Source: a virus
Taxonomy: Duplodnaviria; Heunggongvirae; Uroviricota; Caudoviricetes
DNA: 64,000 bases
IMG/VR virus record: IMGVR_UViG_3300037307_000307
Reading direction: 5' to 3' (one strand)
In this document: one piece after another, positions 1-64,000 of the stretch
Position numbering within the stretch: position 1 is the first letter of the stretch
Layout of the letters: every line of letters begins with the position of its first letter
Translations under genes and position numbers: made by a program
The notes under the pieces: model-generated
Told to the model about the DNA's origin: nothing
Seen by the model: the letters and a program-made list of their open reading frames with translations, nothing else
The model's database searches: none

Positions 1-105
1 AAAATATAACTATAAGAAGTCTTATTTCACAAGAGATTAAAGCATATTTTGATGAAGAGAAAAGAATAAAAGCTCAAATTCGCTTACAAAAATTAAATAA
101 AATGA

Positions 106-399
106 ATGAAAATGAAAATGAAAGAAAAGAAAATTGAAATAGGAGAGATAATTACATTAAACGGTAAAGAGTATATATCGTATAATTATCATAAAGAACA
201 AATGGCCGCAAAGCCAAATGAAGTTATAAAAAAGGTCATAAAACCAAAAATAATAAGACATCCTTTAGATAAAAAGATAGCTAAAATGATTGATGAATTA
301 AGAAAATATTCTTCTAAAAGGTCAACTCCTTTATATGGAGTTGATGTTGAATGGATAGTTCTAGACGCAAAGATTAAATTATTGGAGAGCTTACAATGA
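106..399 (+). CDS. hypothetical small basic protein
   Basis: 97-aa ORF, K-rich, AT-rich codon usage consistent with neighbours; no recognisable domain. Confidence 0.4.
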   Translation: MKMKMKEKKIEIGEIITLNGKEYISYNYHKEQMAAKPNEVIKKVIKPKIIRHPLDKKIAKMIDELRKYSSKRSTPLYGVDVEWIVLDAKIKLLESLQ

Positions 400-472
400 A
401 TACTCAAGGCGCAATGCAGCGTGGGGCGGGGCCAGGTTTGGTTATGAACGGCCCGGTCGGGAGAGGCGTGGC
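397..472 (+). repeat. GC/G-rich island, family copy 1 (degenerate 5' box, G-rich body, ...ggcgtggcatgg end)
   Basis: Abrupt GC jump in AT-rich context; GGGGCGGGGCC G-runs; shares architecture with copies at 1071, 1326, 1630, 3122 and the array at 25.0-25.8 kb; abuts ATG of next gene. Confidence 0.5.
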
Positions 473-871
473 ATGGAATTAAACTTTGTTACCGACGTTA
501 TGTTAGTAATGCTTGTATCTCTATGGACTTGCATGATAATATTAATACAGATAATGAATTTTATGAGTTGGATGAAAGTTCCATATGAAATGTTTAGCAA
601 ATTATTGAATTTGTTTATTCATTCAATTTTAATATTTACTATGTGGCTTAATATAATTGTTCCAGGAACAATAGTAAGTTGGATTTTAATTGGATTTAGT
701 GCATTATTATTAATAATATATTTTATTTTATCTGGTTATCAGAGAAAGTATATTGATAGAAGAATTGACAAATTAAAAAAAGAAATCGAAAAAGAGATTG
801 AGGAACTTAGAAGATTTGAAGAATTAAATAAAATGTCAAAGAGAATAACAAAAAAATGGAAGAAGAAATAA
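473..871 (+). CDS. membrane protein (3 predicted TM helices) with charged coiled-coil C-terminus
   Basis: Hydrophobic stretches MLVMLVSLWTCMIILIQI, ILIFTMWLNIIVPGTIV, ILIGFSALLLIIYFIL, then KKEIEKEIEELRRFEEL. Confidence 0.45.
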   Translation: MELNFVTDVMLVMLVSLWTCMIILIQIMNFMSWMKVPYEMFSKLLNLFIHSILIFTMWLNIIVPGTIVSWILIGFSALLLIIYFILSGYQRKYIDRRIDKLKKEIEKEIEELRRFEELNKMSKRITKKWKKK

Positions 872-1167
872 ACATATCAGAATTGAAGCCAATAGATTCA
901 GAAGATTCGTATAGTGGTTACATTAACGAGAAATATGGTAGTAAAAGAAAATATGAAATAGATTATAAAAATTTAATATGTTGCGATTGTAAAAAGAATA
1001 AAGCAGAATTGATAAGAGGAACTTCAGATTATTTATGTGTTGATTGTTTTAAAAAATGGCTTGAAACTAGAAAGAATCCTATGGTAGGGCAAATATCCGG
1101 CCCGGTGTTGCCCGGTCAGGCGCCGTGGGGTTCGGCAAGTCAAGGTAAGGAGAAAATAAATGGATAA
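856..1167 (+). CDS. zinc-ribbon protein (CCDC...CVDC); C-terminal 28 aa are encoded by GC-island copy 2
   Basis: Two CxxC pairs; the G/P/A-rich tail (PMVGQISGPVLPGQAPWGSASQG) coincides with the GC-rich element at 1071-1150. Confidence 0.45.
   Translation: MEEEINISELKPIDSEDSYSGYINEKYGSKRKYEIDYKNLICCDCKKNKAELIRGTSDYLCVDCFKKWLETRKNPMVGQISGPVLPGQAPWGSASQGKEKING
1071..1150 (+). repeat. GC/G-rich island, family copy 2 (ends ...ggttcggcaagtcaaggtaagg)
   Basis: GC-rich, G-rich, C-poor 80-nt block with conserved GGyAAGG 3' end; lies inside the 3' end of CDS 856..1167. Confidence 0.5.
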
Positions 1168-1327
1168 AAAATTAGAAGATAGATTGGAAATTATGAAGAG
1201 AGAATTAAAGGAAAGAGAGAAAGTTTTGCAAACAATGGATAAAAATAGTCCTTTTTACGATGTGCTTTATTTAGGATATCTTGAAAGAAAAGAAAAATAT
1301 GATTTGATGAGAGGTGAAAGAAAATGA
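1160..1327 (+). CDS. small charged coiled-coil protein (55 aa; below ORF-track cutoff)
   Basis: ATG at 1160 overlaps the previous stop (ATGGATAA); uninterrupted frame to TGA 1325-1327; bracketed by GC islands 2 and 3. Confidence 0.35.
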   Translation: MDKKLEDRLEIMKRELKEREKVLQTMDKNSPFYDVLYLGYLERKEKYDLMRGERK

Positions 1328-1418
1328 TATTATATTTCCGGTGCGGCATATCGACTGGTAAGGCCGGTTGGGTCAGGCGGGGTAGCGTCCGGTCCGGAAC
1401 GGAAAGGCAAGGTATCAA
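1326..1418 (+). repeat. GC/G-rich island, family copy 3 (ends ...ggtccggaacggaaaggcaaggta)
   Basis: atattatatttccggtg box, G-rich body, then the conserved cggtccggaa...ggaaaggcaaggt terminus. Confidence 0.55.
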
Positions 1419-1448
1419 ATTAACTAAATATTCAAGGAGGAATAAATA

Positions 1449-1571
1449 ATGGCAGAAATATTAGTCAAAAACGCAGTTACGCGTGAACCTGGCTATTTGT
1501 ATTTTGTCGATGCAAAAGGAAATGTTTGCAGAGCCAAAATGTCTAGAGGCAGAAAGAAAAGTAAAAAGTAA
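1449..1571 (+). CDS. small basic protein (40 aa), AGGAGG Shine-Dalgarno
   Basis: aggaggaataaataATG; MAEILVKNAVTREPGYLYFVDAKGNVCRAKMSRGRKKSKK; resembles the 49-aa MAE... ORF at 63488..63637. Confidence 0.35.
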   Translation: MAEILVKNAVTREPGYLYFVDAKGNVCRAKMSRGRKKSKK

Positions 1572-1629
1572 TTATACAAATTGCTTACTACTTACTAAAT
1601 AATTATTAACTTTATTTTATTTATTTTAT

Positions 1630-1716
1630 TCATATTCACGGTGGTTACGGCAGCGTATTGCTCGGTGCTGTCTGGCGCTGGGGGTCGGCGGGGCAAGGCA
1701 CTGAAAGGTAAGGAAA
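1630..1716 (+). repeat. GC/G-rich island, family copy 4 (TCATATTCAcggtgg...ggggcaaggcactgaaaggtaagg)
   Basis: Exact TCATATTCA box at 1630-1638 as in array units; G-runs; conserved 3' end; forms the spurious N-terminus of track ORF 1641..1868. Confidence 0.6.
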
Positions 1717-1727
1717 CATACAACAAA

Positions 1728-1868
1728 ATGATAAAAGAAATATTAGAAAAAATATTCGGTAAAGAAAAGAAATGTATATGTGGTCATTATAGAGACAAAC
1801 ATCATCCAATTGCTGAAAGATGTTTAATCGCTGATTGTGATTGCGGAGATTATGAGGAGTTAGAATGA
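1728..1868 (+). CDS. small Cys/His-rich zinc-binding protein (true start probably ATG at 1728, not 1641)
   Basis: MIKEILEKIFGKEKKCICGHYRDKHHPIAERCLIADCDCGDYEELE; the upstream part of track ORF 1641..1868 is the translated GC island. Confidence 0.35.
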   Translation: MIKEILEKIFGKEKKCICGHYRDKHHPIAERCLIADCDCGDYEELE

Positions 1869-2236
1869 AAAAACAAATAACAATGTTGAGAAACAAAATA
1901 TTAGCGGCAAAAGTGTATATCGGTAGAAGTGCGAGTTATGTTTCATTGTTAAATATGGGAATGATTATGTTTTTAACATTTTCAAAGTTGAGAGAAAAGA
2001 ATTTGATAGATTTAGATATGGGCGCTTATTTCATACCGCTTTATTTCGCAACTTTATTTTTATTCATATTATTTGGATATATAGATATAAAATTATTGAA
2101 AGGTCATAAAACTGAAACTGACATATTTAACAGTGTAACTCCTTTACACCCAGAATTAGCCGACCTAAAGAAAAAAGTGGATTATCTATATCAAAAGGAA
2201 ATGGAGGTAAAAAATGAAAACAAAAATAAAGAATAA
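1865..2236 (+). CDS. membrane protein
   Basis: Start overlaps previous stop; TM segments LLNMGMIMFLTF and FIPLYFATLFLFILFGYI. Confidence 0.4.
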   Translation: MKKQITMLRNKILAAKVYIGRSASYVSLLNMGMIMFLTFSKLREKNLIDLDMGAYFIPLYFATLFLFILFGYIDIKLLKGHKTETDIFNSVTPLHPELADLKKKVDYLYQKEMEVKNENKNKE

Positions 2237-2326
2237 GAAAATGAAAAAGAAATCTTGGTTGATAAGATTTAGAGATTATATGTTTAAATGGGCAGATGAA
2301 GCCGATAAAGGATGGGGTAGTCCACC

Positions 2327-2554
2327 ATGAACACTCATAAATTAAAACTAAAACTAAATGCAAGACTAATTCAATTAGAAAGCGAAAAGAAAATGATAAT
2401 GGATATTTTAGAAGAAATTACAAATATAAATTTACCTAGATGCCCATATTGCAATGTTTCAAATTTAAGATTTAATAAAGACAATACTTGTTTTTGTAGG
2501 TCATGTGGTCAATGGTCAGAAAAGATAGGAGATAGAATAATAAAACATGAATGA
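2327..2554 (+). CDS. zinc-ribbon protein
   Basis: CPYCN...CFCRSCGQW motif pair. Confidence 0.4.
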   Translation: MNTHKLKLKLNARLIQLESEKKMIMDILEEITNINLPRCPYCNVSNLRFNKDNTCFCRSCGQWSEKIGDRIIKHE

Positions 2555-2871
2555 AAAAGTAAAACAGCTTTGGGAAATATCAAAAGAACAAGAAGAAGTT
2601 TTTATAAAAAGTTTGCCTAGATTAGTCGAAAAAGATGATATTCCATTAGAAGAGTTATTGAAATTGATTAGAGCCGCGGAATATAGAAGAGGAAAAAGTG
2701 ATGGGCAGGAGGAAAAAAGATGAAAGAATTAGCTTATGTTTTTATCGGTTTGAGTATAGGAATGTTGTCTCCTTTAGAAGAGGCAAGTAAATTATATGCA
2801 CTGATTCCTTTGTTTGTTGGAATATTTCTATATTTCTTTGAAGTTTATGATAATTATAAAGGAGGAGAAAG

Positions 2872-3126
2872 ATGATACAAACAGTTCAGACATTAGACGT
2901 GTTCGATAGAAGTAGATGTTTAGAAGTGAAATTCTTCTATGTAGAGAATACAGAAAGACAAATGAATTTTGATTCAAGTGGAATGACTTATAAAAGTGCT
3001 AGAGAATATCTAAAACAAGACGGAGAAGTCATGGGTTTAGATACACTTCCATTAAATATGGAAAGATTTGGAGTTCCGAATAACTTGAATGAATGGCTTA
3101 GAGACAGGACATATCAAATTAGATAA
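2872..3126 (+). CDS. hypothetical protein
   Basis: Preceded by aaaggaggagaaag SD; 84-aa ORF. Confidence 0.4.
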   Translation: MIQTVQTLDVFDRSRCLEVKFFYVENTERQMNFDSSGMTYKSAREYLKQDGEVMGLDTLPLNMERFGVPNNLNEWLRDRTYQIR

Positions 3127-3198
3127 TATTCGTGGTTATGCGGGGTGGAGTTCGGTAATAGTTAGGTATCGTAAGCTTCGGTCCGGAAAGGCAAGGTT
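3122..3198 (+). repeat. GC/G-rich island, family copy 5 (aatattcgtggttatgcgggg...cttcggtccggaaaggcaaggtt)
   Basis: Same box/body/terminus architecture; sits between CDS 2872..3126 and CDS 3227..3475. Confidence 0.6.
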
Positions 3199-3226
3199 TA
3201 AATAAATAAAAAACATTATAAAAACA

Positions 3227-3475
3227 ATGAAAATGATAATGAAAAAAATGAAATATATTTTTGAAATAATAACGCTAATAATAATTATTTTAGCATTTTT
3301 CTCTTTAATATTTAATTGGTCTTGGAGATATTATCCTATTGGATATGTTATAGGATATGCTCTTGCAGTTGTAATAGAAAGATTGACAAGTCCAATGATA
3401 AAAGGTTTTGTGAAAGATATGAATAAACTCGAAGAGAAAAGAATGGAGGAAGAGACTTACTATGCGTTCAGATGA
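3227..3475 (+). CDS. membrane protein
   Basis: IFEIITLIIIILAFFSLIF and IGYVIGYALAVVI hydrophobic helices. Confidence 0.4.
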   Translation: MKMIMKKMKYIFEIITLIIIILAFFSLIFNWSWRYYPIGYVIGYALAVVIERLTSPMIKGFVKDMNKLEEKRMEEETYYAFR

Positions 3476-3713
3476 GATTAGAATGAATAAATACGATTAT
3501 TATATTATAGCTATTGTTGTAATATGTGTATTATTATTTATGTTTTATATATTTTCAAAACCATCAGTCGGAGAAGTTAACGACAATTATTATCATATGG
3601 GCTATGTTGATTGTGAGAGAAACTATAATTTTACTTCAGATGAGATGATGTTACTAAATACTTACAGAATATATAAAATTGAAAACAAAACAATAGAGGT
3701 TGTAGTAAAATGA
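3462..3713 (+). CDS. membrane protein
   Basis: YYIIAIVVICVLLFMFYIF TM helix; overlapping start with upstream gene. Confidence 0.4.
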   Translation: MRSDEIRMNKYDYYIIAIVVICVLLFMFYIFSKPSVGEVNDNYYHMGYVDCERNYNFTSDEMMLLNTYRIYKIENKTIEVVVK

Positions 3714-3889
3714 AGAAGAATGAATTAAAAGTTACAATTGAATGTGAGATATGTAAAAATCGAGCTAATTCAAAAGATGTTTTAATATTTTCTCGTTATT
3801 GTGATAATTGTAAGGAAAGAGAGTTTTATTATTTTTGTTCAGATGGATGCTTTGCGCATTTCATAGAACATATAAGGAGAATGAAATGA
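3710..3889 (+). CDS. Cys-rich zinc-binding small protein (59 aa, not in ORF track)
   Basis: ATG 3710 overlaps previous stop; MKKNELKVTIECEICKNRANSKDVLIFSRYCDNCKEREFYYFCSDGCFAHFIEHIRRMK; stop TGA 3887-3889 overlaps the next ATG. Confidence 0.35.
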   Translation: MKKNELKVTIECEICKNRANSKDVLIFSRYCDNCKEREFYYFCSDGCFAHFIEHIRRMK

Positions 3890-4110
3890 TATTGAAAGGA
3901 ATAAAATTAGAAGGAAGAGTTAGAATATACATAATGTCTTTTGTTATGTTAGGTTTCGGAACCGCTGCATTTGAATTACCAAAACTTTGGATGAAATTTA
4001 TCGGAGTTGGAGTTTTATCTGGAACATATATTTATGCAACAACTTATGTTGCCAAGAAATTCGCTTATAAAAGAAATACTCAACACAAATGTAAGGAGGT
4101 AAAAACATAA
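3886..4110 (+). CDS. membrane protein (start at MILKGIK rather than track start 3835)
   Basis: ATGA overlap with upstream stop; IMSFVMLGFGTAAF and IGVGVLSGTYIYATTYV helices. Confidence 0.4.
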   Translation: MILKGIKLEGRVRIYIMSFVMLGFGTAAFELPKLWMKFIGVGVLSGTYIYATTYVAKKFAYKRNTQHKCKEVKT

Positions 4111-4274
4111 TGACAGACGAATTTACAGATGAATTTGTAGAAGATGTCTCCCAAGATGCTGAAGTTGACGACGAAGATTTTGACGAAGAATACGAAGATG
4201 AAGAAGAAGTATTCGACGAAGAAGTTTCCGACGATGGCAAAGTAGATTGGTGGGGCACTCCTTTTGCTTGGTAG
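4110..4274 (+). CDS. small highly acidic protein (54 aa)
   Basis: aaggaggtaaaaacataATG SD; MTDEFTDEFVEDVSQDAEVDDEDFDEEYEDEEEVFDEEVSDDGKVDWWGTPFAW. Confidence 0.4.
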   Translation: MTDEFTDEFVEDVSQDAEVDDEDFDEEYEDEEEVFDEEVSDDGKVDWWGTPFAW

Positions 4275-4591
4275 AAGACCATTATTTTTGTATCTGTCCA
4301 GAAGACGGACAGATTGAATGGTATGAATTAAATGAGGAAGAAGAACATAGTTTAGACCCTAGCAGAGTTAACTATCTAAAATCTGATGGAAATATAGCTT
4401 ATAGCAACGCCTATAAAAGATTGAAAGACAAAGAATATTTAGATATTGTATGTAGATTTTGTGAATGTCCTGTTATTCTCATACCTTTCAGTGTCTGTAA
4501 TTTGGAAGATAGAAAAAAAGTATTTAAAATGACGAAGGAAGAAAGAATAAAATACGCTGAAAGATTCGAATTACTAGATAATTTAGATTAA
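4247..4591 (+). CDS. zinc-binding protein
   Basis: CLVEDHYFCICPEDG...CRFCECP cysteine pairs. Confidence 0.4.
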   Translation: MVGHSFCLVEDHYFCICPEDGQIEWYELNEEEEHSLDPSRVNYLKSDGNIAYSNAYKRLKDKEYLDIVCRFCECPVILIPFSVCNLEDRKKVFKMTKEERIKYAERFELLDNLD

Positions 4592-4592
4592 A

Positions 4593-4952
4593 ATGAGTTA
4601 TAAAAAATACGGAATAAGCTTTGAGAAAAAAATTCATAACGGATGGGAAGAGCATCAACGTTTATTGAAAAGTAAAGACCCGAAAGCGATTACTTATGTG
4701 AAAATGTTAAAAAGTAATAGTTTCGGTCATCCTCATCCAATGGGATATTTCTATAAATGGCACTATGTTTTTACATCAAAGAAGGGAACTGTGTCTTTAA
4801 TAAAATTATTAGATTACCATCGGACCGGTGAGCATATCTGGGAGATTTTAATAGGAGATTGTAAAGATGGTAATATTGAAAGGTTTTATAAACATGAAGA
4901 TGCTTCTAAAAGAATAATAGAGATATTGAGGAATGATAGAGATGAAAAATAA
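4593..4952 (+). CDS. hypothetical protein
   Basis: 119-aa ORF, tightly coupled to neighbours. Confidence 0.4.
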   Translation: MSYKKYGISFEKKIHNGWEEHQRLLKSKDPKAITYVKMLKSNSFGHPHPMGYFYKWHYVFTSKKGTVSLIKLLDYHRTGEHIWEILIGDCKDGNIERFYKHEDASKRIIEILRNDRDEK

Positions 4953-5622
4953 AAAAGCCGAATTAAACCCGATAGCAATTGTTGTTATTATAGTATTTCT
5001 TGGTTTGATAGTGTTCTTTGCAATAAAATACGCTACATCAGAAGATGAAACTGAATTAAATGTTACTAAAATAAATGGTTCAATTTCTTCAACTGCAACT
5101 AAATATGTAAATCCTTCAACGGGAGCGGTTAATATCACTGGCGGAAAAGATTTGACAGTAAAAAGTATTGATGATATAAATTACACATTAGACCCAACGA
5201 ATAAATCTCAAGTTCTTGTTAGAGTTGTATATCCTAATAGTTCTATGACTCCGGGAGATATAATGTCTTCAAATGTAACTGAGATATGTGTGAGTGGATA
5301 TTCTGATAGTGTAAGAAGTGTCTCGGATTCATTAAGAACGCAAGTTTATGAACAATACAAATTATCTCCAGACCAACCCGAAGGAACATTTGAAGTCGAC
5401 CATTTGATACCTTTATCAATCGGTGGAAGTAACGATATTAAGAATCTATGGCCTCAGCCTAGAGACCCTAGACCTGGATATAAAGAGAAAGATGTTTTAG
5501 AGAATTATTATCATAGACAAGTATGTGCCGGTAAAATGGATTTAAGAGAGGCGCAGGCTATGATGGCACAGAATTGGTTCCAAGGATATGTAAATGCTAG
5601 AGCCGAAGGTGGAATAAAATGA
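4933..5622 (+). CDS. membrane-anchored HNH-family nuclease with sequon-rich extracytoplasmic region
   Basis: N-terminal TM IAIVVIIVFLGLIVFFAI; motif FEVDHLIPLSIGGSNDIKNLWPQP (DH..P..GG.N..NL = HNH core) and VCAGK; many N-x-T/S. Confidence 0.5.
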   Translation: MIEMKNKKAELNPIAIVVIIVFLGLIVFFAIKYATSEDETELNVTKINGSISSTATKYVNPSTGAVNITGGKDLTVKSIDDINYTLDPTNKSQVLVRVVYPNSSMTPGDIMSSNVTEICVSGYSDSVRSVSDSLRTQVYEQYKLSPDQPEGTFEVDHLIPLSIGGSNDIKNLWPQPRDPRPGYKEKDVLENYYHRQVCAGKMDLREAQAMMAQNWFQGYVNARAEGGIK

Positions 5623-5771
5623 CATTTGCAGAAACATTTGGTGCTATCGGTAAAATAATAGATGAAGTATTGGATTGGCATTTGAATTTACCATGGTATG
5701 TTTTAATTCCAGTAATTATAATATATTTCGTAGCTTTTTGGGCACTAAATAAATATATAATGCCTAAATAG
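5619..5771 (+). CDS. small membrane protein (50 aa, not in track)
   Basis: ATG overlaps upstream TGA; LPWYVLIPVIIIYFVAFWAL helix. Confidence 0.3.
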   Translation: MTFAETFGAIGKIIDEVLDWHLNLPWYVLIPVIIIYFVAFWALNKYIMPK

Positions 5772-5782
5772 TATAAATTAAA

Positions 5783-5986
5783 ATGACAGCAAGAAAAATA
5801 GATAAGTTAGAGCAAAGATTGTATAGAACAATCAAAGATATAAGAGAAGCTTCAACTCCTAGAGAAGTGACAGAATATATCAGACAGTTTGGAAGATTAG
5901 AACATCAATATGTAAAACTCACTGGTTCCAGGTTTAGCCCTGTTAAAGACCATGAGGAATTACAAGATGTTGAGTGGAGATATTGA
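5783..5986 (+). CDS. hypothetical protein
   Basis: 67-aa ORF. Confidence 0.35.
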   Translation: MTARKIDKLEQRLYRTIKDIREASTPREVTEYIRQFGRLEHQYVKLTGSRFSPVKDHEELQDVEWRY

Positions 5987-6127
5987 ATTACCTACAAAAG
6001 AAGAAATGGAATATTTAGATAGATATTTTCCTAAAGGAGATAAACGTAGAGGAGATGCTTTAGTTATATATGCTTACATGAAAAACAAATTAGTTAATGC
6101 TCAAAAAAAGTATAAGGAGGTGAAAAG

Positions 6128-6520
6128 ATGAAAGTTATAGTCAACGAGACAATGAGAGTTGAAATCGATTTGCCTGCAGGAGATGTGACTTTTGAGGACT
6201 TCAAATTATTGGTCAAAAAACTGAACGTTGTAGTATCCACGTTTTCAGGGGATACTAGCGCAAAACAAATCAGTCATGGCAAGAAACCATTTGTTCAAAG
6301 GAACAGGTCGGATATAATATCTTTAATGAAAGATACTCTTGCTTTGGGGCCATATCCAGAAGAAACAAAACTGGATGAAGTTCTTCAAAAGCACAGTGTA
6401 GGCAAATCTGTTTATAATCAATTCAAATGGAGATGGCTTGAAAAATACCAAATCACTCCACAAGAAGTAGGATTGACGGAATTTCCTGCCAAAGCTCCCG
6501 GAAGACCTAAAGTGAATTAA
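6128..6520 (+). CDS. hypothetical protein
   Basis: Strong SD aaggaggtgaaaagATG; 130 aa. Confidence 0.45.
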   Translation: MKVIVNETMRVEIDLPAGDVTFEDFKLLVKKLNVVVSTFSGDTSAKQISHGKKPFVQRNRSDIISLMKDTLALGPYPEETKLDEVLQKHSVGKSVYNQFKWRWLEKYQITPQEVGLTEFPAKAPGRPKVN

Positions 6521-6521
6521 A

Positions 6522-7007
6522 ATGGGATTCTGGAAATTTACTTTTTTTATGTTATTATTAATTATTTCAATAACACTATATTCTATACAATCAACAATGA
6601 CGCACGAATATTTGCATCAATTAATATTTGCAAAATATGGCATTGAATCTAATGTAACTTATAACTTTGGACCGGCGTTTAAAGAGCAGCTCCAGGACGT
6701 TATACACTTTAGAATTATCGATGATAATATGTCATTACTTGATAAACAACCAATGGCGTGGACGACACCTGCATGGAACACAACTGGTGAATGCACGGAA
6801 ACATGTAGATTATTACATACTCAAGTAGAGATATCAGATAATCAAACAGAAAACATAGTTCAAGTTCTTTTTCTTTTCGCCATATTATGGTTAGCGTATC
6901 AATATTTTTCTGAACAAAATATAAAAAGGGTATATGTATATGAAAAAAAAGATAAAGAAGATGAAGAAGATGAAGAGCCTAGATTTAATATAGAAACAAG
7001 AGATTAA
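6522..7007 (+). CDS. membrane protein with acidic C-terminus
   Basis: Start coupled to upstream stop; FWKFTFFMLLLIISITLY and VQVLFLFAILWLAY helices; DKEDEEDEE tail. Confidence 0.45.
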   Translation: MGFWKFTFFMLLLIISITLYSIQSTMTHEYLHQLIFAKYGIESNVTYNFGPAFKEQLQDVIHFRIIDDNMSLLDKQPMAWTTPAWNTTGECTETCRLLHTQVEISDNQTENIVQVLFLFAILWLAYQYFSEQNIKRVYVYEKKDKEDEEDEEPRFNIETRD

Positions 7008-7714
7008 GGCCTGCCCCAAGTATCTGAATATAAGCTATCATTATCAGATTCTTCTGAATAGAACAATCCACCTTCCGCAATTGCGGCATATGCTGCTGCA
7101 ATCATAAACAATATTCCTAAGCCCAAGAAAATCCATCCTATTCCTGTTGTATACATATCAGATAAGAAGTTTCCTACTCCATAGATAAGAACATATAATC
7201 CTGTAAGTATAAATAAAGTTGAGGCTATAAATCCAATATAATTATTTTTCAATAATATTGCGAGAATTAAAAGTACTATAGAGGCGATAGATAAAATAAT
7301 AAAAAGTGATTGACTACCTCCAGTTCCAATATCTAAATAAAATCTTTGAGAACCACTGGTTCCTGAATATGTGCACACCATATCACATTTGTAAGAACCT
7401 ATAGAATAATTTGCATATGGTAAAGTGTAATTAAAAAAAGAAGCTCCATAAGTCATTGGTTGATTATTTACAATAACCTGATTGTCCGGGTCATAAACCG
7501 TAATTGAACAATTTGTTCCAACTGGACAATTAGCGCCATTATAATAACAAGGATTCATAATATCAATAACCGAACCTTGTTTGTAATCATAAGCAACTCT
7601 TGAGATTGAAATGTCTGCCGCAGAAACAAAACTAGAAGCTCCTAAAAATAATAATAAAGTTATTAGTAAATCAATAGCTAACAAGATAAATATCTTTTTA
7701 ATATTCTTTGTCAT
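7004..7714 (-). CDS. secreted/membrane protein, 2nd gene of the minus-strand operon (start taken at MTKNIKK)
   Basis: Signal peptide IFILLAIDLLITLLLFLGASSFVSA|AD; Cys-rich sequon-rich ectodomain; 4 C-terminal TM helices. Confidence 0.5.
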   Translation of the reverse strand: MTKNIKKIFILLAIDLLITLLLFLGASSFVSAADISISRVAYDYKQGSVIDIMNPCYYNGANCPVGTNCSITVYDPDNQVIVNNQPMTYGASFFNYTLPYANYSIGSYKCDMVCTYSGTSGSQRFYLDIGTGGSQSLFIILSIASIVLLILAILLKNNYIGFIASTLFILTGLYVLIYGVGNFLSDMYTTGIGWIFLGLGILFMIAAAYAAIAEGGLFYSEESDNDSLYSDTWGRP

Positions 7715-7752
7715 GTTATTACCACGCTGCTCTGGTTTATAAATTTGGTTAG

Positions 7753-10700
7753 TCAGCATGATACTAGTTGCACTCCTGCCTTTAGATTAATTTCTGACTG
7801 TAATTTCTGTATTGTACAAGTTACTGAATCAGCAAATTGTGTTAATATATTCGAACTTATTGTTCCATCATACTGCCAAACAGCGTCTCCTAATTCTTGT
7901 ATACTTTCATTTGATAAAGTCAAATTAGCAGTTGGATAATAAGTTAATTCTCTTGTTGAATAACTCCATACATCACTTGCAGTTATATCATTCCCATTAT
8001 CAGTTAATGTTCTAGTTGTTGCATTCCATACTGAAGTTGGTATAGAAGAATAATCATTCTGATAAACATGGAAGTCATTTAAGCTGAAGTATTTTCTATC
8101 TTCAACTATACAATTTGTATAATAAGCATATATTCCAAGTTGTGCCGGAACTGTAAAGTCATAGATATATGCACCATCTCCTATCTCAGTCATTGACTGA
8201 TTAAATATGAATGTAGTTGAATTTGGATATAATAAAGTTACAGTACAATTCGCTCCTGTTTCAACTTCTGCTAATGCACCAGTACCTTTAACCAATCTAA
8301 TTGCTATTTTACCTGCATCTCCATCAAGATATTCAGTACCTCCAACATATGTGTGTCCTATATTTGCAATATCTTCAACTGTACTTACATTTTGAGTAGT
8401 TCCAGTTGTTGCGAAATCAACTGTTTTATTTGAATAACTCCATACAGCATTCGCAACATCGCTATTATTTACGGTAGCTTCAACTGTGAAATTGAAATCA
8501 GTCAGTGTTCTAACCGCATTGGTCCACACTACTTCTTGTATCAAAGTATAATTTGTAAGGTCTGCCCATTCAGGATAATAACTTAATGTTCTATTTGTTG
8601 AGGCCCATACCGCATCAGCAATAGCCGTTGTATTTACATCAATTGTAAAGTTAAATTCAGTAAGAGTTCTTTGTGTTGCATTCCAAACCATATCAGATAT
8701 TAAAGTATAATTCACGACATTATCTAATTGTGTTTGGTTTACATTCACTGTGAAGTCAAAGCTTGTCAATGTTCTGTTTGTAGCTTCCCATACAACTTGT
8801 TGTATCAAAGTGTAGTTGGTTAAGTCATATTGATTTGGATATTCAGTTAATGTTCTATTTACAGAAGTCCATACTGCTTCTGCAATTGCAGTGTTGTTTA
8901 CATTAACATCAAATCCAAATTCAGTCAAACTTCTATTAGTTGCATCCCATACCATTTCTTGTATCAATGTGTAATTGATTGGAGTCGAGTAATTGGAAAC
9001 TATATTTTCTATTTCAGTATAGTTAGTTTGGTCACCGAAGTTCTCGTAGTAAGTCAAGTTTCTATCTGTTGCGTTCCACACCATTTGTTGTATCTTATTA
9101 TAATCAGTCAAATCAGTTGGTGCTGTATGGTTGTAATCAGTAAGACTTCTATTCACAGCAGTCCAAACTGCATCAGCTATTGCTGTGTTATTAACTTCTG
9201 CATTCACGGTGAAGTTAAAGCTTGTTAATGTTCTATCAACCGCAGTCCATACTGCATTAGATATTTCTGTTTCATTTACATCAACTGTAAAGTCAAAGTC
9301 AGTTAATGTTCTATTCAAATTCTCCCATACAACTTGTTGTATCAAAGTATAATTAGTCATATCAATATGTTCATAGTATGTCAAGTTTCTATCTGAATAT
9401 AACCATACTCCGGCGGCAGTATCTTCAGCTATCTTGGTATAATTAGTCAAATCAACTTGTGCAGGATAGAATGTCAAGTTTCTATCTGTTGCATTCCATA
9501 CTCCAACTATTATTCTGTCATAATCAGTTACGTCTTCGGTGTAAGTTAAGTTTCTATTTCCAGCATTCCAGACTACATCAGCAATTTGTGAATAGTTTGT
9601 AAGGTCTATTTGTTGAGGATAGTAAGTCAAGTTTCTGTCTGTTGCATTCCAGACTCCTCCAACTACATTCTCTGTTATTTCAGTGTAGTTAGTTAAATCA
9701 ACTTGTGCAGGATAGTATGTAAGATTTCTTGTAGTTGCATTCCATACTCCAACTATTATTTCAGTATAATTAGTCATATCAATATGTTCATAATATGTAA
9801 GGTTTCTACTTGCAGCATTCCAAACATAATCTGCTATTTGAGTGTAGTTAGTTAAATCAACTTGTGCAGGATAGTATGTAAGATTTCTATCAGTTACGTT
9901 CCATACAGCTTGAGATGTTCCTTCAATTATTAATGTGTAATTAGTCTGGTCTACCTGTGCTGGATAGTAAGTCAAGTTTCTATCAGTGTTATTCCATACT
10001 CCGACTATTATTCTGTCATAATCAGTTACGTCTTGGTAGAATGTAAGATTTCTATCAGTTCTTGTCCAAACATAATCTCCAACCAAAGTATAATTAGTTA
10101 GGTCTATTTGTTGAGGATAGTAAGTCAAGTTTCTTATTGCTGCATTCCACACTGATTCTGCAACTTGTGTATAATTGGTCAAATCAATTTGTTCATAGTA
10201 AGTTAAGTTTCTATCGGGCGCTGTCCATACTGCTGTTGCGATTTGGTCAAGAAGATTTACAGAGATTGTTGCAGTTGAGCCCCAAACTGTTTCGGCCAAG
10301 AATGTATAATTTGTGACATCAGCATAGAATGTAAGACTTCTATTTGACGCGCTCCAAACTGTGTCAGATATTAATGTATAATTTGTAAGGTCTACTTGAG
10401 CAGGATAGAATGTCAAGTTTCTATCTGTTGCGTTCCAGACACCTACAATTATTTGATTATAATCAGTTACATCTTGATAATAAGTTAAGTTTCTGTTGGC
10501 TGCATTCCAGACTACTTCAGCAACTTGCGAGTAATTTGTTAAATCCATTTGTTGAGGATAATATGTTAAATTTCTATCAGTTGCGTTCCACACAGCGTTT
10601 GCTGTTTCGCCAATTATAAGAGAGTAATTTGTTAAATCAACTTGTGCAGGATAGTATGTAAGATTTCTTGTAGTTGCATTCCATACACCAAGAATGATTC

Positions 10701-13086
10701 TATCATAATCTGTTTGGTCTCCAAAGTTTTGATAATATGTTAAATTCCTGTCTGTGTAATTCCAAACAGCAGGAGGAACTTGATTGAAGTACAATTCAAG
10801 TAATGTGTAATTAGTTTGGTCTCCAAAGTTCTGATAATAAGTTAAGTTTCTATTTGCCGAGTTCCATACAGTTTCCGCAATTAAAGTATAGTTTGTAAGG
10901 TCAACTTGTGTTGGATAATATGTTAGATTTCTATCTGGTGCGGACCATATTGCAGCCGCGATTTGATTAAGAAGTCCGACTGATATTGTTGCAGATGAAG
11001 TCCAAACACTTTCTCCGACTAGAGTATAATTTGTAACATCGGCATAATAAGTTAAGTTTCTATCTGAATTATTCCACACAGCAGCGGCAACAGCTGAAGT
11101 ATCAATTGATGCGGTTATATTTGGATAAGCAGTTAAAGTTCTTGTTGGATAATTCCATGTTGCTCCTGGAATATTATTAACGTGAATTTCTCCTCCTCCT
11201 CTTATTTGATTTATCGGAACTTCAACAAAATTAATTTGGTCTAATCTAACTTGATTCAATCTCAGAGTTCCAGCTGTATAATGATTGGGGTCACTATCAT
11301 TATATCTTACAATCATATTTCCTCCGCTAACAAATGAAGATATATTTGTAAGGGCTGAACTTACAGTTCCATCTGAAACTACATTATAAGATAAACTGTT
11401 TGCTAATTTATACCATGAACTACCTGTGTAATTCCATAAATATACATCAACTAATTCTCCAAAATCACTCCAAGTATATCTTGTAACTATGTCCGCTTGA
11501 TGATATTCCGGTACAAGAGTTATTCCTGAAATAGTTGTGTTTACATCTAAATTATATTTAGGAGTACCACATTGTTTGTAAGTATTATAATTTGTTGCTA
11601 ATGTAGATGGAGAAGGACTTGCAAAATTTGCATCAGTTCCCTTAATATAACAAACTTCATCCATTACAGTATTCTCGATGTCATTTCCACCACCCAATAC
11701 TGCTCCAATTGTAAATCCATTTGAAAGAGTTAATGTTCCAGATTGAGTTTTCGCTTCATCTAATAATAAACTTCCATCTATATATAATCGCATTCTTGTA
11801 AAGTTTGCAAAACCGCAAACTGTATGAAATTGAGAATCTATATATGTTCCAGTTGTCTCTATTGTCTGAGCTCCTGTACCACTTCTATCAGAAACAAATC
11901 TAATATGATTTCCTCCATCATATGAAAATCTTATAACATCTCCAGATTCTGCTGAAATTAATCTATTACCATTAGCATTACTTGCAGATTGATTGAAACT
12001 AAAACAAACCATGTAAGCTTCATTTGAAGCTAAATTTAACTTAGTAGCTGCTGCAAAATTTGTATAATCATTAGTTCCAACTCCATATCTAACTCCTGCG
12101 CTTCCAACTTGTCCTGGAACTCCGATTGTTGGACTGTTGAAATGAGTACCTGTTGTTGGAGACGCACTTGAATCGAGAGTTGATGTTCCAGAATATTCAT
12201 CAAGATGGGCCATAAGTAAAGTTGTAACATTTGAATGAGCACCTGTGTTTGAGTTCTTTTCAACTATTGTGAGATAATTAGAATCGATATTTGTCAGACT
12301 TGCACCAGTTCCATTAACATACCAACCGTATGTTAAAGCGTATGCTGAGGCATTCGTGCTTGTTGTTAAAGTGTAATATTCGCAAAAGATTTCAGTCATA
12401 TAAACACCAAGTGAAGAAGGAGCTGTAAAATCATAATAATATAATCCTGTACTTCCAGTTTGATAAGTCATAATAGATTCATCAACCCATTTAACTCCAT
12501 TTGGATAATAAACTGAAATATAACAAGAAGCATTGTTTATCGGAGTTAATTGATTTTCTAAAAGTTGAACGAAAACTTTACCATTATCTCCAATGGTATA
12601 TTCAGTTCCGAAGATATCTATTTTCTTAGCAGCTTTGTTCATATATGTTAAATCAAGCCAAGCTGTTGTTGAACCTATATTACCACCAGAAACTGAAATT
12701 TTAACTTCATATGTTCCTGTTCGAGTTATTCTATTAGAACAATCAAAATAAACGGTTGATTTACCAGCGCCGGAATAAGTTGTTGAAACTGTATATGTTG
12801 GGTTGTTACAAGTTTGATTATTAATTAAAACAGTAAATGTTCTGGTAGGATTAATATAAGCATCTATAACTATTATAGCGGAACTAACTTGACTAATACC
12901 GTCTGGAGGATTAACTGTTAAATTATAAGAATAGTTAAGATTTTGAGTTAAAGATGGTTGATAAAATGGGCTAAGAAATATTTTATTAAATTGTTGGGTT
13001 TGTTGTTCTGCACTAACAAATGACGTGAAACTAATAAATAATATCAGAAACATCACCGATACTATTATTTTCATTTTATTTTTCAT
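7753..13086 (-). CDS. giant (1777 aa) secreted repeat protein with N-terminal LamG/ConA-like domain and about 35 tandem 22-aa NLTYY repeats
   Basis: SD AAGGAGAT 12 nt upstream; signal peptide ...FTSFVSA|EQ; jelly-roll-like segment MVCFSFNQSASNANGNRLISAESGDVIRFSYDGGNHIRF...MRLYIDGSLLLD; repeat VWNATDRNLTYYPAQVDLTNYT. Confidence 0.7.
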   Translation of the reverse strand: MKNKMKIIVSVMFLILFISFTSFVSAEQQTQQFNKIFLSPFYQPSLTQNLNYSYNLTVNPPDGISQVSSAIIVIDAYINPTRTFTVLINNQTCNNPTYTVSTTYSGAGKSTVYFDCSNRITRTGTYEVKISVSGGNIGSTTAWLDLTYMNKAAKKIDIFGTEYTIGDNGKVFVQLLENQLTPINNASCYISVYYPNGVKWVDESIMTYQTGSTGLYYYDFTAPSSLGVYMTEIFCEYYTLTTSTNASAYALTYGWYVNGTGASLTNIDSNYLTIVEKNSNTGAHSNVTTLLMAHLDEYSGTSTLDSSASPTTGTHFNSPTIGVPGQVGSAGVRYGVGTNDYTNFAAATKLNLASNEAYMVCFSFNQSASNANGNRLISAESGDVIRFSYDGGNHIRFVSDRSGTGAQTIETTGTYIDSQFHTVCGFANFTRMRLYIDGSLLLDEAKTQSGTLTLSNGFTIGAVLGGGNDIENTVMDEVCYIKGTDANFASPSPSTLATNYNTYKQCGTPKYNLDVNTTISGITLVPEYHQADIVTRYTWSDFGELVDVYLWNYTGSSWYKLANSLSYNVVSDGTVSSALTNISSFVSGGNMIVRYNDSDPNHYTAGTLRLNQVRLDQINFVEVPINQIRGGGEIHVNNIPGATWNYPTRTLTAYPNITASIDTSAVAAAVWNNSDRNLTYYADVTNYTLVGESVWTSSATISVGLLNQIAAAIWSAPDRNLTYYPTQVDLTNYTLIAETVWNSANRNLTYYQNFGDQTNYTLLELYFNQVPPAVWNYTDRNLTYYQNFGDQTDYDRIILGVWNATTRNLTYYPAQVDLTNYSLIIGETANAVWNATDRNLTYYPQQMDLTNYSQVAEVVWNAANRNLTYYQDVTDYNQIIVGVWNATDRNLTFYPAQVDLTNYTLISDTVWSASNRSLTFYADVTNYTFLAETVWGSTATISVNLLDQIATAVWTAPDRNLTYYEQIDLTNYTQVAESVWNAAIRNLTYYPQQIDLTNYTLVGDYVWTRTDRNLTFYQDVTDYDRIIVGVWNNTDRNLTYYPAQVDQTNYTLIIEGTSQAVWNVTDRNLTYYPAQVDLTNYTQIADYVWNAASRNLTYYEHIDMTNYTEIIVGVWNATTRNLTYYPAQVDLTNYTEITENVVGGVWNATDRNLTYYPQQIDLTNYSQIADVVWNAGNRNLTYTEDVTDYDRIIVGVWNATDRNLTFYPAQVDLTNYTKIAEDTAAGVWLYSDRNLTYYEHIDMTNYTLIQQVVWENLNRTLTDFDFTVDVNETEISNAVWTAVDRTLTSFNFTVNAEVNNTAIADAVWTAVNRSLTDYNHTAPTDLTDYNKIQQMVWNATDRNLTYYENFGDQTNYTEIENIVSNYSTPINYTLIQEMVWDATNRSLTEFGFDVNVNNTAIAEAVWTSVNRTLTEYPNQYDLTNYTLIQQVVWEATNRTLTSFDFTVNVNQTQLDNVVNYTLISDMVWNATQRTLTEFNFTIDVNTTAIADAVWASTNRTLSYYPEWADLTNYTLIQEVVWTNAVRTLTDFNFTVEATVNNSDVANAVWSYSNKTVDFATTGTTQNVSTVEDIANIGHTYVGGTEYLDGDAGKIAIRLVKGTGALAEVETGANCTVTLLYPNSTTFIFNQSMTEIGDGAYIYDFTVPAQLGIYAYYTNCIVEDRKYFSLNDFHVYQNDYSSIPTSVWNATTRTLTDNGNDITASDVWSYSTRELTYYPTANLTLSNESIQELGDAVWQYDGTISSNILTQFADSVTCTIQKLQSEINLKAGVQLVSC
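8500..11100 (-). repeat. intragenic tandem repeats (~66 nt, 22 aa) within CDS 7753..13086
   Basis: Periodic recurrence of ...gttccatac...aagtttctatc... on + strand corresponding to VWN(A/T)xxRNLTYY units. Confidence 0.6.
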
Positions 13087-13421
13087 TATAATTAGAATAT
13101 CTCCTTACTTATAAACATGGTTTTATTGCTCCTCTCGGTAACTCTTTTGGAAAAATGACTATATGTTTTATATGTGAACCATATTTATAAAGTATTCTAT
13201 TAGCCAAAAAGATTAAATACTACCTTATCCTTAATAAAATATGGAAGTTTGCTACAGTTTAAGTAACAGAATTATGACAACCGTAGCTGCGCCACAATAT
13301 CAGCCGGAAAAACTATCTGGCGGATTTAATTGGGTCGCATAAACTCCCATCGTTTAATTTTAAGACAGATTTTCTATCTCGGCTGACCCGAGTGGGAGAA
13401 CACACTCATTTTCGTTAACAT

Positions 13422-13450
13422 TTGCATGCGCTAATTAATAACGCATGCAA
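13422..13450. promoter_or_regulatory. perfect 9-bp inverted repeat TTGCATGCG-(11 nt AT loop)-CGCATGCAA
   Basis: Read directly; shares the CATGCGC core with the iteron-like cluster at 18180-18300. Confidence 0.4.
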
Positions 13451-13610
13451 TTTATTTTGGGCTCATAGTATAATAGTAGTATATCCGCCTTGCACGCGGA
13501 AGGCAAGAGAGCATAACTCTTTGGGTCCATTCGTCCTCAAACTTCTGTTGCGGGAAGAAGTCAGTTGCTGCAATAACTGCTGGTTAGTTCTGTTTTTGAG
13601 GACATTTTAT

Positions 13611-13682
13611 GAGTCTATAGTTTAATGGCAAAAATATCTCTCTTGTAAAGAGATGATTCCAGTTCAATTCTGGGTAGACTCT
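13611..13682 (+). tRNA. tRNA-Tyr (anticodon GTA)
   Basis: Acceptor GAGTCTA/TAGACTC 7 bp, U8, anticodon stem CTCTC/GAGAG with loop TTGTAAA, T-arm CCAG-TTCAATT-CTGG. Confidence 0.6.
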
Positions 13683-13684
13683 TC

Positions 13685-13755
13685 GGGGTGTTAAGATAAT
13701 GGCAGTCTCCGCCGTTTGGAACGGCGTTGCCCTGGTTCGATTCCAGGATATCCCA
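13685..13755 (+). tRNA. tRNA-Pro (anticodon TGG)
   Basis: Acceptor GGGGTGT/ATATCCC with 2 G-U pairs, anticodon stem CGCCG/CGGCG loop TTTGGAA, T-arm CCTGG-TTCGATT-CCAGG. Confidence 0.55.
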
Positions 13756-13757
13756 TC

Positions 13758-13824
13758 GGGTTGAGGACAGGAGAGTAAGGCGCGACTCGGCGCTGTGGGC
13801 TCCGCGAGTCTTGGCTTCAACCCA
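13758..13824 (+). other. tRNA-like 67-nt element (acceptor-like GGGTTGA...TCAACCC) lacking a canonical T-arm; possible tRNA remnant or atypical structured RNA
   Basis: Perfect 7-bp terminal complement, internal GACTCG...CGAGTC hairpin, GC-rich, sits between tRNA-Pro and tRNA-Gln. Confidence 0.2.
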
Positions 13825-13826
13825 AT

Positions 13827-13899
13827 AGCCTTGTAGTCTAGCGGCCAAGGACTGCGGACTTTGACTCCGCGAACCCAGGTTCGAATCCTGGCGAGGCTA
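13827..13899 (+). tRNA. tRNA-Gln (anticodon TTG)
   Basis: Acceptor AGCCTTG/CGAGGCT, anticodon stem GCGGA/TCCGC loop CTTTGAC, T-arm CAGG-TTCGAAT-CCTG. Confidence 0.6.
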
Positions 13900-13911
13900 T
13901 CGGCTCATAAG

Positions 13912-13980
13912 TTTATCAGGTGAACAGTCCCCTGAAGCGGGAAAGGTACTTTGTGCAATTCAAAGATGAGCCATTTTTAT
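13912..13980 (+). ncRNA. stem-loop element: perfect 7-bp IR GGCTCAT...ATGAGCC enclosing 55 nt, followed by ATTTTTAT
   Basis: Read directly downstream of tRNA-Gln; contains GGGAAAGG; no canonical tRNA arms. Confidence 0.2.
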
Positions 13981-14089
13981 AGCGAGAGATGGTTATGCTC
14001 CATATCTTCTTGCTCATGAGGCAAGTATGCTTCTATTACATCACTCTCGCTGTAGATAGATTTATATGCTGTGAGTGCATAAATAGTTT

Positions 14090-14254
14090 ATGGATAAAGG
14101 CGGTAATAGACCGAAGTGTATAAATTGTCAAAGTGGATGGGTCTATACAAGAGAGGATGGAATGAGAATTTGTAGAACGTGTGGACATAGAGAACAATTA
14201 AAAATACTTCCAAATAAAAATAAATTTAATTCTAATTATAAAAAAAGAAGATGA
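14090..14254 (+). CDS. zinc-ribbon small protein (54 aa, not in track)
   Basis: TTTATATG box ~25 nt upstream of ATG; MDKGGNRPKCINCQSGWVYTREDGMRICRTCGHREQ...; stop overlaps next ATG. Confidence 0.3.
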   Translation: MDKGGNRPKCINCQSGWVYTREDGMRICRTCGHREQLKILPNKNKFNSNYKKRR

Positions 14255-14379
14255 GTGAAATATGCGAGTGTGGACATTCAATAGATTCACATGATTCTGA
14301 TGATTACGAAGAATTAGGATGTTTAGAATGCAGTTGTCCTGGATATATAGAAAAAGAAGAAGATGAACTAGAAGAGTAA
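14251..14379 (+). CDS. small acidic Cys-rich protein (42 aa, not in track)
   Basis: MSEICECGHSIDSHDSDDYEELGCLECSCPGYIEKEEDELEE. Confidence 0.3.
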   Translation: MSEICECGHSIDSHDSDDYEELGCLECSCPGYIEKEEDELEE

Positions 14380-14413
14380 GATTTATAAGTACGAACTAAT
14401 TATATAAAATACA

Positions 14414-14764
14414 ATGAGCGAGTCACAATCTAGATATAGTATCGTTGAACGTTTGACGCAAACCAAACTAGAAATTATTTCTGCAAAATCACAACTAGAC
14501 GCTGATATTACTTCTAAACAACAAGCCACCGATGAAGCTGAACAAGATTTGAAAGATTGGGAAGCTACTGTTAAACAAGAAGTAGAAAGACAAAGAAGAG
14601 AGAAAAAAAGAAATATTGAAAAACTGGGCAGAGAGGCTAAAAATGCATTACAGAGGAAAAAAATAAAAGAGGCGACTTATGATAAAAAAATTGAAGCAAT
14701 AGATACAGCTTTGAATCAAATACAAAAGATTTCTGAAACAAGTTCGTCCGTAACCTCGATTTAA
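14414..14764 (+). CDS. coiled-coil protein
   Basis: Heptad-like charged sequence QLDADITSKQQATDEAEQDLKDWEATVKQEVERQRREKKRNIEKLGREAKN. Confidence 0.45.
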   Translation: MSESQSRYSIVERLTQTKLEIISAKSQLDADITSKQQATDEAEQDLKDWEATVKQEVERQRREKKRNIEKLGREAKNALQRKKIKEATYDKKIEAIDTALNQIQKISETSSSVTSI

Positions 14765-14925
14765 TCTCCATCTCCTACTCATTCATATCGCATAACTAAC
14801 GGATGAGCGTCGACAGTGCACCTAGAAAAAAATGGATGCCATGTGCGCCATGGTGCTACTAATGGTAAAAAAAATACAAAGCCATGTGCTGTATAATATA
14901 GCCGGTTCAATTCCGGTAATCTAAC

Positions 14926-14952
14926 GGGCTGGGCGACCAGCCCTTTTTATTT
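14926..14952 (+). terminator. intrinsic terminator: GGGCTGG-GCGA-CCAGCCC + TTTTTATTT
   Basis: 7-bp GC stem, tetraloop, T-run, read directly; closes the 14.4-14.9 kb transcription unit. Confidence 0.55.
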
Positions 14953-15136
14953 CAAACCATCTTTTTAAACTTTAAACACTATACTTTTTTGGAGATTGAC
15001 TTAAAGGTTGCGGGCGGCGAAGTTTACCTCTTTTCTTCGCCGTCCACTTCAATCAACAATATTCATTGAGAGGAACTTGGTTGCCATTTAAATGAATCCG
15101 AGAAGCGAAAGCAAATGGCCGTTTGGAAAACCTTAA

Positions 15137-15586
15137 ATGGACCAAGTGTTTATCATATTCATGTCCAAGAGAACGAAGTTGATAGAAAGATTACTTCAAG
15201 CTTTAAGAGAAAAAGCTCCTCTGAGCACGAACAAAGGAAAATTTATTTCAACACCACATTATATTTCTAGAAAAGATAAAAGACATAGTGGTTGGGTTAC
15301 TCCTGGATTTCCTAAAAATCCTGGAATGAAATATCAAGAAGCTGTTGCTAATGCAATGGAGCCTCAAGATTTTTATGATGATTGGAAGGATTGGCGCGAT
15401 GGACAAAGAAATTATTTCAAAGATGCCTCTCATTTTAAAAAAGGAATGTCGAAGAAAAAGTTTGATAGTCCATACATGAAAGAATGGATGAAGCCAGAAC
15501 ACGTAAATAAAAAATTGAGAAAAGAATTATACATTAGAAGAGCTAGTAAGCTTAAGAGAACAGAAAATATCTCAAACGAACAATAA
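15137..15586 (+). CDS. basic hypothetical protein
   Basis: 149-aa ORF, K/R-rich, W-rich (DWKDWRDGQRNYF). Confidence 0.4.
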   Translation: MDQVFIIFMSKRTKLIERLLQALREKAPLSTNKGKFISTPHYISRKDKRHSGWVTPGFPKNPGMKYQEAVANAMEPQDFYDDWKDWRDGQRNYFKDASHFKKGMSKKKFDSPYMKEWMKPEHVNKKLRKELYIRRASKLKRTENISNEQ

Positions 15587-15653
15587 TGTTTTTAAACTAC
15601 GGAAAGTAAAATAATTCTATAGCACTTTTTCACTTCGAAAAAGAGGATAGACA

Positions 15654-15929
15654 ATGACTATGACAACAAATGATGAATCAAAACAAATAGACCAGAATCT
15701 CCGTTCTACTAAAGACACTTTACAATATTATAAAGATGCTAATAAAATTGTTCACATTGTTTTGAAGAATAGAAGATTTTACAATGGCTCTATATTGGAT
15801 ATTAGAGATTACATTTTAATTTTTCAAGATAATAAAATAGGTGAGGTTCCGATTCCTATTAAGGACGTTTACCTGGTCGAAATCTTCCAAGAACCCAATA
15901 GGGGCGGTGAAGAGGATGGAGACAATTAA
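15654..15929 (+). CDS. hypothetical protein
   Basis: 91-aa ORF ending 14 nt inside the next gene. Confidence 0.35.
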   Translation: MTMTTNDESKQIDQNLRSTKDTLQYYKDANKIVHIVLKNRRFYNGSILDIRDYILIFQDNKIGEVPIPIKDVYLVEIFQEPNRGGEEDGDN

Positions 15930-18708
15930 GAATTCATATCGCATCACTAAAGAAGAAAGAGATAAGATAAATAGTTTAGAAGATATTAAAAAAGATGATT
16001 ATATTTACGAGATATGTAAAAGAGAAGGAACGACATATACAAAAATTCTAGCACAATTACAAGAACCACAAGAGCTTATTGAAAAAGAGAAAATTGAAGA
16101 AGATAGAAAAGAAGAGTCTGAACATGAAATAGATATTGAAGATTTGCAACCAGTTGATTATGATAAAAGAACTTTGAAGGTAAATATACTCGACATATTT
16201 AAACCAGGAGTAGATGATATGACTTTAACTTCTAGCGGAAATTATAAAATGATATGTCCTGATTGTGGTTTACAAGGCGGAAGAACTGAAGGTTTTATTG
16301 TATATCCTGAATCTAATCAAGCTTCTTGTCACTCATCTGGAAAATGGTTTAAAGTTTTAGAAGCCTATGCTTTGAAAAAGAAATTGATTAGATGTTTAGA
16401 TGGAAGAGAACCAGGTGAAAAAGATAAAAAAGTTTTAGGTGGAGAATTATGGACGCAAACATTACTTGAATTCAAGGATGAATATGGTGTAGATAGATTT
16501 AATGATTTATGTGAAGATTGGGGAATTAAAAAAAGATTACAAATACCTGGTAAGTTCAGACTTCAATCAGCATTTGCCGATGATGCTGCAAAAATATTCT
16601 GTAGTAGAAATTTATTATTTTTAAGAGCTGAATCCGGAAATATAATAAAAATAAAAGTTACTAAAAAAGTTGATAAAGATAATGATGAAAAAATGCTTAC
16701 AATAGAGAGAGGAATTGAGGAATTAACTCCTGAAGAATTTGTGACTCTTTTAGAATTATATGTAGACCCTTATATGAAAACATATTACAAAGACGGAACA
16801 TTTCAAGAGGCTCCATATTCTATAAATAAGGAAACTGCTGGAATAACATTAGCTAGTCCTAATTTTAGATTTAAAATGCCTCCATTGGAAAGAATATTTG
16901 ATATTCAAATTCCGATTGTTCATAAAGGTAAATTAACATTTCCTAAGAAAGGATATGATAGAAGATTTGCAAGTTATCTTCCACCAAATGCTCCTAAAAT
17001 AAGGCCGAATGTATATACAGTTCAAGATGCAAAAGACTTCATTGAAGGAATATTTCAAGAATTTTGTTTTAAGGATAGAAAAGATTTCATGCACGCTCTT
17101 GCTGCATTCATAACTCCGTTCTGCAGAGGTTTATTCTCAAAGTTCTCTGTGAGAACTCCGGTATTTATCTATATGGCAAATAGAGAAAGAGCCGGTAAAG
17201 ATTATTTGGCCGGATGTACTGGTATGTTATATGAAGGAGTCGCGACAGAACAACCGCCAATATCAACAGATGAAAAGGGTGGATTTGGTAATAGTAACGA
17301 AGAATTGAGAAAGAAAATAACATCTTGTATGATTGAAGGGAAGAAAAGATTTCACTCTAGTAATAATAAAGGATTGTTAAATAATAGCGTACTAGAAAGC
17401 GCAACCACTTTGGATACATGGGAAGATAGAGTTCTTGGAAGAAATAAAACAATAAATTATCCAAATGAAATGGAATATAGTTTGTCTGGAAATATAGGTA
17501 TGAGTTTGACACCAGACCTTGTTAATAGAGCGAGAGTTATAGATTTAGAGTTGACCATAGAAGATGCTAATTCAAGAGTTTTTAAGAATCCAAGATTGCA
17601 CGCATGGATTCTTGATAATAGAGAAAGTATAATTTCTGCATTATATGCAATAGTCAAACACTGGTGGGAAAATGGGGCTAAACCTGGAAAGGTTCCTTTC
17701 ACTAGTTTTCCTGAATGGTCTGAAGTTGTTGGAGGAATAATGGAATCAGTTGGATGGGACAATCCTTGCACCAAAGATGAAGTTACAGTTATTGCGCTTG
17801 ACCAGGAAACTGATGAAATGAAAATATTGTTTGAAACAGCATATGAACAGAAACCAAATACATGGTTGAATCTTGGAGAATTGCAAGAGATAGTTGAAAA
17901 AGATGATATAATGCCGGATTTGGATTTAAAGAATAAGTCAGACCAGATAAAGTTTGGCAAATTAATTGCAAAATATGGTAATAGAATTCTATCTGATATT
18001 ACTATGTATGTTAAAGATAATAAACAAAGTCAAAGAAGAAAATACAAATTTAATAAGTCTCTACTGGCCCAAGAAGCTGATAAAGAAACTATAATTGATA
18101 AAGATAATAAAGAAAGTATAATTGATAAAAAGAATGAAGAAGTTAAAGAAAATTTGACAGAAAGTGAAAAAACTGACCAAAAAGTGCGCATGTTGCCCAT
18201 GTTTGCGCATGTTTCTACTCCGTCACATGATAGAAAATTGGAATTCATACCATACAGCGATACAAAAACATGCGCAGATATGCGCAACATGCGCACCCCC
18301 CTCACCCAGCCTGAAACATCAATTAAAACAACTATACTGAGCAAAGATGTTGTCCGGGAAGACTTGGAAAACATCCCCAAACATCCCCACCCCTCCACTT
18401 CCACTGGAAAGCCATTGGATTACTATACAAAGAAGATGGCTGTGGCCAAACAAGAAGAAATTGATAAAAGACTCAAAAAGGTCAGAAGCGAAAGAGAGCT
18501 CCAATTCTGGGAAGACCCACAGTGCGCAAGTATTGTAGCGCAATGTACAAGAGAGCAAACGCTTGAGTATGTTAAAGCCAATCCAAAGTCTTCCTATGAA
18601 AAGATTAGACTTGCACTTGGACTTGGAAGTTCAAAATGGCTGGTAGAACTTGCAAACGAAGGTTTAATAAAAAGAAACGATGATGAAAGTTGGGAGATAG
18701 TTATATAA
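15916..18708 (+). CDS. large replication protein, putative primase/helicase-like (zinc-binding N-region, degenerate P-loop-like region, C-terminal wH-like domain)
   Basis: ATG at 15916 (METIKNSY...) after ggtgaagagg; CPDCG...CHSSG zinc motif; VFIYMANRERAGKDYLAGCTG P-loop-like; stop overlaps PolB start (TAATG). Confidence 0.45.
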   Translation: METIKNSYRITKEERDKINSLEDIKKDDYIYEICKREGTTYTKILAQLQEPQELIEKEKIEEDRKEESEHEIDIEDLQPVDYDKRTLKVNILDIFKPGVDDMTLTSSGNYKMICPDCGLQGGRTEGFIVYPESNQASCHSSGKWFKVLEAYALKKKLIRCLDGREPGEKDKKVLGGELWTQTLLEFKDEYGVDRFNDLCEDWGIKKRLQIPGKFRLQSAFADDAAKIFCSRNLLFLRAESGNIIKIKVTKKVDKDNDEKMLTIERGIEELTPEEFVTLLELYVDPYMKTYYKDGTFQEAPYSINKETAGITLASPNFRFKMPPLERIFDIQIPIVHKGKLTFPKKGYDRRFASYLPPNAPKIRPNVYTVQDAKDFIEGIFQEFCFKDRKDFMHALAAFITPFCRGLFSKFSVRTPVFIYMANRERAGKDYLAGCTGMLYEGVATEQPPISTDEKGGFGNSNEELRKKITSCMIEGKKRFHSSNNKGLLNNSVLESATTLDTWEDRVLGRNKTINYPNEMEYSLSGNIGMSLTPDLVNRARVIDLELTIEDANSRVFKNPRLHAWILDNRESIISALYAIVKHWWENGAKPGKVPFTSFPEWSEVVGGIMESVGWDNPCTKDEVTVIALDQETDEMKILFETAYEQKPNTWLNLGELQEIVEKDDIMPDLDLKNKSDQIKFGKLIAKYGNRILSDITMYVKDNKQSQRRKYKFNKSLLAQEADKETIIDKDNKESIIDKKNEEVKENLTESEKTDQKVRMLPMFAHVSTPSHDRKLEFIPYSDTKTCADMRNMRTPLTQPETSIKTTILSKDVVREDLENIPKHPHPSTSTGKPLDYYTKKMAVAKQEEIDKRLKKVRSERELQFWEDPQCASIVAQCTREQTLEYVKANPKSSYEKIRLALGLGSSKWLVELANEGLIKRNDDESWEIVI
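18180..18300. promoter_or_regulatory. clustered GC-rich iteron-like repeats: 2x GCGCATGTT, then ~60 bp later inverted 2-3x (A)ACATGCGC(A)
   Basis: gtgcgcatgttgcccatgtttgcgcatgttt ... aacatgcgcagatatgcgcaacatgcgcac read directly inside the 3' part of the replication gene. Confidence 0.45.
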
Positions 18709-20549
18709 TGGCAAACTTTAATAAAAAATCCATATTAATTTATGATATCGAGACGGATTCTTTAGATATTCAAACCGCAAATATGAAATGGTTTGGAGCT
18801 TACAGTTATTTGAAAGATAAATATTATTGGTATCAATTTCCACAAGATAAGAAAGAAATTATAAGTTTGATAGAGAGTCATAAGGTTCTTGTAGGATTTA
18901 ACATAAAAGATTTCGATAATGAAATAATCGAAGCAAACCTTAAACTAGAGGAAAACATATTTGAGTATAAAGTTTTAGTCGACTTGTTAGAAATATCCGC
19001 TCCAAAGGCAGGTAAGAATTATGGAGCCCATAGAAAGAATAGATTGACTATGATGGGTTATAAGTTAAAAAATTATACTCTTAAAAATATAATAGAGCTT
19101 TTGAAATTGGATAAGGATATAGGAAGTAAAGGAGATATAGATTATAATATATTCAAGAAAGAAACGTTGACAAAAGAAGAAATAGATGAAATAATAAAAT
19201 ATCTCAAACAAGATATTGATTTAACAAAATTACTTTTTGAATGGTATGAAGAACAATATGAGCCATTAAAGAAACTTCTTCCTACAAAAGAACAAAACAA
19301 TTTCCTATATCTAAAATCAAGTTTAGCAGTTCTTGCTTATAATATAATATGTAATAAAGCAGGACTTCCTGTCGTATATACTGATAAAACAAAGAGTAAC
19401 GAATCTTATTCAGGAGGACATCATATTGAACCCGCCCATGAATTGGTTAAAGGTAATATAATAGAAGTAGATTTTACTAGTGCATATCCTCACGCAATTA
19501 TGATGGGTAATTTGTGTTCACCTGCAAAGGAAAATGAAAAATATTGGGATGGAAATAATTATTACAAACTTGATGGCAAATATAATAAAGACACACAAGG
19601 AAAAATTGAAACAGCTCTAAAGGAAATATTTCTTGAAAGATTGAAAGCTAAGAAAGAGAAAGACATTCCAAAAGATAAATCATATAAAATAGTTATCAAC
19701 AGTTTCTATGGTGCACTTGGTAATCCAGTATTCAAATCAATATATAATAGAAACAGTGCGTCTGACACAACTTCAATTGTTAGAACTTGGATGAAGAAAC
19801 TTGCTAAGAGTTTGGCTGAAGCAGGTTATGAATGTTTATACGGATTTACAGATTCTATCTTCATAAAAATACCAGATAAATTAAATAAAAAAGATGCTAT
19901 GAAAGAGATTGACTTATTCTTAAAAGAAGCTTTGGATAATATGCCTTTTCCAATGGATACTTTCAAAATGGGAATTGAAGAAGAAATTAAAATGATTTGG
20001 TTTGTAGCAAAGAACTGTTATTTGTTCGTAACTCAAGATGATAAGGTAAAATACAAATCTACTCTTTTGAATACAAATACTCCAGCGGCAGTTATGAAAT
20101 TGTTTGAAGAATATATGAAGCCTATAATTATACAGAAACTTGACATTCCTTTTACATATAAAGAACTTGAGCAACAATTAAAATTAGTTATTGAAAAAGA
20201 TATTTCTTTGGCAGCACAGGAACATAAAGTAACAGAACTGAGTGAATATAAATCTCACACATCTTTACAATATCAAATATCTGAAAAACATGGTGAAGGA
20301 AGACACTTATTAATACCTAACAGAAAAGGAGTTGGAGTCGGTCTTAGTAAACATACTAAAAAGAAAGCAGGAGTAAGACATTGCACTATAAAAGAATTCA
20401 AGGACAATAATCTAACAATATCAGATATTGATTTAACTCATCTTCTATCTCACCTCAAACCTTTCTATGAACGTAATGATGAAGCAAAGAAACAACAGAA
20501 AATACAAAGACAAACGTTGTTGCGAGAAATGCAAACAATATATGGATGA
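18708..20549 (+). CDS. polB: family-B DNA polymerase with 3'-5' exonuclease domain
   Basis: ExoI LIYDIETDS, ExoII FNIKDFDNEII, ExoIII YLKQDID; pol motif A DFTSAYPHAIM, motif B KIVINSFYGALGN, motif C YGFTDSIFI. Confidence 0.8.
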   Translation: MANFNKKSILIYDIETDSLDIQTANMKWFGAYSYLKDKYYWYQFPQDKKEIISLIESHKVLVGFNIKDFDNEIIEANLKLEENIFEYKVLVDLLEISAPKAGKNYGAHRKNRLTMMGYKLKNYTLKNIIELLKLDKDIGSKGDIDYNIFKKETLTKEEIDEIIKYLKQDIDLTKLLFEWYEEQYEPLKKLLPTKEQNNFLYLKSSLAVLAYNIICNKAGLPVVYTDKTKSNESYSGGHHIEPAHELVKGNIIEVDFTSAYPHAIMMGNLCSPAKENEKYWDGNNYYKLDGKYNKDTQGKIETALKEIFLERLKAKKEKDIPKDKSYKIVINSFYGALGNPVFKSIYNRNSASDTTSIVRTWMKKLAKSLAEAGYECLYGFTDSIFIKIPDKLNKKDAMKEIDLFLKEALDNMPFPMDTFKMGIEEEIKMIWFVAKNCYLFVTQDDKVKYKSTLLNTNTPAAVMKLFEEYMKPIIIQKLDIPFTYKELEQQLKLVIEKDISLAAQEHKVTELSEYKSHTSLQYQISEKHGEGRHLLIPNRKGVGVGLSKHTKKKAGVRHCTIKEFKDNNLTISDIDLTHLLSHLKPFYERNDEAKKQQKIQRQTLLREMQTIYG

Positions 20550-21003
20550 AGAAGATTTAGATATAGTTGAAGATATGTGGATTTGTAGAGAATGTGAAAA
20601 TAAATTATAATTTCTTTAGATAGAACATCGTTACATCTAAGCTGCAGTCTTTGCGCCGGAGTATGTTTTACATCTTCAAGATGATAAACCATGGAAAAGG
20701 AGGTTTCTAAACCAATCCTGGAAACGCCGGTTTACTTACCTCACTTACCTCACTACCACTAAAATCAAAACTACTACTAAACCGCGCACGCCATACAATC
20801 TTTCTACATTAAGGATATTTCACACAGGAAATTACCCGCCCAGAACATGTCTGAAGATAATCCAAACGCCGGTGAAACCAGCAATAGTAATACTGAAAAG
20901 TATTACTATTGTAATAAATCCTCTGTAAGAATTGATAACATTAGCCGATTATTAATCCCGTTCCGGGATTATACAGCGCCGGATAATTGGTTCGGAGAAC
21001 CGA

Positions 21004-21297
21004 TTATCTGGAAGAACTTATAAGTTTATCATATAAATCATGGAATGTCATCCCTTCCGTATAAACCTCCGCAAAACGATTTGCAAGGCCTACAGTGACC
21101 CAAAGTTCCCAAGCCTCTTGCCAATCAACCTCTCTGCGTTGTCGCACGCTTTCTTCATATTTCCACTTTTCAACTGCTTTCATTTGTAGAACAAGGCGGT
21201 CAGAATACTTTGCATCGTGAAGTAGAATTTCTTTTAATGTGCAATATCTTCCCGGGTCGCAACCATCACATATCTCACGCAATAGCTTTCTATTCAT
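21004..21297 (-). CDS. hypothetical protein (isolated minus-strand gene, higher GC)
   Basis: 97-aa ORF with CDGCDPGRYC; divergent from the + gene at 21353. Confidence 0.4.
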   Translation of the reverse strand: MNRKLLREICDGCDPGRYCTLKEILLHDAKYSDRLVLQMKAVEKWKYEESVRQRREVDWQEAWELWVTVGLANRFAEVYTEGMTFHDLYDKLISSSR

Positions 21298-21352
21298 CTT
21301 ATGAAATAATTAAAATAGCAAAGTTAATAAATATGGTTGTTATAATCATTTT

Positions 21353-21610
21353 ATGAATAAACAGAGCGTATTACAAACAGTCGAGATATATGATTCTTTT
21401 AGACCTGAAGTTTTACTAGAGATAAGATTCCAGAGAGGAGATGTTCCTCTCTTGAAAACAAACAGAAGTTCTTATTTTTCAATTAGACAAATTTATGAAG
21501 GTTCTCTTACAAGACTTGTGCAACCAGAACTTCCATTATCTTATAAACCTAAAGAAAAAGAAACTACGGAGGCCGAGACTGTCTTTTGGGAAAGAGCTCA
21601 TTCTTGTTAA
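21353..21610 (+). CDS. hypothetical protein
   Basis: 85-aa ORF. Confidence 0.3.
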   Translation: MNKQSVLQTVEIYDSFRPEVLLEIRFQRGDVPLLKTNRSSYFSIRQIYEGSLTRLVQPELPLSYKPKEKETTEAETVFWERAHSC

Positions 21611-21804
21611 TGGAACACAATTATAATAATTTACATTTAGAAGGAGATTATGAACTTCAGAAAAAAATGGTTCATAACAAAGAGAAAGTGAAACATTCAC
21701 AAAATTTACTTGGAAATTTAGTTGGAGCTTTTTTGACACTTGCTATCGGAGCAACAGTTATGAGCGCAGTAACATCAAATTTGCGAAAGCAGGGAGTTAT
21801 CTAA
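21586..21804 (+). CDS. small membrane protein (possibly starting at internal Met ~21664)
   Basis: C-terminal hydrophobic LLGNLVGAFLTLAIGATVMSAVTSNL. Confidence 0.3.
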   Translation: MGKSSFLLMEHNYNNLHLEGDYELQKKMVHNKEKVKHSQNLLGNLVGAFLTLAIGATVMSAVTSNLRKQGVI

Positions 21805-21806
21805 TC

Positions 21807-22160
21807 TTGAATCAAAGACAAAAAAGATATTTAGCACATAAGAAAGAAGAAAAAGAATATGCAAGAGAATATAGAAAAAACCATCCTTGGGTTAGATTTT
21901 ATACTAATGCAAAACAAAGATGTACAAATCCAAAAATAGAAACTTTCAAAAAATATGGTGCTAAAGGAATTAAATTTAATATGACTAGTGAAGATGTCAA
22001 AAAAATATGGATGAGGGACGAAGCACATAAATTAATAAGACCAAGTATTGATAGAATTGATTCAAAGAAAGGATATTCCTTAAATAATTGTCAATTCATT
22101 GAATTAAGTATTAACAGTTCTAAAAGAAAATATGGAGGTGGCCACTATTGGTATGTTTGA
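21807..22160 (+). CDS. phage-type HNH-associated endonuclease-like protein
   Basis: RCTNPKIETFKKYGAKGIKF ... SIDRIDSKKGYSLNNCQFI resembles the ..YG.RGI....sLDRID..g.Y.pgNcrw signature of small phage HNH homing-endonuclease relatives; TTG start in track. Confidence 0.45.
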   Translation: MNQRQKRYLAHKKEEKEYAREYRKNHPWVRFYTNAKQRCTNPKIETFKKYGAKGIKFNMTSEDVKKIWMRDEAHKLIRPSIDRIDSKKGYSLNNCQFIELSINSSKRKYGGGHYWYV

Positions 22161-22476
22161 TAGTTTCATAGTGAAATGTCCTAAGTGTAATCACGATTTA
22201 GAATTTCAATCTAAATCAGGACCGTGCGCATTGTATGTTTACAGAGATTTTTGCCCACCGGATATAGCAATAGGAATAGATGGCGATATTGTAGAATGTC
22301 AATTCTGTGAAAGAAGATACAAACTAGATTTTTCTATTCCGAAAACACTTACTCCAAAAATCACTTCAACTAAAAAAGAAGCAGATTATTCTGGTAACTA
22401 TAATCCAGATTTACCAAAGAATAAAAAAAGAATTAAAGAATTAATAAAAATAATACATGGAAAAAATAAAAAATAA
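22132..22476 (+). CDS. zinc-ribbon protein
   Basis: CPKCNHD...CQFCERRY. Confidence 0.4.
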   Translation: MEVATIGMFDSFIVKCPKCNHDLEFQSKSGPCALYVYRDFCPPDIAIGIDGDIVECQFCERRYKLDFSIPKTLTPKITSTKKEADYSGNYNPDLPKNKKRIKELIKIIHGKNKK

Positions 22477-22577
22477 TTCAAATGATTTATGGAATTATAA
22501 AACAATAATGATAATCGTAGCTTTGATGATTGTGATTTTTGTTTTAGGATTTATGTTAGGAGCTATGTTTTTGTAAT

Positions 22578-22955
22578 ATGAGATTGAAAAAGAGAAAAGA
22601 CATTTTAAAAACAAGAGCTATAATTTTATTAATTTTCATAAACATTTTTTTAATCGGAGCCGTAATCAATCTACTAACTATTTCTGAAAATGGAGGGAAG
22701 ATGCCGGTTTATACAAACAGAACGGTTGATACAGATGAAAGACATTTTCTTTTTAATGAATCAGAGCAAGTTGAGATGTTCATATTTACCGATATATTGC
22801 ACATGTCATTTACCAATCTTGGATTTGAAATATTCTTTTCAATAGGAGATGTGATAATATATATAAGCGGCTTAGCCTTTTTTATTTCAGGTTGCATATT
22901 TTTATTTTTAGATATAAGATATTTATATAAGGATTTTATGAAATGCAGGCAATAA
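22578..22955 (+). CDS. membrane protein
   Basis: AIILLIFINIFLIGAVINLLTI and ISGLAFFISGCIFLFL helices. Confidence 0.4.
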   Translation: MRLKKRKDILKTRAIILLIFINIFLIGAVINLLTISENGGKMPVYTNRTVDTDERHFLFNESEQVEMFIFTDILHMSFTNLGFEIFFSIGDVIIYISGLAFFISGCIFLFLDIRYLYKDFMKCRQ

Positions 22956-23090
22956 AACATGAAATGTCAATGAATAAAATGTTGATTCCATTTTTATTCT
23001 TTCCATGGATAATTACGGAATTAATTGAAACCATATGGTATATAATAAAACCATCAGATAATTTTAACAAGCCATCCTTTGAGAATTCTT

Positions 23091-24692
23091 TCAATTGGAT
23101 TTAGACATTCCATTTATAATTTGTTTTGCAACATAATGTGCACTTCCAAATATTATTATTCCTGGAATAACCGCAATTCCCGCCCCAACAAGTACTGCTG
23201 GAGCCAACAATGTAGATGATATCGTGGCAAGAGAACCAAATCCTAATGATTCAAGCATACTGGCTGCTTCGTGGGTTTTCTTTTCAATTCCTTTTTCAAG
23301 AGCATCTATTTGCATAACTATTTTTCCGTTTTGCCATATTCTAACTTTTTTATCTTCTTCTGAAGTTAGAAAAACTTTGTTTCCATTTAGAGAAGCAGTG
23401 TATGCTGCCGAATTACCTGTAATAAATATTTTATTTTTTCTTCTAGCTATAACTGTATTATTATTATTAGTTGTTGGACAGAATACTATTCCATTGTATT
23501 TTTTCTCCTTTATCTCATTTCTAAAAACGTTACATTCATTGAATCTATTAATATTTGTTTTATAATATCCTTTTGAATCAATATATGTATTTGAATTTCT
23601 ATTTAATAAGATACAAAGTGTTTTAAAAAAATCTAGTCTTTTTTTGTTTTGAGTTCTTATATCTCCTTCCCAATTTTTATTACGTTTGTGCCCATCTCCT
23701 AACATCATTGAATTATATATCTCTTGTAATTCCTCTCCTTTTAATTCAAATATAGAATGTTTAGGTGTTCTATCAATATTAATAAAATCAAAAATCCATT
23801 TAGAATCTTTTGAGAATATTCTAAATTTACAATATCTTTTTAATTTACCATCGTAAGGTGAAAGTTGATTATATATATTCTTTGAAAATGTTAAGCCACT
23901 GGATACCAAAGTATCTTCTATTATTTTACATTTGTTTTTATTTGCTGTAAAACTTTGAACTATTTCTATAGATTTATCTCTTTTACTAATATAAGCATCA
24001 GATAAAACCCATCCTAAAATAGAAGCTTTTATTTTCCCAATACTTTTACCATTTTTTTTAAAAGAAGATAATTTATGTTTTGTTTTAATTTTTTCGGATA
24101 TTTGATTATAAGGAATTAATTTGTAATTATTATAGATAATTTTTCTGGAGTCTCCTTTTCCAATTCTCTTTCCAATCTTAACGAGCCCTTTATGTTCATT
24201 TGTTACAATGAAATCTAAAAATCTATTTTTAATATGAAAAACCTTTTCATTGATTTTATCAATGAAAATATCTTTAATCTTATCTTCCTCTATAATATCT
24301 TTTTTTAAATTATAGTTTAAGATTATATCTCCTTTGTTCAAATCTTTATATCTCTTCCAACCTTTTATTGTCAATATTTCAGTATCAGAACTTAAACAAT
24401 GTCTTGTACCATATCCTGTAAGAGTTTGAACATTTTTAATATTCATTCCATATCCAATCATTTCTCCTTGAGGATTAACAATACAAGCACCGTCGAGTAA
24501 CGCAAGTGCTTCAGCTCTTCTTTCAGAACCAATTATATTAAACTTAACAACATCTTGAGGAAACAAAGGTTCATATTCAATCGGTTTGTCCATTAGAACA
24601 ATTAAACAACCTTTGTTATTCTTTGCTATTTTTAAGCAGATATCAATTAAAGTTTTTTCAATTTCATTTGTCATAGTATATGTAAATAACAT
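23091..24692 (-). CDS. diadenylate cyclase (DAC/DisA_N domain, c-di-AMP synthase-like) interrupted by an intein; C-terminal membrane anchor
   Basis: N-extein LLDGACIVNPQGEMIGYG...LTGYGTRH | C-extein SAAYTASLNGNKVFLTSEEDKKVRIWQNG matches the DGA and GTRHRAA...VSEETG DAC signatures; C-terminal TM LATISSTLLAPAVLVGAGIAVIPGIIIFG. Confidence 0.65.
   Translation of the reverse strand: MLFTYTMTNEIEKTLIDICLKIAKNNKGCLIVLMDKPIEYEPLFPQDVVKFNIIGSERRAEALALLDGACIVNPQGEMIGYGMNIKNVQTLTGYGTRHCLSSDTEILTIKGWKRYKDLNKGDIILNYNLKKDIIEEDKIKDIFIDKINEKVFHIKNRFLDFIVTNEHKGLVKIGKRIGKGDSRKIIYNNYKLIPYNQISEKIKTKHKLSSFKKNGKSIGKIKASILGWVLSDAYISKRDKSIEIVQSFTANKNKCKIIEDTLVSSGLTFSKNIYNQLSPYDGKLKRYCKFRIFSKDSKWIFDFINIDRTPKHSIFELKGEELQEIYNSMMLGDGHKRNKNWEGDIRTQNKKRLDFFKTLCILLNRNSNTYIDSKGYYKTNINRFNECNVFRNEIKEKKYNGIVFCPTTNNNNTVIARRKNKIFITGNSAAYTASLNGNKVFLTSEEDKKVRIWQNGKIVMQIDALEKGIEKKTHEAASMLESLGFGSLATISSTLLAPAVLVGAGIAVIPGIIIFGSAHYVAKQIINGMSKSN
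23412..24398 (-). mobile_element. intein (~329 aa) with LAGLIDADG-type homing-endonuclease motifs, inserted after GTRH of the DAC motif
   Basis: Block A CLSSDTEILTIKGW directly after extein His; LAGLIDADG-like ILGWVLSDAYISKRDKS and MMLGDGHKRNKNWEGD; ends ...IFITGN followed by +1 Ser. Confidence 0.55.
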
Positions 24693-25023
24693 TTTTATAA
24701 AAAAGACAAAGTTTATATATTTAATGCTCTACATTGAAAAATGAACAAAAACAGAGCATATTTCTTATATCCTAGGCAATACCAGGTCGGGCCCTCTAGT
24801 AATATGGCCAATGGTTTCGGTAATTTCTTTGGAAATTACGCTCTGCCATCATTGAGCATCCCTGGTATTGCCACCTTCTATTCCATCAAACGTAATGGGT
24901 TTGAACACCAATTTATTCCCATAAGCGGTCACTAACTTAAAGCTACGATGCCACTGAGGTGTACGTGTTAGTGCATCACCTTATTGATGGATAAATCGCA
25001 AGTCGCTTTGCGGTTTTGTACAA

Positions 25024-25790
25024 TCATATTCAAAGCAAAGCATGGCGCGTTTAGGCAAATGTCTTGTGAGGCGATGTGAGGCAAGGTAATCATATTCACT
25101 TGGCTATCTCTGGCGGGGCAGATTCAGGATAGGACAGGCCAGGCGACGTAAGGTAAGGATTTCATATTCATTGGCGCGGCTATTTTAGGCGTGGCGCGGA
25201 CTCGTCTTGTTGGGTCTGGTAATGTAGCGCTGGGCGGAGTAAGGTTTGGTTTAAGGTTTGGCAAGGAATCATATTTATGTGGTTCGTTTTGGTCGTTCAG
25301 TGCGAGGCGCAGTCAGGAATGGTGGGGCAAGGATTCATAGTCATTCGTGACGACAGGTACTATTCGGTCCCGGACTCTTTGCGACTCTTCGGAGTGGAGA
25401 GAAATGATGGTGACCACTTAACCTGTTTCAATATCATATTTATTTGGTTAGGTAAATCTCGGAGTGGGCCTTGTCGGGCGTTGTTGGGTCGGGCAGTTGT
25501 ATCGCTAGGAGGGGTTAGGTATGCTGGGCACGGTTCAAGGTTTGGCAAGGAAATTAATTTCATATTCCTTGGTCCGTTTTGGTAAGGTCAATTTTGGTGA
25601 GGCCGCGTAATGTTTGGTGCGGGATTGCGAGGTTCTGCACGGCGGGGTTTGTTGGGGCCGAAGAAGGAAAGGTTTGAGCTAAGGCAAGGAACTCAAATTC
25701 ATATTCATTTGGTACGGTCCGGAGCCGGCGAGTTTCGGTCAGGTTAGTTGAAGTACGGAAAGGTAAGGAAATCGTATTCAAACCATGTTT
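25024..25790 (+). repeat. tandem array of ~8 GC/G-rich island units (box TCATATTCAyTTGG; variable 50-125 nt GG-periodic body; 3' (A)AGGyAAGG(A)A), same family as the 5 dispersed copies at 0.4-3.2 kb
   Basis: Boxes at 25024, 25090, 25162, 25269, 25335, 25434, 25560, 25699, 25772 (spacings 66-139 nt); GGCAAGG/GGTAAGG immediately before each box; strong G-over-C strand bias; no ORF conservation. Confidence 0.65.
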
Positions 25791-25816
25791 ATAAACATCA
25801 AAACACTAATGTTTTT

Positions 25817-26401
25817 ATGAAAACATTTTGGAAACCAAAAACGAAATCAAAATCATTTTTTAATGAAAGTAAATATCCATCACGTTCAGTATCCGAAAAT
25901 AAATTAATTTCTAAACATCCCTATAAAGATTCAGATAAAGATGGTGTTATGAATTGGTATGATTGTAAACCAAAAATGAGAAAGAAACAGGACGTTATGA
26001 TGAGGCCCACGCCTAAACCTCCAATCGTGACTCAACCAGTTCCTGTGGCTCCTCCAAAGGTAAGGCCTCCACAGCCGGCACCATCAGCTCCAGTAACACC
26101 TCCTAGAGTTCCGACAATGCCTCCACAAAAAACACCTTTACCTGTTCCAAAAAATCCAGAACCAAAATATAAAGCAGTTCCTTTACCTGTAACTCCAGAA
26201 ACAAAATATAAAGTTCAACCAATGCCCGCTCAACCATTCAAAGGTGTGCCTAGAGGAAATTTACCAGGACGACAAATTCCTTTAGCTCCAAAAGGAACTC
26301 ACTGGGAAACAATCACAAGTTCAAAAGGTGGAGTTGAAAGAAAATTCAGAGTTCTCGTTGATAACACAACAGGAAAATTTGTTCCGGGATATAAAAAATG
26401 A
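25817..26401 (+). CDS. proline-rich (PxP/PVP repeats) protein; start taken at MKTFWKPK because the track N-terminus is the last array unit
   Basis: PTPKPPIVTQPVPVAPPKVRPPQPAPSAPVTPPRVPTMPPQKTPLPVPKNPEPKYKAVPLPV. Confidence 0.45.
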   Translation: MKTFWKPKTKSKSFFNESKYPSRSVSENKLISKHPYKDSDKDGVMNWYDCKPKMRKKQDVMMRPTPKPPIVTQPVPVAPPKVRPPQPAPSAPVTPPRVPTMPPQKTPLPVPKNPEPKYKAVPLPVTPETKYKVQPMPAQPFKGVPRGNLPGRQIPLAPKGTHWETITSSKGGVERKFRVLVDNTTGKFVPGYKK

Positions 26402-26762
26402 GCCACAAAACATTTGAATTTTATTATGAAAAAGAAAGTCCTTTTAAGAAAGGAAAATATTATTCTCCAGGTTCTATAAAAGACTTATATCCTAAAAAAA
26501 ATAAAAATAAATCCTCTAAAAATATAAAAATTAAAAACATTTATAAAGTTCTTTCACAATTGTAATTTGATGAAAATGAAAAATGATTTAATTCTGAAGA
26601 GAAATAGAAAGTTGAAAGGAGGCATAACAAATGGCAGATAATAATTCCGAGGAAGCTAAAAAGAAAAAATCGAAAAAGAAAGGAAAAACTTTAGGCGACC
26701 CAGTTGTTCAATTAGAACAATAGTTAAACCATATTTATAAAGTCGAATTCACTCTTGGTATT

Positions 26763-26963
26763 ATGCACAAACATAAACTAAAACCAGGGTGTTTCCCTTA
26801 TGAATGTGAAGAGAAAGAACTTACAAGAAAGCGCCAGGAGTATGCTGAAGATGTTCTGGAAGACTATGACGAACATGCAGCACGTGTTGTAACAAAACAC
26901 AAAGTAAATCCAAAGGTGAAGAATGTAAGTTTATGGACACTTCACGGTAAAAGACCAAGATAA
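26763..26963 (+). CDS. hypothetical protein
   Basis: 66-aa ORF with CFPYEC. Confidence 0.35.
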   Translation: MHKHKLKPGCFPYECEEKELTRKRQEYAEDVLEDYDEHAARVVTKHKVNPKVKNVSLWTLHGKRPR

Positions 26964-27011
26964 TAATTCATTCTGATTTCGATTATTATATATATTTAGT
27001 TAGATATTGAT

Positions 27012-27614
27012 ATGACAGAGAAACAATATATTTGTAAAGTATGTGGATATGAATGGAATACTAAAACTTCCATGGGTAGTAAAAAACCCAAAATGTGCGC
27101 TAATCGTAAATGCAGGTCTATTTTATGGAATAGAGGGTTGGCTGATTGTAGATTTTATGTAAATAAAAGGTACCAACAACAACCTATAAAAGCGAGATAT
27201 CTAAAAAATGGTTGTTTTATTGCATTAGGAAATCCTAGAAGTAAAGGACAAAATTATCATTCAATTAGAAGAGATGGAAAATCATGGCTTCTTCATAGAT
27301 GGATTTTTTATATTAATCATGGTTATGCCCCTATTAGTGAAGTAATGCACATATGTAATAATACAGATTGTATAAATCCTTTACATCTCAAAGCGGGCAC
27401 TCGTGAAGAAAATGAAGCTCATAAAATTATTTCTGGAAGAAGCTTAAAAGGAGAAAAAAATCCAATGTCAAAATTATCTTTTAGAGATGTCTCTAAAATA
27501 AAAAATTTATTATATAATTGTAAACGAGGGGATATTATTAAACTTGCAAAAGAATATGATGTATCTTCTGCTACAATTTCATTAATTAAATATGGAAAAA
27601 ATTGGAATGGATAA
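27012..27614 (+). CDS. HNH homing endonuclease (HNH_3-like) with N-terminal zinc ribbon and C-terminal HTH-like tail
   Basis: CKVCGYEW...C; WLLHRWIFYINHGYAPISEVMHICNNTDCINPLHLKAGTREENEAHK (H..H...N..C.NP.HL....EN). Confidence 0.6.
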   Translation: MTEKQYICKVCGYEWNTKTSMGSKKPKMCANRKCRSILWNRGLADCRFYVNKRYQQQPIKARYLKNGCFIALGNPRSKGQNYHSIRRDGKSWLLHRWIFYINHGYAPISEVMHICNNTDCINPLHLKAGTREENEAHKIISGRSLKGEKNPMSKLSFRDVSKIKNLLYNCKRGDIIKLAKEYDVSSATISLIKYGKNWNG

Positions 27615-28416
27615 AATAAAAAAAGTCGGAGATTTTCCTACAAATAGTCGTATACATATAAAATATCAAGAAGGAGATAAACCTAAAATTGATTTTGAAT
27701 ATCCAGATAATAAAAGACAAATAAAAGATTTATGGAAGAGTTCCGGTATAGGACTTCCTGCCATTATACTTTCTATTATCACTGTTATGATTTTATCTAT
27801 GATTTGGATGCTAAATATGCCAGCAGACTATCCAAAGAATTGTGATGGAACTATACTTACATCAAACACCACATTTGAAACTACAGGGATTAATTTATTC
27901 TGTGACAATATAACACGATATTATTTCTTCTCTTATGAGAGAACAATGTATGGATACAATTGGGTTATTGATGGACCAGAGACTAGAGTTATGCCATTTA
28001 AAGTATTAATATTTGGAGTTGTAGTAGTCATTCTGTACCTGTTATTTATTCTTATATATGGTAAAATATTTTCATTCTTTGTTAGAAAAACAGAATGGGG
28101 AAAGAATAAATATCCTCTATGGAATAAACATATTCACAATAAACATTGGCAAGCAATGTTCACAGAATGTCCTGATTCATTAAAAATAGAGATTCCATTA
28201 TTCTCAAATATATATCTAGATTATGAAGCGGAAGAAGAATTCGCAGATTATTTAACTGAAGTCGAAATAAAAGAACACGATGTAAAATATATCAAAACAA
28301 AGAAAGGTTTGTTCAAAAGAAAGAAAGAACTTATTCCAAATGTTTATCTATGGAAAGCTATATTTACATTCAAGAAGAAACCAACCAAGGGTTTTCTTAA
28401 AGTGGAGTTTACATGA
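27592..28416 (+). CDS. membrane protein
   Basis: LPAIILSIITVMILSMIWML and VLIFGVVVVILYLLFILIYG helices. Confidence 0.4.
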   Translation: MEKIGMDKIKKVGDFPTNSRIHIKYQEGDKPKIDFEYPDNKRQIKDLWKSSGIGLPAIILSIITVMILSMIWMLNMPADYPKNCDGTILTSNTTFETTGINLFCDNITRYYFFSYERTMYGYNWVIDGPETRVMPFKVLIFGVVVVILYLLFILIYGKIFSFFVRKTEWGKNKYPLWNKHIHNKHWQAMFTECPDSLKIEIPLFSNIYLDYEAEEEFADYLTEVEIKEHDVKYIKTKKGLFKRKKELIPNVYLWKAIFTFKKKPTKGFLKVEFT

Positions 28417-28784
28417 TAGAAGAGAATGAAATATGTTCATGTGGTCATGGAAAGATGTATCACGTAATGGAAAGAAAGAATAAATTATGTAATTTCATTG
28501 GATGCAGATGTCCAAACTATAATATAAATAAGAAGAAAAAGAAGTCAGATACTTTCTTAGGGGCGTTCACTTACACTGAAGATGAGATATGTAAATGTAG
28601 ACATGGAATATGGGACCATGGTTGGAATAATAAGAAAGAGTGCGGTCATTATGTTTTGAAATCTGGAGAGTGGGAGAGATGTTCTTGTAAAAAATTCGTA
28701 TCTAAAGTAAAAACAAACAGGAGGTTAAATAAATGGAAGAAGAAAAAGACTACAAAATCTGTTCCACGTGTAAAAAGAAGATAG
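28413..28784 (+). CDS. Cys/His-rich zinc-binding protein
   Basis: CSCGHGKMYH...CRCPNY...CKCRHGIWDHGW...CGHYV...CSCKKF. Confidence 0.4.
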   Translation: MIEENEICSCGHGKMYHVMERKNKLCNFIGCRCPNYNINKKKKKSDTFLGAFTYTEDEICKCRHGIWDHGWNNKKECGHYVLKSGEWERCSCKKFVSKVKTNRRLNKWKKKKTTKSVPRVKRR

Positions 28785-29134
28785 GATTTTTTAGAAAGAG
28801 GGCTGCTAAAAAGCAAGACAAGTCTGGAAAGTTTCCTATAATTCAATCACAGTTTTGTTCTCCTAAATGTGCTTACATAGGCTATCAAATATTTTTAGAA
28901 ATCAATGATGTCAAGAATCGTGAAAGAGCAAGAGCTTGCAAAATAATTGATTCAGCATTAGAACATATATCTCATAAGAGAGTTACTATGTTAAGAAAGT
29001 ATGGTTCTGTTGACAATGTTCCTGCACATGAATTACCATTATTATATTCTGGAGCATATAATTTACTAGAAATGATAAAGGAGCAAATAGAGAATGGGAG
29101 TAAGAAGAAAGCAAGTAAACAAAGAAATTCGTAA
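28733..29134 (+). CDS. zinc-ribbon protein
   Basis: CSTCKKK...CSPKCAY. Confidence 0.4.
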   Translation: MEEEKDYKICSTCKKKIGFFRKRAAKKQDKSGKFPIIQSQFCSPKCAYIGYQIFLEINDVKNRERARACKIIDSALEHISHKRVTMLRKYGSVDNVPAHELPLLYSGAYNLLEMIKEQIENGSKKKASKQRNS

Positions 29135-29435
29135 AGATATCGCCGAATATTGGAACGATAGTAAAAAACTAGAAATAGTAAAAGGTATGAGAGGAAAAAT
29201 ACAACATTATTACCAATCATTTGAAAAAATTCAGGATGAAAAGGTTCAAAGATGGGCTCACAGAATGGTTCCTAAATTAGAACTTCATGCTGATAGACAA
29301 GACATAAAAAGGTCAATAAGAAGATTCATGTTTAAAGAAACACTGATACATTTAAATCTACAAAAGTATTATCCAGAATTATTCGAAGATGAAAAAGAAA
29401 AAAATAATGAAGAAGTTAAACAAACAATTAGTTGA
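29094..29435 (+). CDS. hypothetical charged protein
   Basis: 113-aa ORF. Confidence 0.35.
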   Translation: MGVRRKQVNKEIRKDIAEYWNDSKKLEIVKGMRGKIQHYYQSFEKIQDEKVQRWAHRMVPKLELHADRQDIKRSIRRFMFKETLIHLNLQKYYPELFEDEKEKNNEEVKQTIS

Positions 29436-29649
29436 AATAGATGACGAGATAAAAGAAGAAATGACTAAGAATCAAATTGCTAGATTGTTCACTATTAGAG
29501 TATGTAAACATTTCACTTCAGCCGTTGAAATGGATAAAGAAGACTTCTTCAAATATCTTCAAGAGGCAAATAATGAAATGAAAGTATATATAGAAAATGA
29601 AATGAAAAAGGAAAATGAAAATGAAAACAAAAATAGAAATAGAAAATGA
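29389..29649 (+). CDS. hypothetical protein
   Basis: 86-aa ORF. Confidence 0.3.
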   Translation: MKKKKIMKKLNKQLVEIDDEIKEEMTKNQIARLFTIRVCKHFTSAVEMDKEDFFKYLQEANNEMKVYIENEMKKENENENKNRNRK

Positions 29650-29875
29650 GATAAAGAAATTGCGAGATAAGTATTATAGAGGTATACCTTGCGGTAAAAA
29701 TCATTCTAACTGGTATCGTGATTCTGAAAATAAATTATGTAAAAGAGAGATACCTTGTGATTTTGAAAATATGTGTGGAACATGTAAAGCGTATCTTACT
29801 CAAAGAATAGAAAGAAGATTAATCAATCAATTGAATTGGGTCCTGGAGGGAGAAGATGAAACCAAAGGAAACTGA
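29615..29875 (+). CDS. zinc-binding protein
   Basis: CGKNHSNWY...CKREIPCDFENMCGTCKAY. Confidence 0.35.
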   Translation: MKMKTKIEIENEIKKLRDKYYRGIPCGKNHSNWYRDSENKLCKREIPCDFENMCGTCKAYLTQRIERRLINQLNWVLEGEDETKGN

Positions 29876-30365
29876 CGAGATTTGTGATAAATGTAAAGAT
29901 AGACTTGCTAAATATAAATGCATGGGATGTGAATGTGCAATATGTCAAGGATGTTCACATTTATTTAGACTTGAGATGTATACTTTAGATTTTGATAATG
30001 ATATCAAGAATAGTGAGATTCAGGCGCAAAGTCTGGCATATCGCAGTTTCTTTTCATCAGGACTAGGAAGAGAAAAAACTTCCAAACCAACATCTGTTGG
30101 AGTAACTGATTGGGCTATATGTGCAAACTGTAGAAAAGGATTGAATAAAAAGAATGCTATAGATGAAATACAAAGTTCTGAAGAATTTAAAAAATTTGTA
30201 GATAAAGTAAGAAAGGTGAGCCTAGCTTCTACAATAATATCTGGATTAGAGGAAAGTGAAGTTAAGGCCGATGTCGATAATAAAACATATATTCCTAATT
30301 CTTTTCTAAATAAATATTCAAACAAGAAAAGAACATTATTTGGAAAACTTTTAGGGACCAAATAA
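29856..30365 (+). CDS. zinc-finger (B-box/treble-clef-like) protein
   Basis: CDKCKDRLAKYKCMGCECAICQGCSH ... CANCRK. Confidence 0.4.
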   Translation: MKPKETDEICDKCKDRLAKYKCMGCECAICQGCSHLFRLEMYTLDFDNDIKNSEIQAQSLAYRSFFSSGLGREKTSKPTSVGVTDWAICANCRKGLNKKNAIDEIQSSEEFKKFVDKVRKVSLASTIISGLEESEVKADVDNKTYIPNSFLNKYSNKKRTLFGKLLGTK

Positions 30366-30433
30366 AAGCAAAGGTATATATACCACCTAAACAGTATTAT
30401 TTAGTCCTGTATGGATTAGCGAGATATATAGAT

Positions 30434-31423
30434 ATGGAAACTGATAAAAATCAGAATAAGATGATGGGTAGAATTATAGCTTCTATACTAATAGCATTTC
30501 TGACTGTGTTAATTACACATATTAAATTAGGAATCGGTTATTATGGATTAATGGATATGATGGGTTCTACCTGGGCATATCTAGCTTTACTTGCTGCCAT
30601 ATTTCTAGCTTCATTTGTTGCGATGTTTTCTCTTATAAGAAGTAGTCCCAAGATAAAAATAGAAATATCAGATGAAGAAAAAAAGAAAAGAAGAGAGGGA
30701 CGTATAGATATAATATTATTAGCAGTAGATTTATTGATGACTGGTACATTCGTGAAATTGAACTGGGAACAATTAAATGCCGCTGGATTATTCTTAGCAG
30801 TGGCCCAAGTAGCTGCATTTTTTGCTATCGTATGGATGATATTCCAATTCTTTAATCGTTTCAAATTCTTTCCAGAAAGAATATTCAAATTTGTATTTGA
30901 TTTTATAGTAACTGTGTGTATTCCAATGTTATTCTTGCTTGTAATATTATTAGGAGCATATCAAGCTAAATATGGATATGATGATATTTTTAGGTCACAA
31001 ATAAGTGCAAATGCTGATAAATTCGCGAATGTAATGAGAGATGCTTATGAAAAATTAATAACAGCATTTTATGATATAGGACAGTCAAATCCAAATTTAT
31101 GGATATGGTTGCCAATAGCAGCATTCTTTGTTATGACTCTTATATTATTATATACAACTTTCACTCGACCTATAAAGAAAGAAGAAGACAAAAGTGCACA
31201 AGAAATAATAAATGAAGCCATTAAAGAGGATATTGAAGAGAATGAATATGAAACAGGTAAGAAACAAAGAAGCCCAGCACAACGCTTTTTCAAAAGAATA
31301 AATGATTTTATGAAATCAAAGAAAGAGAAAGAAAAGGAAGAACAAGAAAAAATAGCTGAAAAGAATGCCGTATATAATATATACGATATCACACTTACAA
31401 AAATGAAAGGAGGTAAAGGATAA
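30434..31423 (+). CDS. polytopic membrane protein (first gene of membrane-acidic-SPFH module)
   Basis: At least 6 hydrophobic helices; KKKRREGR loop; stop overlaps next ATG (TAATG). Confidence 0.5.
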   Translation: METDKNQNKMMGRIIASILIAFLTVLITHIKLGIGYYGLMDMMGSTWAYLALLAAIFLASFVAMFSLIRSSPKIKIEISDEEKKKRREGRIDIILLAVDLLMTGTFVKLNWEQLNAAGLFLAVAQVAAFFAIVWMIFQFFNRFKFFPERIFKFVFDFIVTVCIPMLFLLVILLGAYQAKYGYDDIFRSQISANADKFANVMRDAYEKLITAFYDIGQSNPNLWIWLPIAAFFVMTLILLYTTFTRPIKKEEDKSAQEIINEAIKEDIEENEYETGKKQRSPAQRFFKRINDFMKSKKEKEKEEQEKIAEKNAVYNIYDITLTKMKGGKG

Positions 31424-31626
31424 TGATTACGGTCGTGTACATAGACGGTACAAGTGACGAATTTAAGTCAAGTAGTTACCTTTTCACAGACTTTGAAGAA
31501 TCAGATGATTGGATTTCTATAAAAGAAAATACTCGAGATTCTGATGATGATGAGTATGACAGTGATGAGGATAAAACTATCGCTGAGATTCGAAGAGACC
31601 AAATCAGAAAAATACAATATGATTGA
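31423..31626 (+). CDS. small highly acidic protein
   Basis: MITVVYIDGTSDEFKSSSYLFTDFEESDDWISIKENTRDSDDDEYDSDED; stop overlaps SPFH start (ATGATTGA). Confidence 0.4.
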   Translation: MITVVYIDGTSDEFKSSSYLFTDFEESDDWISIKENTRDSDDDEYDSDEDKTIAEIRRDQIRKIQYD

Positions 31627-32482
31627 ATTAGTATTATTAGTAATTTTAGGATTTGTAGTTCTATTTCTATTATCTGGAATAAGAATTATAAGACCTACTC
31701 AAAGAGGCCTAGTGGAAACACTTGGTAGATATACTAGCTTTAGAACTCCTGGTTTTAACTTTATAATACCTATATTTCAAAGTATGACTAAAGTTAATAT
31801 TACAGAACAGATGACTGACATTGAGCCTCAAGAAATAATTACAAAGGACAACCTTAACGCAAAAGTTGACCTTGTCGTATATTTCAAGATAAAAGCAGAT
31901 GAACAGAATGTATGTAATTCAGAATATAAAGTACAAAACGTATATTCTCAGATTGATACTCTAGCTAGAACAACTGCAAGAAATGTCATTGGAACTATGG
32001 CATTCAGAGATGTGAATAGTAAGAGAAACGAATTGAATGACAAACTCAAGACGATTCTTATTAAAGAAACTAGAGATTGGGGAGTTGAAGTTCTTAAAGT
32101 GGAAATGAAAGAAATTGTTCCACCAAAGGATGTTCAAGATACAATGAACAAGGTTATTAAAGCTGAAAATGAAAAAGATGCAGCAATCGACTTCGCAACT
32201 GCAAGGGAAACTGAAGCAGACGGTAAGAAGAGAGCAGCAATCAAAGAAGCAGAAGGACTTGCTCAAGGTAAAATTATAGTTGCTAAAGCAGAAGCTGAAA
32301 GAATAAAGTTGGTCAACGAATCAGCTAATAAATATTTCAAAGGTAATGCACAATTACTTAGAAAATATGATGTAACTGAAAACTCTTTGAAGGATAATGC
32401 AAAAATTATTCTAACAGAGAAAGGTGTCAATCCTCAACTAATAGTTGGAGAATTACCGCTTAAGAGGTCAACAGAAGCCTAA
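31619..32482 (+). CDS. SPFH/band-7 (stomatin/prohibitin-like) membrane protein
   Basis: N-terminal TM IELVLLVILGFVVLFLLSGI; RIIRPTQRGLVETLGRYTSFRTPGFNFIIP...DVQDTMNKVIKAENEKDAAIDFATARETEADGKKRAAIKEAEG matches SPFH core plus the Ala/Glu coiled-coil tail. Confidence 0.65.
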   Translation: MIELVLLVILGFVVLFLLSGIRIIRPTQRGLVETLGRYTSFRTPGFNFIIPIFQSMTKVNITEQMTDIEPQEIITKDNLNAKVDLVVYFKIKADEQNVCNSEYKVQNVYSQIDTLARTTARNVIGTMAFRDVNSKRNELNDKLKTILIKETRDWGVEVLKVEMKEIVPPKDVQDTMNKVIKAENEKDAAIDFATARETEADGKKRAAIKEAEGLAQGKIIVAKAEAERIKLVNESANKYFKGNAQLLRKYDVTENSLKDNAKIILTEKGVNPQLIVGELPLKRSTEA

Positions 32483-32528
32483 ACAAAAGATTTATTATTT
32501 TTATTTTATTTAATTTCTGTGTGGCAAG

Positions 32529-32795
32529 ATGCTGCCGAGATATAGCATCGGAGAAATAATGAGAAAGTTAACAAACAAACAGATAGATAAAGAGATAGCA
32601 CTCGAATTAGAGAATGAGTTTACTAAAAAGGATTTGATAAAACTACTTGTAGGTTTTAATAGAAATCATATAGATTTAACAAAATGGCTTTATGATAATC
32701 ATTTAGAGATATTAAGAGAATATGAAAAGAGTAAAGGTGATACAAAAATATATTTTGTTGGAGGCAAAAATGTTCGGAAGAAAGAAAAAAGATAA
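32529..32795 (+). CDS. hypothetical protein
   Basis: 88-aa ORF. Confidence 0.35.
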   Translation: MLPRYSIGEIMRKLTNKQIDKEIALELENEFTKKDLIKLLVGFNRNHIDLTKWLYDNHLEILREYEKSKGDTKIYFVGGKNVRKKEKR

Positions 32796-32946
32796 AATCA
32801 ATCGTTGGAAAGTTACAATTCAAAAACAAAGTAGAACATTTAAGAGTGAAGACTCTGCTAGGGAATGGGCTAACAAACTCGGTAAGACGGATATTAATTA
32901 TATTGATGTTAAGGGCGTGTTCGTGGAGGACGAAGATTTTCCATAA
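32770..32946 (+). CDS. small basic protein (start at MFGRKKK after GGAGG)
   Basis: ttggaggcaaaaATG; track ORF 32722..32946 trimmed to this Met. Confidence 0.3.
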   Translation: MFGRKKKDKINRWKVTIQKQSRTFKSEDSAREWANKLGKTDINYIDVKGVFVEDEDFP

Positions 32947-33188
32947 TGGTACAAAAGATAGTTAGAACTTGGCTTGTAGTGGATGTAAGAACTGGAAATT
33001 GCAGATGTGTTAAGAAGATAAGGCCTTTATCGAAGGCGACTGAACTTGCGATAGATTTGAAATTGAATATAGATGTTCCAGAACAACCAGTGTTGAAAGC
33101 AGAAGGTAATATCACATTAAGTAAAACACAATTAAATAATATGGTAATAGAAGGACTTACTGACCAATCACAGGAGGAAGTGAAATGA
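32946..33188 (+). CDS. hypothetical protein
   Basis: 80-aa ORF coupled at both ends. Confidence 0.35.
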   Translation: MVQKIVRTWLVVDVRTGNCRCVKKIRPLSKATELAIDLKLNIDVPEQPVLKAEGNITLSKTQLNNMVIEGLTDQSQEEVK

Positions 33189-34126
33189 AGAATAAGATAT
33201 ACTTTGCCGGTAAGATAGGATTTAATGATTGGAGACATGATATAGTCGGTATGGGATTGAGAAATGCCGGACAATGGAATAGAGATGTTTGGCAATCCGA
33301 TGGACCAGATTATATAAATTTAGACAATGGTGATATATATTGTGGTCCATTTTTTGTTTCAGATGACCATGGTTGTGGTCACGGACCAAATTCACATGGC
33401 ACTGGAAATGAAAATACAAATTGTTTCACTCCTCCAAGTAGAAAAGAAGTATTCAATAGATGTATAAAACAAATAAGTGAAAGCGACTATGTATTTTGTT
33501 GGCTTAGTTCTAAAGAAGCATATGGCACATTATTTGAATTAGGCGTGGCCTTTGAAAAGAAAAAGAAAATATTTCTAGCAATAGATGAAAGTCTGAGAAA
33601 AACAGATGATAAGAGTTTGAAAGAAGCAAATGATTTTTGGTTTTCTCGAATTGGATGCTGGTATACAGAATATTATAATAATCACTATGAAGCATGGAAT
33701 AAATTTTTAGAATTAACAAATCCTAATTTTGAATCCGAGAAAAAGGACTTTGATAAATTAATGAGCACTCTCAAAGAATATGAAAAAGACGATTATATAG
33801 AATTGGCCAAGCGACAGCCAATGTCAAAAGTTATAACATATTTTAAAAGAAATAAAGACCATGTTAATTATTTAAAAGAAATGTATGATGGAAAATGTCA
33901 AGTTAAAAATTGTGGATATACTTTTAAGAAAAGTAATGGAGATAATTATTGTGAAACACATCATCTATTAGAACTGTTCAAATATAGAATAGACGACCCG
34001 AAAGTAATGGTATGTGTTTGTCCAAATCATCACAAACTTTTGCATTTTGGAACAGATGAAGAGAAATCTAAATTAGAGTTTGAATACAAGGATGAGCATT
34101 TAAAATTATTAGAGGTGTATAAATGA
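33185..34126 (+). CDS. fusion of nucleoside 2-deoxyribosyltransferase/DNPH1-like domain with C-terminal HNH nuclease
   Basis: KIYFAGKIGF...YVFCWLSSKEAYGTLFELGVAFEKKKKIFLAIDE (NDT-like YFAG + GT.FE.G.A...K signature); CGYTFKKSNGDNYCETHHLLELFKY...CVCPNHHKLLHFG HNH. Confidence 0.5.
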   Translation: MKNKIYFAGKIGFNDWRHDIVGMGLRNAGQWNRDVWQSDGPDYINLDNGDIYCGPFFVSDDHGCGHGPNSHGTGNENTNCFTPPSRKEVFNRCIKQISESDYVFCWLSSKEAYGTLFELGVAFEKKKKIFLAIDESLRKTDDKSLKEANDFWFSRIGCWYTEYYNNHYEAWNKFLELTNPNFESEKKDFDKLMSTLKEYEKDDYIELAKRQPMSKVITYFKRNKDHVNYLKEMYDGKCQVKNCGYTFKKSNGDNYCETHHLLELFKYRIDDPKVMVCVCPNHHKLLHFGTDEEKSKLEFEYKDEHLKLLEVYK

Positions 34127-34374
34127 AAACAATTTGGATTGTCGGAATAGCTATGATATTTTTTATATTTGGAATATTTGTAGGTTATGTTTACGGATAT
34201 CAAGCCGGGGCAAGAGATGTTGTTGAATATGCTTCAGAACTTGTAGATAAAATGAAGGTTGATACATTTAATATTGAAGTGAATGGACAAAAGATTGGAG
34301 ACATAATTGACAAACTTCAAAATATGACTGATAGAGTGAATGACCAATTAAATAATATTTCACCAGTAAAATGA
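34123..34374 (+). CDS. membrane-anchored small protein
   Basis: IWIVGIAMIFFIFGIFVGYVYG helix. Confidence 0.4.
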   Translation: MKTIWIVGIAMIFFIFGIFVGYVYGYQAGARDVVEYASELVDKMKVDTFNIEVNGQKIGDIIDKLQNMTDRVNDQLNNISPVK

Positions 34375-34541
34375 CAAGAGTTAGAAGTTGTGACCACTGC
34401 GGTGAACCAATTGCTCCAAAAGAGAAATATGTAAAATGTGTAGAAGTTGGAGACATAACTGATAAGTATAATCATTCTAGAAGAATGAATGGTGTCGGAG
34501 ACCTTTGTATGAAATGCGCAAAAGAGGTTTTGAAAATATGA
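34371..34541 (+). CDS. zinc-ribbon small protein (56 aa, not in track)
   Basis: MTRVRSCDHCGEPIAPKEKYVKCVEV...GDLCMKCAKEV; ATGA overlaps at both ends. Confidence 0.35.
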   Translation: MTRVRSCDHCGEPIAPKEKYVKCVEVGDITDKYNHSRRMNGVGDLCMKCAKEVLKI

Positions 34542-34723
34542 TTTCAACCGCCATCATAGGAGCTATAGTTGAATTGATTGGTGCGATAATTATGATTTAT
34601 AATTTAGCTCAAGTTTCTCTTGAGGGCTGGGGAGATGTTTGGCCTTGGTCTTTATTAGGAGCCATATTGATGATTGCCGGTCTTATACTTCTTTATGCCG
34701 CGTTCAGGCCGGTGGTGATGTAA
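34538..34723 (+). CDS. small membrane protein
   Basis: MISTAIIGAIVELIGAIIMIY and LLGAILMIAGLILLYAAF helices. Confidence 0.4.
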   Translation: MISTAIIGAIVELIGAIIMIYNLAQVSLEGWGDVWPWSLLGAILMIAGLILLYAAFRPVVM

Positions 34724-35238
34724 TGTTAGCTAGAATGATAACTGCTTTTGTTATGATAGCCACAGCAGTTGCAATATTTCCTGTTGTATCAAATACAATA
34801 CAGGAAGCTCAACAAAACATAACATCAACTCCTTCTCCTATTAGTGAACAAATGGTTCAGATGTTAAATTGGATGCCTTGGTTATTTGCAGGTGGAATTT
34901 TATTAATAGCGATTATGGTTATATTCAATGCACTTAGAAGTGGAGGACTGACTGATGATGATTATGTTCCTATGAAAGGTGATTATAATGATGAAGATGA
35001 TGAAGATGAAGAAAGCGATGAAAATGAAGATGAACCTGATAATACAACTACTCCTCCCAAAGAAGAGAAAAAGAAAATACATAGAACTGTTGTTACAACA
35101 ACAAAGAAAACAGGAGAAAGGAAAATGAATGTTACTGTTGGCCCAGGATATAACGTAGATAAGTATGCTCTAGATGCTCCTTCGGATACCAAACTTACAA
35201 TGAAAGAAAAAGAATTCACTAAAACGAGGTTTGATTAA
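34723..35238 (+). CDS. membrane protein with acidic DE-rich segment
   Basis: Start MLARMITAFVMIATAVAIF (TAATG coupling); WMPWLFAGGILLIAIMVIF; DEDDEDEESDENEDEPD. Confidence 0.4.
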   Translation: MLARMITAFVMIATAVAIFPVVSNTIQEAQQNITSTPSPISEQMVQMLNWMPWLFAGGILLIAIMVIFNALRSGGLTDDDYVPMKGDYNDEDDEDEESDENEDEPDNTTTPPKEEKKKIHRTVVTTTKKTGERKMNVTVGPGYNVDKYALDAPSDTKLTMKEKEFTKTRFD

Positions 35239-35282
35239 ATGTTAATAGATAGTTTAATAAAGCTAAAAGGAGGTATAAAATA

Positions 35283-35495
35283 ATGGATATATTTAGAGTT
35301 ATAAGTGTTATTCTTAGAATACCGTTGCATTTATTTCTTGTAGGTTCTTTCGGAGCAAGTATATATGCCGCTGCAAACAATATACAAGGAATAAGCTGGG
35401 GAACTCCAATTCTATTTGGTTTAATTCTTGCTGCTTGGTATATAGGCGTATGGATGAGCAGAAGTGAAGGTTCACCAGAAGTTTCATATGGTTAA
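35283..35495 (+). CDS. small membrane protein
   Basis: aaaggaggtataaaataATG SD; two hydrophobic helices. Confidence 0.4.
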   Translation: MDIFRVISVILRIPLHLFLVGSFGASIYAAANNIQGISWGTPILFGLILAAWYIGVWMSRSEGSPEVSYG

Positions 35496-35865
35496 TAGAG
35501 TAATTTTTAGAGGTAGAGATGTAGGTTATGTAGATGGAAATGTATATTATACTGAGAGACATCCTCAACATGTCATGCAAAAATTTAGAGCATTTGGTAT
35601 AAGTGTTGGAGTTTTAGATTTAGTTATAGGACAATTAGGAGTTGATACGGTGAAATTTTTATACAAGAATGGAGAATATAAAAAAATATTTGAATACGAT
35701 ATAAAAAGATTTTTACATAGTAATCAGATATTTATTGATAAAACAACTGATGGAAAGGAGGACCCACAGAAGTTTGTAACTATGGAAGAGCAAGATTGGG
35801 ATGAGATAAAAACAGGACTTCCAAAGTTATTCCCTAAAAAGAAGGATGAACTTGTCAGAGTTTAG
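35488..35865 (+). CDS. hypothetical protein (start at MVNRVIF)
   Basis: Track ORF 35464..35865 trimmed to ATG overlapping upstream stop. Confidence 0.35.
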   Translation: MVNRVIFRGRDVGYVDGNVYYTERHPQHVMQKFRAFGISVGVLDLVIGQLGVDTVKFLYKNGEYKKIFEYDIKRFLHSNQIFIDKTTDGKEDPQKFVTMEEQDWDEIKTGLPKLFPKKKDELVRV

Positions 35866-36016
35866 AAGTAAGTGCTGTAATGCAAGAGTAATACCTGACT
35901 ATACTGAGTTCAACGAAGATAATAAAGACTATACTCCTGAGAGATTAAAATGTGTAAGATGCGGGAAACCTGTTACTGAAGTTATAATTTCTCGACGTAA
36001 AACACGATTAAGATAA
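35846..36016 (+). CDS. zinc-ribbon small protein (56 aa, not in track)
   Basis: MNLSEFRSKCCNARVIPDYT...LKCVRCGKPVTEV. Confidence 0.3.
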   Translation: MNLSEFRSKCCNARVIPDYTEFNEDNKDYTPERLKCVRCGKPVTEVIISRRKTRLR

Positions 36017-36090
36017 ACAATATAATAAAACATATGAAAGTTTAAATACTGAATCCACTTTCATATAATAATCCAAAATGAGGATGGAAA

Positions 36091-36393
36091 ATGAAAATGA
36101 GCGCGGTTAAATCAGGTCAAACAGGAAAAACAGGAATGGAAGAAAAAATAGTGGAATGGGCTGAAAAATATAAAAAAGATTTGTTTAATTCTTATACCCA
36201 TGATGCTTGGAAATATTTTGATTATGAAGATTTGAAAATGCATCCAATGTGGAATGGCTACAAATGTTCTAAATGTAAATCAATGTGTGCTCTAAAAAAT
36301 AAAGAAGGACTATGTGTTAAATGTCTTGTTATTAAAGAGAAGATTGATGTTATCGAAAAAATGCTTAAACAAATGAAAGGAGGTAATAATTAG
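36091..36393 (+). CDS. zinc-binding protein
   Basis: CSKCKSMCALKNKEGLCVKC. Confidence 0.4.
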   Translation: MKMSAVKSGQTGKTGMEEKIVEWAEKYKKDLFNSYTHDAWKYFDYEDLKMHPMWNGYKCSKCKSMCALKNKEGLCVKCLVIKEKIDVIEKMLKQMKGGNN

Positions 36394-36395
36394 AA

Positions 36396-36857
36396 ATGGA
36401 AACACTTACTGGAATGCCAGAACCAAATATTGATATTTCATCATTGAAGCCTGTAAAGAGTGGAGAGCCTATAGATTTAAAGAGATTTCATAACACTCAA
36501 GTAGAAATAAGTGAAATGAAAGTACTTCAAGTTAATTCTAGCTTTACTCAAAAAGGACCTGATGGTCAAAATCTAAAGCAATGGGTATTGAAAGTTTCTT
36601 CGCCAGTTCTTCTTACTGTAGGAGAGGGCGATACAAAGATAGAGATTAGAGCTAGCGAGTTATTTAATCTTTCACAAGACAAAGAAGGAAAGCTCACCGG
36701 ATATCCTCAAAATAAAGATTCAAATCTTGTTAAATTTATGAAGGATGTTGGAGCTACAACATTGGAAGATTTAAAAGGAAAAAAGGCCACAGTTAAACAC
36801 TATGAGAAAGATATTGGTGAAGGCCAAACTAGAGGATATTTGAAATTCAAATATTGA
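36396..36857 (+). CDS. hypothetical beta-rich protein
   Basis: 153-aa ORF, SD gaaaggaggtaataattagaaATG. Confidence 0.4.
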   Translation: METLTGMPEPNIDISSLKPVKSGEPIDLKRFHNTQVEISEMKVLQVNSSFTQKGPDGQNLKQWVLKVSSPVLLTVGEGDTKIEIRASELFNLSQDKEGKLTGYPQNKDSNLVKFMKDVGATTLEDLKGKKATVKHYEKDIGEGQTRGYLKFKY

Positions 36858-36911
36858 TAAACAAAATTTATTATTTTTTTTTTTATTTATTATTTTAACA
36901 TATAACATATT

Positions 36912-37265
36912 ATGAAATTAGAAAAAATTAGCATAGCAAATGTAATAACTTCGATTATATTAATCATAGTCGGAGTTCTATTATTGAACGCGGGATGTAA
37001 ATATACAAATCATATTTTAAATGAATTAGATAAGAATTGTAAGACTTGTTCTATATTTGATAAGGACTGTCCATATACAGATGAAGAATTGTTGGAGCAA
37101 GAATATGGAGATAATCCTTATTGTAGAGATATGGGAGTATATGAAATGAGATTCAAAGTATTCGGAGGAGGAATGTTAGGAGTTGGAATGATGTTTATGA
37201 TAATGGGCATGATTATGTTCTATAAAGAATTTAATAAACCCACGAAGAGAGGTCCAGCAGTATAG
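36912..37265 (+). CDS. membrane protein
   Basis: VITSIILIIVGVLLLNAG and GGGMLGVGMMFMIMGMIMFY helices. Confidence 0.45.
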   Translation: MKLEKISIANVITSIILIIVGVLLLNAGCKYTNHILNELDKNCKTCSIFDKDCPYTDEELLEQEYGDNPYCRDMGVYEMRFKVFGGGMLGVGMMFMIMGMIMFYKEFNKPTKRGPAV

Positions 37266-37741
37266 ACCACCAAACGTCCCTTCCTGGGAAAAAAGAGGTG
37301 ATACTATATTATAGTAATACTATTATTTATATCTTTCGTTTAAAGGAAATATATTCAAAATAATGTCATATTTATTTGTCGTCGACAAATTATTCTAATA
37401 AGGTCATAGTAAATCATTACTCGACGTTAAATCGTTGATTATAGGGCATTTGTGAGGGCCGAAAAATCTAAATAGCCTTATTTCTTAGCAAAAACACTCA
37501 TATTTTATAAAAAGTGTGCTTACCCCTATGACCACTTTGCGGACCCGAGCTTGATTCGTTAATGAATCTTTTTCATCGGCGTACTGTGATTGTAAGCACA
37601 CTTTTTAAACATCATTTATCCTTATAAAGATGGTTAGCATTTTTTCCTGACTGGCACAAAATAATAATATTTATTAACCTAGACTTTGTTCATAACTAAT
37701 GCGTCGCCGACGCACACACATAAATATTGAGATATAAAGAG
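37266..37741. promoter_or_regulatory. 460-bp non-coding palindrome-rich region (candidate replication origin / control region)
   Basis: TTTGTCG-T-CGACAAA (37375-37389); 15-bp IR AAAAAGTGTGCTTAC (37509-37523) / GTAAGCACACTTTTT (37593-37607); GCGTCGcCGACGC (37701-37713); TCATATTTATTTG box at 37366. Confidence 0.4.
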
Positions 37742-38257
37742 ATGACTAATTTAATATTCGACACAGAGACTACAGGACTTATGGATAATCTTATTGAAAG
37801 AATAATATGTATCTGTGTTCATAATACTGAAACGAAAGAAAACAAATGTTTTATAGGTGAAGATGAATCTCAAGTGTTAAAAGATTTCTTTGACTATATA
37901 TCAAAAATACAATCTCCAAATTTAATAGGATATAATATCGACTCCTTTGACCTCCCTTTCGTGGTTAGGAGAGCCGTTGTCCACAAGAAAAGAATTCCGT
38001 GGTTTACTTCCACTGACCTTAGAAAAGTGGCCAATGGTTTCAAATATTCATGGAATAGACAAGAAAAAGGAAGATTGAGAGATTGGGCAAATATACTTGG
38101 AATGCAAGTAGATACTTCTCCCGGTTCTGAAATGTTCAAATTATATTCTGAGAAAAAGTTTGCTGAAATAGAAAGGCATTGTATAGAAGATATCGAGATA
38201 ACTAAAAAATTATACGAGCATGTAGAAGCAACCGGATTATTGAACGGTGGCAGATAG
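37742..38257 (+). CDS. DnaQ-like DEDDh 3'-5' exonuclease
   Basis: ExoI LIFDTETTGL, ExoII IGYNIDSFDLPFV, ExoIII HCIEDIEITKKLY; track start 37727 is TTG, ATG at 37742 preferred. Confidence 0.65.
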   Translation: MTNLIFDTETTGLMDNLIERIICICVHNTETKENKCFIGEDESQVLKDFFDYISKIQSPNLIGYNIDSFDLPFVVRRAVVHKKRIPWFTSTDLRKVANGFKYSWNRQEKGRLRDWANILGMQVDTSPGSEMFKLYSEKKFAEIERHCIEDIEITKKLYEHVEATGLLNGGR

Positions 38258-38323
38258 ACCACCATATTTAAAAATACGAAGTCTCTAATAGATTTGAGTG
38301 AGGTAATTTATAATTAGCTAAAT

Positions 38324-38536
38324 ATGAAATTTGAAAAGATAATAGGAAAAAAAATAATTCTGTATACTAAAAAGAATTTTAGATTTCAAGGAGAGGTAAA
38401 AGATTTTGATGGACAGTTCATAGAGATTTTTGATGAATTAAAAAATAAACCAAAGATGATAAACATAAATGAAATAACTGAATATGAAATAGATGAACCG
38501 AATGATAATAGGTATAACAGCTTATATAAACAATGA
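38324..38536 (+). CDS. hypothetical protein
   Basis: 70-aa ORF. Confidence 0.35.
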   Translation: MKFEKIIGKKIILYTKKNFRFQGEVKDFDGQFIEIFDELKNKPKMININEITEYEIDEPNDNRYNSLYKQ

Positions 38537-38554
38537 AAATGAAGGAAATGAAAG

Positions 38555-38854
38555 ATGGCAAGATATTATAGGTTTAATAAAATAGACCCAAGAAAAAAAC
38601 ATCTCTACATTAGATGTTGCAGAAGATGCGGGCTATATTATAAAACAGAAACAAAAAATTCGAAAGTATGCTGGGAATGTAACCAGGGATACGGGATGGA
38701 CTATTGGAGAAAAAAATATCGAAATCAACAATTGGGAAAAAAGGTAGGGCTGCCGGAAAAAGATTTGAAGCGCAAGTCCGTAAAGACCTCGAAAAAGATA
38801 ATTGGATTGTTGTCAAATGGACGAACCAAATCGACTTCACAACGAATAAAATAA
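38555..38854 (+). CDS. zinc-ribbon protein; only the first ~54 codons likely genuine, probably fused by -1 frameshift to the Hjc ORF
   Basis: CCRRCG...CWECNQGYG; K-rich low-complexity tail overlaps 38704..39111 by 150 nt; A AAA AAA slippery heptamer at 38710-38716. Confidence 0.35.
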   Translation: MARYYRFNKIDPRKKHLYIRCCRRCGLYYKTETKNSKVCWECNQGYGMDYWRKKYRNQQLGKKVGLPEKDLKRKSVKTSKKIIGLLSNGRTKSTSQRIK

Positions 38855-39111
38855 TTCCAGCTAAAAATAAATTTAACCCATTTCTAGGAAGAGTTATGTC
38901 GGAAGGTTCCGGCTTTCCAGATTTCTTAGCTTACAAACTTCTTAACATTGGAACATATGAAATAATTGGAGTGGAAAGTAAACTTGGTAAATATCTAGAT
39001 ACTGAGGAAAAAAAGAAAGCACAATGGCTTGTTGACCATAAAATATTCAAGAAAATACTCGTAGCATATAAACCCCAAAGAGGTGAAATCAAATATGAAG
39101 CAGTCTGCTAA
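38704..39111 (+). CDS. hjc: Holliday-junction resolvase, Hjc/RecU-like PD-(D/E)xK nuclease
   Basis: GKRFEAQVRKDLEKDNWIVVKW (G..ERel...L...Gf.v.R) then GFPDFLAY ... IIGVESKLGKYLDTEEKKKAQWL (PD ... E.K ... Q.L); track start is TTG. Confidence 0.55.
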   Translation: MEKKISKSTIGKKGRAAGKRFEAQVRKDLEKDNWIVVKWTNQIDFTTNKIIPAKNKFNPFLGRVMSEGSGFPDFLAYKLLNIGTYEIIGVESKLGKYLDTEEKKKAQWLVDHKIFKKILVAYKPQRGEIKYEAVC

Positions 39112-39409
39112 AAATATCATAGTAAGGAATTGGATTCGAGAACAAGGATGTGATGGATTTGCCGCTTTTGATTTTAAAAATAAAGAAGTTATATTATATG
39201 ACGGAAGTTTCTTCTCTATAAAAAAGAAAATAAAAATTCATAGAAAAAGAAGAAAGGCTGAGTTTGGAAAGGATATCAAGGTTAACAAATTAGCTTGTAC
39301 ATTTTTATTTGATTCTATCGACGAGACAATAGATTATTTGAAAAAGACTAAATCTTTTTTAAACAAGTTAGGTTATAAAACTTCAGGTATTAAAACAAAA
39401 GGTTTATAA
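39083..39409 (+). CDS. hypothetical basic protein
   Basis: 108-aa ORF. Confidence 0.35.
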   Translation: MKSNMKQSAKNIIVRNWIREQGCDGFAAFDFKNKEVILYDGSFFSIKKKIKIHRKRRKAEFGKDIKVNKLACTFLFDSIDETIDYLKKTKSFLNKLGYKTSGIKTKGL

Positions 39410-39448
39410 TATGGATATACTTGAAATTAATAAGGTAGATAATTAGAT

Positions 39449-39754
39449 ATGGTAACACTTTGTAATCCGATGAGTTGCGCAGGTTTTGGAACAGACTTTC
39501 TTGGAGGATGTTCAATGTTCTGGATTGCTATGGTTATTCTTTTTTTCGTAATAGTTCTTTCTAGAAGATGGGTTGCAGAAGCTATAGGCATGCCATGGTC
39601 AAATATAGGAGCCTTTGGTTTAGGATTCTTAGCTATGATTGTCGTTGGAGTATTAACATGCTCCCATAAATTTGCTCTAGGAGCCGGAATAATCGGAGCT
39701 TATGTTGGAGCTTATTTCGGAGGCTTCATTGATGGAAGCGGGAGCGGATACTAA
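39449..39754 (+). CDS. membrane protein with Gly-rich C-terminus
   Basis: FWIAMVILFFVIVL and LGFLAMIVVGVL helices; GAGIIGAYVGAYFGGFIDGSGSGY. Confidence 0.45.
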   Translation: MVTLCNPMSCAGFGTDFLGGCSMFWIAMVILFFVIVLSRRWVAEAIGMPWSNIGAFGLGFLAMIVVGVLTCSHKFALGAGIIGAYVGAYFGGFIDGSGSGY

Positions 39755-39903
39755 TGTTGGAATATGTTTGTCTTGAAATAAGACCCGAAGGTGAGGATAC
39801 AGAAAATATGTTAAATATATATGCCAGAAAAGGATGGAGATTGGTTTGTTCTTATGCTTCTGATAATAGATGGTTAATAATGGAAAGAGAGGTAAAGAAA
39901 TAA
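39754..39903 (+). CDS. small protein (49 aa, not in track)
   Basis: TAATG coupling at both ends; MLEYVCLEIRPEGEDTENMLNIYARKGWRLVCSYASDNRWLIMEREVKK. Confidence 0.3.
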   Translation: MLEYVCLEIRPEGEDTENMLNIYARKGWRLVCSYASDNRWLIMEREVKK

Positions 39904-40403
39904 TGGCTTTCTTTGATAGATTTAAAAAATGGTATCTGGTAAAGGTTAGATGTTATAATTGTGGACATACACAAGATTGTAAAGTTCCGAAAGGAATGAC
40001 TATTGATTCTCATTTGAAAACAGAAGCAGCACAATGTGAGAACTGTGGAAATCCAACTTTAAGAAGAATTGAAATGGTCAGAGTTCCTCCAGCAGTTCGT
40101 GGCCCATTGAAAGAACCTCAATTACCAGAATTGCCTCCATTGAGAAGGCCTGTTAGACCTATGCCTCGTCAGCAACCATCCGTAGTACCTAGAAGACCTA
40201 TGCTTTCACAAAGGCCAAGACCGAGACCAAGACCAAGACCGCCTGTCAGACAAGATTATGATGATATGTCAAATGAAGTGGAATATCCTGTTGATAGACC
40301 GGTAGCAACGCAAGAAGAAGAGGGAAGACCAGGGTTTGAAAGACCTGAATGGACTCCCAAACCAAAAAAAATTAACTTTTGGACTGGGAGGGAAGACTTC
40401 TAA
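39903..40403 (+). CDS. zinc-ribbon protein with Pro/Arg-rich tail (start at MAFFDRF)
   Basis: CYNCGHTQDCK ... CENCGNP; RPRPRPRPRPP. Confidence 0.45.
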   Translation: MAFFDRFKKWYLVKVRCYNCGHTQDCKVPKGMTIDSHLKTEAAQCENCGNPTLRRIEMVRVPPAVRGPLKEPQLPELPPLRRPVRPMPRQQPSVVPRRPMLSQRPRPRPRPRPPVRQDYDDMSNEVEYPVDRPVATQEEEGRPGFERPEWTPKPKKINFWTGREDF

Positions 40404-40405
40404 TA

Positions 40406-41026
40406 ATGAAAATATATATTATAATAGCTGCTCTATTTTATTTAATAATGGGTTACACAGCTAATTTCTTTTTATTCAAATTTACTACATTACCATTTAT
40501 TGGATTTATGTTATTAGGATTGATAGTTATAGGTATAGCAACAACTATAATCGGCAAGACCAATCGAAAGAGAAAGGGTATTCAAGGCGAACCTGATGCT
40601 TTTATATTCCCGGACAAGGCCGCTAAAAAAATGAAGAAGATAGATTTGGGAACACAATATGAAGCTTCTGTTCTTTCTACAACTTTACTTATGATAGGAA
40701 TAGTTGTATTTTTAATATATTTTGTATTCTTTACTTCAAGTTCATGGATGATGAAAGGACTTGTTATATTCAATAGTATTTGTGGTTTAGGTCTTATGGG
40801 AGGTATGCTTGTGACATATTATCAACAACTTATATCTTACAGAGAATCAACCAAATTCTTAAATACTTTCGCTACTAAACAAAATCAATCAAATAGGCTT
40901 TTATCGAAACAAGAGCCTGTACAACCAGAGGAATTATATGACGAATACGATGATGAATACGGAGAAGAAGAATATTATGACGAACCATCTTATGATTATA
41001 GAAATGAAAGGAGGACTACTAGATAA
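40406..41026 (+). CDS. membrane protein with acidic Tyr-rich tail (start at MKIYIII)
   Basis: Four hydrophobic helices; EELYDEYDDEYGEEEYYDEPSYDY. Confidence 0.45.
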   Translation: MKIYIIIAALFYLIMGYTANFFLFKFTTLPFIGFMLLGLIVIGIATTIIGKTNRKRKGIQGEPDAFIFPDKAAKKMKKIDLGTQYEASVLSTTLLMIGIVVFLIYFVFFTSSSWMMKGLVIFNSICGLGLMGGMLVTYYQQLISYRESTKFLNTFATKQNQSNRLLSKQEPVQPEELYDEYDDEYGEEEYYDEPSYDYRNERRTTR

Positions 41027-41451
41027 TGGCTGAAGAAAACTACGAAGAGTTCGATAGTAATGTCAACTTTGAAGATGATATGGGCCAAGCTCCAGCTGAA
41101 GAAGAGATGGCAGATGAAATGCCACAACCTCAACAACCAGTACAAAGAGCTAGACCAAGACCACCTCAAAGAAGAAGACAACCTCAACCTGTTACACCTC
41201 AAATGGCAGTAGCTCAGGCAGCACCAATGCCACAGCAAATGCCAGCACAGCAGCAAGCTATACAACAAGCAAATCCTACAGCAGCACCTCAAGCAAGGTA
41301 TATACCTTATGAGATGCCTAAGAGAATAGGATTACTTGATAGAGCTTCTGGGAAACCTGTAATTGAAGATGAAGACATGTTAAGAGTTGTAATGGCTCAA
41401 TTGGCAGATATTAAGAACGACTTAGAAGAAATCAAGTCTTATTACAGTTAA
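41026..41451 (+). CDS. acidic / Pro-Gln-rich protein
   Basis: PQPQQPVQRARPRPPQRRRQPQPVTPQMAVAQAAPMPQQMPAQQQAIQQA. Confidence 0.45.
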   Translation: MAEENYEEFDSNVNFEDDMGQAPAEEEMADEMPQPQQPVQRARPRPPQRRRQPQPVTPQMAVAQAAPMPQQMPAQQQAIQQANPTAAPQARYIPYEMPKRIGLLDRASGKPVIEDEDMLRVVMAQLADIKNDLEEIKSYYS

Positions 41452-41452
41452 T

Positions 41453-41656
41453 ATGGCGAACACAACAGAAGAGCTTAAACCTAAGAAGGATAAACGAATG
41501 TTTACACTTTTTTTTGTAATTGTCTTTTCATTGTTGATAGCTATGACACGTGCTATAGATAACACGCTTATAGCGCTTTTCTTTCAGGTTGTATTAATCT
41601 TCTCTCAAATTGTCATTGTTAAGAATCTAATCGACTCTTATATGGGCGAAGATTAA
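41453..41656 (+). CDS. small membrane protein
   Basis: FTLFFVIVFSLLIAM and IALFFQVVLIFSQIVIV. Confidence 0.4.
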   Translation: MANTTEELKPKKDKRMFTLFFVIVFSLLIAMTRAIDNTLIALFFQVVLIFSQIVIVKNLIDSYMGED

Positions 41657-41703
41657 ATTTTATTTTTTTATTTTTTTATTTAATTAAATTTCATAAATCA
41701 AAT

Positions 41704-42075
41704 ATGGAAAAGAGAATAATAAGAAAGATTGTCATGTCTATCAATAGAGAGATTTTGACATTCCTAATAATTGAAAAGAGAATCTATTATACAGATAGAA
41801 AATTCGGAGCTTTAATTAGAGTTCTACCTAAACCGAAGAATCTTCTTTTAACAATACAAAGAAGCCGAAATCGTATTCCTATGTTTATAGCACAATTATT
41901 TAATCTGTCTGCATCTGAAATGGATGAATACAATAATGCACAGACAGTTGATGAACTAGCAGAGATAATAATAAGAGATGGTAAGAAGAATGGTTGCATA
42001 CTTGTAGCAAACGGCGATATGGAAGCGGACTCTGAAATTATAAATAAAATAGAAGGCCAGGAGGTAGTAGTCTAA
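41704..42075 (+). CDS. hypothetical protein
   Basis: 123-aa ORF. Confidence 0.4.
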   Translation: MEKRIIRKIVMSINREILTFLIIEKRIYYTDRKFGALIRVLPKPKNLLLTIQRSRNRIPMFIAQLFNLSASEMDEYNNAQTVDELAEIIIRDGKKNGCILVANGDMEADSEIINKIEGQEVVV

Positions 42076-42263
42076 TGTCCGATACATTAAATACAATTGT
42101 TCCTATCGTTCTAGTAATAATAGGAGTGATATGGATATGGGCAACATTCAGCGAACCTATAAAAAGATTTTATGAATGGATAAAGGGCTTCGCTGGTTCA
42201 AACAGAGATAGATTCCAACCAGCAAATCCAGCTAATGTCGTAAAGGAGTTTACATATAGTTAA
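42075..42263 (+). CDS. small membrane protein
   Basis: IVPIVLVIIGVIWIWATF helix. Confidence 0.4.
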   Translation: MSDTLNTIVPIVLVIIGVIWIWATFSEPIKRFYEWIKGFAGSNRDRFQPANPANVVKEFTYS

Positions 42264-42264
42264 C

Positions 42265-42621
42265 ATGGAAGAAACACAACAATCACCACAACAACCAATA
42301 GAACAGAAAGTTCCAGAAGTTAAGACTAGACAATGTCCTCATTGTGGACAACAAATGCCAATCAAAGATATATGGAAACAATTATGGAGATGGCCAACTC
42401 TTAATGAATGGCTTATTCTATTTATGATGGCAATGATGATATTTGCAGCCTGGGCTTACAAACATGATATTCAAGTCTGTAGAGATTTTATAGAAAATGG
42501 AACAGGAATGTTCGTTGGTAATTTATCTGCTGGTAACGGGAATACTCAAACATATACTTTTCCAAATATAACTTTAATACTTAATGATACGGTATCTAAC
42601 GTATCTAATATAACTAGATGA
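42265..42621 (+). CDS. membrane protein with zinc-ribbon-like CPHCGQQ
   Basis: LILFMMAMMIFAAWAY helix; sequons in C-terminal part. Confidence 0.4.
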   Translation: MEETQQSPQQPIEQKVPEVKTRQCPHCGQQMPIKDIWKQLWRWPTLNEWLILFMMAMMIFAAWAYKHDIQVCRDFIENGTGMFVGNLSAGNGNTQTYTFPNITLILNDTVSNVSNITR

Positions 42622-42622
42622 C

Positions 42623-43201
42623 ATGGCAAAATATGTATTCAATGAAAATACAAAGTTCAATTGGAAAAATATGCCACTTTTGTATATATACATCTTTCAA
42701 TTCATAGCAGAAAAAGCAGGTAAGTTTGACCAGGAGATAAGTTCTAAATTAATTCTAGAGATATGGCATAGACATATATATCATGTTCCAAGATTATATG
42801 ACTCATTCTTCTTAGAAGAAATGCAACATTTTGGTTTAATAAAAAAACAACAGTCTCAAAGATATCTTTTTTATGGCTCTTTAATATTCAAAGCCGAAGA
42901 TAAATTATCTTTAGGAGTAACTAAATTAAATAAGATAATAGACGCTCCACTTCTTTATGTTTACATATTTTCTCGTATGTTAGAAATATTTGGTAGAAAG
43001 ACGCAGAGAACTACAGGCAAAGATTTGATAAATGTCTGGAGATATTATATCCCAAACGTTCCTAGAATATATGATTATGATATTCTAACTGAGATGTGCA
43101 ATTACGGTTTGATAAGAAGAGTCGATAGTCAGAAATATGTATTCTATGGCGGTAAAGGTATTGTCAAACTAAGAAAGATGAACAATTTAAGATTGTGGTA
43201 A
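42623..43201 (+). CDS. hypothetical protein composed of two tandem homologous ~85-aa domains
   Basis: LLYIYIFQFIAEKAGK...IWHRHIYHVPRLYD...EMQHFGLIKKQQSQRYLFYG parallels LLYVYIFSRMLEIFGR...VWRYYIPNVPRIYD...EMCNYGLIRRVDSQKYVFYG. Confidence 0.45.
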   Translation: MAKYVFNENTKFNWKNMPLLYIYIFQFIAEKAGKFDQEISSKLILEIWHRHIYHVPRLYDSFFLEEMQHFGLIKKQQSQRYLFYGSLIFKAEDKLSLGVTKLNKIIDAPLLYVYIFSRMLEIFGRKTQRTTGKDLINVWRYYIPNVPRIYDYDILTEMCNYGLIRRVDSQKYVFYGGKGIVKLRKMNNLRLW

Positions 43202-43205
43202 TACT

Positions 43206-46200
43206 TTAAGGATAGAAGAATTGCATTACATACCTACCAAGTACTAGGAATAATACAAGGAAGATTGTGTTCCATATCATCATTATTATGAAGTATTTCC
43301 AGATGTCAGCGACTGATTCACCATTTCTCATCTTCACTATGAAGAATCCTGTCGATGCCGCAAGTCCTATTAATAATATCATAGCCATCAATATCAATCC
43401 AACTTGTCTACTCAACAATGTAGACCTGACCTGTTGAGCAAATGTTAAATCAACTTGAGTTTGGTCATCTACTGTAGTTATTTGAGTATCGGTGAATATG
43501 CTGTTTCCATAGTCAGTAAGTACTCCAAATATTTCATAAGGATTGAATACTGTAACAGTTCCGTTGTTTACATATTGATTCACTGGCGTGACAACGCTTC
43601 CGGATGGATTTGTATAAACTGTCTTGTTAGAACCATCGTTTATATGTACTGTGCTTCCTCCGACAGTATTTCCTTGGTTATCTCTTGTAGTAATTGTTGT
43701 TGTCCATGACCTATACAATACCGAGCTTGAATCAACTGATTCAGTTCCACTATAAGTTGTATCGTGGAATGTATTTTGTTTAGATGATGATGTCAATACA
43801 ACTCCTCCAGTTCCAAGAGCACTTGAACTCATATAGTTGTTCGAGCTATTTGAATATCTAACTTCTCCTCCAGTAGTGCTTCCTATTGTTGTAAACTTGT
43901 TATAATCTGAATAAAGAAGAGTTATTATATCAGTAGTTGTTCCAGTGAAGTTTACATTTGTATAAGTCGACCCACTTGGTCCCCATACTTGTGAACCTGA
44001 ACTTCCACCAGGAGCTGGGCCAGTATGATTCTGATATATTCCATAAGTATTGCTTGAGAATAGAACATTATTCAAATTAGCAAATGTATTCGAAGCATCC
44101 ATTTGATAAGTATAACTTATCTTTACATTATTGTAAGTTTGGCTAGTTGTATTCAATATTGTTCCATTTGAAGTTACTGTGTAATTTCCAGTTCCAATAA
44201 GTGAACCAGTTGAATTGTAAACACTTAATATTACTGGGTTTCTGAAATGATAAGCATTCGACATTGCCAATCTATATGGATTAGATGAGTTTACTCTTCC
44301 AGTTTCATTTATAACTGTCAAAGTGGATTCTGAAGTCATATACAATCCATAAACATTATTAGCTATTGTATCATTACTCATTGTCAAAGAACCATGTTGC
44401 AAGAATATACCATAGAATCCATCAATCCAACTATTTCTGATATTTGTATTTCCTCCAGTTATTCTAACTCCAGTTCCATTTGAAGTTGAAGTATAAACAT
44501 TACAATTTATTATTTGTGTATTTGGATATGATGTTGCTATGCTTATTCCATTAGCTCCGGTTGTAATAGAATGTCCTTTACAATCTATTGTAACTCCAGA
44601 AGTCTTAACATCCAAGCATACACCAGTACTCTTGTTTAGGTCTCTAATCAATGAATAAGTTCCAGGGAATGAAAGTTCTTTACATATAGAAGTATTTCCT
44701 GCACCATATTCTTTGTAGACTAATCTAGTTGGTAGGTCAGTTCTATGGTCATAAATATCCCAAGCAGTAGCATTATATGTATAAGTTCCATCAGGTACTG
44801 TAAATGCATTATAGAAGTTTTGTACATAAGAACCAGAAGTTGCTGTATAATTCTGTGTTCCATACAATCTTATAGTGATGTTCTTTATATTTGGTTCAGA
44901 CAAACTTACATTTATTGGAATATAATTAGTTGTTACTCCTCCAGCATCTTCAGGTGTTGGCGAAGTATAAGTCATATTGATTGGGGCGTTTCCAGTTATA
45001 TGTATAACTCTTGAAATCTGTGAACTTATTCTTCCAACTTTATCATAAGCCAATGCAGTTATATTATATTCTCCATCTGCCAATCCAGTCCAATTATAGA
45101 ATGAAGAAACTGTTGGAGCCCCAATAGTAACATACTCATCGTTCAAGGTTAATTGGCCATAATTCAAACCACCAGGGAAGAATGATTGACTCAAATATCC
45201 AGTATCAATCCATTGAGAAGTTGCTTTATTCTTACACTCAAGTCTGTAATTTACACTTCCAGGTGATGTGAATTGCATTAAGTATTTGAATTCCATTGTC
45301 TTACTGGTAAGATTTATACAACTTTGATTAACTATAACTACGCTAGATATTCCTCCAGAACCACTTCCTCCTGGGCCTGATACTGATTGTCCTCCAACAA
45401 GATGCATTCTTATCTCATCGTTAGTTCCGGTATAACCCGAAACAGTGTAATTTGAATAAGCAGTGTAATTAGCAGTACTAGATAATGTAGCGTTTAATGT
45501 AGCATATGTTGTTGTGTTTCCAGGATAATAGATTCCGCTTTGGCCATCATAAGTCATTCCATTATTCACTGTCCAACCAGAAGTTGCAGTTGGAGAATAG
45601 AATAGATATCCAAGTACGAAGTTCTGTGTATTACTATATCCATTATTTCCTATATTCAATATTGTAAGATTTGGATAAGTATCTTGAACTGTGACATTGG
45701 CCCATAATGCAGTATAATCATAAGCAGTTGTTAAGTTGTTTGCTGCAGGTGTTGGATTAGTGAAGCTTATCACTGGAGTTATCAAGTCTATGAATATCAA
45801 TCTTGAAGTATTAGTGCACCAGTTGTAATTATCACAAGATGTTGCGACTATTGTATGATTTCCGTCTGATAAACCAGATAATGTTCCTGCTATTGTGAAA
45901 TTACTTCCTGAAGTTACAGGATAACTTGATGCGACAGCAGCGCCAGTTACATTATAAGCTATTATTGAAAGATTCTTCAAATTAGCATCATATGTTGTAA
46001 CATTGTAGACTATGTAACTTCTATTTTGATAAGACAAATCTCCATCACTATTTGGTATGAATGATATTGTTGGAACTACGCTATCAACAAAGAAAACAAC
46101 TTCTCCTTCTGATATTCTATTAGCCAAATCAGTATAAACCAATCTCCAAGTATTTGTTCCCTGTTCTGCTGCTAGATTACTTATTCTTACAGTTCCGTTC

Positions 46201-49200
46201 AATGGATTGAATGCCAAATAAGTTGAATTATACCATGTTAAATTAGCAAGGAAGATTGTTCTATTCGTTACCCCATACATATTCAAAGTAAGATTTGCGG
46301 GATTGACATCGTATATTGTCGCATTCAATTGTGTTGGAATGTAAGTATAATCTACATAGTTTGGATAGTCTATAAATATAGTTCCGTTCACAGTGTCTAT
46401 TGTAGTTGTATAAGTATCGGTAGTGAACAAATTATTAGCCCAATCATAAACTCTCCAGAACCAGCTGTATACTCCGTCAGCCAAGCTTACAGGTATTGAG
46501 ACTACTGTTGTAACAAGTGCTCCCAAATCTACAGTTGTTGAATTAGTATAATATAAAGTTCCATATTCTTTGATAGTGATTGATTGAACAGTTCTATGTC
46601 CTACATCTTGTATTCCGCCACTATATATTTGGTTTGTGATATTACCATATGAAGTATTAAGTCCAGTAAATGTCGCAGGATTGTAACCCATTGTTGCTCC
46701 TCCTCCTCCGCACACGATTCTATATGGAACACCAGATGTTAAATTATAATCGAAGTTAGCAACTCCTCCTGAAACAGAAGATGAATTTAAGATATTATTA
46801 GAATCATTATTTACTCTACACTCACTTGAAGTATCTCCAGTCATTAATGTTACATTTGTTAAAGTCATATTCCTAGCAGGTATAAATCTAAATCCTTTAT
46901 ACAATGGGTCTCCAATAGTATTTGTTCCGTTCAATGGAAGTGATATAGTAGCTGTTGTTACGTTTACTCCCAAAACTATATTTGATGAAATATATAATGT
47001 TGCATTTCTCAAAGCAATATTATCAGTAGCATTCAATATAAATGTCTGATTTTCTGAATCCAAGTAAGTATTGTTTATTATCGTTTGATAAGGTAAAGTT
47101 GTGTAACTCAAATTTCCTTCATAATAATACAAGTTATATCCGCTTCCTGTAGGCCTCATAAATTCTGTTCTGACTGAAACAACTCCATTATTAATACTTG
47201 TAGTTGGAACAACGACTGTTCTAGTTAGAGTCTGACTTCCTCCAACTCCAAATGTGTCAGTGCAACCTTGCCCAGTGTAACCAAGGCAGTAAAGTTTAGT
47301 CCATGTGCTATCACTATAGTTATAAGTATAGACACTAATATTTTGATTTGATTGGAAGTTACTCATAGCAACTTTGAATGTTACATTCACTGTTGAACTA
47401 TTATAATTAGAAAGAGTGTAATTCTCATAGAAGTTTGCATTAATACTTGCGTGAGCAGCTCCAGTCCAAGCAGCGGTTGACCAATCTCCATCAAACGCAT
47501 ATTGTGGAGTATTATCTATTCTTCCGGTATAGTTAGTTGAAGTAGCGTTCCATAATTCAATTCTAGAAGTTGTAGATATATTATTAGGAGCAATTATTGT
47601 AGCGTTTGGATTAACAATATCTAAAGTTATCAATCTCGATTCAGTTGTGTTGAAATGACCTACTAAATCAGTAGTTGTTGCGTTATAATAATATCTTCCA
47701 CTAGCTGGAGCAGTCATTGATGAAGGTAAGGCAAGTCCAGCACTATAAGTTGTTCCGACATTACTATTATACAAAGATTGTATTTCACTGGCTGTTAGTA
47801 ATCTATTCCAGAATCCGAGTTCATCTATTCCACCAACTAGATAGCTTCCAAAAGTATTCCTTGCCAAATAAAGAGCAGCAGTTGTAGATGCTAATGTTCC
47901 AGTGCAAGTAGACATGTATTGACCATTTCTATATGTATTAGTAGTTGTACCATTCTTAACTAAAGTTACCATTGTCCAGTTATTTGCAGTTACAGAACCT
48001 GCTGGCCATGAACAATCTCCGCCGCCATTATTAAAGTATGCAAATTCCAAGAAACCAGTATTAGTTACTTCAATATAATAACCATTTCCTCCACCGTCAT
48101 ATTTAGTTAATAATTGATTATTACCTTGTGACAAATCTGACTTAAACCAGAAGTTCACAGATGTAGTGCTTCCAGTAAGTTCAATTGTTGGTGCTCCATC
48201 TGCAATTGATAATCCATCAGCACTTGTGAATATCATTGATTTACCTAATTTTGCTCCAGTTGCAGTATAACTTGGAGAACCATAAGAAGTACTTAAGTTG
48301 TATATTCTATTTACCATTTCCAATGAATCATTTCCATTATAATATAATGATAATGAATTCCAAACACTTGCTGGATTCAAAGTAGTTATATTATATGTTG
48401 TGCTATTAGTCCATGTAGAATTGTAGATATTCAATGTTAATGATACTGGATTAGTTTCAGTTATATTCAATCCTATTGGGAATGTAAGAGACGAAATATT
48501 TACTCCACTATCATATGTCGGACTTACAAATGATATTAAAGGAGTTGTTGTATCTATAAGAGTCTCATAAGATTGAGTACTCAATAAGTTTGCTGCCCAG
48601 TCATATGCTTTCCAGAACCAGTTGTAAACTCCATCGGCTAATACTAATGGTATTGACACTGTCGATGTTAATGTTCCAGGAGAGTATGTTGTAGTATTTG
48701 TATAACTAAATGATTGATTGGTGGATGAATTTATTGTCAATGTTGTATTTTGTATTCCAAGATTATCGGTTATATCTGCAATGAATGTTTGATTAGAATA
48801 ATTATAATTAGTTGAATTAGATATAGTAATACTAGGCTCTAACGATAATCCGGTTCCATTATTGTATAATGTATTTATTTCCGAAAGACTTAATGTTCTA
48901 TTCCAAATAGCGACATTATCTATAGCTCCATTAAATGCTGAAAATGCACTTTTAGCTCCGTCTCCACATGCTGAATTTTCTCCTCCCAACATAAAACAAG
49001 CATCTCCTTCTATAGTATTTAAGGCGACTGTATGAGGACCATAACTCTGATTATTCATATAATATCTTAATGCCGTTCCGTCATATGTAAGAGTAATCAT
49101 AACCCATTGTCCGTTAGGAACTGTGAATACATTATCCCAATCAGCTGAGTCGCCAGAGAATCCCATATTTGGACTTGATAAATATCTCATTCTCCAAGTT

Positions 49201-52200
49201 GAAGCGCCTCCATATCCGTTATCTCCAAAGAATAATGGTATTCCGTAATTATTCGGAGATGTGGTATGATATACCCAATAACTAATAGTTCTATTAGAAG
49301 TTCCTAAAGGTAAATCTGATTGGCCGTTCAAATCAATTGCATAACTATTTGTATTTAATGTAAAGTTATATGCATTTCCAAATTTACCCGGAACTAAAGA
49401 CATTCCTGGACCACTATATAAATTGTGAACTCCATATAAAGATTCTGTATTATTGTATGAATCAAGAGTGTAATATCTTATAAATCCATCACTGAATAAA
49501 GATACTGTTTCATTATTTGGAGATAATACAGTTATATTTGGATTGGCAGTATCTATTGTAACTTGAATATTATCGCTGTAACCTATATGACCTACTGCGT
49601 CAACAACTGTTGCATTATAATAATAAGTTCCATCCGTAGGAGCTGTCAAAGTTTGATATGTCTGGAATCTTCCTGTATAATTTGATATTGATGTAGTATT
49701 GGAATAGCTATAATTGTTGTTGTACAAATTATAAGTTATACTTACTGGATTAACTTCATTTATAATTGCGCTAGTATTTATTGAACGACTCGAAACATTT
49801 AATCCACTAGTTTGAGGAACTAAAGAACTCCACTGTATTTCATATAATCTATGCGCACTATAACCATACAAACTTACATAAATACTTGCTTGATTATTTA
49901 CTCTACATTGACTTGGAAGAGTATAGGTTACATTCATACTTCCTTGTCCAACTGTATTTATCTCTGCTATTTGTATATAAGAGCCACTCGTATAATTATA
50001 ACATCCAGTTCTAACATATTGATTTCCTCCTCCGATAAAGAAGTAATTAGTAAAATTATTAGAAGTTAAATCTGTCAATGTGAAATTATAATAATCAGTT
50101 GGACCAAAACTTTCAGCATTAGATTGTATCCAAGTAGAGAAGTTATTATCATTGCCATAATAACAAGGATATCCTGGTGCAGCAAGGCTAACTGCAGTAC
50201 AAGATGTTGCATTAATATATTCATCTTGATAATTTGGAGATACTAATGTAACTATTGGAGTTACTGTATCAGTAACCAAAGTAGAATTTTGTGTTGAAGC
50301 TTGATTTCCTGATAAGTCAAATAATCTCCAGAACCAGTTGTAAACTCCGTCTGCTAATGTAACTGGTATGGATACAACTGTTTGCAATACTCCACCAAGA
50401 CTTGTAGTTGTAGTATTTGTATAAGCTGTTCCAGTAGTTGTTGTTCCTGATATTGTCAATGTAGCATTTGATAATCCTGAAGAATATGAATCTACAAAGT
50501 TATCATTACTATAGTATATTCCATTACCAGAATTATAAAGTAAGCTAACTTCTGATGAAGATAAACTTCTATTCCATACTCCGAGTTCATCCATAGTCAA
50601 ATTATTTATATTCGGAGAAGGTAAATAATAATTATGATTTATAGATATTGGTGTGTCTGTTGTTGCATAAGCATGAACAAATGTTCCAGTTAAAACTCCA
50701 TTGATATACCATAGAGCTGTAGTAGTGTTGTAAGTTATAACATGATGATTCCAATTTGTATTTGAAGTTCCAAATTGATAATCATTACCACCAACATTGC
50801 CCTGTAAAAGCCATTGATTATTATTCACAGTAGTGGAGAAGGCGTTATTCCCGCTTTGATAACCTAATTGAGCCATTACTTTATAGACCGATGTTTCTCT
50901 CACCTGTGACCAGAAGCTTAAAGTTCTCTCGCCACTTCCACTTATTCCAGTATTACTAAAAGATACTAATCCTGTATCTGTTAAGTTCACTCTCTTTGTT
51001 CCACCAATTCCTCCAGAGATATATTGGACATTATTTGCGCTTGTGAAGTTTGTAAGATTATTTCCAGAAACTGAATCTACTAGATTATCATTAAAGGTAT
51101 AATAATATCTTAAGTCTGTTTTAAGAGAAGCTAGACTTGGATTATTATCATATGCATTTATTGAGAAGTTTGTCAAACTTGTATTTGTATATATATTATT
51201 TGAATAAATGCTTTCACTACCAAATGTTGTAGTTGGTTCAGATGTTGAATATTCTCTTACAAACATCCAATCCATTTTCCCAACTTGAGAGGCCTGATAT
51301 GATAAGAAGCAAACATAGCCTGAATATCCAAACATAGTCCCTGTATTAACTGCGCTAAATCTAGTTCCATTCTTTCCATCATTCCATACACTGAAATTAA
51401 CATTTCCAATTCCACTAGAAGGTATTTTCATATTCCATATTTGATATGTACTGTATAATGGAGTTCCTCCGAATGTAGTGCCTCCGCCATAGAAGTCTAG
51501 GCGATAAGCTCCACTGTTAATATCCATGAATGGGCCTGAATAAGTAGGAGTAGGAGTAGCAGGTAGATGATAGAAAGAATCTCCTCCACCTACAAAAGTT
51601 TGATAATCTCTGCTCTCTAATACATATCCGTTTGAGAAAGACATATTTGTACAAATTAATTGACTTGATGTAGATGTACCACTTGCAGTTAATATTCCTC
51701 CAGCAGTAGAATATAATCCTTGATTAGTAGATTGCCATTTACTTGTCCAATTTATAGCTGTGTTGAAGTCATCTGCAAATATAAATGCATTATTAATATT
51801 TGAAGTTGTAGTAACAGTAGAATTTCCATAATACATATAGATTGTTCTGCTAGTTGTGCTATTCAATCCTTGAGGAAGTTTAACATAAACATTTACTGAA
51901 TTATTAGCGATGTAGGTGTTATTATAAAACCAATATCCTAATTCATTATTATTTATATCTGTAAATCTCAAATCATCGAAGTCTGATTGCATATCTGAAT
52001 CATAAGCGACATTAAGATATATAGACTGATTTACTATATATTCAGTGTCTAAAGTTGTTACAGTTATTTCCTTTCTCTTGCTCCATCCAGAATTAAACCA
52101 ATTTGAACTTGGAGAAGATGAGCTTATCACTGGAGATACTATATCAATTCTTATTGTTCTTACTTCAGTTGAATTTGTATAATACATATCAGATACATTT

Positions 52201-55200
52201 GCGTATAAGCTATACACCCCAGGATTCAAAGTTGAAAAGTTAGCATAATAATATCCTGATGTTGCGTTTATGATTGTTGAAACTATTTGAGACGATGTAG
52301 CTCCGTCTAAATGTATTGTTACATTCATTGGTCCAATCGCATCACTAACACTAACATTTGCTAATATAGTAGTTGTGTTTTGGTATCCTGTTGAAGTTGT
52401 AGGTGAAACAAATGATATTGTCGGAGCAGTAGTGTCTACATAAAGAGTTTGATTATTGAATTCGGCTTGATTATCAGTCCAATCAAATATTGACCAGAAC
52501 CAGGTGTAGATTCCATCTAGTAATCCTACTGGAATTGAAACTATTGTTGTTACAACTCCTGGAGAGTATGTTGTTGTGTTTCTATAGACATTTCCAACTT
52601 CTTCTGTTCCAAATGAATATATAGTATTGTTTACTCTCAAATCTTCATAGCTTCTATTCAACCAAGCACTTGACCTTTGAACATTTGACATTCTAACTTC
52701 ATCGTAAACTGCATTACCCCAGTATTGAGTACCATCATAATATGATAAGGCCCAGCTTCCACTTTGAGATATGCTTCCTCCGCTACCGCCACTACCTGTT
52801 CTTATTCCTGTTGCTATTAAATTAGTAAATCCAAAAGTTGAATCAACAACTCCATTTATAGAATAACAATTTTGTACATTCCATTGACTAGTAGAATCAT
52901 TCATCCACATTTGAGAATTCCATACGCTATTACCAAAGAAGCATGCGAATTGATTTGCGCTAGGACCTTGTCCAGTACTAAATCCATAATTAGAAACTCC
53001 TCTGCCTGATAATTTACTAAAGAACATTCTATTTGCTCCACTAGCTCCGTTAGGATAAATACTTGTTTCAGTCGTCCAGGTATTTGGTATATCATATCCT
53101 GCACCAGAGCCTAATGCATAACTTGATGTTGAAAGATTAATAGCATTACCAAGTCTTCCAGAAACTCTTGTTGGAGTTCCATATAATTGTAAGAAGTTTG
53201 TTCCGTCTTTTGAATTTATAAGATAATTACCTGCGCTCACATTAACTTCATTGAAGTGCATAACTATTGTATAATTTCCATCCCATGCATTCACTGGGTC
53301 GCTACCACTTGTTGCCGTAGAATTACCATAATACATACACAATGTGTTTGTTCCAGTTGTAAGTGTTGGCACTTTAACCCAAACTCCTGCATAACTTGAA
53401 TTTACTCTATTATCAAGTTCATAACTTAATGCAGTTGCTCCGGCATAACAACCATTGTAGAATCTCAAATCATCGAAATCTGCTTGCATACCTGAAGAAT
53501 AAGATATATTCAAATAAACTGTAAAGTTATTTAATGTTTCAGCTCCGCCTTCTACATAAACAGGTTTTCTATATAACCATCCACTTAAAGACCAATTTGA
53601 ATAATTTATAAAATTATTTGATTGATTATTATTGGCTATGATTGTTAATGTTGCATTCTTTATTCCAAGATTATCAGTTGTATTCACTGTAAAGTTGGTT
53701 GTGCTATTTTGTATATAAGTCACTCCAACTGAAGATGTTTCATTTCCGAATGCATAACCTGTATCAGTTATATTATACATTTGAGCAGCTTGTGTAGAAG
53801 TTAAAGCAGTTGTAATCACCATCATATCATCGAGTTGACCAAGATATTCTCCAGTTCCTAAATCAGCTCCAGCGATTTGCCAATCCCAAGAGGTGCTACC
53901 ATAATCATTATCAGATATTGCAGTTACCTTATCTAATGTTCCGTTTATGTAAATATACATATTTGTTCCTTGTTTAACGGCTGTCAATTGCAACCAATTA
54001 TTTGTAGCAAGTGAAATTGTTGTAAAGTCTGCTAAAGGTGAAGTCTTATAGAATCCAAGTTTTCCTGGAGAACCGCCATTATTGTTTCCAATTGGGAATG
54101 CGAGAGTTGCTTCACCAGAACCGCTCCCATCTTGTCTGTTAGTTATCCAGTGTGAATTAGTATCTATTGTTTTTATCCAACCAGTCATTGTCCAGTTGCT
54201 CTTTCCAAATACAAATTGAGGTATCTGATTATTTTGATAATACTGTGATGGATTACTTGTTATATTTGCTGCTTTACCTATTCTTCCAGTATTGTAAGGA
54301 ATATTTCCCATGTTTGTAAAGTTAATTCCGTTACCAGAATAGTCTGTAAGATTTCCTCCATTAGGTTCGTCAAAAGTCCAGAATGCTAAAACTGGAACTC
54401 CATATACTTGACTTACGTTTCCAGTATATGTTGCATTTGAATTTCCATAATACATTCTTATAGTTGTTTGGCCATTAGCATTTACTCTAAATATTGCAGA
54501 TGAGCCTGATACATAAGATATTCTAGCATAGCCCAAATTTGTTCCAGAAGTTGTTCTGAATAATACATCGTCAAAGTCTGTTTGCATATCGCTATCATAA
54601 GTTACATTTAATACAACATAGGTTGAAGTTATTCCAGATACTGTTTTATATTTAGTTCTGTAATTACTTTCTTGAGGAGTGAATGAGTTTATTACTGGAG
54701 CTTGTGTATCAACTACAATATTTCTAGTTTCAGTCCAGTTAGTTAATCCGCCACCATTTGTGGCACTTGCATTAAATGAATAACTTCCATCAGATGGAAC
54801 TCCAAGATTGATATAATTTGTTCCCACTACTGGAGTAATTGTTGTTGAGTTTATTAAACCTATAACTGTTGTGTAATCATACATATCACTATAAGCTAGA
54901 CCGTTACCACTATTGTATAATTGAGATATCTCTGATGCAGATAAGCTCTTGTTCCATATACCATATTCATCTGCGCTTTCAGAAGTTCCACCCTGTAATT
55001 GAGCAAGCAACATAACTTGTAATGTTGAATAATCAGGAGAACTTGATGCTGCTGCATTTCCTACATAATTACCATCGACATATGCAGTTAAATGAGTTTT
55101 GTTCCATGTTGCTGAAATCATATGCCATTCTCCTACAGGTAAGTCTCCACCAGCACTAATTAAGTTAGCAGAAGTATCCCACCCCCAAGCTCTTTGGCCT

Positions 55201-58200
55201 CCACCTAAATCATCTAGATAATTGAACACCGTTGTTTTACCAGTTGCATACCAATGATTTGTATTACAGCTTGCTCCACAATTTGTATCTTCTCTTAACC
55301 AGAAGTTCAATGTGAATCCATCCCAATTCGATAGATTCATATATCCTGCAGGAATTGTTGTTGCGACATAATTTCCAGCTCCTCCATCAGTGCTCCATCC
55401 TCCACCTATTTTACCAGTATCTGAAGTATTTCCTGTTCCAGTCAATGTCGCATTCAATACTCCACGCACAACATCTAATCCACCAGTACTTGAATTGTCA
55501 AAGTTCCAATATGCCACTATACTTGTTGTTAAATTAGTTTGAACAGGTATTGTCACATCTCCATAAACATATACACTCAAATTATCAGCATATTGGTCTG
55601 TATCAATTTCAAAGTATATTGGATTGTTAGAATAATTTTCTCCGTTTGTTGGAGTGCCACCTACAAAACTTATTTGTGGATAAGTTGCTTGTAAATCAAA
55701 TTCATTTAAAGGTGTTACGACTTGTTGATTATTTATTCCAAATAACGACCAGAACCAGTTATATATTCCATCAACAAGAGCTACTGGAACAGAAACAGTT
55801 GTTGTAATCAAACCGTTTAAATCCAATGTATTTGTATAAACATTAACATAAGTAGAATTTCCTAAATTCCAATATATTGCTTCATCATAAAGATAATCAG
55901 AAGTAGATACTCTATTTATTTCAATAAATGATGAACCGTCCCAACATCTAGCAAGAAGTCCGCCACCGATTGCTTGAGTTCCTAATATAAAGTCTCCGCC
56001 TCCTCCTCCAGAATTATGCACCAAATATCCGTTTACATAATATGTGTGAGTATTATTTACTTCAAATGAATAAATAGGAACCGCATTTGTTGGAATATCA
56101 TAAGTTATACTTGTAACCAAGACACCATTGAATGTCGAATCTATCATATAATCTCCAACTTTCAAATCTGCCACTTGTATCCATTTACCATCAACAAATA
56201 CCCAATGATTTGGAGTGACATTTAGATTTCCATTTATATGGAATATAGGGTCAGAAACTGTTGGATTCGTTGTTAGTTCTTCAACATATGTGACTACATT
56301 AACGACATTTTGATTTGTTTCTTCATCCCAAGATAATACTTCATCTCCAATTTCAATTTCACTTATTTCTTTATATGTACCATCACCCATGGTAACAAGA
56401 CCGTTAGGGAAACATCCTGCACTCCAGGTTTCAGAAGCTATTTTCAATTGTAACTTTGTCTTTCCTTGTATACAGGCAACTGGTATAGTATCATTTCTAA
56501 TTCCTTGGTCAGTTTTCCATTGTAAAATATTAGATGTGTTTTGTACTCCAACTGGTAATGTATAATTAACATAATAATATTTACTCGTGTCTCCATTAAA
56601 TATTGCAAATGTATTGTAATTGCCATCATAAGAATTTGAAGTGTTAGTTGTAATATTAGCAGAATAAACTCCAGTGTTTAATCCTCCACAAGCTGTTGAA
56701 ACATTTGCAGTTTCTTGATAACAAGCTCCCTGTGTTAATCTATTTATATTAAGAGTAGCATTTGATAGACCAACATCATTACTTACACTTGCGGAGAAGT
56801 TTACATAATTACCAGTTTCATTTCTTATACTTACATTTGTTATAACTATAGGAGTTGCTGTATAATTTGGAAGACTTGCGTTTGTATAAACTTCTGAACC
56901 TATAGATATAGTTGGAGTTGTTATGGAATTTATAACTTGTGCCTGAGCTAATGATATTGAAGAATTGAATAACATTACATCATCAATCAATGAAGTATTA
57001 TATGGTAAGTTTAGACTTCCACCAGCTCCAAATAAATAAAATTGTTTTGTTGCGTCGCTACTTCCAGTATTTAAATCGGTTCCAACTTGAACACCATCAA
57101 GGAAGACTTGATATTTACTAGAAGTATAATTTACGCTAACGATTACATTGTGAAATCTTCCATCATTTATATTGCCATATGTTGGAGCACTTCCTCCAAA
57201 GAAAGCAGTATAGAACAATGTAGACCCACTATCACCTTGTGTTGTTATTCCCCACCCTCCAGCTTCCCAGGCAGATGATGCGGCAAACATTCTATAATAA
57301 TTAGCCCCCCAGTTTGAATTATTTTGATTCTTAAACCACATAGAAACTGAATGAGTTCCGGTTAAATTACCTCCATAAATTCCCAATGCTTTATTTTCAT
57401 TATTTGGATTATACGCATCACCTATTTTACCTGTTGTGAAATTACCTGTAAGAGATGTTAAATTATTTCCAGCTCCTATTGAAAGTGAAGTTGTAGAATT
57501 ATACTCCTCCAAAGTGTAAGTTGAGTATATATTATTACCATAGATAGAACTCAAACTAGATGTTGTTACATTTGTTGGTCCATCATACCACATTCTTATT
57601 TGATTATCATAATTTGTTAGAACTCTAAATTTAGCTTCTGTTGAATTATAACTTTCAAGATAATATGGTAATTGCACAGTTGGAACAGATGAAGAATTGT
57701 ATCCATTGTAAATTCCAAATGTAACATTGTAAAGATATGCTACATCTTGATTTGCTCCATAAGCTCTCATTAACATTCTTGTTACATTTTTATTTGGAGA
57801 TGGATTTGTCAAAGTTAATGTTCTCAAAGTTGAATCTGTATAAGTTGTAGTTTGATTTGAAGAAGATGTTGAATCTGTAAATTCCCAAGTTATATTCCAA
57901 CCGTAAGTATATGGGGCTATTCCATTTGTTAAGAATGTGACGCTAGGTATTGAACCATTAACATTTTGTAATGAATATGTTAAAGTATAATTTACAGCAG
58001 CTCCGGTTGCGTTTGCCAATATCAATCCGCTATAATAACTTTCACTAAGATTTGCAGTTGGCCAAGATATAACTCTTCCCCAATCTTTTGTACTATTTAT
58101 TGTTCTGTTAGCTATCTGTGTAAGTGTCCCACTATTTACAAATCTAACATCTCCAAAGTTAGAAGCCATTCCAGAATAATATGGAATAGTTATGTAAGAT

Positions 58201-61200
58201 ATAGCAGATGGGTTCGATATCGATATCGTTCTATATCTTTCCCAAGCTGTTTGAGATGGAGTTATTGTTTCTATTGTAGAAGGAGAAGTTGCGTCAATGA
58301 ATGTTCCGTTATAATTTACTAAACCATAACCACTATTATATAACATTGTGACCTCACTACCATTAAGAGCTCTGTTCCATATTCCAAGCTCATCAATTGT
58401 TTCGTTTTGAACTATTGCAGTATTAAAGCCATCATAATTTAAGAAAATCTTATTTACTGCAGTGTCATATGTGTGAGTGAAGTTTCCAAATACAGCACCA
58501 TCAACATACCATACGCTAAAGGTTCCATTATAAGTTATAACATGGTGATGCCAATTAGTATCCATGGTTGGACCAAACCAATCATTTCCACCGCCAAATC
58601 CTTGCATGAACCATTTATTTGTTGTCCAGTCGCTTGTCAAAGACCACATATAATTATTAGTTCCGGTTGTACCCATAGAAACTGCATACATACCAGGAAT
58701 ACTTGTTCCCGGAGACCTTACCCAAACGCTTAATGTTCTTGGAGCGCTCCCATTTATTGCATTGTTTGAAGTAGAGTTGAACCATGTTGTCTCAAAAGCC
58801 ATTCTATTAGTACCACCAATACCTCCAGAAATATATCTATATGTATTTGTACCATTTATAAAATCGTTTCCGCTCCATACATCTTGAAGATTATTATTGA
58901 AGCCGTAATAATAAAGAAGCCCGGCATTCAATCCAGATAATTCTCCTATTGTGTATGAACTAAAACCTGGAACAGAGAATGAAACATTTCCACTTCTTAA
59001 ATCAGTTAATGGAACACACACAACCGGTGGACAGACTTGACCATTTCTAAATATACCAGGATAAGTAAAGTTAGTTGGAACATTTAATAATGTAACTTGA
59101 GCGGGAACATTGAATTCTGGATTTGATGTTGTATTTACGAATATAAAGTTATTTGATGTTACTAAGACTTCTGATACATTTGCGAAGATTTCAACTGGGG
59201 TTGTAAAATTAACAATTACTTCTGAAGTTACAAATTCTTTAACTTGCATCGGCATTTTAAAACTTACAGAAGTTAAATTAAAGTTTCCGGCAGTGTCATT
59301 TGCATATGCATTAAGAGTATTTCCGTTTTCATTGAATTCTACAAGTGTTGGATTAACATAGGTTATATTCGTTCCATTGTAATTATACCAAACATTATCT
59401 CCGTTTGAAGTTATATTTAACAATTGTGTTCTATTCGTATAATTCTGTCCATTCACTGGATGATTTATTTGAATATTTGGAGCAATTGTATCAACTGTAA
59501 ATGTAACATTTGTTGTGCTAACTCCAGCACTATTATTTGCATATGCTACTATTGTATTCAATCCTTCTACAAATGTAATATTAAGAGGAGTCGTATAAGT
59601 ATTATTTGCTCCACCATTAATACTATACCATTTATAATCTCCGTTAGAAGTTAATTGAAATAGTATATTAGCGAAATTGTAGAAAATGCTTAATGGTGAG
59701 TCTATTGATATTGTTGGAACTGATGGAACATAAGTAGTATTTACAATGAAATTAACGCTTGTAGTATTTAAATTACCAACAGTATCATTTGCGTAAGCAT
59801 GAAGAGTGTAGCTACCATCACTCAAATTTAGATATGGACTAATAACTTGTTCTGTATTTTCTGTAATGAATGCGCCCGCTATGAAACTTCCAATTACAGA
59901 ATTCATATTGAAACTATATCCTGAATAATTATAGAATCCTACACCATCATAATCATATCTATAGATATAACCATCATCAGTTCCCATCCATAAACTTCCA
60001 TTATAATAATCAATACTTGTTTGCCAACCAGAACCTTCATTAACTATAACAGAATTTATTACAGAATAATCGTTTCCATTAACTTCTATTATTCTTGTAG
60101 TGTAGTCACTTGTAAATACACCAACAGTGTAGAATCTATTATTTGAAGGATTGTATGTTAAAGGAAGTAGTGAACCAATTGGACCGCCAGAATTAAGAAC
60201 TTTAAAATCTATATAAGTTCCATTTTCATCATATCTATATATTCCTGATGAACCTACGATATTGAAAATTCCATCTTTAACTGCTATTCCTCTAGGATTA
60301 TTAAATTGAGATGTTGTGCTAAAGTTGAATCCTGTATAAGTTCCATTTAAGTAATAACCATAAATCATATTTGTTTGCCATTCACTCATGTAAAGTATTT
60401 TTTCTCCGGTATGATTGCTCATAAATATTCCATCCATACTTCCTTGTGCTGATGTACTGAAACTAAATCCAGTTTCTGAAAAGTTAGTATAAAGTTTCTT
60501 TACCAAACTTCCTGCTGGTGGATATCTAACTGCATAGAAGTAAGTCTCCGCTGGTATAACAGTATTGCCATAAGTAATGTTAGTTCCATTATAATTATAC
60601 CAAATATTATCTCCATCACTTGAGATATTGATTAATATCAAAGAATTATTATAACTTGTATTTGTTGGGCTAATTATATCTATATTTGGTGGAGTTGTAT
60701 CTGTAACATTAATATTAAATGTAACGTAAGTTGAATTAATATTTCCTGGATAATCTTGTGAATATACATTTAAAGTATTATTTCCACTTGGGAAATCTAC
60801 ATATTCATTTTGATAGCCAGTTCCGCCTATATTAGCAAATGTGAAATCGGTAATCGTGGTTGCAGGTGTAGCAACACTTATATTTCCGGCATATTGATAG
60901 AAAGTGCCATTAAAATCATATTTATGCAAAATCTCAGTACTTACAATTACATATAAGGAATTATTATAATAATGCATGTTAGTGGAAGTTCCTTGTGTTG
61001 GAGTTTCATTTCCTGTGAAATATATAGGAACAGTTGGTCCAGAATCATTTATATCAAAAGAATATTGTTTTATATAGCCTCCAGTTGTAGTCGAATTTAA
61101 TACATATATATAACCATCATCTCCTAAAGTTGCTTTTCTAATTATCGAATTATCGGTTAGAGTTGTTGTAAGAGTTTTTAGATAAGCTAAACCATCATAA

Positions 61201-62846
61201 GAACGGGTATAAACATATATATTTTTATTAGTACTAGAAGTATCTGTTACTAAGAATCCAAGATTTTCATTATAATCTAAAGAAAATGGATTAGTTGTTT
61301 GTGAAGCTATGGACCATGACCTTCCAGTTTGAGTTCCATTTACATAAAATTCTTTAATAACATCTGTTGTTGTACCAGTCATATATAGTCTTGGTTCGCC
61401 AAAAATATCTCTAAAAATATTAGAGTAAGCCAATCCTTGAGATGCGCCATCCCATGATAAAATACTGGAAACTGTTGATTCATAAGTTCCGTTGGTATAG
61501 AGTCTGTAAAGATTGTCTGTTTGTGCACTTATTATATACATATAATCTAGAGGTTTTTCATAATAAGTAACATTTGTTCCATTGTAATTATAAGTCACTC
61601 TAAATGTATTGTCGGTTGAAATATTAATCAATTGAGTTGAGTTAGAATAAATTGCATTTTGTGGGCTAAATATTTGTACTAATGGAGAAACTGTATCTAT
61701 AAAAACAGTAACATTTGCGTAAGCTATATTTCCAAGAGTATCAGTTGCATTTATATAAACAGTATTTACACCTTCACTGCCTACTAAATAACCAGGACCA
61801 GAATAATAAGAAATAGATGAAACTATATCTCCAGTTGAATTTACAACCATTGCTTTTATATCTGTTTCATTAACACCAGAATCATCTGTTACATTTATAT
61901 CGAGATATATTTTAGGCACTCCTAAATCTTGATAAGTAATTTCATTTAAATATTGAAAGGATGGAACTGGAGATGTTATATTTATAGTTGGCGGAATAGT
62001 TTCAGTTCCAATATCTATATCTCCAACCCAACCACTTCCAACAGTATATCCAGGTAAAGTTGTATTAACGTCAAAATAGTCTTCTGAACTTCCTGTATAT
62101 GCATTCACGAATCCAGCTCCATTATCTCTATAAATAAAGACTCTTCTATTTGTTCCAGAACCCATAACGTAAATATCTCCTGATGTTCCATTATTATAAT
62201 AAGAAACCATTCTTGCATTTCCTTCTTGTGCTCCTATTGAAAGTGTATTGAGTTGAGTTGTGTAAGTATTATCACTCCATTGAACAATTGTATCAAGAGG
62301 AGCAACAGCAGGAGAGATTGTATATCTTTCTGGATAAATAGGTGGAGTTCCACCTATTGGAAATGGTGAACCTCCACCAACAAAAGAACCTGTTCCTATA
62401 AAAGTAGGAGAAGAAGTTGAATAATTCCAATAATAAACTGTATTATTTCCTAAACTTATTTCTATACTATCAGTTGGACTAATTAGATTATCTATATAAA
62501 ATCCTCTTATAGATAAAGTTCCAGCATATGGAGTCATATTTAAAACCCAACCTGTAGGAGTTCCATTCAAATAATATTCATAAATAGATTTTGTATTTCC
62601 ACCAACATAAATTCTATCTTCTCCAGAAATATCAGAAACTCCAACTGCTTGACAAGTAGGTTCTTGTCCTACTATTGAAAAAGAAGAAACTTGAGTTTGA
62701 GAATTCCAATCTATAATATTTACTGTATCTGATACACCTGAACAAAGAACTAAATGTTGAGATGGAGCTGCACTTACAAATCCTAAAGAGAGAATAAAAG
62801 TTATCGCTATTAGAATGAATAGATTCAATTGTTTAAATTTAGCCAT
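43206..62846 (-). CDS. giant (6546 aa) secreted surface protein: signal peptide, many LamG/ConA-like lectin modules, embedded mini-intein, parallel beta-helix region, C-terminal double TM anchor
   Basis: SD AAAGGAGAAAA upstream; SP ...SLGFVSA|AP; recurrent ...DE(L/V)G(I/V)WNR.LS.SE...LYNSG LamG signature (at least 8 times); beta-helix GVTIDCKGHSITTGANGISIA...NCNVYTSTSNGTGVRITGG; C-terminal LILMAMILLIGLAASTGFFIV + IWNTIFLVLFLVLG. Confidence 0.75.
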   Translation of the reverse strand: MAKFKQLNLFILIAITFILSLGFVSAAPSQHLVLCSGVSDTVNIIDWNSQTQVSSFSIVGQEPTCQAVGVSDISGEDRIYVGGNTKSIYEYYLNGTPTGWVLNMTPYAGTLSIRGFYIDNLISPTDSIEISLGNNTVYYWNYSTSSPTFIGTGSFVGGGSPFPIGGTPPIYPERYTISPAVAPLDTIVQWSDNTYTTQLNTLSIGAQEGNARMVSYYNNGTSGDIYVMGSGTNRRVFIYRDNGAGFVNAYTGSSEDYFDVNTTLPGYTVGSGWVGDIDIGTETIPPTINITSPVPSFQYLNEITYQDLGVPKIYLDINVTDDSGVNETDIKAMVVNSTGDIVSSISYYSGPGYLVGSEGVNTVYINATDTLGNIAYANVTVFIDTVSPLVQIFSPQNAIYSNSTQLINISTDNTFRVTYNYNGTNVTYYEKPLDYMYIISAQTDNLYRLYTNGTYESTVSSILSWDGASQGLAYSNIFRDIFGEPRLYMTGTTTDVIKEFYVNGTQTGRSWSIASQTTNPFSLDYNENLGFLVTDTSSTNKNIYVYTRSYDGLAYLKTLTTTLTDNSIIRKATLGDDGYIYVLNSTTTGGYIKQYSFDINDSGPTVPIYFTGNETPTQGTSTNMHYYNNSLYVIVSTEILHKYDFNGTFYQYAGNISVATPATTITDFTFANIGGTGYQNEYVDFPSGNNTLNVYSQDYPGNINSTYVTFNINVTDTTPPNIDIISPTNTSYNNSLILINISSDGDNIWYNYNGTNITYGNTVIPAETYFYAVRYPPAGSLVKKLYTNFSETGFSFSTSAQGSMDGIFMSNHTGEKILYMSEWQTNMIYGYYLNGTYTGFNFSTTSQFNNPRGIAVKDGIFNIVGSSGIYRYDENGTYIDFKVLNSGGPIGSLLPLTYNPSNNRFYTVGVFTSDYTTRIIEVNGNDYSVINSVIVNEGSGWQTSIDYYNGSLWMGTDDGYIYRYDYDGVGFYNYSGYSFNMNSVIGSFIAGAFITENTEQVISPYLNLSDGSYTLHAYANDTVGNLNTTSVNFIVNTTYVPSVPTISIDSPLSIFYNFANILFQLTSNGDYKWYSINGGANNTYTTPLNITFVEGLNTIVAYANNSAGVSTTNVTFTVDTIAPNIQINHPVNGQNYTNRTQLLNITSNGDNVWYNYNGTNITYVNPTLVEFNENGNTLNAYANDTAGNFNLTSVSFKMPMQVKEFVTSEVIVNFTTPVEIFANVSEVLVTSNNFIFVNTTSNPEFNVPAQVTLLNVPTNFTYPGIFRNGQVCPPVVCVPLTDLRSGNVSFSVPGFSSYTIGELSGLNAGLLYYYGFNNNLQDVWSGNDFINGTNTYRYISGGIGGTNRMAFETTWFNSTSNNAINGSAPRTLSVWVRSPGTSIPGMYAVSMGTTGTNNYMWSLTSDWTTNKWFMQGFGGGNDWFGPTMDTNWHHHVITYNGTFSVWYVDGAVFGNFTHTYDTAVNKIFLNYDGFNTAIVQNETIDELGIWNRALNGSEVTMLYNSGYGLVNYNGTFIDATSPSTIETITPSQTAWERYRTISISNPSAISYITIPYYSGMASNFGDVRFVNSGTLTQIANRTINSTKDWGRVISWPTANLSESYYSGLILANATGAAVNYTLTYSLQNVNGSIPSVTFLTNGIAPYTYGWNITWEFTDSTSSSNQTTTYTDSTLRTLTLTNPSPNKNVTRMLMRAYGANQDVAYLYNVTFGIYNGYNSSSVPTVQLPYYLESYNSTEAKFRVLTNYDNQIRMWYDGPTNVTTSSLSSIYGNNIYSTYTLEEYNSTTSLSIGAGNNLTSLTGNFTTGKIGDAYNPNNENKALGIYGGNLTGTHSVSMWFKNQNNSNWGANYYRMFAASSAWEAGGWGITTQGDSGSTLFYTAFFGGSAPTYGNINDGRFHNVIVSVNYTSSKYQVFLDGVQVGTDLNTGSSDATKQFYLFGAGGSLNLPYNTSLIDDVMLFNSSISLAQAQVINSITTPTISIGSEVYTNASLPNYTATPIVITNVSIRNETGNYVNFSASVSNDVGLSNATLNINRLTQGACYQETANVSTACGGLNTGVYSANITTNTSNSYDGNYNTFAIFNGDTSKYYYVNYTLPVGVQNTSNILQWKTDQGIRNDTIPVACIQGKTKLQLKIASETWSAGCFPNGLVTMGDGTYKEISEIEIGDEVLSWDEETNQNVVNVVTYVEELTTNPTVSDPIFHINGNLNVTPNHWVFVDGKWIQVADLKVGDYMIDSTFNGVLVTSITYDIPTNAVPIYSFEVNNTHTYYVNGYLVHNSGGGGGDFILGTQAIGGGLLARCWDGSSFIEINRVSTSDYLYDEAIYWNLGNSTYVNVYTNTLDLNGLITTTVSVPVALVDGIYNWFWSLFGINNQQVVTPLNEFDLQATYPQISFVGGTPTNGENYSNNPIYFEIDTDQYADNLSVYVYGDVTIPVQTNLTTSIVAYWNFDNSSTGGLDVVRGVLNATLTGTGNTSDTGKIGGGWSTDGGAGNYVATTIPAGYMNLSNWDGFTLNFWLREDTNCGASCNTNHWYATGKTTVFNYLDDLGGGQRAWGWDTSANLISAGGDLPVGEWHMISATWNKTHLTAYVDGNYVGNAAASSSPDYSTLQVMLLAQLQGGTSESADEYGIWNKSLSASEISQLYNSGNGLAYSDMYDYTTVIGLINSTTITPVVGTNYINLGVPSDGSYSFNASATNGGGLTNWTETRNIVVDTQAPVINSFTPQESNYRTKYKTVSGITSTYVVLNVTYDSDMQTDFDDVLFRTTSGTNLGYARISYVSGSSAIFRVNANGQTTIRMYYGNSNATYTGNVSQVYGVPVLAFWTFDEPNGGNLTDYSGNGINFTNMGNIPYNTGRIGKAANITSNPSQYYQNNQIPQFVFGKSNWTMTGWIKTIDTNSHWITNRQDGSGSGEATLAFPIGNNNGGSPGKLGFYKTSPLADFTTISLATNNWLQLTAVKQGTNMYIYINGTLDKVTAISDNDYGSTSWDWQIAGADLGTGEYLGQLDDMMVITTALTSTQAAQMYNITDTGYAFGNETSSVGVTYIQNSTTNFTVNTTDNLGIKNATLTIIANNNQSNNFINYSNWSLSGWLYRKPVYVEGGAETLNNFTVYLNISYSSGMQADFDDLRFYNGCYAGATALSYELDNRVNSSYAGVWVKVPTLTTGTNTLCMYYGNSTATSGSDPVNAWDGNYTIVMHFNEVNVSAGNYLINSKDGTNFLQLYGTPTRVSGRLGNAINLSTSSYALGSGAGYDIPNTWTTETSIYPNGASGANRMFFSKLSGRGVSNYGFSTGQGPSANQFACFFGNSVWNSQMWMNDSTSQWNVQNCYSINGVVDSTFGFTNLIATGIRTGSGGSGGSISQSGSWALSYYDGTQYWGNAVYDEVRMSNVQRSSAWLNRSYEDLRVNNTIYSFGTEEVGNVYRNTTTYSPGVVTTIVSIPVGLLDGIYTWFWSIFDWTDNQAEFNNQTLYVDTTAPTISFVSPTTSTGYQNTTTILANVSVSDAIGPMNVTIHLDGATSSQIVSTIINATSGYYYANFSTLNPGVYSLYANVSDMYYTNSTEVRTIRIDIVSPVISSSSPSSNWFNSGWSKRKEITVTTLDTEYIVNQSIYLNVAYDSDMQSDFDDLRFTDINNNELGYWFYNNTYIANNSVNVYVKLPQGLNSTTSRTIYMYYGNSTVTTTSNINNAFIFADDFNTAINWTSKWQSTNQGLYSTAGGILTASGTSTSSQLICTNMSFSNGYVLESRDYQTFVGGGDSFYHLPATPTPTYSGPFMDINSGAYRLDFYGGGTTFGGTPLYSTYQIWNMKIPSSGIGNVNFSVWNDGKNGTRFSAVNTGTMFGYSGYVCFLSYQASQVGKMDWMFVREYSTSEPTTTFGSESIYSNNIYTNTSLTNFSINAYDNNPSLASLKTDLRYYYTFNDNLVDSVSGNNLTNFTSANNVQYISGGIGGTKRVNLTDTGLVSFSNTGISGSGERTLSFWSQVRETSVYKVMAQLGYQSGNNAFSTTVNNNQWLLQGNVGGNDYQFGTSNTNWNHHVITYNTTTALWYINGVLTGTFVHAYATTDTPISINHNYYLPSPNINNLTMDELGVWNRSLSSSEVSLLYNSGNGIYYSNDNFVDSYSSGLSNATLTISGTTTTGTAYTNTTTTSLGGVLQTVVSIPVTLADGVYNWFWRLFDLSGNQASTQNSTLVTDTVTPIVTLVSPNYQDEYINATSCTAVSLAAPGYPCYYGNDNNFSTWIQSNAESFGPTDYYNFTLTDLTSNNFTNYFFIGGGNQYVRTGCYNYTSGSYIQIAEINTVGQGSMNVTYTLPSQCRVNNQASIYVSLYGYSAHRLYEIQWSSLVPQTSGLNVSSRSINTSAIINEVNPVSITYNLYNNNYSYSNTTSISNYTGRFQTYQTLTAPTDGTYYYNATVVDAVGHIGYSDNIQVTIDTANPNITVLSPNNETVSLFSDGFIRYYTLDSYNNTESLYGVHNLYSGPGMSLVPGKFGNAYNFTLNTNSYAIDLNGQSDLPLGTSNRTISYWVYHTTSPNNYGIPLFFGDNGYGGASTWRMRYLSSPNMGFSGDSADWDNVFTVPNGQWVMITLTYDGTALRYYMNNQSYGPHTVALNTIEGDACFMLGGENSACGDGAKSAFSAFNGAIDNVAIWNRTLSLSEINTLYNNGTGLSLEPSITISNSTNYNYSNQTFIADITDNLGIQNTTLTINSSTNQSFSYTNTTTYSPGTLTSTVSIPLVLADGVYNWFWKAYDWAANLLSTQSYETLIDTTTPLISFVSPTYDSGVNISSLTFPIGLNITETNPVSLTLNIYNSTWTNSTTYNITTLNPASVWNSLSLYYNGNDSLEMVNRIYNLSTSYGSPSYTATGAKLGKSMIFTSADGLSIADGAPTIELTGSTTSVNFWFKSDLSQGNNQLLTKYDGGGNGYYIEVTNTGFLEFAYFNNGGGDCSWPAGSVTANNWTMVTLVKNGTTTNTYRNGQYMSTCTGTLASTTAALYLARNTFGSYLVGGIDELGFWNRLLTASEIQSLYNSNVGTTYSAGLALPSSMTAPASGRYYYNATTTDLVGHFNTTESRLITLDIVNPNATIIAPNNISTTSRIELWNATSTNYTGRIDNTPQYAFDGDWSTAAWTGAAHASINANFYENYTLSNYNSSTVNVTFKVAMSNFQSNQNISVYTYNYSDSTWTKLYCLGYTGQGCTDTFGVGGSQTLTRTVVVPTTSINNGVVSVRTEFMRPTGSGYNLYYYEGNLSYTTLPYQTIINNTYLDSENQTFILNATDNIALRNATLYISSNIVLGVNVTTATISLPLNGTNTIGDPLYKGFRFIPARNMTLTNVTLMTGDTSSECRVNNDSNNILNSSSVSGGVANFDYNLTSGVPYRIVCGGGGATMGYNPATFTGLNTSYGNITNQIYSGGIQDVGHRTVQSITIKEYGTLYYTNSTTVDLGALVTTVVSIPVSLADGVYSWFWRVYDWANNLFTTDTYTTTIDTVNGTIFIDYPNYVDYTYIPTQLNATIYDVNPANLTLNMYGVTNRTIFLANLTWYNSTYLAFNPLNGTVRISNLAAEQGTNTWRLVYTDLANRISEGEVVFFVDSVVPTISFIPNSDGDLSYQNRSYIVYNVTTYDANLKNLSIIAYNVTGAAVASSYPVTSGSNFTIAGTLSGLSDGNHTIVATSCDNYNWCTNTSRLIFIDLITPVISFTNPTPAANNLTTAYDYTALWANVTVQDTYPNLTILNIGNNGYSNTQNFVLGYLFYSPTATSGWTVNNGMTYDGQSGIYYPGNTTTYATLNATLSSTANYTAYSNYTVSGYTGTNDEIRMHLVGGQSVSGPGGSGSGGISSVVIVNQSCINLTSKTMEFKYLMQFTSPGSVNYRLECKNKATSQWIDTGYLSQSFFPGGLNYGQLTLNDEYVTIGAPTVSSFYNWTGLADGEYNITALAYDKVGRISSQISRVIHITGNAPINMTYTSPTPEDAGGVTTNYIPINVSLSEPNIKNITIRLYGTQNYTATSGSYVQNFYNAFTVPDGTYTYNATAWDIYDHRTDLPTRLVYKEYGAGNTSICKELSFPGTYSLIRDLNKSTGVCLDVKTSGVTIDCKGHSITTGANGISIATSYPNTQIINCNVYTSTSNGTGVRITGGNTNIRNSWIDGFYGIFLQHGSLTMSNDTIANNVYGLYMTSESTLTVINETGRVNSSNPYRLAMSNAYHFRNPVILSVYNSTGSLIGTGNYTVTSNGTILNTTSQTYNNVKISYTYQMDASNTFANLNNVLFSSNTYGIYQNHTGPAPGGSSGSQVWGPSGSTYTNVNFTGTTTDIITLLYSDYNKFTTIGSTTGGEVRYSNSSNNYMSSSALGTGGVVLTSSSKQNTFHDTTYSGTESVDSSSVLYRSWTTTITTRDNQGNTVGGSTVHINDGSNKTVYTNPSGSVVTPVNQYVNNGTVTVFNPYEIFGVLTDYGNSIFTDTQITTVDDQTQVDLTFAQQVRSTLLSRQVGLILMAMILLIGLAASTGFFIVKMRNGESVADIWKYFIIMMIWNTIFLVLFLVLGRYVMQFFYP
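56013..56414 (-). mobile_element. 134-aa mini-intein / Hint domain inside the giant protein (aa 2145-2278)
   Basis: Starts CFPNGLVTMGDGTYKEISEIEIGDEVLS (block A C...D), NVTPNHWV (TxxH block B), ends VPIYSFEVNNTHTYYVNGYLVHN|S (blocks F/G with HN and +1 Ser); no endonuclease domain. Confidence 0.6.
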
Positions 62847-62891
62847 AATTACTAGTAGTTTTTCTCCTTTTTAAATATGGTTCAAGTCTTA

Positions 62892-63101
62892 TTATTTGAT
62901 AGATTTTGCTGCTGCGCCTAGCAACATTCCTCCAACGAGAAGTCTTGCTCCACTTTTGAATATTCTTTTATTAGATGCTGGTTTTATTCTAAAACCTTTT
63001 GTCTTAGTTCTAGTCACCTTTGGTAGCATTCTCGTCGATTCTAAAGCTAGAGCAGTGGCTCCGATTCCGATTGCTGTACCTACTATTGGTTTAATGTCCA
63101 T
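62892..63101 (-). CDS. small membrane protein
   Basis: IVGTAIGIGATALAL and LLVGGMLLGAAA helices. Confidence 0.4.
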   Translation of the reverse strand: MDIKPIVGTAIGIGATALALESTRMLPKVTRTKTKGFRIKPASNKRIFKSGARLLVGGMLLGAAAKSIK

Positions 63102-63117
63102 TTGTATTCACCTCCTT

Positions 63118-63289
63118 TTAGTATTTTGTTTTTAATTTTTTTAAACTTGCAAGCTCTTTTGATTTCCCTAATTTTAAACACTTTGTTTTACTCATTTTTA
63201 ATTGAGGGGATTTACCAAGAACTTTAACTTTACTATCTAGAAATTTACTTTTTCCTTCTAACAATTTTGTCTTGTTCATTTCAAAATAC
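63118..63289 (-). CDS. small Lys-rich protein (53 aa, not in track)
   Basis: MNKTKLLEGKSKFLDSKVKVLGKSPQLKMSKTKCLKLGKSKELASLKKLKTKY; clean frame between neighbours. Confidence 0.3.
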
Positions 63290-63512
63290 CTCCTTTTCGA
63301 TTATATCGTGTATTCGTCTTTTTCAAATGTTTAAAATACTCAACTTGCCGCTCTCGTGCTTTTACGGCCTTTAAAGAATGATATGTACCGAGATTTCTAT
63401 GAGTAGTCTTACTATACAATCTCCAAGTTTGTTTTCCGATTTTTCTTATAACCATATTGATATCCTCCCTTTCGTGGATTAATGTGTTTATTTCTTTGCA
63501 ACAACTCTCCAT
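63276..63512 (-). CDS. hypothetical basic protein
   Basis: 78-aa ORF. Confidence 0.35.
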   Translation of the reverse strand: MESCCKEINTLIHEREDINMVIRKIGKQTWRLYSKTTHRNLGTYHSLKAVKARERQVEYFKHLKKTNTRYNRKGGILK

Positions 63513-63637
63513 GACTGAACTCCACTAGGAGCTTTTGTCACAGCAAATCGTCTTCCTTTTTTAACTACAAATTTATAATCTCCCGAAGTAAATTTCTTCT
63601 TAGACTTTAAATCGTAGAAAGATAATTTCTCTGCCAT
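63488..63637 (-). CDS. small basic protein (49 aa, not in track), possible DNA-binding; resembles ORF 1449..1571
   Basis: MAEKLSFYDLKSKKKFTSGDYKFVVKKGRRFAVTKAPSGVQSWRVVAKK; overlaps 63276..63512 by 25 nt in another frame. Confidence 0.3.
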   Translation of the reverse strand: MAEKLSFYDLKSKKKFTSGDYKFVVKKGRRFAVTKAPSGVQSWRVVAKK

Positions 63638-63665
63638 TATTCCACCTCCCTTATATATTGATTAT

Positions 63666-63980
63666 TCATAGGTAATTATTTTTGCTATTACGCATCCTCC
63701 TATTTTTCTCCAATTGTTTTTTCTCCCAATTCACTGGAGGAAGAGGATAAGTCATTGTAGAAACATAACATCCTTTCTTATCTTTACTAATATCTCTATT
63801 TTCATCTTTTGCTGGATTTAATAAGTTTGGAGAAGTTCTTCTAGGTCTCAAAACTTCCTCTTGGCTTTGATAAGTTGGATAGCCTTCAGGTCTACTAACA
63901 TTCATTGGTTTCTTTTTAGGCGGAGCTATAAAACTCATTGCTGCTGATTTCATATAATCCATTATTCCCACGTTATTCAC
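63666..63980 (-). CDS. hypothetical protein
   Basis: 104-aa ORF, Pro/Arg-rich. Confidence 0.35.
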   Translation of the reverse strand: MNNVGIMDYMKSAAMSFIAPPKKKPMNVSRPEGYPTYQSQEEVLRPRRTSPNLLNPAKDENRDISKDKKGCYVSTMTYPLPPVNWEKKQLEKNRRMRNSKNNYL

Positions 63981-64000
63981 TCTCCATATGTAATTTATTA

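Follow-up and report, generated by a model that had tools for sequence, protein, structure and literature searches.

VIPR (Viral Interference Programmable Repeat), reported for the first time in 2026, is a system for RNA-guided binding to DNA (bioRxiv 10.64898/2026.04.26.720920, 10.64898/2026.04.26.720927). Its guide, the vrRNA, is a Vipr-bound RNA of 9-16 YNNGG repeats in which GGY is conserved and NN variable; each repeat is bound by one ~20-kDa protomer of Vipr, an ancestral RAMP protein, with the GGY flipped out, and the helical filament assembled from these protomers displays the NN dinucleotides (bioRxiv 10.64898/2026.04.26.720920, 10.64898/2026.04.26.720927). These pair with double-stranded DNA under a 1-nt-skip rule, the skipped third base being the wobble position, and binding of the target silences its transcription. 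The published set comprises 667 VIPR systems. The vrRNA architecture varies between VIPR types, and the targets named in the text of the papers are satellite phages, prophage regulators, and other VIPR loci, with no mention of methyltransferases (bioRxiv 10.64898/2026.04.26.720920, 10.64898/2026.04.26.720927). In a 64,000-nt stretch of a Caudoviricetes genome (IMG/VR record IMGVR_UViG_3300037307_000307; hereafter the window), we identified G-rich islands that share with vrRNAs the tandem YNNGG pentamers, the conserved GGY, the hypervariable NN, the viral carrier, and the occurrence both in arrays and as single copies; most units in the window also fall within the published range of repeat numbers. 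We consider it highly probable that the islands are vrRNA genes, each encoding one guide RNA of a VIPR system; this reading is based on the pentamer architecture, a family of 81 related loci, the vipr genes linked to that family, and the methyltransferase motifs found in the NN strings.

The first-pass annotation of the window had described five GC- and G-rich blocks on the + strand, and all five were confirmed at the coordinates given there (397-472, 1071-1150, 1326-1418, 1630-1716, and 3122-3198), with a GC content of 0.45-0.63 in 80-nt windows against ~0.2-0.3 in the surroundings. We extended the analysis to ~66 kb, consisting of the window with 1.5 kb to its left and 0.5 kb to its right, and the units found are listed in Table 1. 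The GG dinucleotides, reported to recur every 4-6 nt, are indeed regular; the spacing is really a strict 5-nt period of Y-N-N-G-G with occasional slips of 1-2 nt. A 5' box had been claimed for all copies: the exact TCATATTCA is found solely in copy 4, copies 1, 3, and 5 differ from it by two to three mismatches, and copy 2 has no recognizable box. The conserved 3' end was borne out, as the window holds 9 occurrences of AAGGYAAGG where 0.7 would be expected, 7 of them inside elements. The tandem array does contain eight slots, one of which, slot 5, has no periodicity. A YNNGG-phase detector applied to the + strand returned exactly the five islands and the array units, and the same detector found nothing on the - strand and nothing in 10 block-shuffled windows.

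Table 1. Positions of the candidate vrRNA genes and their boxes (window coordinates unless a locus is named)
Feature	Position	Strand	Description
c0, sixth dispersed copy	L153 1313-1396 (~90-170 nt left of window start)	+	in pentamer phase
c1, candidate vrRNA gene	398..476	+	13 phased pentamers (412-476); the last, CATGG, holds the ATG of ORF 473..871
c1 5' box	398-406	+	degenerate GAATACTCA
c2, candidate vrRNA gene	1080..1150	+	14 pentamers, one 6-nt slip, no clear 5' box; within the 3' end of ORF 856..1167
c3, candidate vrRNA gene	1331..1412	+	15 pentamers (1337-1412), two slips
c3 box-like TTATATTTC	1331-1339	+	overlaps first pentamer
c4, candidate vrRNA gene	1630..1713	+	14 pentamers (1646-1713), one 3-nt slip
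c4 5' box	1630-1638	+	exact TCATATTCA
c5, candidate vrRNA gene	3125..3196	+	13 pentamers (3131-3196)
c5 box-like TAATATTCG	3125-3133	+	overlaps first pentamer
Tandem array	25024..25768	+	8 box-delimited slots
a1	25024-25086
a2	25090-25158
a3	25162-25266
a4	25269-25332
a5	25335-25431		non-periodic
a6	25434-25550
a7	25560-25689
a8	25699-25768
Ninth box-like TCGTATTCA	25772-25780		just after array slot a8

Searching beyond the window, we found the same units in 80 other AT-rich environmental contigs and computed a family logo from 323 distinct units of the 81 related loci and the window. The common anatomy is a TCATATTCA-like 5' box, then 11-21 phased YNNGG repeats, and finally a constant TAAGG-YAAGG terminus, with units ranging from 44 to 167 nt in length. 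Within the 5-nt register, G fills 83-98% and Y ~95% of the phased positions, and the NN positions are near-uniform in composition; the core-to-core spacing is 5 nt in 1,779 cases, the next commonest multiple being 10 nt (n = 267). Of 104 arrays, 63 have a box of the TCATATTCA type upstream of their first unit and 14 have one downstream of their last. All copies lie on the strand of the surrounding genes, and the related arrays contain embedded tRNA genes in the same orientation, which indicates that the G-rich strand is the transcribed one. No enrichment of sigma-70-like promoters was observed, and GenBank phages gave neither a DNA match nor a PolB protein match. The architecture differs from the published systems in several respects: the related arrays are punctuated by tRNAs whereas the published VIPR arrays include hammerhead-interspersed and staggered ones, singletons are threaded between small genes, and in place of the ~40-nt 3' pseudoknot tail of SUSP1-clade vrRNAs the units have the 5' TCATATTCA box and two terminal TAAGG/YAAGG repeats.

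To decode the guides, we took the NN dinucleotides as the first two bases of codons and skipped the wobble base. Read in this way, four guides (c0, c2, c1, and c3) have NN strings that spell out conserved motifs of methyltransferases. Their decoded targets obey the 1-nt-skip rule of VIPR, the skipped base being the wobble base, and, unlike the published targets, are universal methyltransferase motifs. The signal is clearest for c0, which decodes to VLDPFMGSGTT, and for c2, whose reverse reading is FDPACGTGGFLI. We found at least 120 exact viral matches for c0, of which 119 of 120 read VLDPFMGS, and 40 matches in an exact 9-codon IMG/VR scan for c2, all 40 encoding (F/L)(D/E)PACGTG(G); in both cases the matches come from IMG/VR phages of unrelated habitats and show the encoded motif, not the natural target. 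The phages matched by c2 span 26-68% GC. The exact matches of both guides lie in frame within motif I of methyltransferases, the skipped base falling on codon position 3, and the ORFs scanned, three for each guide, all belong to PF01555 in the case of c0 and to Pfam PF02384 (N6_Mtase) in the case of c2. Longer matches run on across the slips of the vrRNA, reaching 27/28 bases over the full 14 codons of c0 and 22/22 bases between c2 and L174. At a threshold of at least 80%, the full-length c0 had 115 matches and its shuffled version 0.

The evidence for c1 and c3 is of a supportive kind. The former decodes to [KN][SR]GGQFYTPR[DE]V[IM] (GGQFYTPREVI), and in 35 of 40 HsdM-type genes it matches best at an in-frame site located 84-117 nt upstream from motif I; 17-19 of its 26 bases match there, compared with 13.3 in the control. 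This is consistent with c1 representing motif X of the same gamma-class (HsdM-type) family as c2; an exact 9-codon IMG/VR scan for c1 gave no match. The reverse reading of c3, VGGLPCQGF[SR][IM]AG, contains VGGLPCQGFSIAG, and within a 5.3-Mb local set it matches best at motif IV sites of C5 methyltransferases, the top one being VGGSPCQAFSIAG with 21/26 bases and the next ones MGGSPCQGFSFAG and TAGFPCQPFSIAG with 20/26, compared with 18 for the best shuffled guide. These scores support the assignment of c3 to C5-methyltransferase motif IV; the exact 8-codon scan returned only 11 matches, which appeared chance-like.

The decoded content also bears on the proposal, made in the annotation, that the islands are MITE-like mobile insertions landing at gene boundaries. 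The copies are dispersed and found at gene junctions, and the ORF overlaps cited for it hold at the sequence level: copy 2 overlaps with the 3' end of ORF 856..1167, which an independent gene caller also terminates inside the copy, and copy 4 creates a spurious start for ORF 1641..1868, the same gene caller placing the start of the next ORF at 1728 and not at 1641. On the other hand, none of the islands is bounded by terminal inverted repeats or target-site duplications, the two ends of a unit (TCATATTCA and AAGGYAAGG) show no complementarity to each other, and every copy is on the gene strand. Moreover, the copies have in common only the pentamer frame and the ends, with no shared body sequence, and their content decodes to target motifs. 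Since the interior is a phased pentamer code and not a conserved transposon body, mobility finds no support, and we regard it as very improbable.

Another suggestion was that the islands form structured leaders. The 80 family units sampled from the related loci folded no better than shuffled sequences (mean z +0.5), both with and without G-quadruplex energies, and the readings as structured RNA or G-quadruplexes were rejected on these grounds. No stable fold or structured 3' tail of the SUSP1-clade pseudoknot type was found in the sampled units, whose ends are the constant TAAGG-YAAGG repeats, and Rfam searches at gathering and permissive thresholds matched no family for the islands, giving only tRNAs and chance matches. 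The regular 5-nt spacing of the GG tracts could in principle produce two-tier quadruplexes, and the layout of triplets and 2-nt spacers resembles the binding sites of TRAP, raising the idea of G-quadruplex or R-loop elements, or of a TRAP/CsrB-type sponge that captures a protein through GG runs without any guiding to DNA. TRAP sites are evenly spaced GAG/UAG triplets with 2-nt spacers read by the TRAP ring, and in CsrB/RsmZ a GGA motif is read by the CsrA dimer. The islands resemble both in being unstructured RNAs with many evenly spaced, G-containing triplets and an oligomeric reader, but their motif is GGY, their spacers carry information on the DNA target, and their partner would be a RAMP filament. 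Only 1 of the 80 sampled units had a quadruplex in its predicted minimum-energy structure, and the strict pyrimidine after GG, together with the linkage to a RAMP recognizing GGY, suits binding by Vipr; with target information at the NN positions in addition, this is the least probable of the alternatives we considered. Sponges of the TRAP or CsrA type, antisense Rho-utilization sites, R-loop promoters, and RNase E sites were all dropped in light of the GGY/NN code with its 5-nt period and of the published VIPR work. Like CRISPR and the crRNA-RAMP complexes of Class 1, the islands alternate a short conserved element with guide segments and would engage periodic RAMP protomers with bases flipped out; unlike the CRISPR period of 6 nt with five guiding bases, theirs is 5 nt with two guiding bases per repeat. 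A CRISPR array was rejected given the unit length of 44-167 nt and the compositionally constrained variable part. No CRISPR repeat family in Rfam exceeded the threshold, and no cas-like proteins were detected among the larger ORFs of the window (19 compared with PHROGs and 11 with Pfam).

The annotation had alternatively proposed sRNA modules recognized by a GG-motif RNA-binding regulator. This was essentially right, with each GGY triplet probably gripped by one Vipr RAMP protomer; beyond that reading, the variable NN positions are, as decoded, guide sequence for DNA. As in VIPR, the arrays of related loci adjoin the gene of a small RAMP protein with homology to SUSP1 Vipr: in 53 of 82 sources (the 81 related loci and the window), a ~183-aa protein is encoded beside the arrays, and its profile matches PDB 36pp, 'SUSP1 Vipr protein', over the full length (E 8.3e-20), the D-W-R of the SUSP1 G-loop being aligned to D-F-R. 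In 49 related loci, vipr is adjoined by a ~231-aa ParB_N-like protein, a candidate vap. The window differs in this respect, as hmmsearch on ORFs and six-frame translations, hhalign, and PHROGs revealed no vipr or vap homologue in cis in the window, the 1.5 kb to the left (L153), or the 0.5 kb to the right (L155); the genome is incomplete and the absence applies to the ~66 kb examined. The related contig SDBU01003137.1 (L080, L145) similarly carries units with no vipr in the parts examined, and a 57-kb contig (L021 and L034) has arrays both beside vipr and far from it.

The missing vipr allows a different interpretation, in which the units are orphan decoy RNAs: a virus without its own Vipr would soak up or re-program the Vipr of a competing virus or provirus sharing its cell. 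We judge this unlikely, and equally so that such decoys would, by analogy with RNA anti-CRISPRs, serve as an anti-VIPR measure. The lack of vipr in the ~66 kb and in the examined parts of SDBU01003137.1 fits such a role, and the units have the same 5' box and 3' end as arrays adjoining vipr elsewhere and should therefore suit those proteins. The methyltransferase motifs spelled by four guides speak against pure decoys, whose NN strings would not need to carry any meaning, and the arrays located far from vipr in the 57-kb contig make a distant vipr outside the window an ordinary possibility.

If the islands are vrRNA genes, each transcript would be an unstructured string of 11-21 YNNGG pentamers that Vipr protomers coat, one per repeat, to form a filament whose NN dinucleotides pair with double-stranded DNA and bring about silencing. 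Because none is encoded in the ~66 kb available, Vipr would have to come from elsewhere, either from the unsampled part of the genome or in trans. The TCATATTCA box may be a 5' processing or handle signal. The guides would direct Vipr to genes of beta (N6/N4), gamma (HsdM type), and C5 DNA methyltransferases, which could be those of host restriction-modification systems or of rival viruses and plasmids, and skipping the wobble base would let one guide cover very divergent genes. We lean slightly towards considering the guides a battery directed at protein motifs (the first two bases of 10-15 consecutive codons of an invariant methyltransferase motif) and serving as a broad-spectrum anti-restriction or anti-competitor weapon, effective against hosts and rival viruses of any GC content and possibly supplied without a Vipr in cis, for loading onto one made elsewhere; the battery would comprise motif I of the beta class, motifs X and I of the gamma class, motif IV of the C5 class, and probably DPPY. 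The class of elements is already known; new are the methyltransferase motifs as targets, the occurrence of scattered single units, and the lack of a vipr in cis within the ~66 kb. These guides are apparently aimed at catalytic motifs of all three major DNA methyltransferase classes. If true, this links RNA-guided silencing to the restriction-modification arms race, and wobble-base skipping permits the targeting of a protein motif, not one particular gene. The window also adds architectural variants: box-delimited units, tRNA-punctuated arrays in its relatives, and vipr-distant single guides between small genes.

Local loci and IMG/VR scans provided no convincing target for c4, c5, and the seven periodic array guides, and exact IMG/VR scans for a2 and a7 gave no match. 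The forward reading of c4, T[SR][IM]SALAGSG[NK]T, resembles a Walker A motif, and the reverse reading of c5, G[DE][FL][IM]Y[IM][DE]PPYT, resembles motif IV (DPPY) of N6/N4 methyltransferases, its match in real genes being marginal (13.2 vs. 12.3 of 22). In a target search of 2.2 Mb of local loci, a set too small for the purpose, a skip of 1 performed no better than skips of 0 or 2 or than shuffled guides. As in VIPR, self-targeting appears absent: among the top matches listed for guides with at least 22 guiding bases (c0-c5, a3, a6, and a7), none reached 80% of the NN bases within the window, the matches listed including 17/26 for c1, 24/36 for a3, and 22/36 for a7. For shorter array guides and sub-blocks, window matches of 80% arise by chance. 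Across the family, the DPACG motif was found in 5 of 331 guides compared with 0 expected from shuffles, and single guides of other loci decode to VGGFPCQPFS (L129) and ATGTGKT (L082).

Within its first 3.2 kb, the window has five abrupt G-rich islands (c1 to c5) in a background of ~28% GC, in agreement with the first-pass annotation. The conserved 3′ end proposed for them was recovered as well: the window has 9 occurrences of AAGGYAAGG (0.7 expected), of which 7 fall inside the islands or the tandem array at 25.0–25.8 kb, and repeat finding returned the common 3′ ends of four copies. All copies lie on the plus strand, as do the small genes that flank them, and the units of the window parse into 11–21 YNNGG pentamers with occasional 1–2-nt slips. 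A detector relying on the pentamer phase only picked out, on the plus strand, the five islands together with the array units and nothing else; it found none on the minus strand of the window or in block-shuffled controls. A sixth dispersed unit, c0, lies ~90–170 nt to the left of the window start on an overlapping Logan contig, and the dispersed series thus runs on past the window.

Searching with a pattern derived from the array junctions retrieved the same unit type from four IMG/VR loci (three viral contigs), and a stricter pattern found such units in 78 metagenome loci and one archaeal MAG contig. The contigs are all AT-rich and mostly from sediments and saline lakes. In all, 376 units were collected (323 distinct; median length 68 nt). 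Alignment anchored on the 3′ end shows the unit body to be a strict pentamer repeat in which every fifth position is G in 83–98%, with ~95% pyrimidine after the phased G, G or T before it, and two near-random positions between; core-to-core spacing is 5 nt in 1779 cases, and most of the rest show 10 nt or 2 + 3 nt. The MITE-like mobility suggested earlier is rejected, as the copies have neither inverted termini nor a common body sequence. The alternative of structured leaders fared no better: 80 units sampled from related loci folded no more stably than shuffles (mean z +0.5), with a G-quadruplex in the predicted minimum-energy structure of 1 of the 80; the unit is thus a strand without structure, marked at regular intervals. 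On the Rfam searches and the fold comparison, a structured leader or riboswitch is rejected.

A literature search on the pentamer pattern led to VIPR, an RNA-guided DNA-binding system. Its guide RNA, the vrRNA, has 9–16 repeats of YNNGG in which GGY is conserved and NN hypervariable, and each repeat is bound by one protomer of Vipr, an ancestral RAMP protein of ~20 kDa, giving a helical filament; Vipr pockets receive the flipped GGY, NN pairs with dsDNA with every third base skipped, usually the codon wobble, and binding silences transcription (bioRxiv 10.64898/2026.04.26.720920, 10.64898/2026.04.26.720927). The systems are mostly viral, their arrays being plain, staggered, hammerhead-interspersed or single (bioRxiv 10.64898/2026.04.26.720920, 10.64898/2026.04.26.720927). 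Units of the window and the family fit the published definition in the YNNGG repeat, the conserved GGY and the variable NN, and the earlier idea of sRNA modules read by a GG-motif RNA-binding regulator was nearly right. Elements of this class were first described in 2026; variant features are added here.

The gene neighborhood links the units to VIPR independently. The most conserved array neighbor in related loci, present in 53 of the 82 sources, which are the window and 81 related loci, is a ~183-aa protein whose profile matches PDB 36pp, "SUSP1 Vipr protein," over the full length (E 8.3e-20); its D-F-R aligns with D177-W178-R179, the guanine-reading G-loop residues of SUSP1 Vipr (bioRxiv 10.64898/2026.04.26.720920, 10.64898/2026.04.26.720927). 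The second conserved neighbor is ParB_N-like and presumably the accessory protein Vap. Members of the Vipr cluster and the seed proteins of the VIPR paper share a marine-sediment metagenome source. One archaeal-binned contig (L151; MAG "archaeon CSMAG_2753," JAUXAD010000005.1) carries a full VIPR locus with Vipr (E 4e-67), a ParB-like protein (E 1.5e-75) and at least 10 units. Given this locus, the many zinc-ribbon mini-proteins encoded in the window and an ORF resembling, by eye, an Hjc-type resolvase, the host of the virus may be an archaeon.

Within the window and its short extensions, HMM searches of ORFs and six-frame translations and hhalign gave no Vipr or ParB-like homologue, nor did PHROGs scans of ten mid-sized ORFs. 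Another related contig, with an SPFH protein 67% identical, has units and no vipr in the parts fetched, and a 57-kb viral contig has arrays both adjoining vipr and distant from it. The simplest reading is that vipr sits in an unsampled part of the genome; Vipr may also be supplied in trans. The absence of vipr from the window would suit a possible role of the units as decoy or anti-VIPR RNA, but their meaningful guide content favors real guides.

To decode this content, we applied the published rule, NN followed by one skipped base, reading each guide on either strand. On the opposite strand c2 reads FDPACGTGGFLI, and an exact IMG/VR scan with nine dinucleotides gave 40 matches, all in frame as (F/L)(D/E)PACGTG(G), in phages of 26–68% GC; all three ORFs checked were Pfam N6_Mtase (HsdM type), and one locus agrees at 22 of 22 guiding bases. 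The reading of c0 is VLDPFMGSGTT[IM]VA. Its eight-dinucleotide scan gave at least 120 loci, VLDPFMGS being encoded in 119 of 120 among the matches listed, and the three ORFs checked were N6_N4_Mtase (PF01555), c0 corresponding to motif I of these DNA methylases. Over 14 codons the best loci agree at 27 of 28 bases although two repeats of the vrRNA are irregular, and 115 matches reach at least 80% in comparison with 0 for the shuffled guide. For comparison, three other patterns specifying 18–20 bases had 0 matches, and one specifying 16 had 11 scattered matches. The c1 guide reads [KN][SR]GGQFYTPR[DE]V[IM], and in 35 of the 40 c2-matched genes its best match falls in frame on G(Q/E)x(F/Y)TPR, 84–117 nt 5′ of motif I (17–19 of 26 bases vs. 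13.3 in controls); c1 and c2 therefore correspond to two neighboring motifs of one enzyme family. For c3, reading VGGLPCQGF[SR][IM]AG, the highest-scoring sites among 5.3 Mb of DNA from unrelated phages were VGGSPCQAFSIAG, MGGSPCQGFSFAG and TAGFPCQPFSIAG (20–21 of 26 bases; shuffled best 18), which is the PCQ catalytic motif IV of C5 methyltransferases. The c5 reading, ...Y[IM][DE]PPYT, resembles the DPPY motif IV with marginal support from real genes, and that of c4 ends in AGSGKT, resembling a Walker A motif.

Four guides thus correspond to DNA coding for methyltransferase motifs, the skipped base falling on the wobble position, whereas the VIPR paper text does not mention methyltransferases; the target repertoire of the window guides appears unreported. 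Across the family, DPACG is decoded from 5 of 331 guides in comparison with 0 expected from shuffles. Guides of L129 (units at 13195 and 14117) give VGGFPCQPFS and DPPYF, one of L082 (unit at 623) gives ATGTGKT, which is motif I of SF2 helicases, seen in restriction subunits, and IDPACGSGGF is likewise among the decoded guides of other family viruses (units: L082 623, L129 13195/14117, L094 1997). Judged by these decoded sequences, the family as a whole seems to target restriction–modification motifs. Reading the units as G-quadruplex elements or a protein sponge leaves unexplained the strict pyrimidine, the RAMP linkage and the information in the NN positions.

As vrRNAs, the guides would be transcribed from the operon of small genes, excised at the box, loaded onto Vipr made elsewhere, and would silence methyltransferase or restriction–modification genes of the host or rival elements. 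Filament assembly, gapped pairing and transcriptional silencing are taken from the VIPR papers; architecture, family, linkage and motif fit come from this analysis. None of the guides matches a methyltransferase motif in the window at 80% or more. The window also encodes thymidylate-synthase-like and nucleoside 2-deoxyribosyltransferase-like proteins, a hint of modified DNA bases in a virus with guides against methyltransferases. Together with the missing self-match, they would fit protection of its own DNA by other means, which is speculation.

The TCATATTCA box is a 5′ feature, preceding the first unit in 63 of 104 arrays or singletons and following the last in 14. Several related arrays contain tRNA genes on the same strand (Asp, Ile, Val; L021 1–720, also L099, L105, L116, L140 and L142), which can start 1 nt past the box, and the L021 units directly after a tRNA have no box. 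These arrangements suggest a role for the box as a handle or a signal for processing, replaceable by tRNA processing; the related arrays look like cases of tRNA-punctuated processing, unmentioned in the VIPR paper text. Slot 5 of the window array has a TCATAGTCA box but is not periodic in pentamers. Its predicted fold is a closed stem bearing a UUCG hairpin (z −1.3; −28.9 kcal/mol); the slot shows no hammerhead by Rfam and occupies the kind of position held by tRNA genes in related arrays. Immediately 5′ of the array, an intergenic segment folds much more stably than shuffles (z −3.8; −89.9 kcal/mol), and its fold contains a stem of 12 bp, GGCAAUACCAGG / CCUGGUAUUGCC; the segment matches no Rfam family and could be a leader or novel structured RNA.

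Coordinates of features in the window and of unit c0
Feature	Position	Strand	Content
c0	L153 1313–1396		dispersed unit
1777-aa ORF	7753–13086	−
Repeats in 1777-aa ORF	8500–10430		~100–190 nt, 72–78% identity (self-comparison)
tRNA cluster	13459–13901	+	Rfam four tRNAs; ARAGORN three (Thr-TGT, Pro-TGG, Gln-TTG)
Rfam-only tRNA match	13459–13529
Thymidylate-synthase-like	23091–24692	−	PHROG 85
Intergenic segment	24770–25020	+
Array (a1–a8)	25024–25768	+	8 box-delimited slots
Array slot 5 (a5)	25335–25431	+
Nucleoside 2-deoxyribosyltransferase-like	33185–34126	+
Hjc-like ORF	38704–39111		likeness by eye
6546-aa ORF	43206–62846	−	signal-like N-terminus, seven Laminin_G_3, DUF2341 domains

Elsewhere in the window, the tRNA match found by Rfam only may be a divergent tRNA, and the internal DNA repeats imply a repetitive 1777-aa protein. 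The 6546-aa ORF is probably a giant adhesin or fiber, and its internal Hint/PT-HINT module (residues ~2142–2279) is possibly an intein-like insert.

Follow-up and report, generated by a model that had tools for sequence, protein, structure and literature searches.

The minus strand of the 64,000-nt window analysed here, i.e., the whole stretch of DNA under study, carries a giant gene for an exported repeat protein (the fibre), and this is followed directly by a gene for a small membrane protein (the partner). The question is what these two products form together and on what kind of surface. On balance, we favour the reading that the gene pair encodes a surface fibre with two subunits, which belongs to a mobile genetic element with a probably archaeal host; the partner would be a dedicated membrane anchor. 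The coordinates of the features are listed in Table 1.

Table 1. Features of the fibre and partner genes, in the order of the coding strand
Feature	Position (nt)	Strand	Properties
Fibre ribosome-binding region	13087–13110	-	AAGGAG, 14 nt 5' of ATG; sequence read
Fibre gene	7753–13086	-	Intact ORF, 1777 aa
Fibre signal peptide	13009–13086	-	aa 1–26; MKNKMK, hydrophobic core, VSA/E
Head domain d1	12631–13008	-	aa 27–152; conserved N-terminal beta jelly-roll, Cys pair C93/C116
Head domain d2	12367–12624	-	aa 155–240; Ig-like beta-sandwich, GTEY...C188...C235; conserved columns
Beta-sandwich with LamG insert	11167–12354	-	aa 245–640, ends GGGEIHV
LamG/ConA-like domain	11653–12075	-	aa 338–478; PF13385 Laminin_G_3
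Repeat stalk	8407–11160	-	aa 643–1560; 32 VWxxxxRxLT-core units of 24–43 aa, 73 N-X-S/T sequons
C-terminal Ig-like domain	8092–8349	-	aa 1580–1665; d2 paralogue, GGTEY...C1614...C1659
C-terminal tail	7756–8091	-	aa 1666–1777; two degenerate repeats and conserved segment, Cys last, no TM
Gene junction	7715–7759	-	ATG 7759 overlaps fibre stop (ATGCTGA); second ATG 7714; 16-nt AACCAAATTTATAAAC invariant
Partner gene	7004–7759	-	251 aa (ATG 7759) or 236 aa (ATG 7714); intact
Partner Ig-like Cys ectodomain	7310–7618	-	Preceded by signal peptide
Partner TM helices (three)	7079–7303	-	Followed by acidic C-terminal tail

The fibre and partner ORFs are real genes that are largely undescribed, though the kind of protein is familiar overall. 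The large minus-strand gene described in the initial annotation is intact and is not pseudogenised. A frame open over 1777 codons by chance is ruled out because about 7% of triplets are expected to be stops at the base composition of the window. A separate SRA assembly matches the window without a single mismatch over the left 9490 nt, which span fibre residues 1200–1777 and the partner. The SD sequence claimed for the giant gene is present, and its 14-nt spacing is typical, as GGAG-type motifs peak 11–20 nt 5' of ORF starts throughout the window. The fibre N-terminus likewise has the n-h-c layout of the Sec signal peptide that had been proposed, with a -1 Ala that is invariant across nine homologues. 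By hydropathy scan it is the sole hydrophobic segment of the fibre, and the same layout with a small residue at -1/-3 is found in the partner (FVSA/A). These properties suggest that the fibre is exported by the Sec pathway.

A ConA/LamG-like jelly-roll had been assigned to the N-terminus of the fibre. The LamG domain is real, but it is not N-terminal: it is inserted in a beta-sandwich and two other domains precede it. In a scan restricted to residues 240–525 the segment scores 40.5 bits against PF13385 (cut-off 27.6, E 3.8e-10) and passes the gathering score; a scan of the whole protein missed it. The homologue P0001 also carries PF13385 in its precomputed annotation, and the flanks of the insert are contiguous in relatives that lack LamG. 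Structure models made with AF2 are of low confidence (pLDDT 49.7 for the head and approximately 40–68 across the LamG region), and no sequence relative of the LamG region was found among PDB sequences. Domain d2 matches Pfam MG2 weakly, and by profile comparison it is homologous to the ectodomain of the partner. No match in Pfam, PHROGs or among PDB sequences was obtained for the N-terminal head, the VWxxxxRxLT repeat or the C-terminal tail. The whole fibre has no PHROG match at E <= 0.01, tail-fibre families included, and its segments match only PHROGs of unknown function at <= 21 bits. The head family has very few members, about 15–20 proteins in 5.8 billion (8 + 7 relatives), and all of these relatives are on element-like contigs.

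The repeat array lies where it had been placed, at 8.5–11.1 kb, and the fibre has 34 VWxxxxRxLT cores, where about 35 repeats had been anticipated. The units are not near-identical and do not have a period of 22 aa. The period is 20–43 aa with a mode of 27, and mean identities between 27-aa units are 55% (aa) and 61% (nt). Copies in the DNA repeat families are approximately 60–80% identical to their reference copies; exact repeats reach 56 bp at most, with one identical pair only of this length, and TRF reports a single short array. The array had also been viewed as recombinogenic and variable in length. Repeat number and kind do differ among related elements (34 repeats in the fibre and 22 in L014; L011 has a repeat of another kind, VTTQVVNV), but there is little ground for ongoing length variation by recombination because the repeats are old and diverged. 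Pfam gives only sub-threshold, unrelated matches to the stalk repeats, with no CW_binding_1/choline-binding, LRR or similar repeat among them, and the stalk profile (A5) has no match among PDB sequences. A low-confidence AF2 model of the repeat (pLDDT 45.9) displays one strand and one helix per unit.

The reported richness in sequons is strong and is specific to the exported proteins of the window, where observed/expected ratios are 1.75–3.9, compared with about 1 in cytoplasmic proteins. The fibre has 93 sequons against 35.4 expected (z 10.9). Within it the enrichment is confined to the stalk, with 73 against 19.9 expected (z 14), i.e., about one per 13 residues; the head has 13 against 12 expected. 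In 28 of the 34 repeat cores a sequon is found at either of two mutually exclusive sites, RNLT or NRT/S. The stalk sequons are candidate glycosylation sites of the fibre. The original view of a glycosylated fibre or adhesin agrees with an exported giant repeat protein that has enriched sequons and a LamG-type domain, with the glycosylation itself being putative.

The window encodes PolB, a primase-helicase (PHROG DNA polymerase/primase match), HNH endonucleases, four tRNAs and dozens of small ORFans. This virus- or mobile-element-like content, together with the presence of head-domain relatives on IMG/VR viral contigs, is consistent with a spike or fibre complex for receptor binding in a membrane-containing archaeal virus, where the partner would reside in the envelope and the fibre would set the host range. 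In addition, the closest homologue, P0001, is encoded directly 3' of a collagen-like protein with matches to tail/tail-fibre PHROGs, on a contig that has an integrase, and a conserved end combined with shuffled middle modules is in the style of receptor-binding proteins. However, the 64-kb window yielded neither capsid, portal or terminase genes nor any other virion hallmark, and 50,697 deposited phage and archaeal-virus records contain no relative of the fibre, the partner or PolB. With the patterns used, no member of the partner family was retrieved from IMG/VR, and the collagen-type PHROG matches near P0001 are partly driven by low complexity. A virion complex is regarded as possible, short of probable. 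The host-range role proposed initially is conditional on the element being a virus, and neither capsid nor packaging genes were found in the window.

The host of the element is probably an archaeon. One relative is found in an Aenigmarchaeota MAG; another is in a MAG that bears the label Helicobacter, probably as a result of mis-binning. The window tRNA-Gln has an A1-U72 pair, which we take to be an identity feature of archaeal tRNA-Gln. Translation in the window is SD-led, which is uninformative as to a bacterial or archaeal host. A protein of 6546 aa is encoded in the window as well; it combines a signal peptide and a C-terminal TM anchor with seven LamG_3 matches and DUF2341, and judged by these domains it is a typical giant cell-surface protein. 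This protein and the Aenigmarchaeota relative would fit an accessory adhesin that is located on the host cell (e.g., an ultrasmall DPANN-type archaeon), attaches it to partner cells or surfaces and is no part of a virion. Three fibre homologues that lack the C-terminal tail (P0004, P0006 and P0008) have their own classical type-I C-terminal TM helix followed by a basic tail, which also favours a cellular location. In a groundwater virome, LamG/concanavalin proteins are reported on CPR/DPANN viruses and were suggested to aid cell adhesion (PMC11310336). The same features are nevertheless compatible with an enveloped virion, and the rarity of the head family also speaks against a cellular adhesin, which we consider doubtful.

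Whichever surface is involved, the preferred reading of a two-subunit fibre depends on the link between the two genes. Fibre and partner constitute a two-gene operon: they are on the same strand, no terminator-like site was found between them, and synteny is kept in four other distinct loci, as expected from the two-gene unit with a membrane partner first described. The 38-nt gap reported between the genes applies only to a partner start at ATG 7714, but the upstream in-frame ATG 7759, which produces a 7-nt overlap, is kept in relatives. The partner was thought to be a secreted Cys-rich protein with four C-terminal TM helices. It does have a signal peptide and five Cys, of which four are conserved in the family, but hydropathy scanning reveals three TM helices. 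The partner family consists of 912 clusters at E <= 1e-3 and 236 at E <= 1e-10, with full-length matches of approximately 200–260 aa. It has no Pfam model; its conserved positions are the four Cys and NEYxGF...G.Y..IYG...YT..GLG.

In the four loci (L009, L010, L011/L012 and L014) a large fibre gene with the C-terminal Ig-plus-tail module is followed directly by the partner gene, and the middle regions differ. This module is present with a partner gene in every related locus. Its Ig-like domain is linked to d2 by BLAST, is included in profile A6 and is conserved in L010, L011 and L014. The conserved segment of the tail (...ILTQF..V.CT.Q..Q..LNLK.GVQL..C) is found solely in relatives where the partner gene comes next. 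In three of four loci the codon of the terminal Cys provides the TG of the overlapping partner ATG; conservation of this Cys may reflect the gene overlap and not protein function. The tail-less homologues P0001–P0003 and P0007 end in ...RYTHG(V/E)IL(N/D), and no adjoining partner gene is present in the two tail-less homologues whose surroundings were examined, P0001 (L002–L004) and P0003 (L001).

The partner might instead be an independent membrane protein, e.g., for exclusion, lysis or transport, with adjacency to the fibre gene being mere genomic linkage. The far larger size of its family relative to the head family would be in keeping with this, as would TM motifs (invariant G179; YTR, GLG) that are conserved beyond the apparent need of a passive anchor. 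Among the partner-like genes of a metagenome scan for which enough upstream sequence is available, most are directly 3' of an ORF that is on the same strand and encodes 360 aa or more, but no large upstream ORF was seen at the distant loci L020, L021 and L025; the family is not always paired with a large upstream gene. Independence is nonetheless quite improbable in view of the constant association of the partner with one particular C-terminal module of a fibre that is otherwise variable, and of the overlap between the fibre stop and partner start codons. Moreover, an Ig-like domain family is common to both proteins. Comparison of the fibre Ig profile with the partner family (hhalign) gives a probability of 97.1% and an E value of 5.5e-11, and by this profile evidence the partner ectodomain is homologous to the fibre Ig-like domains. 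A natural fusion also exists: the last 170 residues of P0092 (901 aa) are a partner-like module.

That the fibre is a structural protein of the host's surface layer, a role raised in the initial annotation, or of its cell envelope is most improbable: the fibre is exported, sequon-rich and large, but it has no S-layer family match in Pfam, its gene and those of its relatives lie in mobile-element contexts, its architecture differs strongly among close relatives, and its homologues are very rare, whereas an S-layer protein is expected in every genome of a lineage.

A two-subunit surface fibre would operate as follows. The fibre would be exported by Sec and its signal peptide cut after VSA26. Its head would consist of a CBM-like jelly-roll, an Ig-like domain and the beta-sandwich with LamG, and the stalk of about 920 residues and 32 diverged units would keep this head away from the membrane. 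The fibre has no membrane anchor of its own; its C-terminal Ig-like domain and Cys-terminated tail would dock on the co-expressed partner, which would be anchored by its three conserved TM helices and expose an Ig-like ectodomain, with an acidic tail in the cytoplasm. The head may bind a surface ligand, most likely a glycan, and this binding would attach either a virion to a host cell or an element-carrying cell to another cell. The export, the glycosylation, the docking, the ligand binding and the location of the complex are inferred.

Giant exported adhesin-like proteins are common on the genomes of archaea and ultrasmall cells and on mobile elements, and their anchoring and exchange are mostly undescribed. 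The rule that emerges from this locus is that one C-terminal module pairs with one three-helix membrane protein, itself a member of a large family that lacks annotation. Should the docking be real, this would be a reusable anchor system for surface fibres and would help to annotate hundreds of so far unannotated membrane proteins from sediment and groundwater metagenomes. The stalk adds a new type of repeat, with compensated glycosylation sites, that can serve the study of archaeal-type N-glycosylation of stalk proteins. No current view is overturned by the locus. A bolder and unlikely version is that the pair serves host recognition, as the spike of membrane-containing archaeal viruses that form an undescribed lineage and possibly have DPANN-type hosts, and that the partner family (about 900 clusters) is the "spike base". 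If true, the partner would be a widespread, so far unrecognised common membrane anchor for the swapping of large glycosylated fibres.

Several known systems resemble parts of the locus. Choline-binding/CW_binding_1 repeats, clostridial CROPs and LRR are short, aromatic-rich solenoid repeats of bacterial surface proteins and toxins. The fibre shares with them variable units of 20–31 residues, conserved Trp/Tyr, long arrays and presence in exported binding proteins, but its repeat has no Pfam match and the core motif is different. From phage and archaeal-virus tail fibres the fibre differs by its Sec signal peptide, the density of its sequons and a predicted membrane anchoring, and it has no PHROG tail-fibre match; its conserved end is the membrane-distal N-terminus, in contrast to tail fibres and receptor-binding proteins. 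The pleolipovirus proteins VP4 and VP3 are a spike and small membrane protein pair of membrane-containing archaeal viruses. Here too, the gene for an exported spike would adjoin that for a small membrane protein with several TM helices, but this is an analogy only: no sequence similarity to deposited viruses was found, the sizes differ and the fibre is without its own TM anchor. The nanohaloarchaeal SPEARE protein is a giant LamG-type surface protein of DPANN archaea. Such proteins and the LamG proteins of CPR/DPANN viruses are, similar to the fibre, exported, very large, LamG/ConA-like and presumed to act in adhesion, and they occur in low-GC contexts of ultrasmall archaea or viruses; the 6546-aa protein of the window is a classical example. 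LamG is, however, the sole part in common, and the fibre would be anchored by a separate subunit and not by a TM helix of its own.

The fibre gene is an intact minus-strand ORF of 1777 aa (7753–13086), and the partner is encoded by an intact ORF of 251 aa on the same strand (7004–7759); both genes are present as described in the initial annotation. The G+C content of the window is approximately 32%, and since stop triplets are frequent at this composition, an open frame of 1777 codons would not be expected by chance. The first 9490 nt of the window, which span fibre residues 1200–1777 and the entire partner gene, show zero mismatches to an independent SRA assembly whose contig breaks inside the repeats. 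With the frame open and this stretch recovered identically in a second assembly, the fibre gene is neither a pseudogene nor an assembly artefact. An AAGGAG motif is found 14 nt upstream of the fibre ATG, and in the upstream regions of 85 ORFs from the whole window GGAG-type motifs peak 11–20 nt before the starts. These Shine-Dalgarno motifs, starting between -11 and -20, are unusually distant from the start codons, a spacing that is the rule in this window; the motif starts ~20 nt upstream for both the fibre gene and the gene of a 6546-aa protein.

The fibre begins with a signal peptide (aa 1–26: MKNKMK, a hydrophobic core and VSA/E), which is its sole hydrophobic segment and has an Ala at -1 that is invariant in nine homologues. 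The head domains d1 (aa 27–152) and d2 follow, and then a beta-sandwich (see table). A LamG domain is inserted in the beta-sandwich of the fibre and of its homologues P0001 and P0002; the beta-sandwich is uninterrupted in other relatives. The LamG segment (aa 338–478) scores 40.5 bits for PF13385 (cut-off 27.6), a match missed in the whole-protein scan, and has no match among PDB sequences. By sequence, the ConA/LamG-like domain initially proposed is thus present, but it is internal and not N-terminal; the N-terminal jelly-roll is a distinct domain. AF2 modeling of the head (aa 27–650, 8 sequences) gave a pLDDT of 49.7, and d1 alone is usable.

The fibre core motif W-x4-[RK]-x-[LV]-[TSD] is present in 34 copies with the consensus VWNATDRNLTYY, 32 of them in the stalk (aa 643–1560) and two in the tail, the C-terminal segment at aa 1666–1777. 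Cores are spaced 20–43 residues apart with a mode of 27, and part of the array forms a three-unit super-repeat of ~82 residues. The units had been described as near-identical, but the mean identity between 27-residue units is 55% for protein and 61% for DNA. DNA repeat families are ~60–80% identical to their reference copies, no exact DNA repeat is longer than 56 bp (a single pair, 939 bp apart), and TRF finds one short array only. This 20–40% DNA divergence, with a single identical 56-bp pair, points to old duplications and not to active homogenisation. Repeat number and type vary between related elements, and short-read assemblies break within the array. With repeats as old and diverged as these, ongoing length variation by recombination is possible at most. 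Each of the four short-read contigs that carry the partner (L009–L012) breaks off within the repeats of the fibre gene ahead of it, which fits repeat assembly collapse or population heterogeneity. The repeat has no match in Pfam, in PHROGs or among PDB sequences. AF2 on nine units, with 23 paralogous and homologous windows, gave a pLDDT of 45.9 from a pseudo-alignment that was not in register, as MAFFT slid overlapping windows onto identical segments; the model hints weakly at a strand (RNLTYY) and a helix (LTNYT..I..VWN) in each unit.

The fibre has 93 N-X-S/T sequons where 35 are expected from composition (z 10.9). Only the stalk shows this excess (73 vs 19.9, z 14); the head has 13 vs 12 expected. 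In 28 of the 34 repeat cores a sequon is found at one of two mutually exclusive positions: either R-N-L-T or, in cores that have lost this Asn (RTLT/RSLT), N-R-T/S shifted upstream by one residue. This compensation between exclusive positions suggests selection on the sites themselves. Observed/expected sequon ratios are 1.75–3.9 for those proteins of the window that have an N-terminal hydrophobic signal, and the primase, PolB and other cytoplasmic proteins have ratios near 1 or below. The pattern fits N-glycosylation of the exported proteins.

Beyond the stalk, the fibre ends in an Ig-like domain, two degenerate repeats and the conserved tail with a terminal Cys, and there is no TM segment. 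The partner has a signal peptide (…FVSA/A), a five-Cys ectodomain of ~100 residues, three TM segments and a tail rich in acidic residues; the four C-terminal TM helices reported earlier are three helices plus the signal peptide. An exhaustive search of 1.84 billion cluster representatives gave 912 partner-family clusters at E <= 1e-3, of which 236 reach <= 1e-10; almost all are 200–260 aa and match at full length. Common features are four conserved Cys and the strongly conserved TM motifs NEYxGF, G.Y..IYG, YT and GLG. There is no consistent Pfam family among 59 members, with an MG2 match in two. A profile of fibre d2 and the C-terminal Ig-like domain aligns with the partner-family ectodomain (hhalign probability 97.1%, E 5.5e-11). 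The broad partner alignment is too diverse for a locus scan, and a scan of IMG/VR with a narrower one found nothing. A disulfide between the terminal Cys of the fibre and C125, the fifth Cys of the partner, was considered and set aside as speculation: the wider family does not keep C125, the Cys count of the fibre is even, and the partner ATG shares bases with the codon for the terminal Cys.

In the loci L010, L011/L012 and L014, where partner identity is 66–75%, a fibre with the Ig-plus-tail module directly precedes the partner gene. The rest of these fibres differs: that of L014 combines a LamG-less version of the same head with 22 repeats, that of L011 has VTTQVVNV-type repeats, and that of L010 has other middle modules. 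Tail-less homologues either have their own TM helix and basic tail (P0004, P0006, P0008) or end in …RYTHG(V/E)IL(N/D) (P0001–3, P0007); no partner gene adjoins P0001 or P0003 in the two neighbourhoods examined. A scan of metagenomes showed that, where the upstream sequence is long enough, most partner-like genes come directly after an ORF of 360 aa or more on the same strand; in one locus (L015) one small gene separates the large ORF and the partner-like gene, and for a few distant partner-like genes no large upstream ORF was seen. In the 901-aa protein P0092, the last 170 residues form a partner-like module. The co-variation of the C-terminal module and this fusion indicate that the partner is most likely the membrane anchor of the fibre. 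As such, it would make the N-terminal head the distal, ligand-binding end.

There is no terminator-like site between the two genes. An ATG at 7759 overlaps the fibre stop (tcATGcTGA) and a second ATG is at 7714; the 38-nt gap of the initial annotation exists if the partner starts at 7714 and not if it starts at 7759. The wider partner family aligns from the second Met. All 12 close relatives retain an upstream ATG in frame, with the MLTNQIYK… extension open, in two configurations; in L014 this ATG is after the stop codon, without overlap. We lean towards the upstream ATG as the start. A 16-nt segment, AACCAAATTTATAAAC (within window 7715–7759, minus strand), has the same DNA sequence in four diverged loci including L010, L011 and L014, and encodes NQIYK of the possible extension. 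It also looks like an archaeal BRE/TATA element, placed ~21 nt ahead of the second ATG. It could be the promoter of a leaderless partner mRNA, an attractive reading, but the upstream ATG and the open frame persist in every one of the 12 close relatives.

On balance, it seems somewhat probable that the fibre is an exported, stalk-glycosylated adhesin or receptor-binding protein that would be held by a dedicated three-helix subunit. Within that frame there are two tentative readings. In one, the pair forms a virion spike; in its favour, the gene upstream of P0001 matches collagen-like tail-fibre PHROGs, and against it, no capsid or packaging genes were recognised in the 64-kb window. In the other, slightly less likely, the fibre is a cell-surface adhesin encoded by the element, an adhesin-like role having been proposed in a groundwater virome study for LamG proteins of CPR/DPANN viruses (PMC11310336). 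These two readings are not mutually exclusive over evolutionary time. Less likely than either are a partner that functions independently of the fibre, which is improbable, and an S-layer role for the fibre, which is hardly credible.

Besides the fibre pair, the window encodes further putative exported or membrane proteins. The 6546-aa protein has seven Laminin_G_3 matches, three to DUF2341, Big_13 and Hint/PT-HINT (~aa 2142–2279), with 278 sequons vs 159 expected; it has no BLAST similarity to the fibre. The 161-aa product has an N-terminal TM segment, HExxH (THEYLHQ), four sequons and an acidic tail without any family match, and may be a small membrane metalloprotease. The 229-aa protein combines a sequon-rich region (7 vs 2.1 expected) with a C-terminal HNH motif that falls slightly short of the Pfam thresholds; this protein is possibly an HNH nuclease that is exported or tethered to the membrane.

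Domains of the fibre and other features of the window
Feature	Position	Strand	Remarks
d2	aa 155–240		Ig-like; second conserved Cys pair; weak MG2 match
Beta-sandwich	aa 245–640		ends GGGEIHV; interrupted by LamG insertion
Second Ig-like domain	aa 1580–1665		after stalk; paralogue of d2
229-aa protein	4933–5622	+	N-terminal TM or signal segment
161-aa ORF	6522–7007	+	converges on partner gene; 3' ends overlap 4 nt
tRNA cluster	13459–13901	+	just upstream of fibre gene, opposite strand
Family-B DNA polymerase, 619 aa	18690–20549	+	RNase_H_2-type exonuclease region
SPFH/Band 7 (HflK-like) protein	31544–32482	+	Pfam E 3.7e-36
Stand-alone PolB-type 3'-5' exonuclease, 176 aa	37727–38257	+	17 kb from polymerase
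6546-aa ORF	43206–62846	-	signal peptide and C-terminal TM anchor
Primase-helicase	in window		matches PHROG DNA polymerase/primase families
Two HNH endonucleases	in window		
Nucleoside deoxyribosyltransferase-like protein	in window		

The window has ~80 small ORFs that are mostly unannotatable, and most neighbouring ORFs have no match in Pfam, PHROGs or NCBIfam. Searches of 50,697 records of phages and archaeal viruses gave no match to the fibre, to PolB, to the partner or to a central member of the partner family; a 109.7-kb contig on record carries the exact partner protein. ARAGORN calls tRNAs for Thr(TGT), Pro(TGG) and Gln(TTG), and Rfam adds a fourth tRNA hit at 13459–13529, which ARAGORN does not call. 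The tRNA-Gln has no encoded CCA and an A1-U72 first pair, which we take to be of the archaeal type. Relatives of the head domains are found in two IMG/VR viral contigs, in integrase-bearing, ORFan-rich contigs and in MAGs, one from Aenigmarchaeota and one labelled Helicobacter, with 30% G+C. The contig of the latter (L006, DZAZ01000047.1, labelled Helicobacter cetorum) is 16.7 kb with 29.8% G+C, and the label is probably a binning error. On it, four huge ORFs (1832, 1274, 1176 and 639 aa) follow one another, and one of them includes a d2-like domain. In the contigs with the closest fibre homologues, start-overlapping upstream genes of 932–984 aa (L001 7201–9999, L002 6344–9241, L003 5295–8249) are collagen-like and match tail and tail-fibre PHROGs. 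A conserved trio of ~190, 220 and 225 aa is beside an integrase in L001, L002 and L008 and is absent from the window. The conclusion is that this is a mobile element, a virus or of another kind, and that its host is, on indirect evidence, probably archaeal and possibly of DPANN type.

Four things appear to be undescribed: the head family (~15–20 proteins in 5.8 billion), the VWxxxxRxLT repeat and its compensated sequons, the partner family, which is large and without a Pfam model, and the pairing rule of tail module and anchor. The general type is already known: adhesin-like giants that bear LamG, are exported and are encoded on mobile elements of archaeal type.

Follow-up and report, generated by a model that had tools for sequence, protein, structure and literature searches.

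A convergent repeat array translated within an SF3 initiator-helicase gene is a candidate replication origin

The window, that is the whole 64,000-nucleotide stretch of viral DNA analysed here, carries on its plus strand an open reading frame for a 930-residue initiator helicase (15916..18708), the translation of which is a 100% match to P0001, a protein encoded on a contig of 109,720 bp. From its N-terminus the protein comprises a Cys/His-rich segment (CxxC...CxH), an SF3 core, a first winged-helix-like domain (wH1), a disordered linker and a second winged-helix-like domain (wH2). In the AF2 model (pLDDT 80.7) the core folds like the self-loading SF3 helicases of the D5/NrS-1/SaPI-Rep kind, the Foldseek matches in the PDB being the NrS-1 CTR, mpox E5/vaccinia D5, ASFV PrimPol, SaPI PriRep1 (7pds) and SaPI PriRep5/SaPI5 (7ola), with E values of 1e-7 to 1e-5 and a probability of 1.00. 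At the level of sequence the protein matches PHROG 19930 (‘DNA polymerase/primase’), while a Pfam search gave no match and a profile search of PDB sequences, SaPI Rep chains included, returned nothing at E <= 1. A Pfam scan of 60 family members produced scattered weak matches only (CHC2 zinc finger in three, HTH_24 in two), and the prim-pol families PF09250, PF08800 or PF22548 are precomputed in some distant relatives only. The helicase has 213 metagenome relatives and 305 protein matches; no member of the family is in culture, and neither a Pfam family nor a solved structure exists for it. Matches in cultured phages (Caulobacter, Ruegeria and Akkermansia phages) are remote, limited to the core at 31% identity or less, and uninformative for the element described below; a scan of IMG/VR by protein alignment yielded no confirmed relative and hence no viral context.

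The conserved core ends with wH1 (residues ~630-716; 17803..18063, plus strand), the domain that we propose as the reader of the repeats. Its secondary structure, as assigned by DSSP in both models, is three helices followed by a β-hairpin, and a Foldseek search with this fragment gave weak matches (E >= 0.05), many of which, including the top ones, are winged-helix-containing proteins such as ORC/Cdc6, LmrR, forkhead, Z-alpha and Fur. The codon of Ile678 (17947..17949, plus strand; SDQ-I-KFG) lies early in the third helix of this domain, within its first turns. The linker that follows (residues 718-824; 18067..18387, plus strand) encloses the whole repeat element; its pLDDT is below 50 and alignments of it show no conserved columns, so that the view of the encoded peptide as a linker, taken in the preliminary description, is borne out. 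Next comes wH2 (residues 834-930; 18415..18705, plus strand), a helical and winged-helix-like domain with the motif RELQFWE..., again three helices and a hairpin, modelled at a pLDDT of ~85-90. By tblastn it is found in 21 of 80 metagenome loci, relatives without it having Zn-ribbon, acidic or other tails or stopping before the repeats. The gene for a family B DNA polymerase (PolB; 18708..20549, plus strand; Pfam DNA_pol_B and RNase_H_2) starts with an ATG that overlaps the helicase stop codon (TAATG). In 17 homologous loci, as in the window, PolB is the gene immediately after the helicase, and by this comparison of sequences the pair forms a conserved replication module.

The repeat element is an imperfect inverted repeat of 113 nt, with 31-nt arms (18184-18214 and 18266-18296) that are 90% complementary and a spacer of 51 nt. 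Both arms consist of three ~9-bp units of the type TGCGCATGT at a spacing of 9-10 bp, starting at 18185, 18194 and 18204 on the plus strand and at 18268, 18278 and 18287 on the minus strand. The left arm (18184..18214, plus strand) thus reads TGCGCATGT (18185-18193), TGCCCATGT (18194-18202) and TGCGCATGT (18204-18212), the spacer (18215..18265) encodes ...STPSHDRKLEFIPYSDTK..., and the right arm (18266..18296, minus strand) presents the inverted units ACATGCGCA (18268-18276), ATATGCGCA (18278-18286) and ACATGCGCA (18287-18295). The sequence quoted in the preliminary description is present where it was placed, and direct repeats do face inverted copies as it had proposed; its count of two direct and two to three inverted copies, however, becomes three and three. 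The exact sequence GCGCATGTT has four copies in the window (18186 and 18205 on the plus strand, 18267 and 18286 on the minus strand), all of them within the element, and a further copy with one mismatch, GCCCATGTT, lies at 18195. The heptamer ATGCGCA/TGCGCAT occurs five times within 18185-18295 and four times elsewhere in the window, against ~2.4 expected for the window as a whole, and the total of nine was reached in none of 100 shuffles. Its clustering is therefore beyond chance, as had been claimed, and of the similar density elsewhere that had been named as a counter-indication, the heptamer leaves four outlying copies and the exact GCGCATGTT none. The inverted-repeat score of the element, 22, is the highest of the window, whereas 30 Markov-1 random sequences of 64 kb peak at 10-16.

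Downstream, at 18368..18389, a related unit, ACATCCCCA, is present in two direct copies (18371-18379 and 18381-18389) in the orientation of the right arm, which may be accessory or vestigial sites; the relative L001, 68% identical, has a complete convergent GGGGATGT/ACATCCCCA array at 4854-4965. The left arm is immediately preceded by an AT-rich stretch (17970..18180; 17-32% GC in 60-nt windows) which contains 27-bp tandem direct repeats (18074-18127) and a sigma-70-like promoter match (18095-18122). This stretch is a candidate unwinding region, and most homologous loci, too, are AT-rich over the 100 nt that precede their left arm. An AT-rich centre of the SaPI style, sought between the arms, is absent: the spacer has a GC content of 0.37 against ~0.33 for the window (previously given as 30%), and the spacers of relatives, 42-92 nt long, have a mean GC above that of their own locus.

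Comparison of 58 non-redundant homologous metagenome loci shows that the architecture of the element is widely maintained. A convergent array of at least four units within 500 nt past the core is present in 49 of them and absent in nine, and 44 have arrays of five or more units; among 680 control windows four units were found in six and five or more in none. Of 17 genome-bin loci that are more distant, eight likewise lack the array. Most loci have no inverted repeat that scores better than it, and every unit heptamer is almost restricted to its array within its own locus. The unit itself varies by lineage (TGGTAAC/T/G, TGGCAAC, TGGTAGT, TGGAGGT; TGCGCAT in the window), the commonest in the family being TGGTAAY. 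The relation of the array to the coding sequence also varies: it is in-frame in ~33 loci, overlaps the stop codon in three and is intergenic, just past the stop, in ~6. Since the coding context differs in this way, and since the C-terminal domains that come after the array are unrelated to one another among relatives, the array is a DNA element and not a peptide feature. The preservation of its layout in ~50 loci despite differing units, coding or non-coding, upholds the constraint at the DNA level that had been suspected.

Analysis of the helicase alignments together with the units highlighted a single residue which follows a single base. In all 32 loci compared, a threonine or serine at position 678 accompanies a C at base 7 of the unit, while isoleucine, valine or arginine accompanies a base other than C. 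The mutual information of this pair, 1.0 bit, ranks first among ~460 columns, and on simple neighbour-joining trees the pair has switched independently at least nine times (ATPase tree) or at least eight times (wH1 tree). The table excludes L009/L011, L012, L069 and L074, because the detector chose AT-rich chance repeats there. In an independent set the rule is kept in seven of eight loci, the exception, L085, combining a methionine with CATTAAC. The covariation, together with the position of residue 678, suggests that wH1 is the domain that likely reads the repeat units. The preliminary description had favoured the C-terminal winged helix (residues ~875-930) for this role; TGGTAAC-type units, however, persist in relatives where that domain is lacking or replaced by another C-terminal domain, which argues for wH1 rather than wH2.

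Taken together, conservation in dozens of relatives and covariation with a helicase residue make it probable that the array consists of iterons bound by the helicase encoded around them and is, most likely, the replication origin of the element. The covariation suggests binding of the helicase to the units, and analogy with the known systems given below suggests firing at the array. In the mechanism that we propose, the wH1 domains of helicase subunits would dock on the units of both arms, the opposed orientation of which would set two helicase assemblies face to face. The DNA would then open either within the spacer or within the AT-rich stretch that precedes the left arm, SF3 rings would load themselves as in SaPI Rep, and primers would be extended by the adjacent PolB. 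In the lineage of the window the gene would read through the origin into wH2, and the origin DNA would therefore be translated as a disordered linker, like lambda ori in gene O. Our best reading is thus of an origin of the SaPI/pRN1 kind beside its own helicase gene, a kind already known, in a new variant that is translated through. More tentatively, the loci could represent an undescribed and widespread family of replicons in which an origin of 3+3 convergent iterons is joined to the end of the gene for an SF3 initiator helicase and has repeatedly been taken into its reading frame. One stretch of DNA would in that case be both origin and binding site of the initiator, and would also encode a disordered tether that carries exchangeable C-terminal domains. 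Recognition would follow a simple rule pairing T/S at 678 with C and I/V with T/G, and an initiator bound within its own message would tie the start of replication to the expression of PolB and of the downstream domain.

The preliminary description had left the choice between origin iterons and an autoregulatory operator open. Covariation and conservation uphold its view of a protein-binding repeat array, and an origin is the best-supported function, although that it is an origin rather than an operator is something we infer. An array acting solely as an operator or roadblock, at which the helicase or another factor throttles transcription of the 3′ part of the gene (wH2) and of PolB, appears unlikely. 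It would agree with the promoter-like match just upstream and with the position of the array ~400 nt upstream of PolB within one transcription unit, and the pairing of residue 678 with base 7 speaks in itself for recognition, not for replication. The helicase, however, belongs with the self-loading initiators, and its known relatives have origins made of just such repeats; two convergent triplets over ~100 bp exceed the needs of a repressor operator, and the array is kept where the gene stops before it and where no PolB match follows. Regulation of this sort is moreover compatible with origin function, and the two may occur together. The GC skew, which had been put forward as a check and which as measured is without an origin signal, has no cumulative minimum at the locus; it rises over plus-strand genes and falls over minus-strand ORFs, and because it tracks gene strand it is not diagnostic for an origin.

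Less likely still is that the working form of the element is a folded structure, either a stem-loop or cruciform like that of pRN1, the origin of which requires an intact stem-loop, or a hairpin in the mRNA, causing ribosomes to pause or stabilizing the transcript, instead of iterons read singly. As single-stranded DNA the 131-nt region does fold to a stem of ~30 bp (-29.8 kcal/mol, z = -6.7), and TGGTAAC-type loci also hold an inner inverted pair, CCCCTAC...GTAGGGG. Nevertheless, the arms show a 9-bp periodicity and a conserved 7-bp core for which a stem has no need, and mirrored units are not closer to each other than non-mirrored ones (1.22 vs 1.37 mismatches, p = 0.28), which favours arrays of sites over a selected hairpin. 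Such a hairpin would also leave the link between residue 678 and unit base 7 aside, a 30-bp stem in a translated region would impede translation, and the sole Rfam match of the element, the MIR837 hairpin, is sub-threshold (33 bits; gathering score 117). A cruciform extruded upon binding of protein would still fit an iteron origin. It is very improbable that the array is a small mobile element of the MITE type, a recombination scar or a product of selection on repetitive peptides (GNxGNx... or LPxLPx...): arms resembling terminal inverted repeats, diverse C-terminal domains joined at the array as at a junction, and the 3-residue periodicity of peptides in relatives lend these ideas some appeal, but the position is constant in ~50 divergent loci with lineage-specific units, no further copies occur in the window or the loci, the right-arm peptide merely reflects the left-arm DNA in reverse-complemented form, non-coding arrays exist, and the 9/10-bp spacing in the window abolishes any peptide periodicity. 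Terminal inverted repeats of MITE or IS elements were rejected as a model on the same absence of other copies in the window, the near-confinement of the heptamers to the array and the fixed position relative to the gene.

Among characterized systems the origin proposed here comes closest to those of the SaPIs and of pRN1. In SaPIs a winged-helix domain following the ATPase binds iterons directly 3′ of rep, arranged as two opposite-facing sets, and the helicase loads itself (PMC9371898). Both systems have the SF3 helicase fold, PriRep1 and the SaPI5 primase-helicase being among the Foldseek matches, and the window likewise has 3+3 convergent units directly past wH1. The window helicase, however, lacks detectable sequence homology to SaPI Rep; its units have a 9-bp period and a ~7-bp core as opposed to 5-6 bp, and the SaPI iteron centre is AT-rich whereas the window has its AT-rich stretch ahead of the left arm and not in the spacer. 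The array is also translated in-frame and succeeded by a second winged-helix-like domain, in an uncultivated replicon of ~110 kb with its own PolB rather than an island of 15 kb. The pRN1 origin is a stem-loop of ~100 nt directly 3′ of the SF3/winged-helix gene ORF904 (prim-pol, SF3, winged helix), at which a double hexamer is modelled to assemble and melt the DNA, and it is reported to have no iteron structure and to depend on the integrity of the stem (PMC4234260). The arrangement in the Bordetella phages BIP-1/BPP-1 is similar to that of pRN1. The mechanism that we propose for the window corresponds to this model of pRN1. The 113-nt inverted repeat of the window, too, comes directly after an SF3/winged-helix-like core, and in several relatives it is intergenic past the stop; its arms, in contrast, are periodic iteron triplets with no added arm-to-arm conservation, and no AEP prim-pol domain was found in the window protein by Pfam.

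Lambda ori lies inside gene O. The candidate iterons of the window are similarly in-frame within the ORF (15916-18708), in an interdomain linker and with an adjoining AT-rich region, as the lambda iterons have an AT-rich region beside them (PMC3017604). Lambda differs in having four tandem, partly symmetric iterons of 19 bp in place of two inverted triplets of ~9-bp units, in binding them through the N-terminal domain of O, and in that O, itself no helicase, brings in host DnaB via P, whereas the window protein is itself an SF3 helicase. The P4 α protein resembles the window protein as a multifunctional SF3 initiator with a winged helix and short repeats in both directions, but differs in its Toprim primase domain. 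The ori and crr of P4 are separate sites several kilobases apart and do not lie at the end of the α gene. The C-terminal winged helix of α, which follows its primase and SF3 domains, binds short repeats in both orientations at ori and crr (summarized in PMC4234260).

For a large family of uncultivated viruses or mobile elements, the locus thus provides a concrete candidate origin, and the principle seen in SaPIs and pRN1 seemingly reaches well past staphylococci and Sulfolobus plasmids. It further suggests that translation of an origin can yield a disordered linker, and that the origin can mark the point at which differing C-terminal domains are fused. One amino acid tracking one base through at least eight independent switches amounts to a rare and testable recognition rule for an initiator, which might help to match helicases with their origins in metagenomes and to build orthogonal replicons; if true, the rule for residue 678 would make origin specificity predictable and open to re-engineering. 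The unit centre is divergent in the window (GTA to CGC), and the window and L001 share GKLIAKY where wH1 usually has GxKIDKF; as this is seen in a single lineage, its link to the unit centre is only anecdotal. The relatives of the helicase are binned mostly with DPANN archaea.

Sequence comparison identifies a convergent iteron array, conserved at the 3' end of a gene for an SF3 initiator-type helicase, whose units co-evolve with a residue in an internal winged-helix-like domain of the encoded protein. In the window this gene (15916-18708, +) contains the repeats, and its product is identical to P0001, a 930-aa helicase carried on a 109,720-bp metagenome contig. P0001 has no Pfam family and no PDB sequence match, its PHROGs matches are to 'DNA polymerase/primase' and two families of unknown function, and literature searches returned no description of the helicase family or its array. 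An AlphaFold2 model built with 60 homologues (mean pLDDT 80.7) gave Foldseek matches of the core to SF3 helicases acting as their own initiators (E 1e-7 to 1e-5): the NrS-1 C-terminal region, vaccinia D5 / mpox E5, ASFV PrimPol, SaPI PriRep1 and the SaPI5 primase-helicase. C-terminal to the ATPase, three helices and a beta-hairpin are modelled (aa ~630-716; wH1), and for this region a winged-helix fold is plausible: residues 590-725 modelled separately gave weak Foldseek matches (E at least 0.05), many of which, the top ones included, contain winged helices (ORC/Cdc6, LmrR, forkhead, Z-alpha, Fur). The extreme C-terminus (aa 834-930) forms another helical domain of winged-helix-like type (wH2). 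The preliminary description rightly took the repeat-encoded peptide for a linker, as the element encodes residues 757-794 within a segment (aa 718-824) that has pLDDT < 50 and is hypervariable in the alignment. The next gene encodes a family B DNA polymerase (PolB); it begins at 18708 and overlaps the stop codon of the helicase, and PolB also comes directly after the helicase in 17 relatives.

The repeats described at 18180-18300 are present there, but their number, given as two direct and two to three inverted copies, was too low. A repeat finder delimits an inverted repeat of 31 nt (18184-18214 / 18266-18296; 51-nt spacer, 90% complementary) with three units per arm spaced at 9-10 bp, namely TGCGCATGT at 18185, TGCCCATGT at 18194 and TGCGCATGT at 18204 on the + strand, and ACATGCGCA at 18268, ATATGCGCA at 18278 and ACATGCGCA at 18287 on the - strand. 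All four exact copies of GCGCATGTT in the 64-kb window lie in this element (18186, 18205 +; 18267, 18286 -), with a one-mismatch copy, GCCCATGTT, at 18195. The proposed check of heptamer enrichment bears the array out: ATGCGCA occurs five times within 18185-18295 and four times in the rest of the window, against ~2.4 expected in the entire window, and nine copies were attained in 0/100 shuffles. Under simple match/mismatch scoring with loops of 20-120 nt the element is the top inverted repeat of the window (score 22), the best scores in 30 Markov-1 random sequences of matching length being 10-16. Downstream of the array, at 18371-18389, a related unit, ACATCCCCA, occurs as two direct copies.

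A metagenome scan recovered at least 80 loci homologous to the helicase gene, and in most of those with post-core sequence the best inverted repeat of the whole locus sits just 3' of the conserved core. Typically three + units at 9-bp spacing are followed by a 42-92-nt spacer and three - units, as in L004 (5107, 5116, 5125 +; 5182, 5191, 5200 -) and likewise in L007, L008, L014, L025, L029 and L056. In the protein alignment the linkers of relatives appear as 3-residue periodic peptides, for example GNLGNLGNL followed by LPKLPTLP, which are 9-bp DNA repeats and their reverse complements. A uniform detector, run over the 500 nt that follow the core, found at least four units in 49 of 58 non-redundant loci and at least five in 44; for 680 control 500-nt windows of the same loci the counts were 6 and 0. 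The unit 7-mer, almost restricted to the element within each locus, is usually TGGTAAY, with variants TGGCAAC, TGGTAAG, TGGTAGT, TGGTACA and TGGAGGT; the window unit TGCGCAT differs from TGGTAAT of L014 in its three central bases alone. In L001, the closest relative (68% identity), the main unit is GGCCATRT. This locus also carries a second complete convergent array, of GGGGATGT units, at 4854-4965, ~230 nt upstream of the main one, where the window retains just the two ACATCCCCA copies downstream of its array. Seven TGGTAAC-type loci (L004, L007, L010, L029, L038, L048, L071) have an inner inverted pair, ~CCCCTAC...GTAGGGG, at the spacer ends, the left member of which encodes a recurrent (S/T)P motif; the window shows no evident pair of this kind.

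The element might function as a folded stem, and as a single strand it is indeed predicted to form one of ~30 bp (-29.8 kcal/mol, z = -6.7). However, the units that would pair are no more alike than those that would not (1.22 versus 1.37 mismatches, p = 0.28), a plain stem would have no use for the 9-bp periodicity inside the arms, and Rfam gives a sub-threshold hairpin match only. Duplex binding sites are therefore favoured, cruciform extrusion once protein is bound being conceivable.

The coding context of these duplex sites varies widely. The array is read in-frame and followed by a RELQFWE-type wH2 in some loci, by Zn-ribbon tails in L030, L059 and L066, and by acidic tails or other domains in further loci; it overlaps the stop codon in L041, L060 and L077 and lies wholly 3' of it in L035-L037, L039, L050 and L080. 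In L029 the helicase ORF extends beyond the array into a further tail. TGGTAAC-type units are common to all these contexts, which argues that the constraint acts on the DNA and that its partner lies in a conserved part of the protein, not the variable C-terminus. The terminal winged helix, earlier put forward as the reader, is thus a less likely candidate than wH1. From this range of contexts, the array seems ancestrally to have followed the gene directly on its 3' side, and some lineages, that of the window included, show apparent read-through fusions past it.

Indirect but strong evidence for contact between wH1 and the units comes from residue 678 (SDQ-X-KFG; codon 17947-17949), in the first turns of its third helix. 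When unit consensus was tabulated against wH1 sequence, C at unit base 7 accompanied T or S at this residue, and T, G or A accompanied I, V or R, in 32/32 loci. Both traits changed at least nine times on a neighbour-joining tree of the ATPase region and eight times on a wH1-segment tree with the residue-678 column masked, and close pairs (L014/L016, L030/L071, L018/L064) differ in both alike. Among ~460 columns, that of residue 678 alone reaches the maximum mutual information with base 7 (1.0 bit), the runner-up (0.81 bit) being a 9-state hypervariable column. Such repeated joint switches and the unique column make simple linkage or block transfer an unlikely cause. In an independent set of 17 genome-bin loci, of which nine have the array and eight are informative, the rule is kept in seven, the exception (L085) pairing Met with CATTAAC.

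At GC 0.37 the spacer in the window is not AT-rich, and the spacers of relatives are usually GC-richer than their own locus. The ~200 nt 5' of the left arm (17970-18180) have 17-32% GC in 60-nt windows, and the upstream 100 nt are AT-rich in most relatives also. Within this stretch lie two tandem 27-bp direct repeats (18074-18127, 89% identical) encoding DKETIID/DKESIID, overlapped by a sigma-70-like promoter match (11/12) at 18095-18122. Cumulative GC skew, suggested as a check on the origin, tracks the coding strand and has no minimum at the locus; it is hence not diagnostic.

The reading of the repeats as origin iterons or autoregulatory operators holds at its core, with wH1 in place of the terminal domain as the probable reader. 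In such a scheme each arm would offer its three units as docking sites for wH1 domains, the pair of arms would turn two helicase assemblies to face one another, DNA would open in the spacer or the adjoining AT-rich stretch, and the helicase rings would need no separate loader; priming would follow, and synthesis by PolB. In-gene binding may additionally damp expression of the helicase 3' part and PolB. The closest functional match is SaPI Rep/ori, where two sets of iterons, facing opposite ways and placed directly 3' of rep, are bound by a winged-helix domain after the SF3 ATPase, and the helicase loads itself (PMC9371898). However, no sequence homology was detected, the unit is 9 bp here and 5-6 bp in SaPI, and the window array lacks an AT-rich centre and is translated in-frame. 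In pRN1 a ~100-nt stem-loop origin, reported without iterons, lies directly 3' of the SF3/winged-helix gene ORF904, and Bordetella phages carry similar stem-loops (PMC4234260). The arms in the window, in contrast, are iteron triplets. By analogy, the array would work like a SaPI/pRN1-type cis origin while belonging to neither family. P4 alpha is a further analogue; lambda, whose origin is located inside gene O, has nothing in common beyond an origin within the linker of an initiator gene.

The host may be archaeal, judging from helicase relatives in species-representative genomes (L081-L097), which fall mostly in DPANN bins (Woesearchaeota, Nanoarchaeia, Aenigmatarchaeota, Micrarchaeota) and in a few Verrucomicrobiota bins, binning of mobile DNA being unreliable; IMG/VR yielded no confirmed helicase relative. 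Elsewhere in the window, a single 6546-aa ORF (43206-62846, -) takes up ~30% of the sequence. It carries Laminin_G_3/ConA-like lectin, DUF2341, Hint/PT-HINT and Ig-like domains and resembles a giant adhesin-type or surface protein. A 1777-aa ORF (7753-13086, -) has no Pfam or PHROG match, and three tRNA genes (Thr-TGT, Pro-TGG, Gln-TTG) cluster at 13611-13901 (+). A small HNH endonuclease ORF (21807-22160, +) lies ~1.3 kb 3' of the PolB gene, and a 533-aa ORF (23091-24692, -) has a partial PHROG match to thymidylate synthase (E 3e-9).
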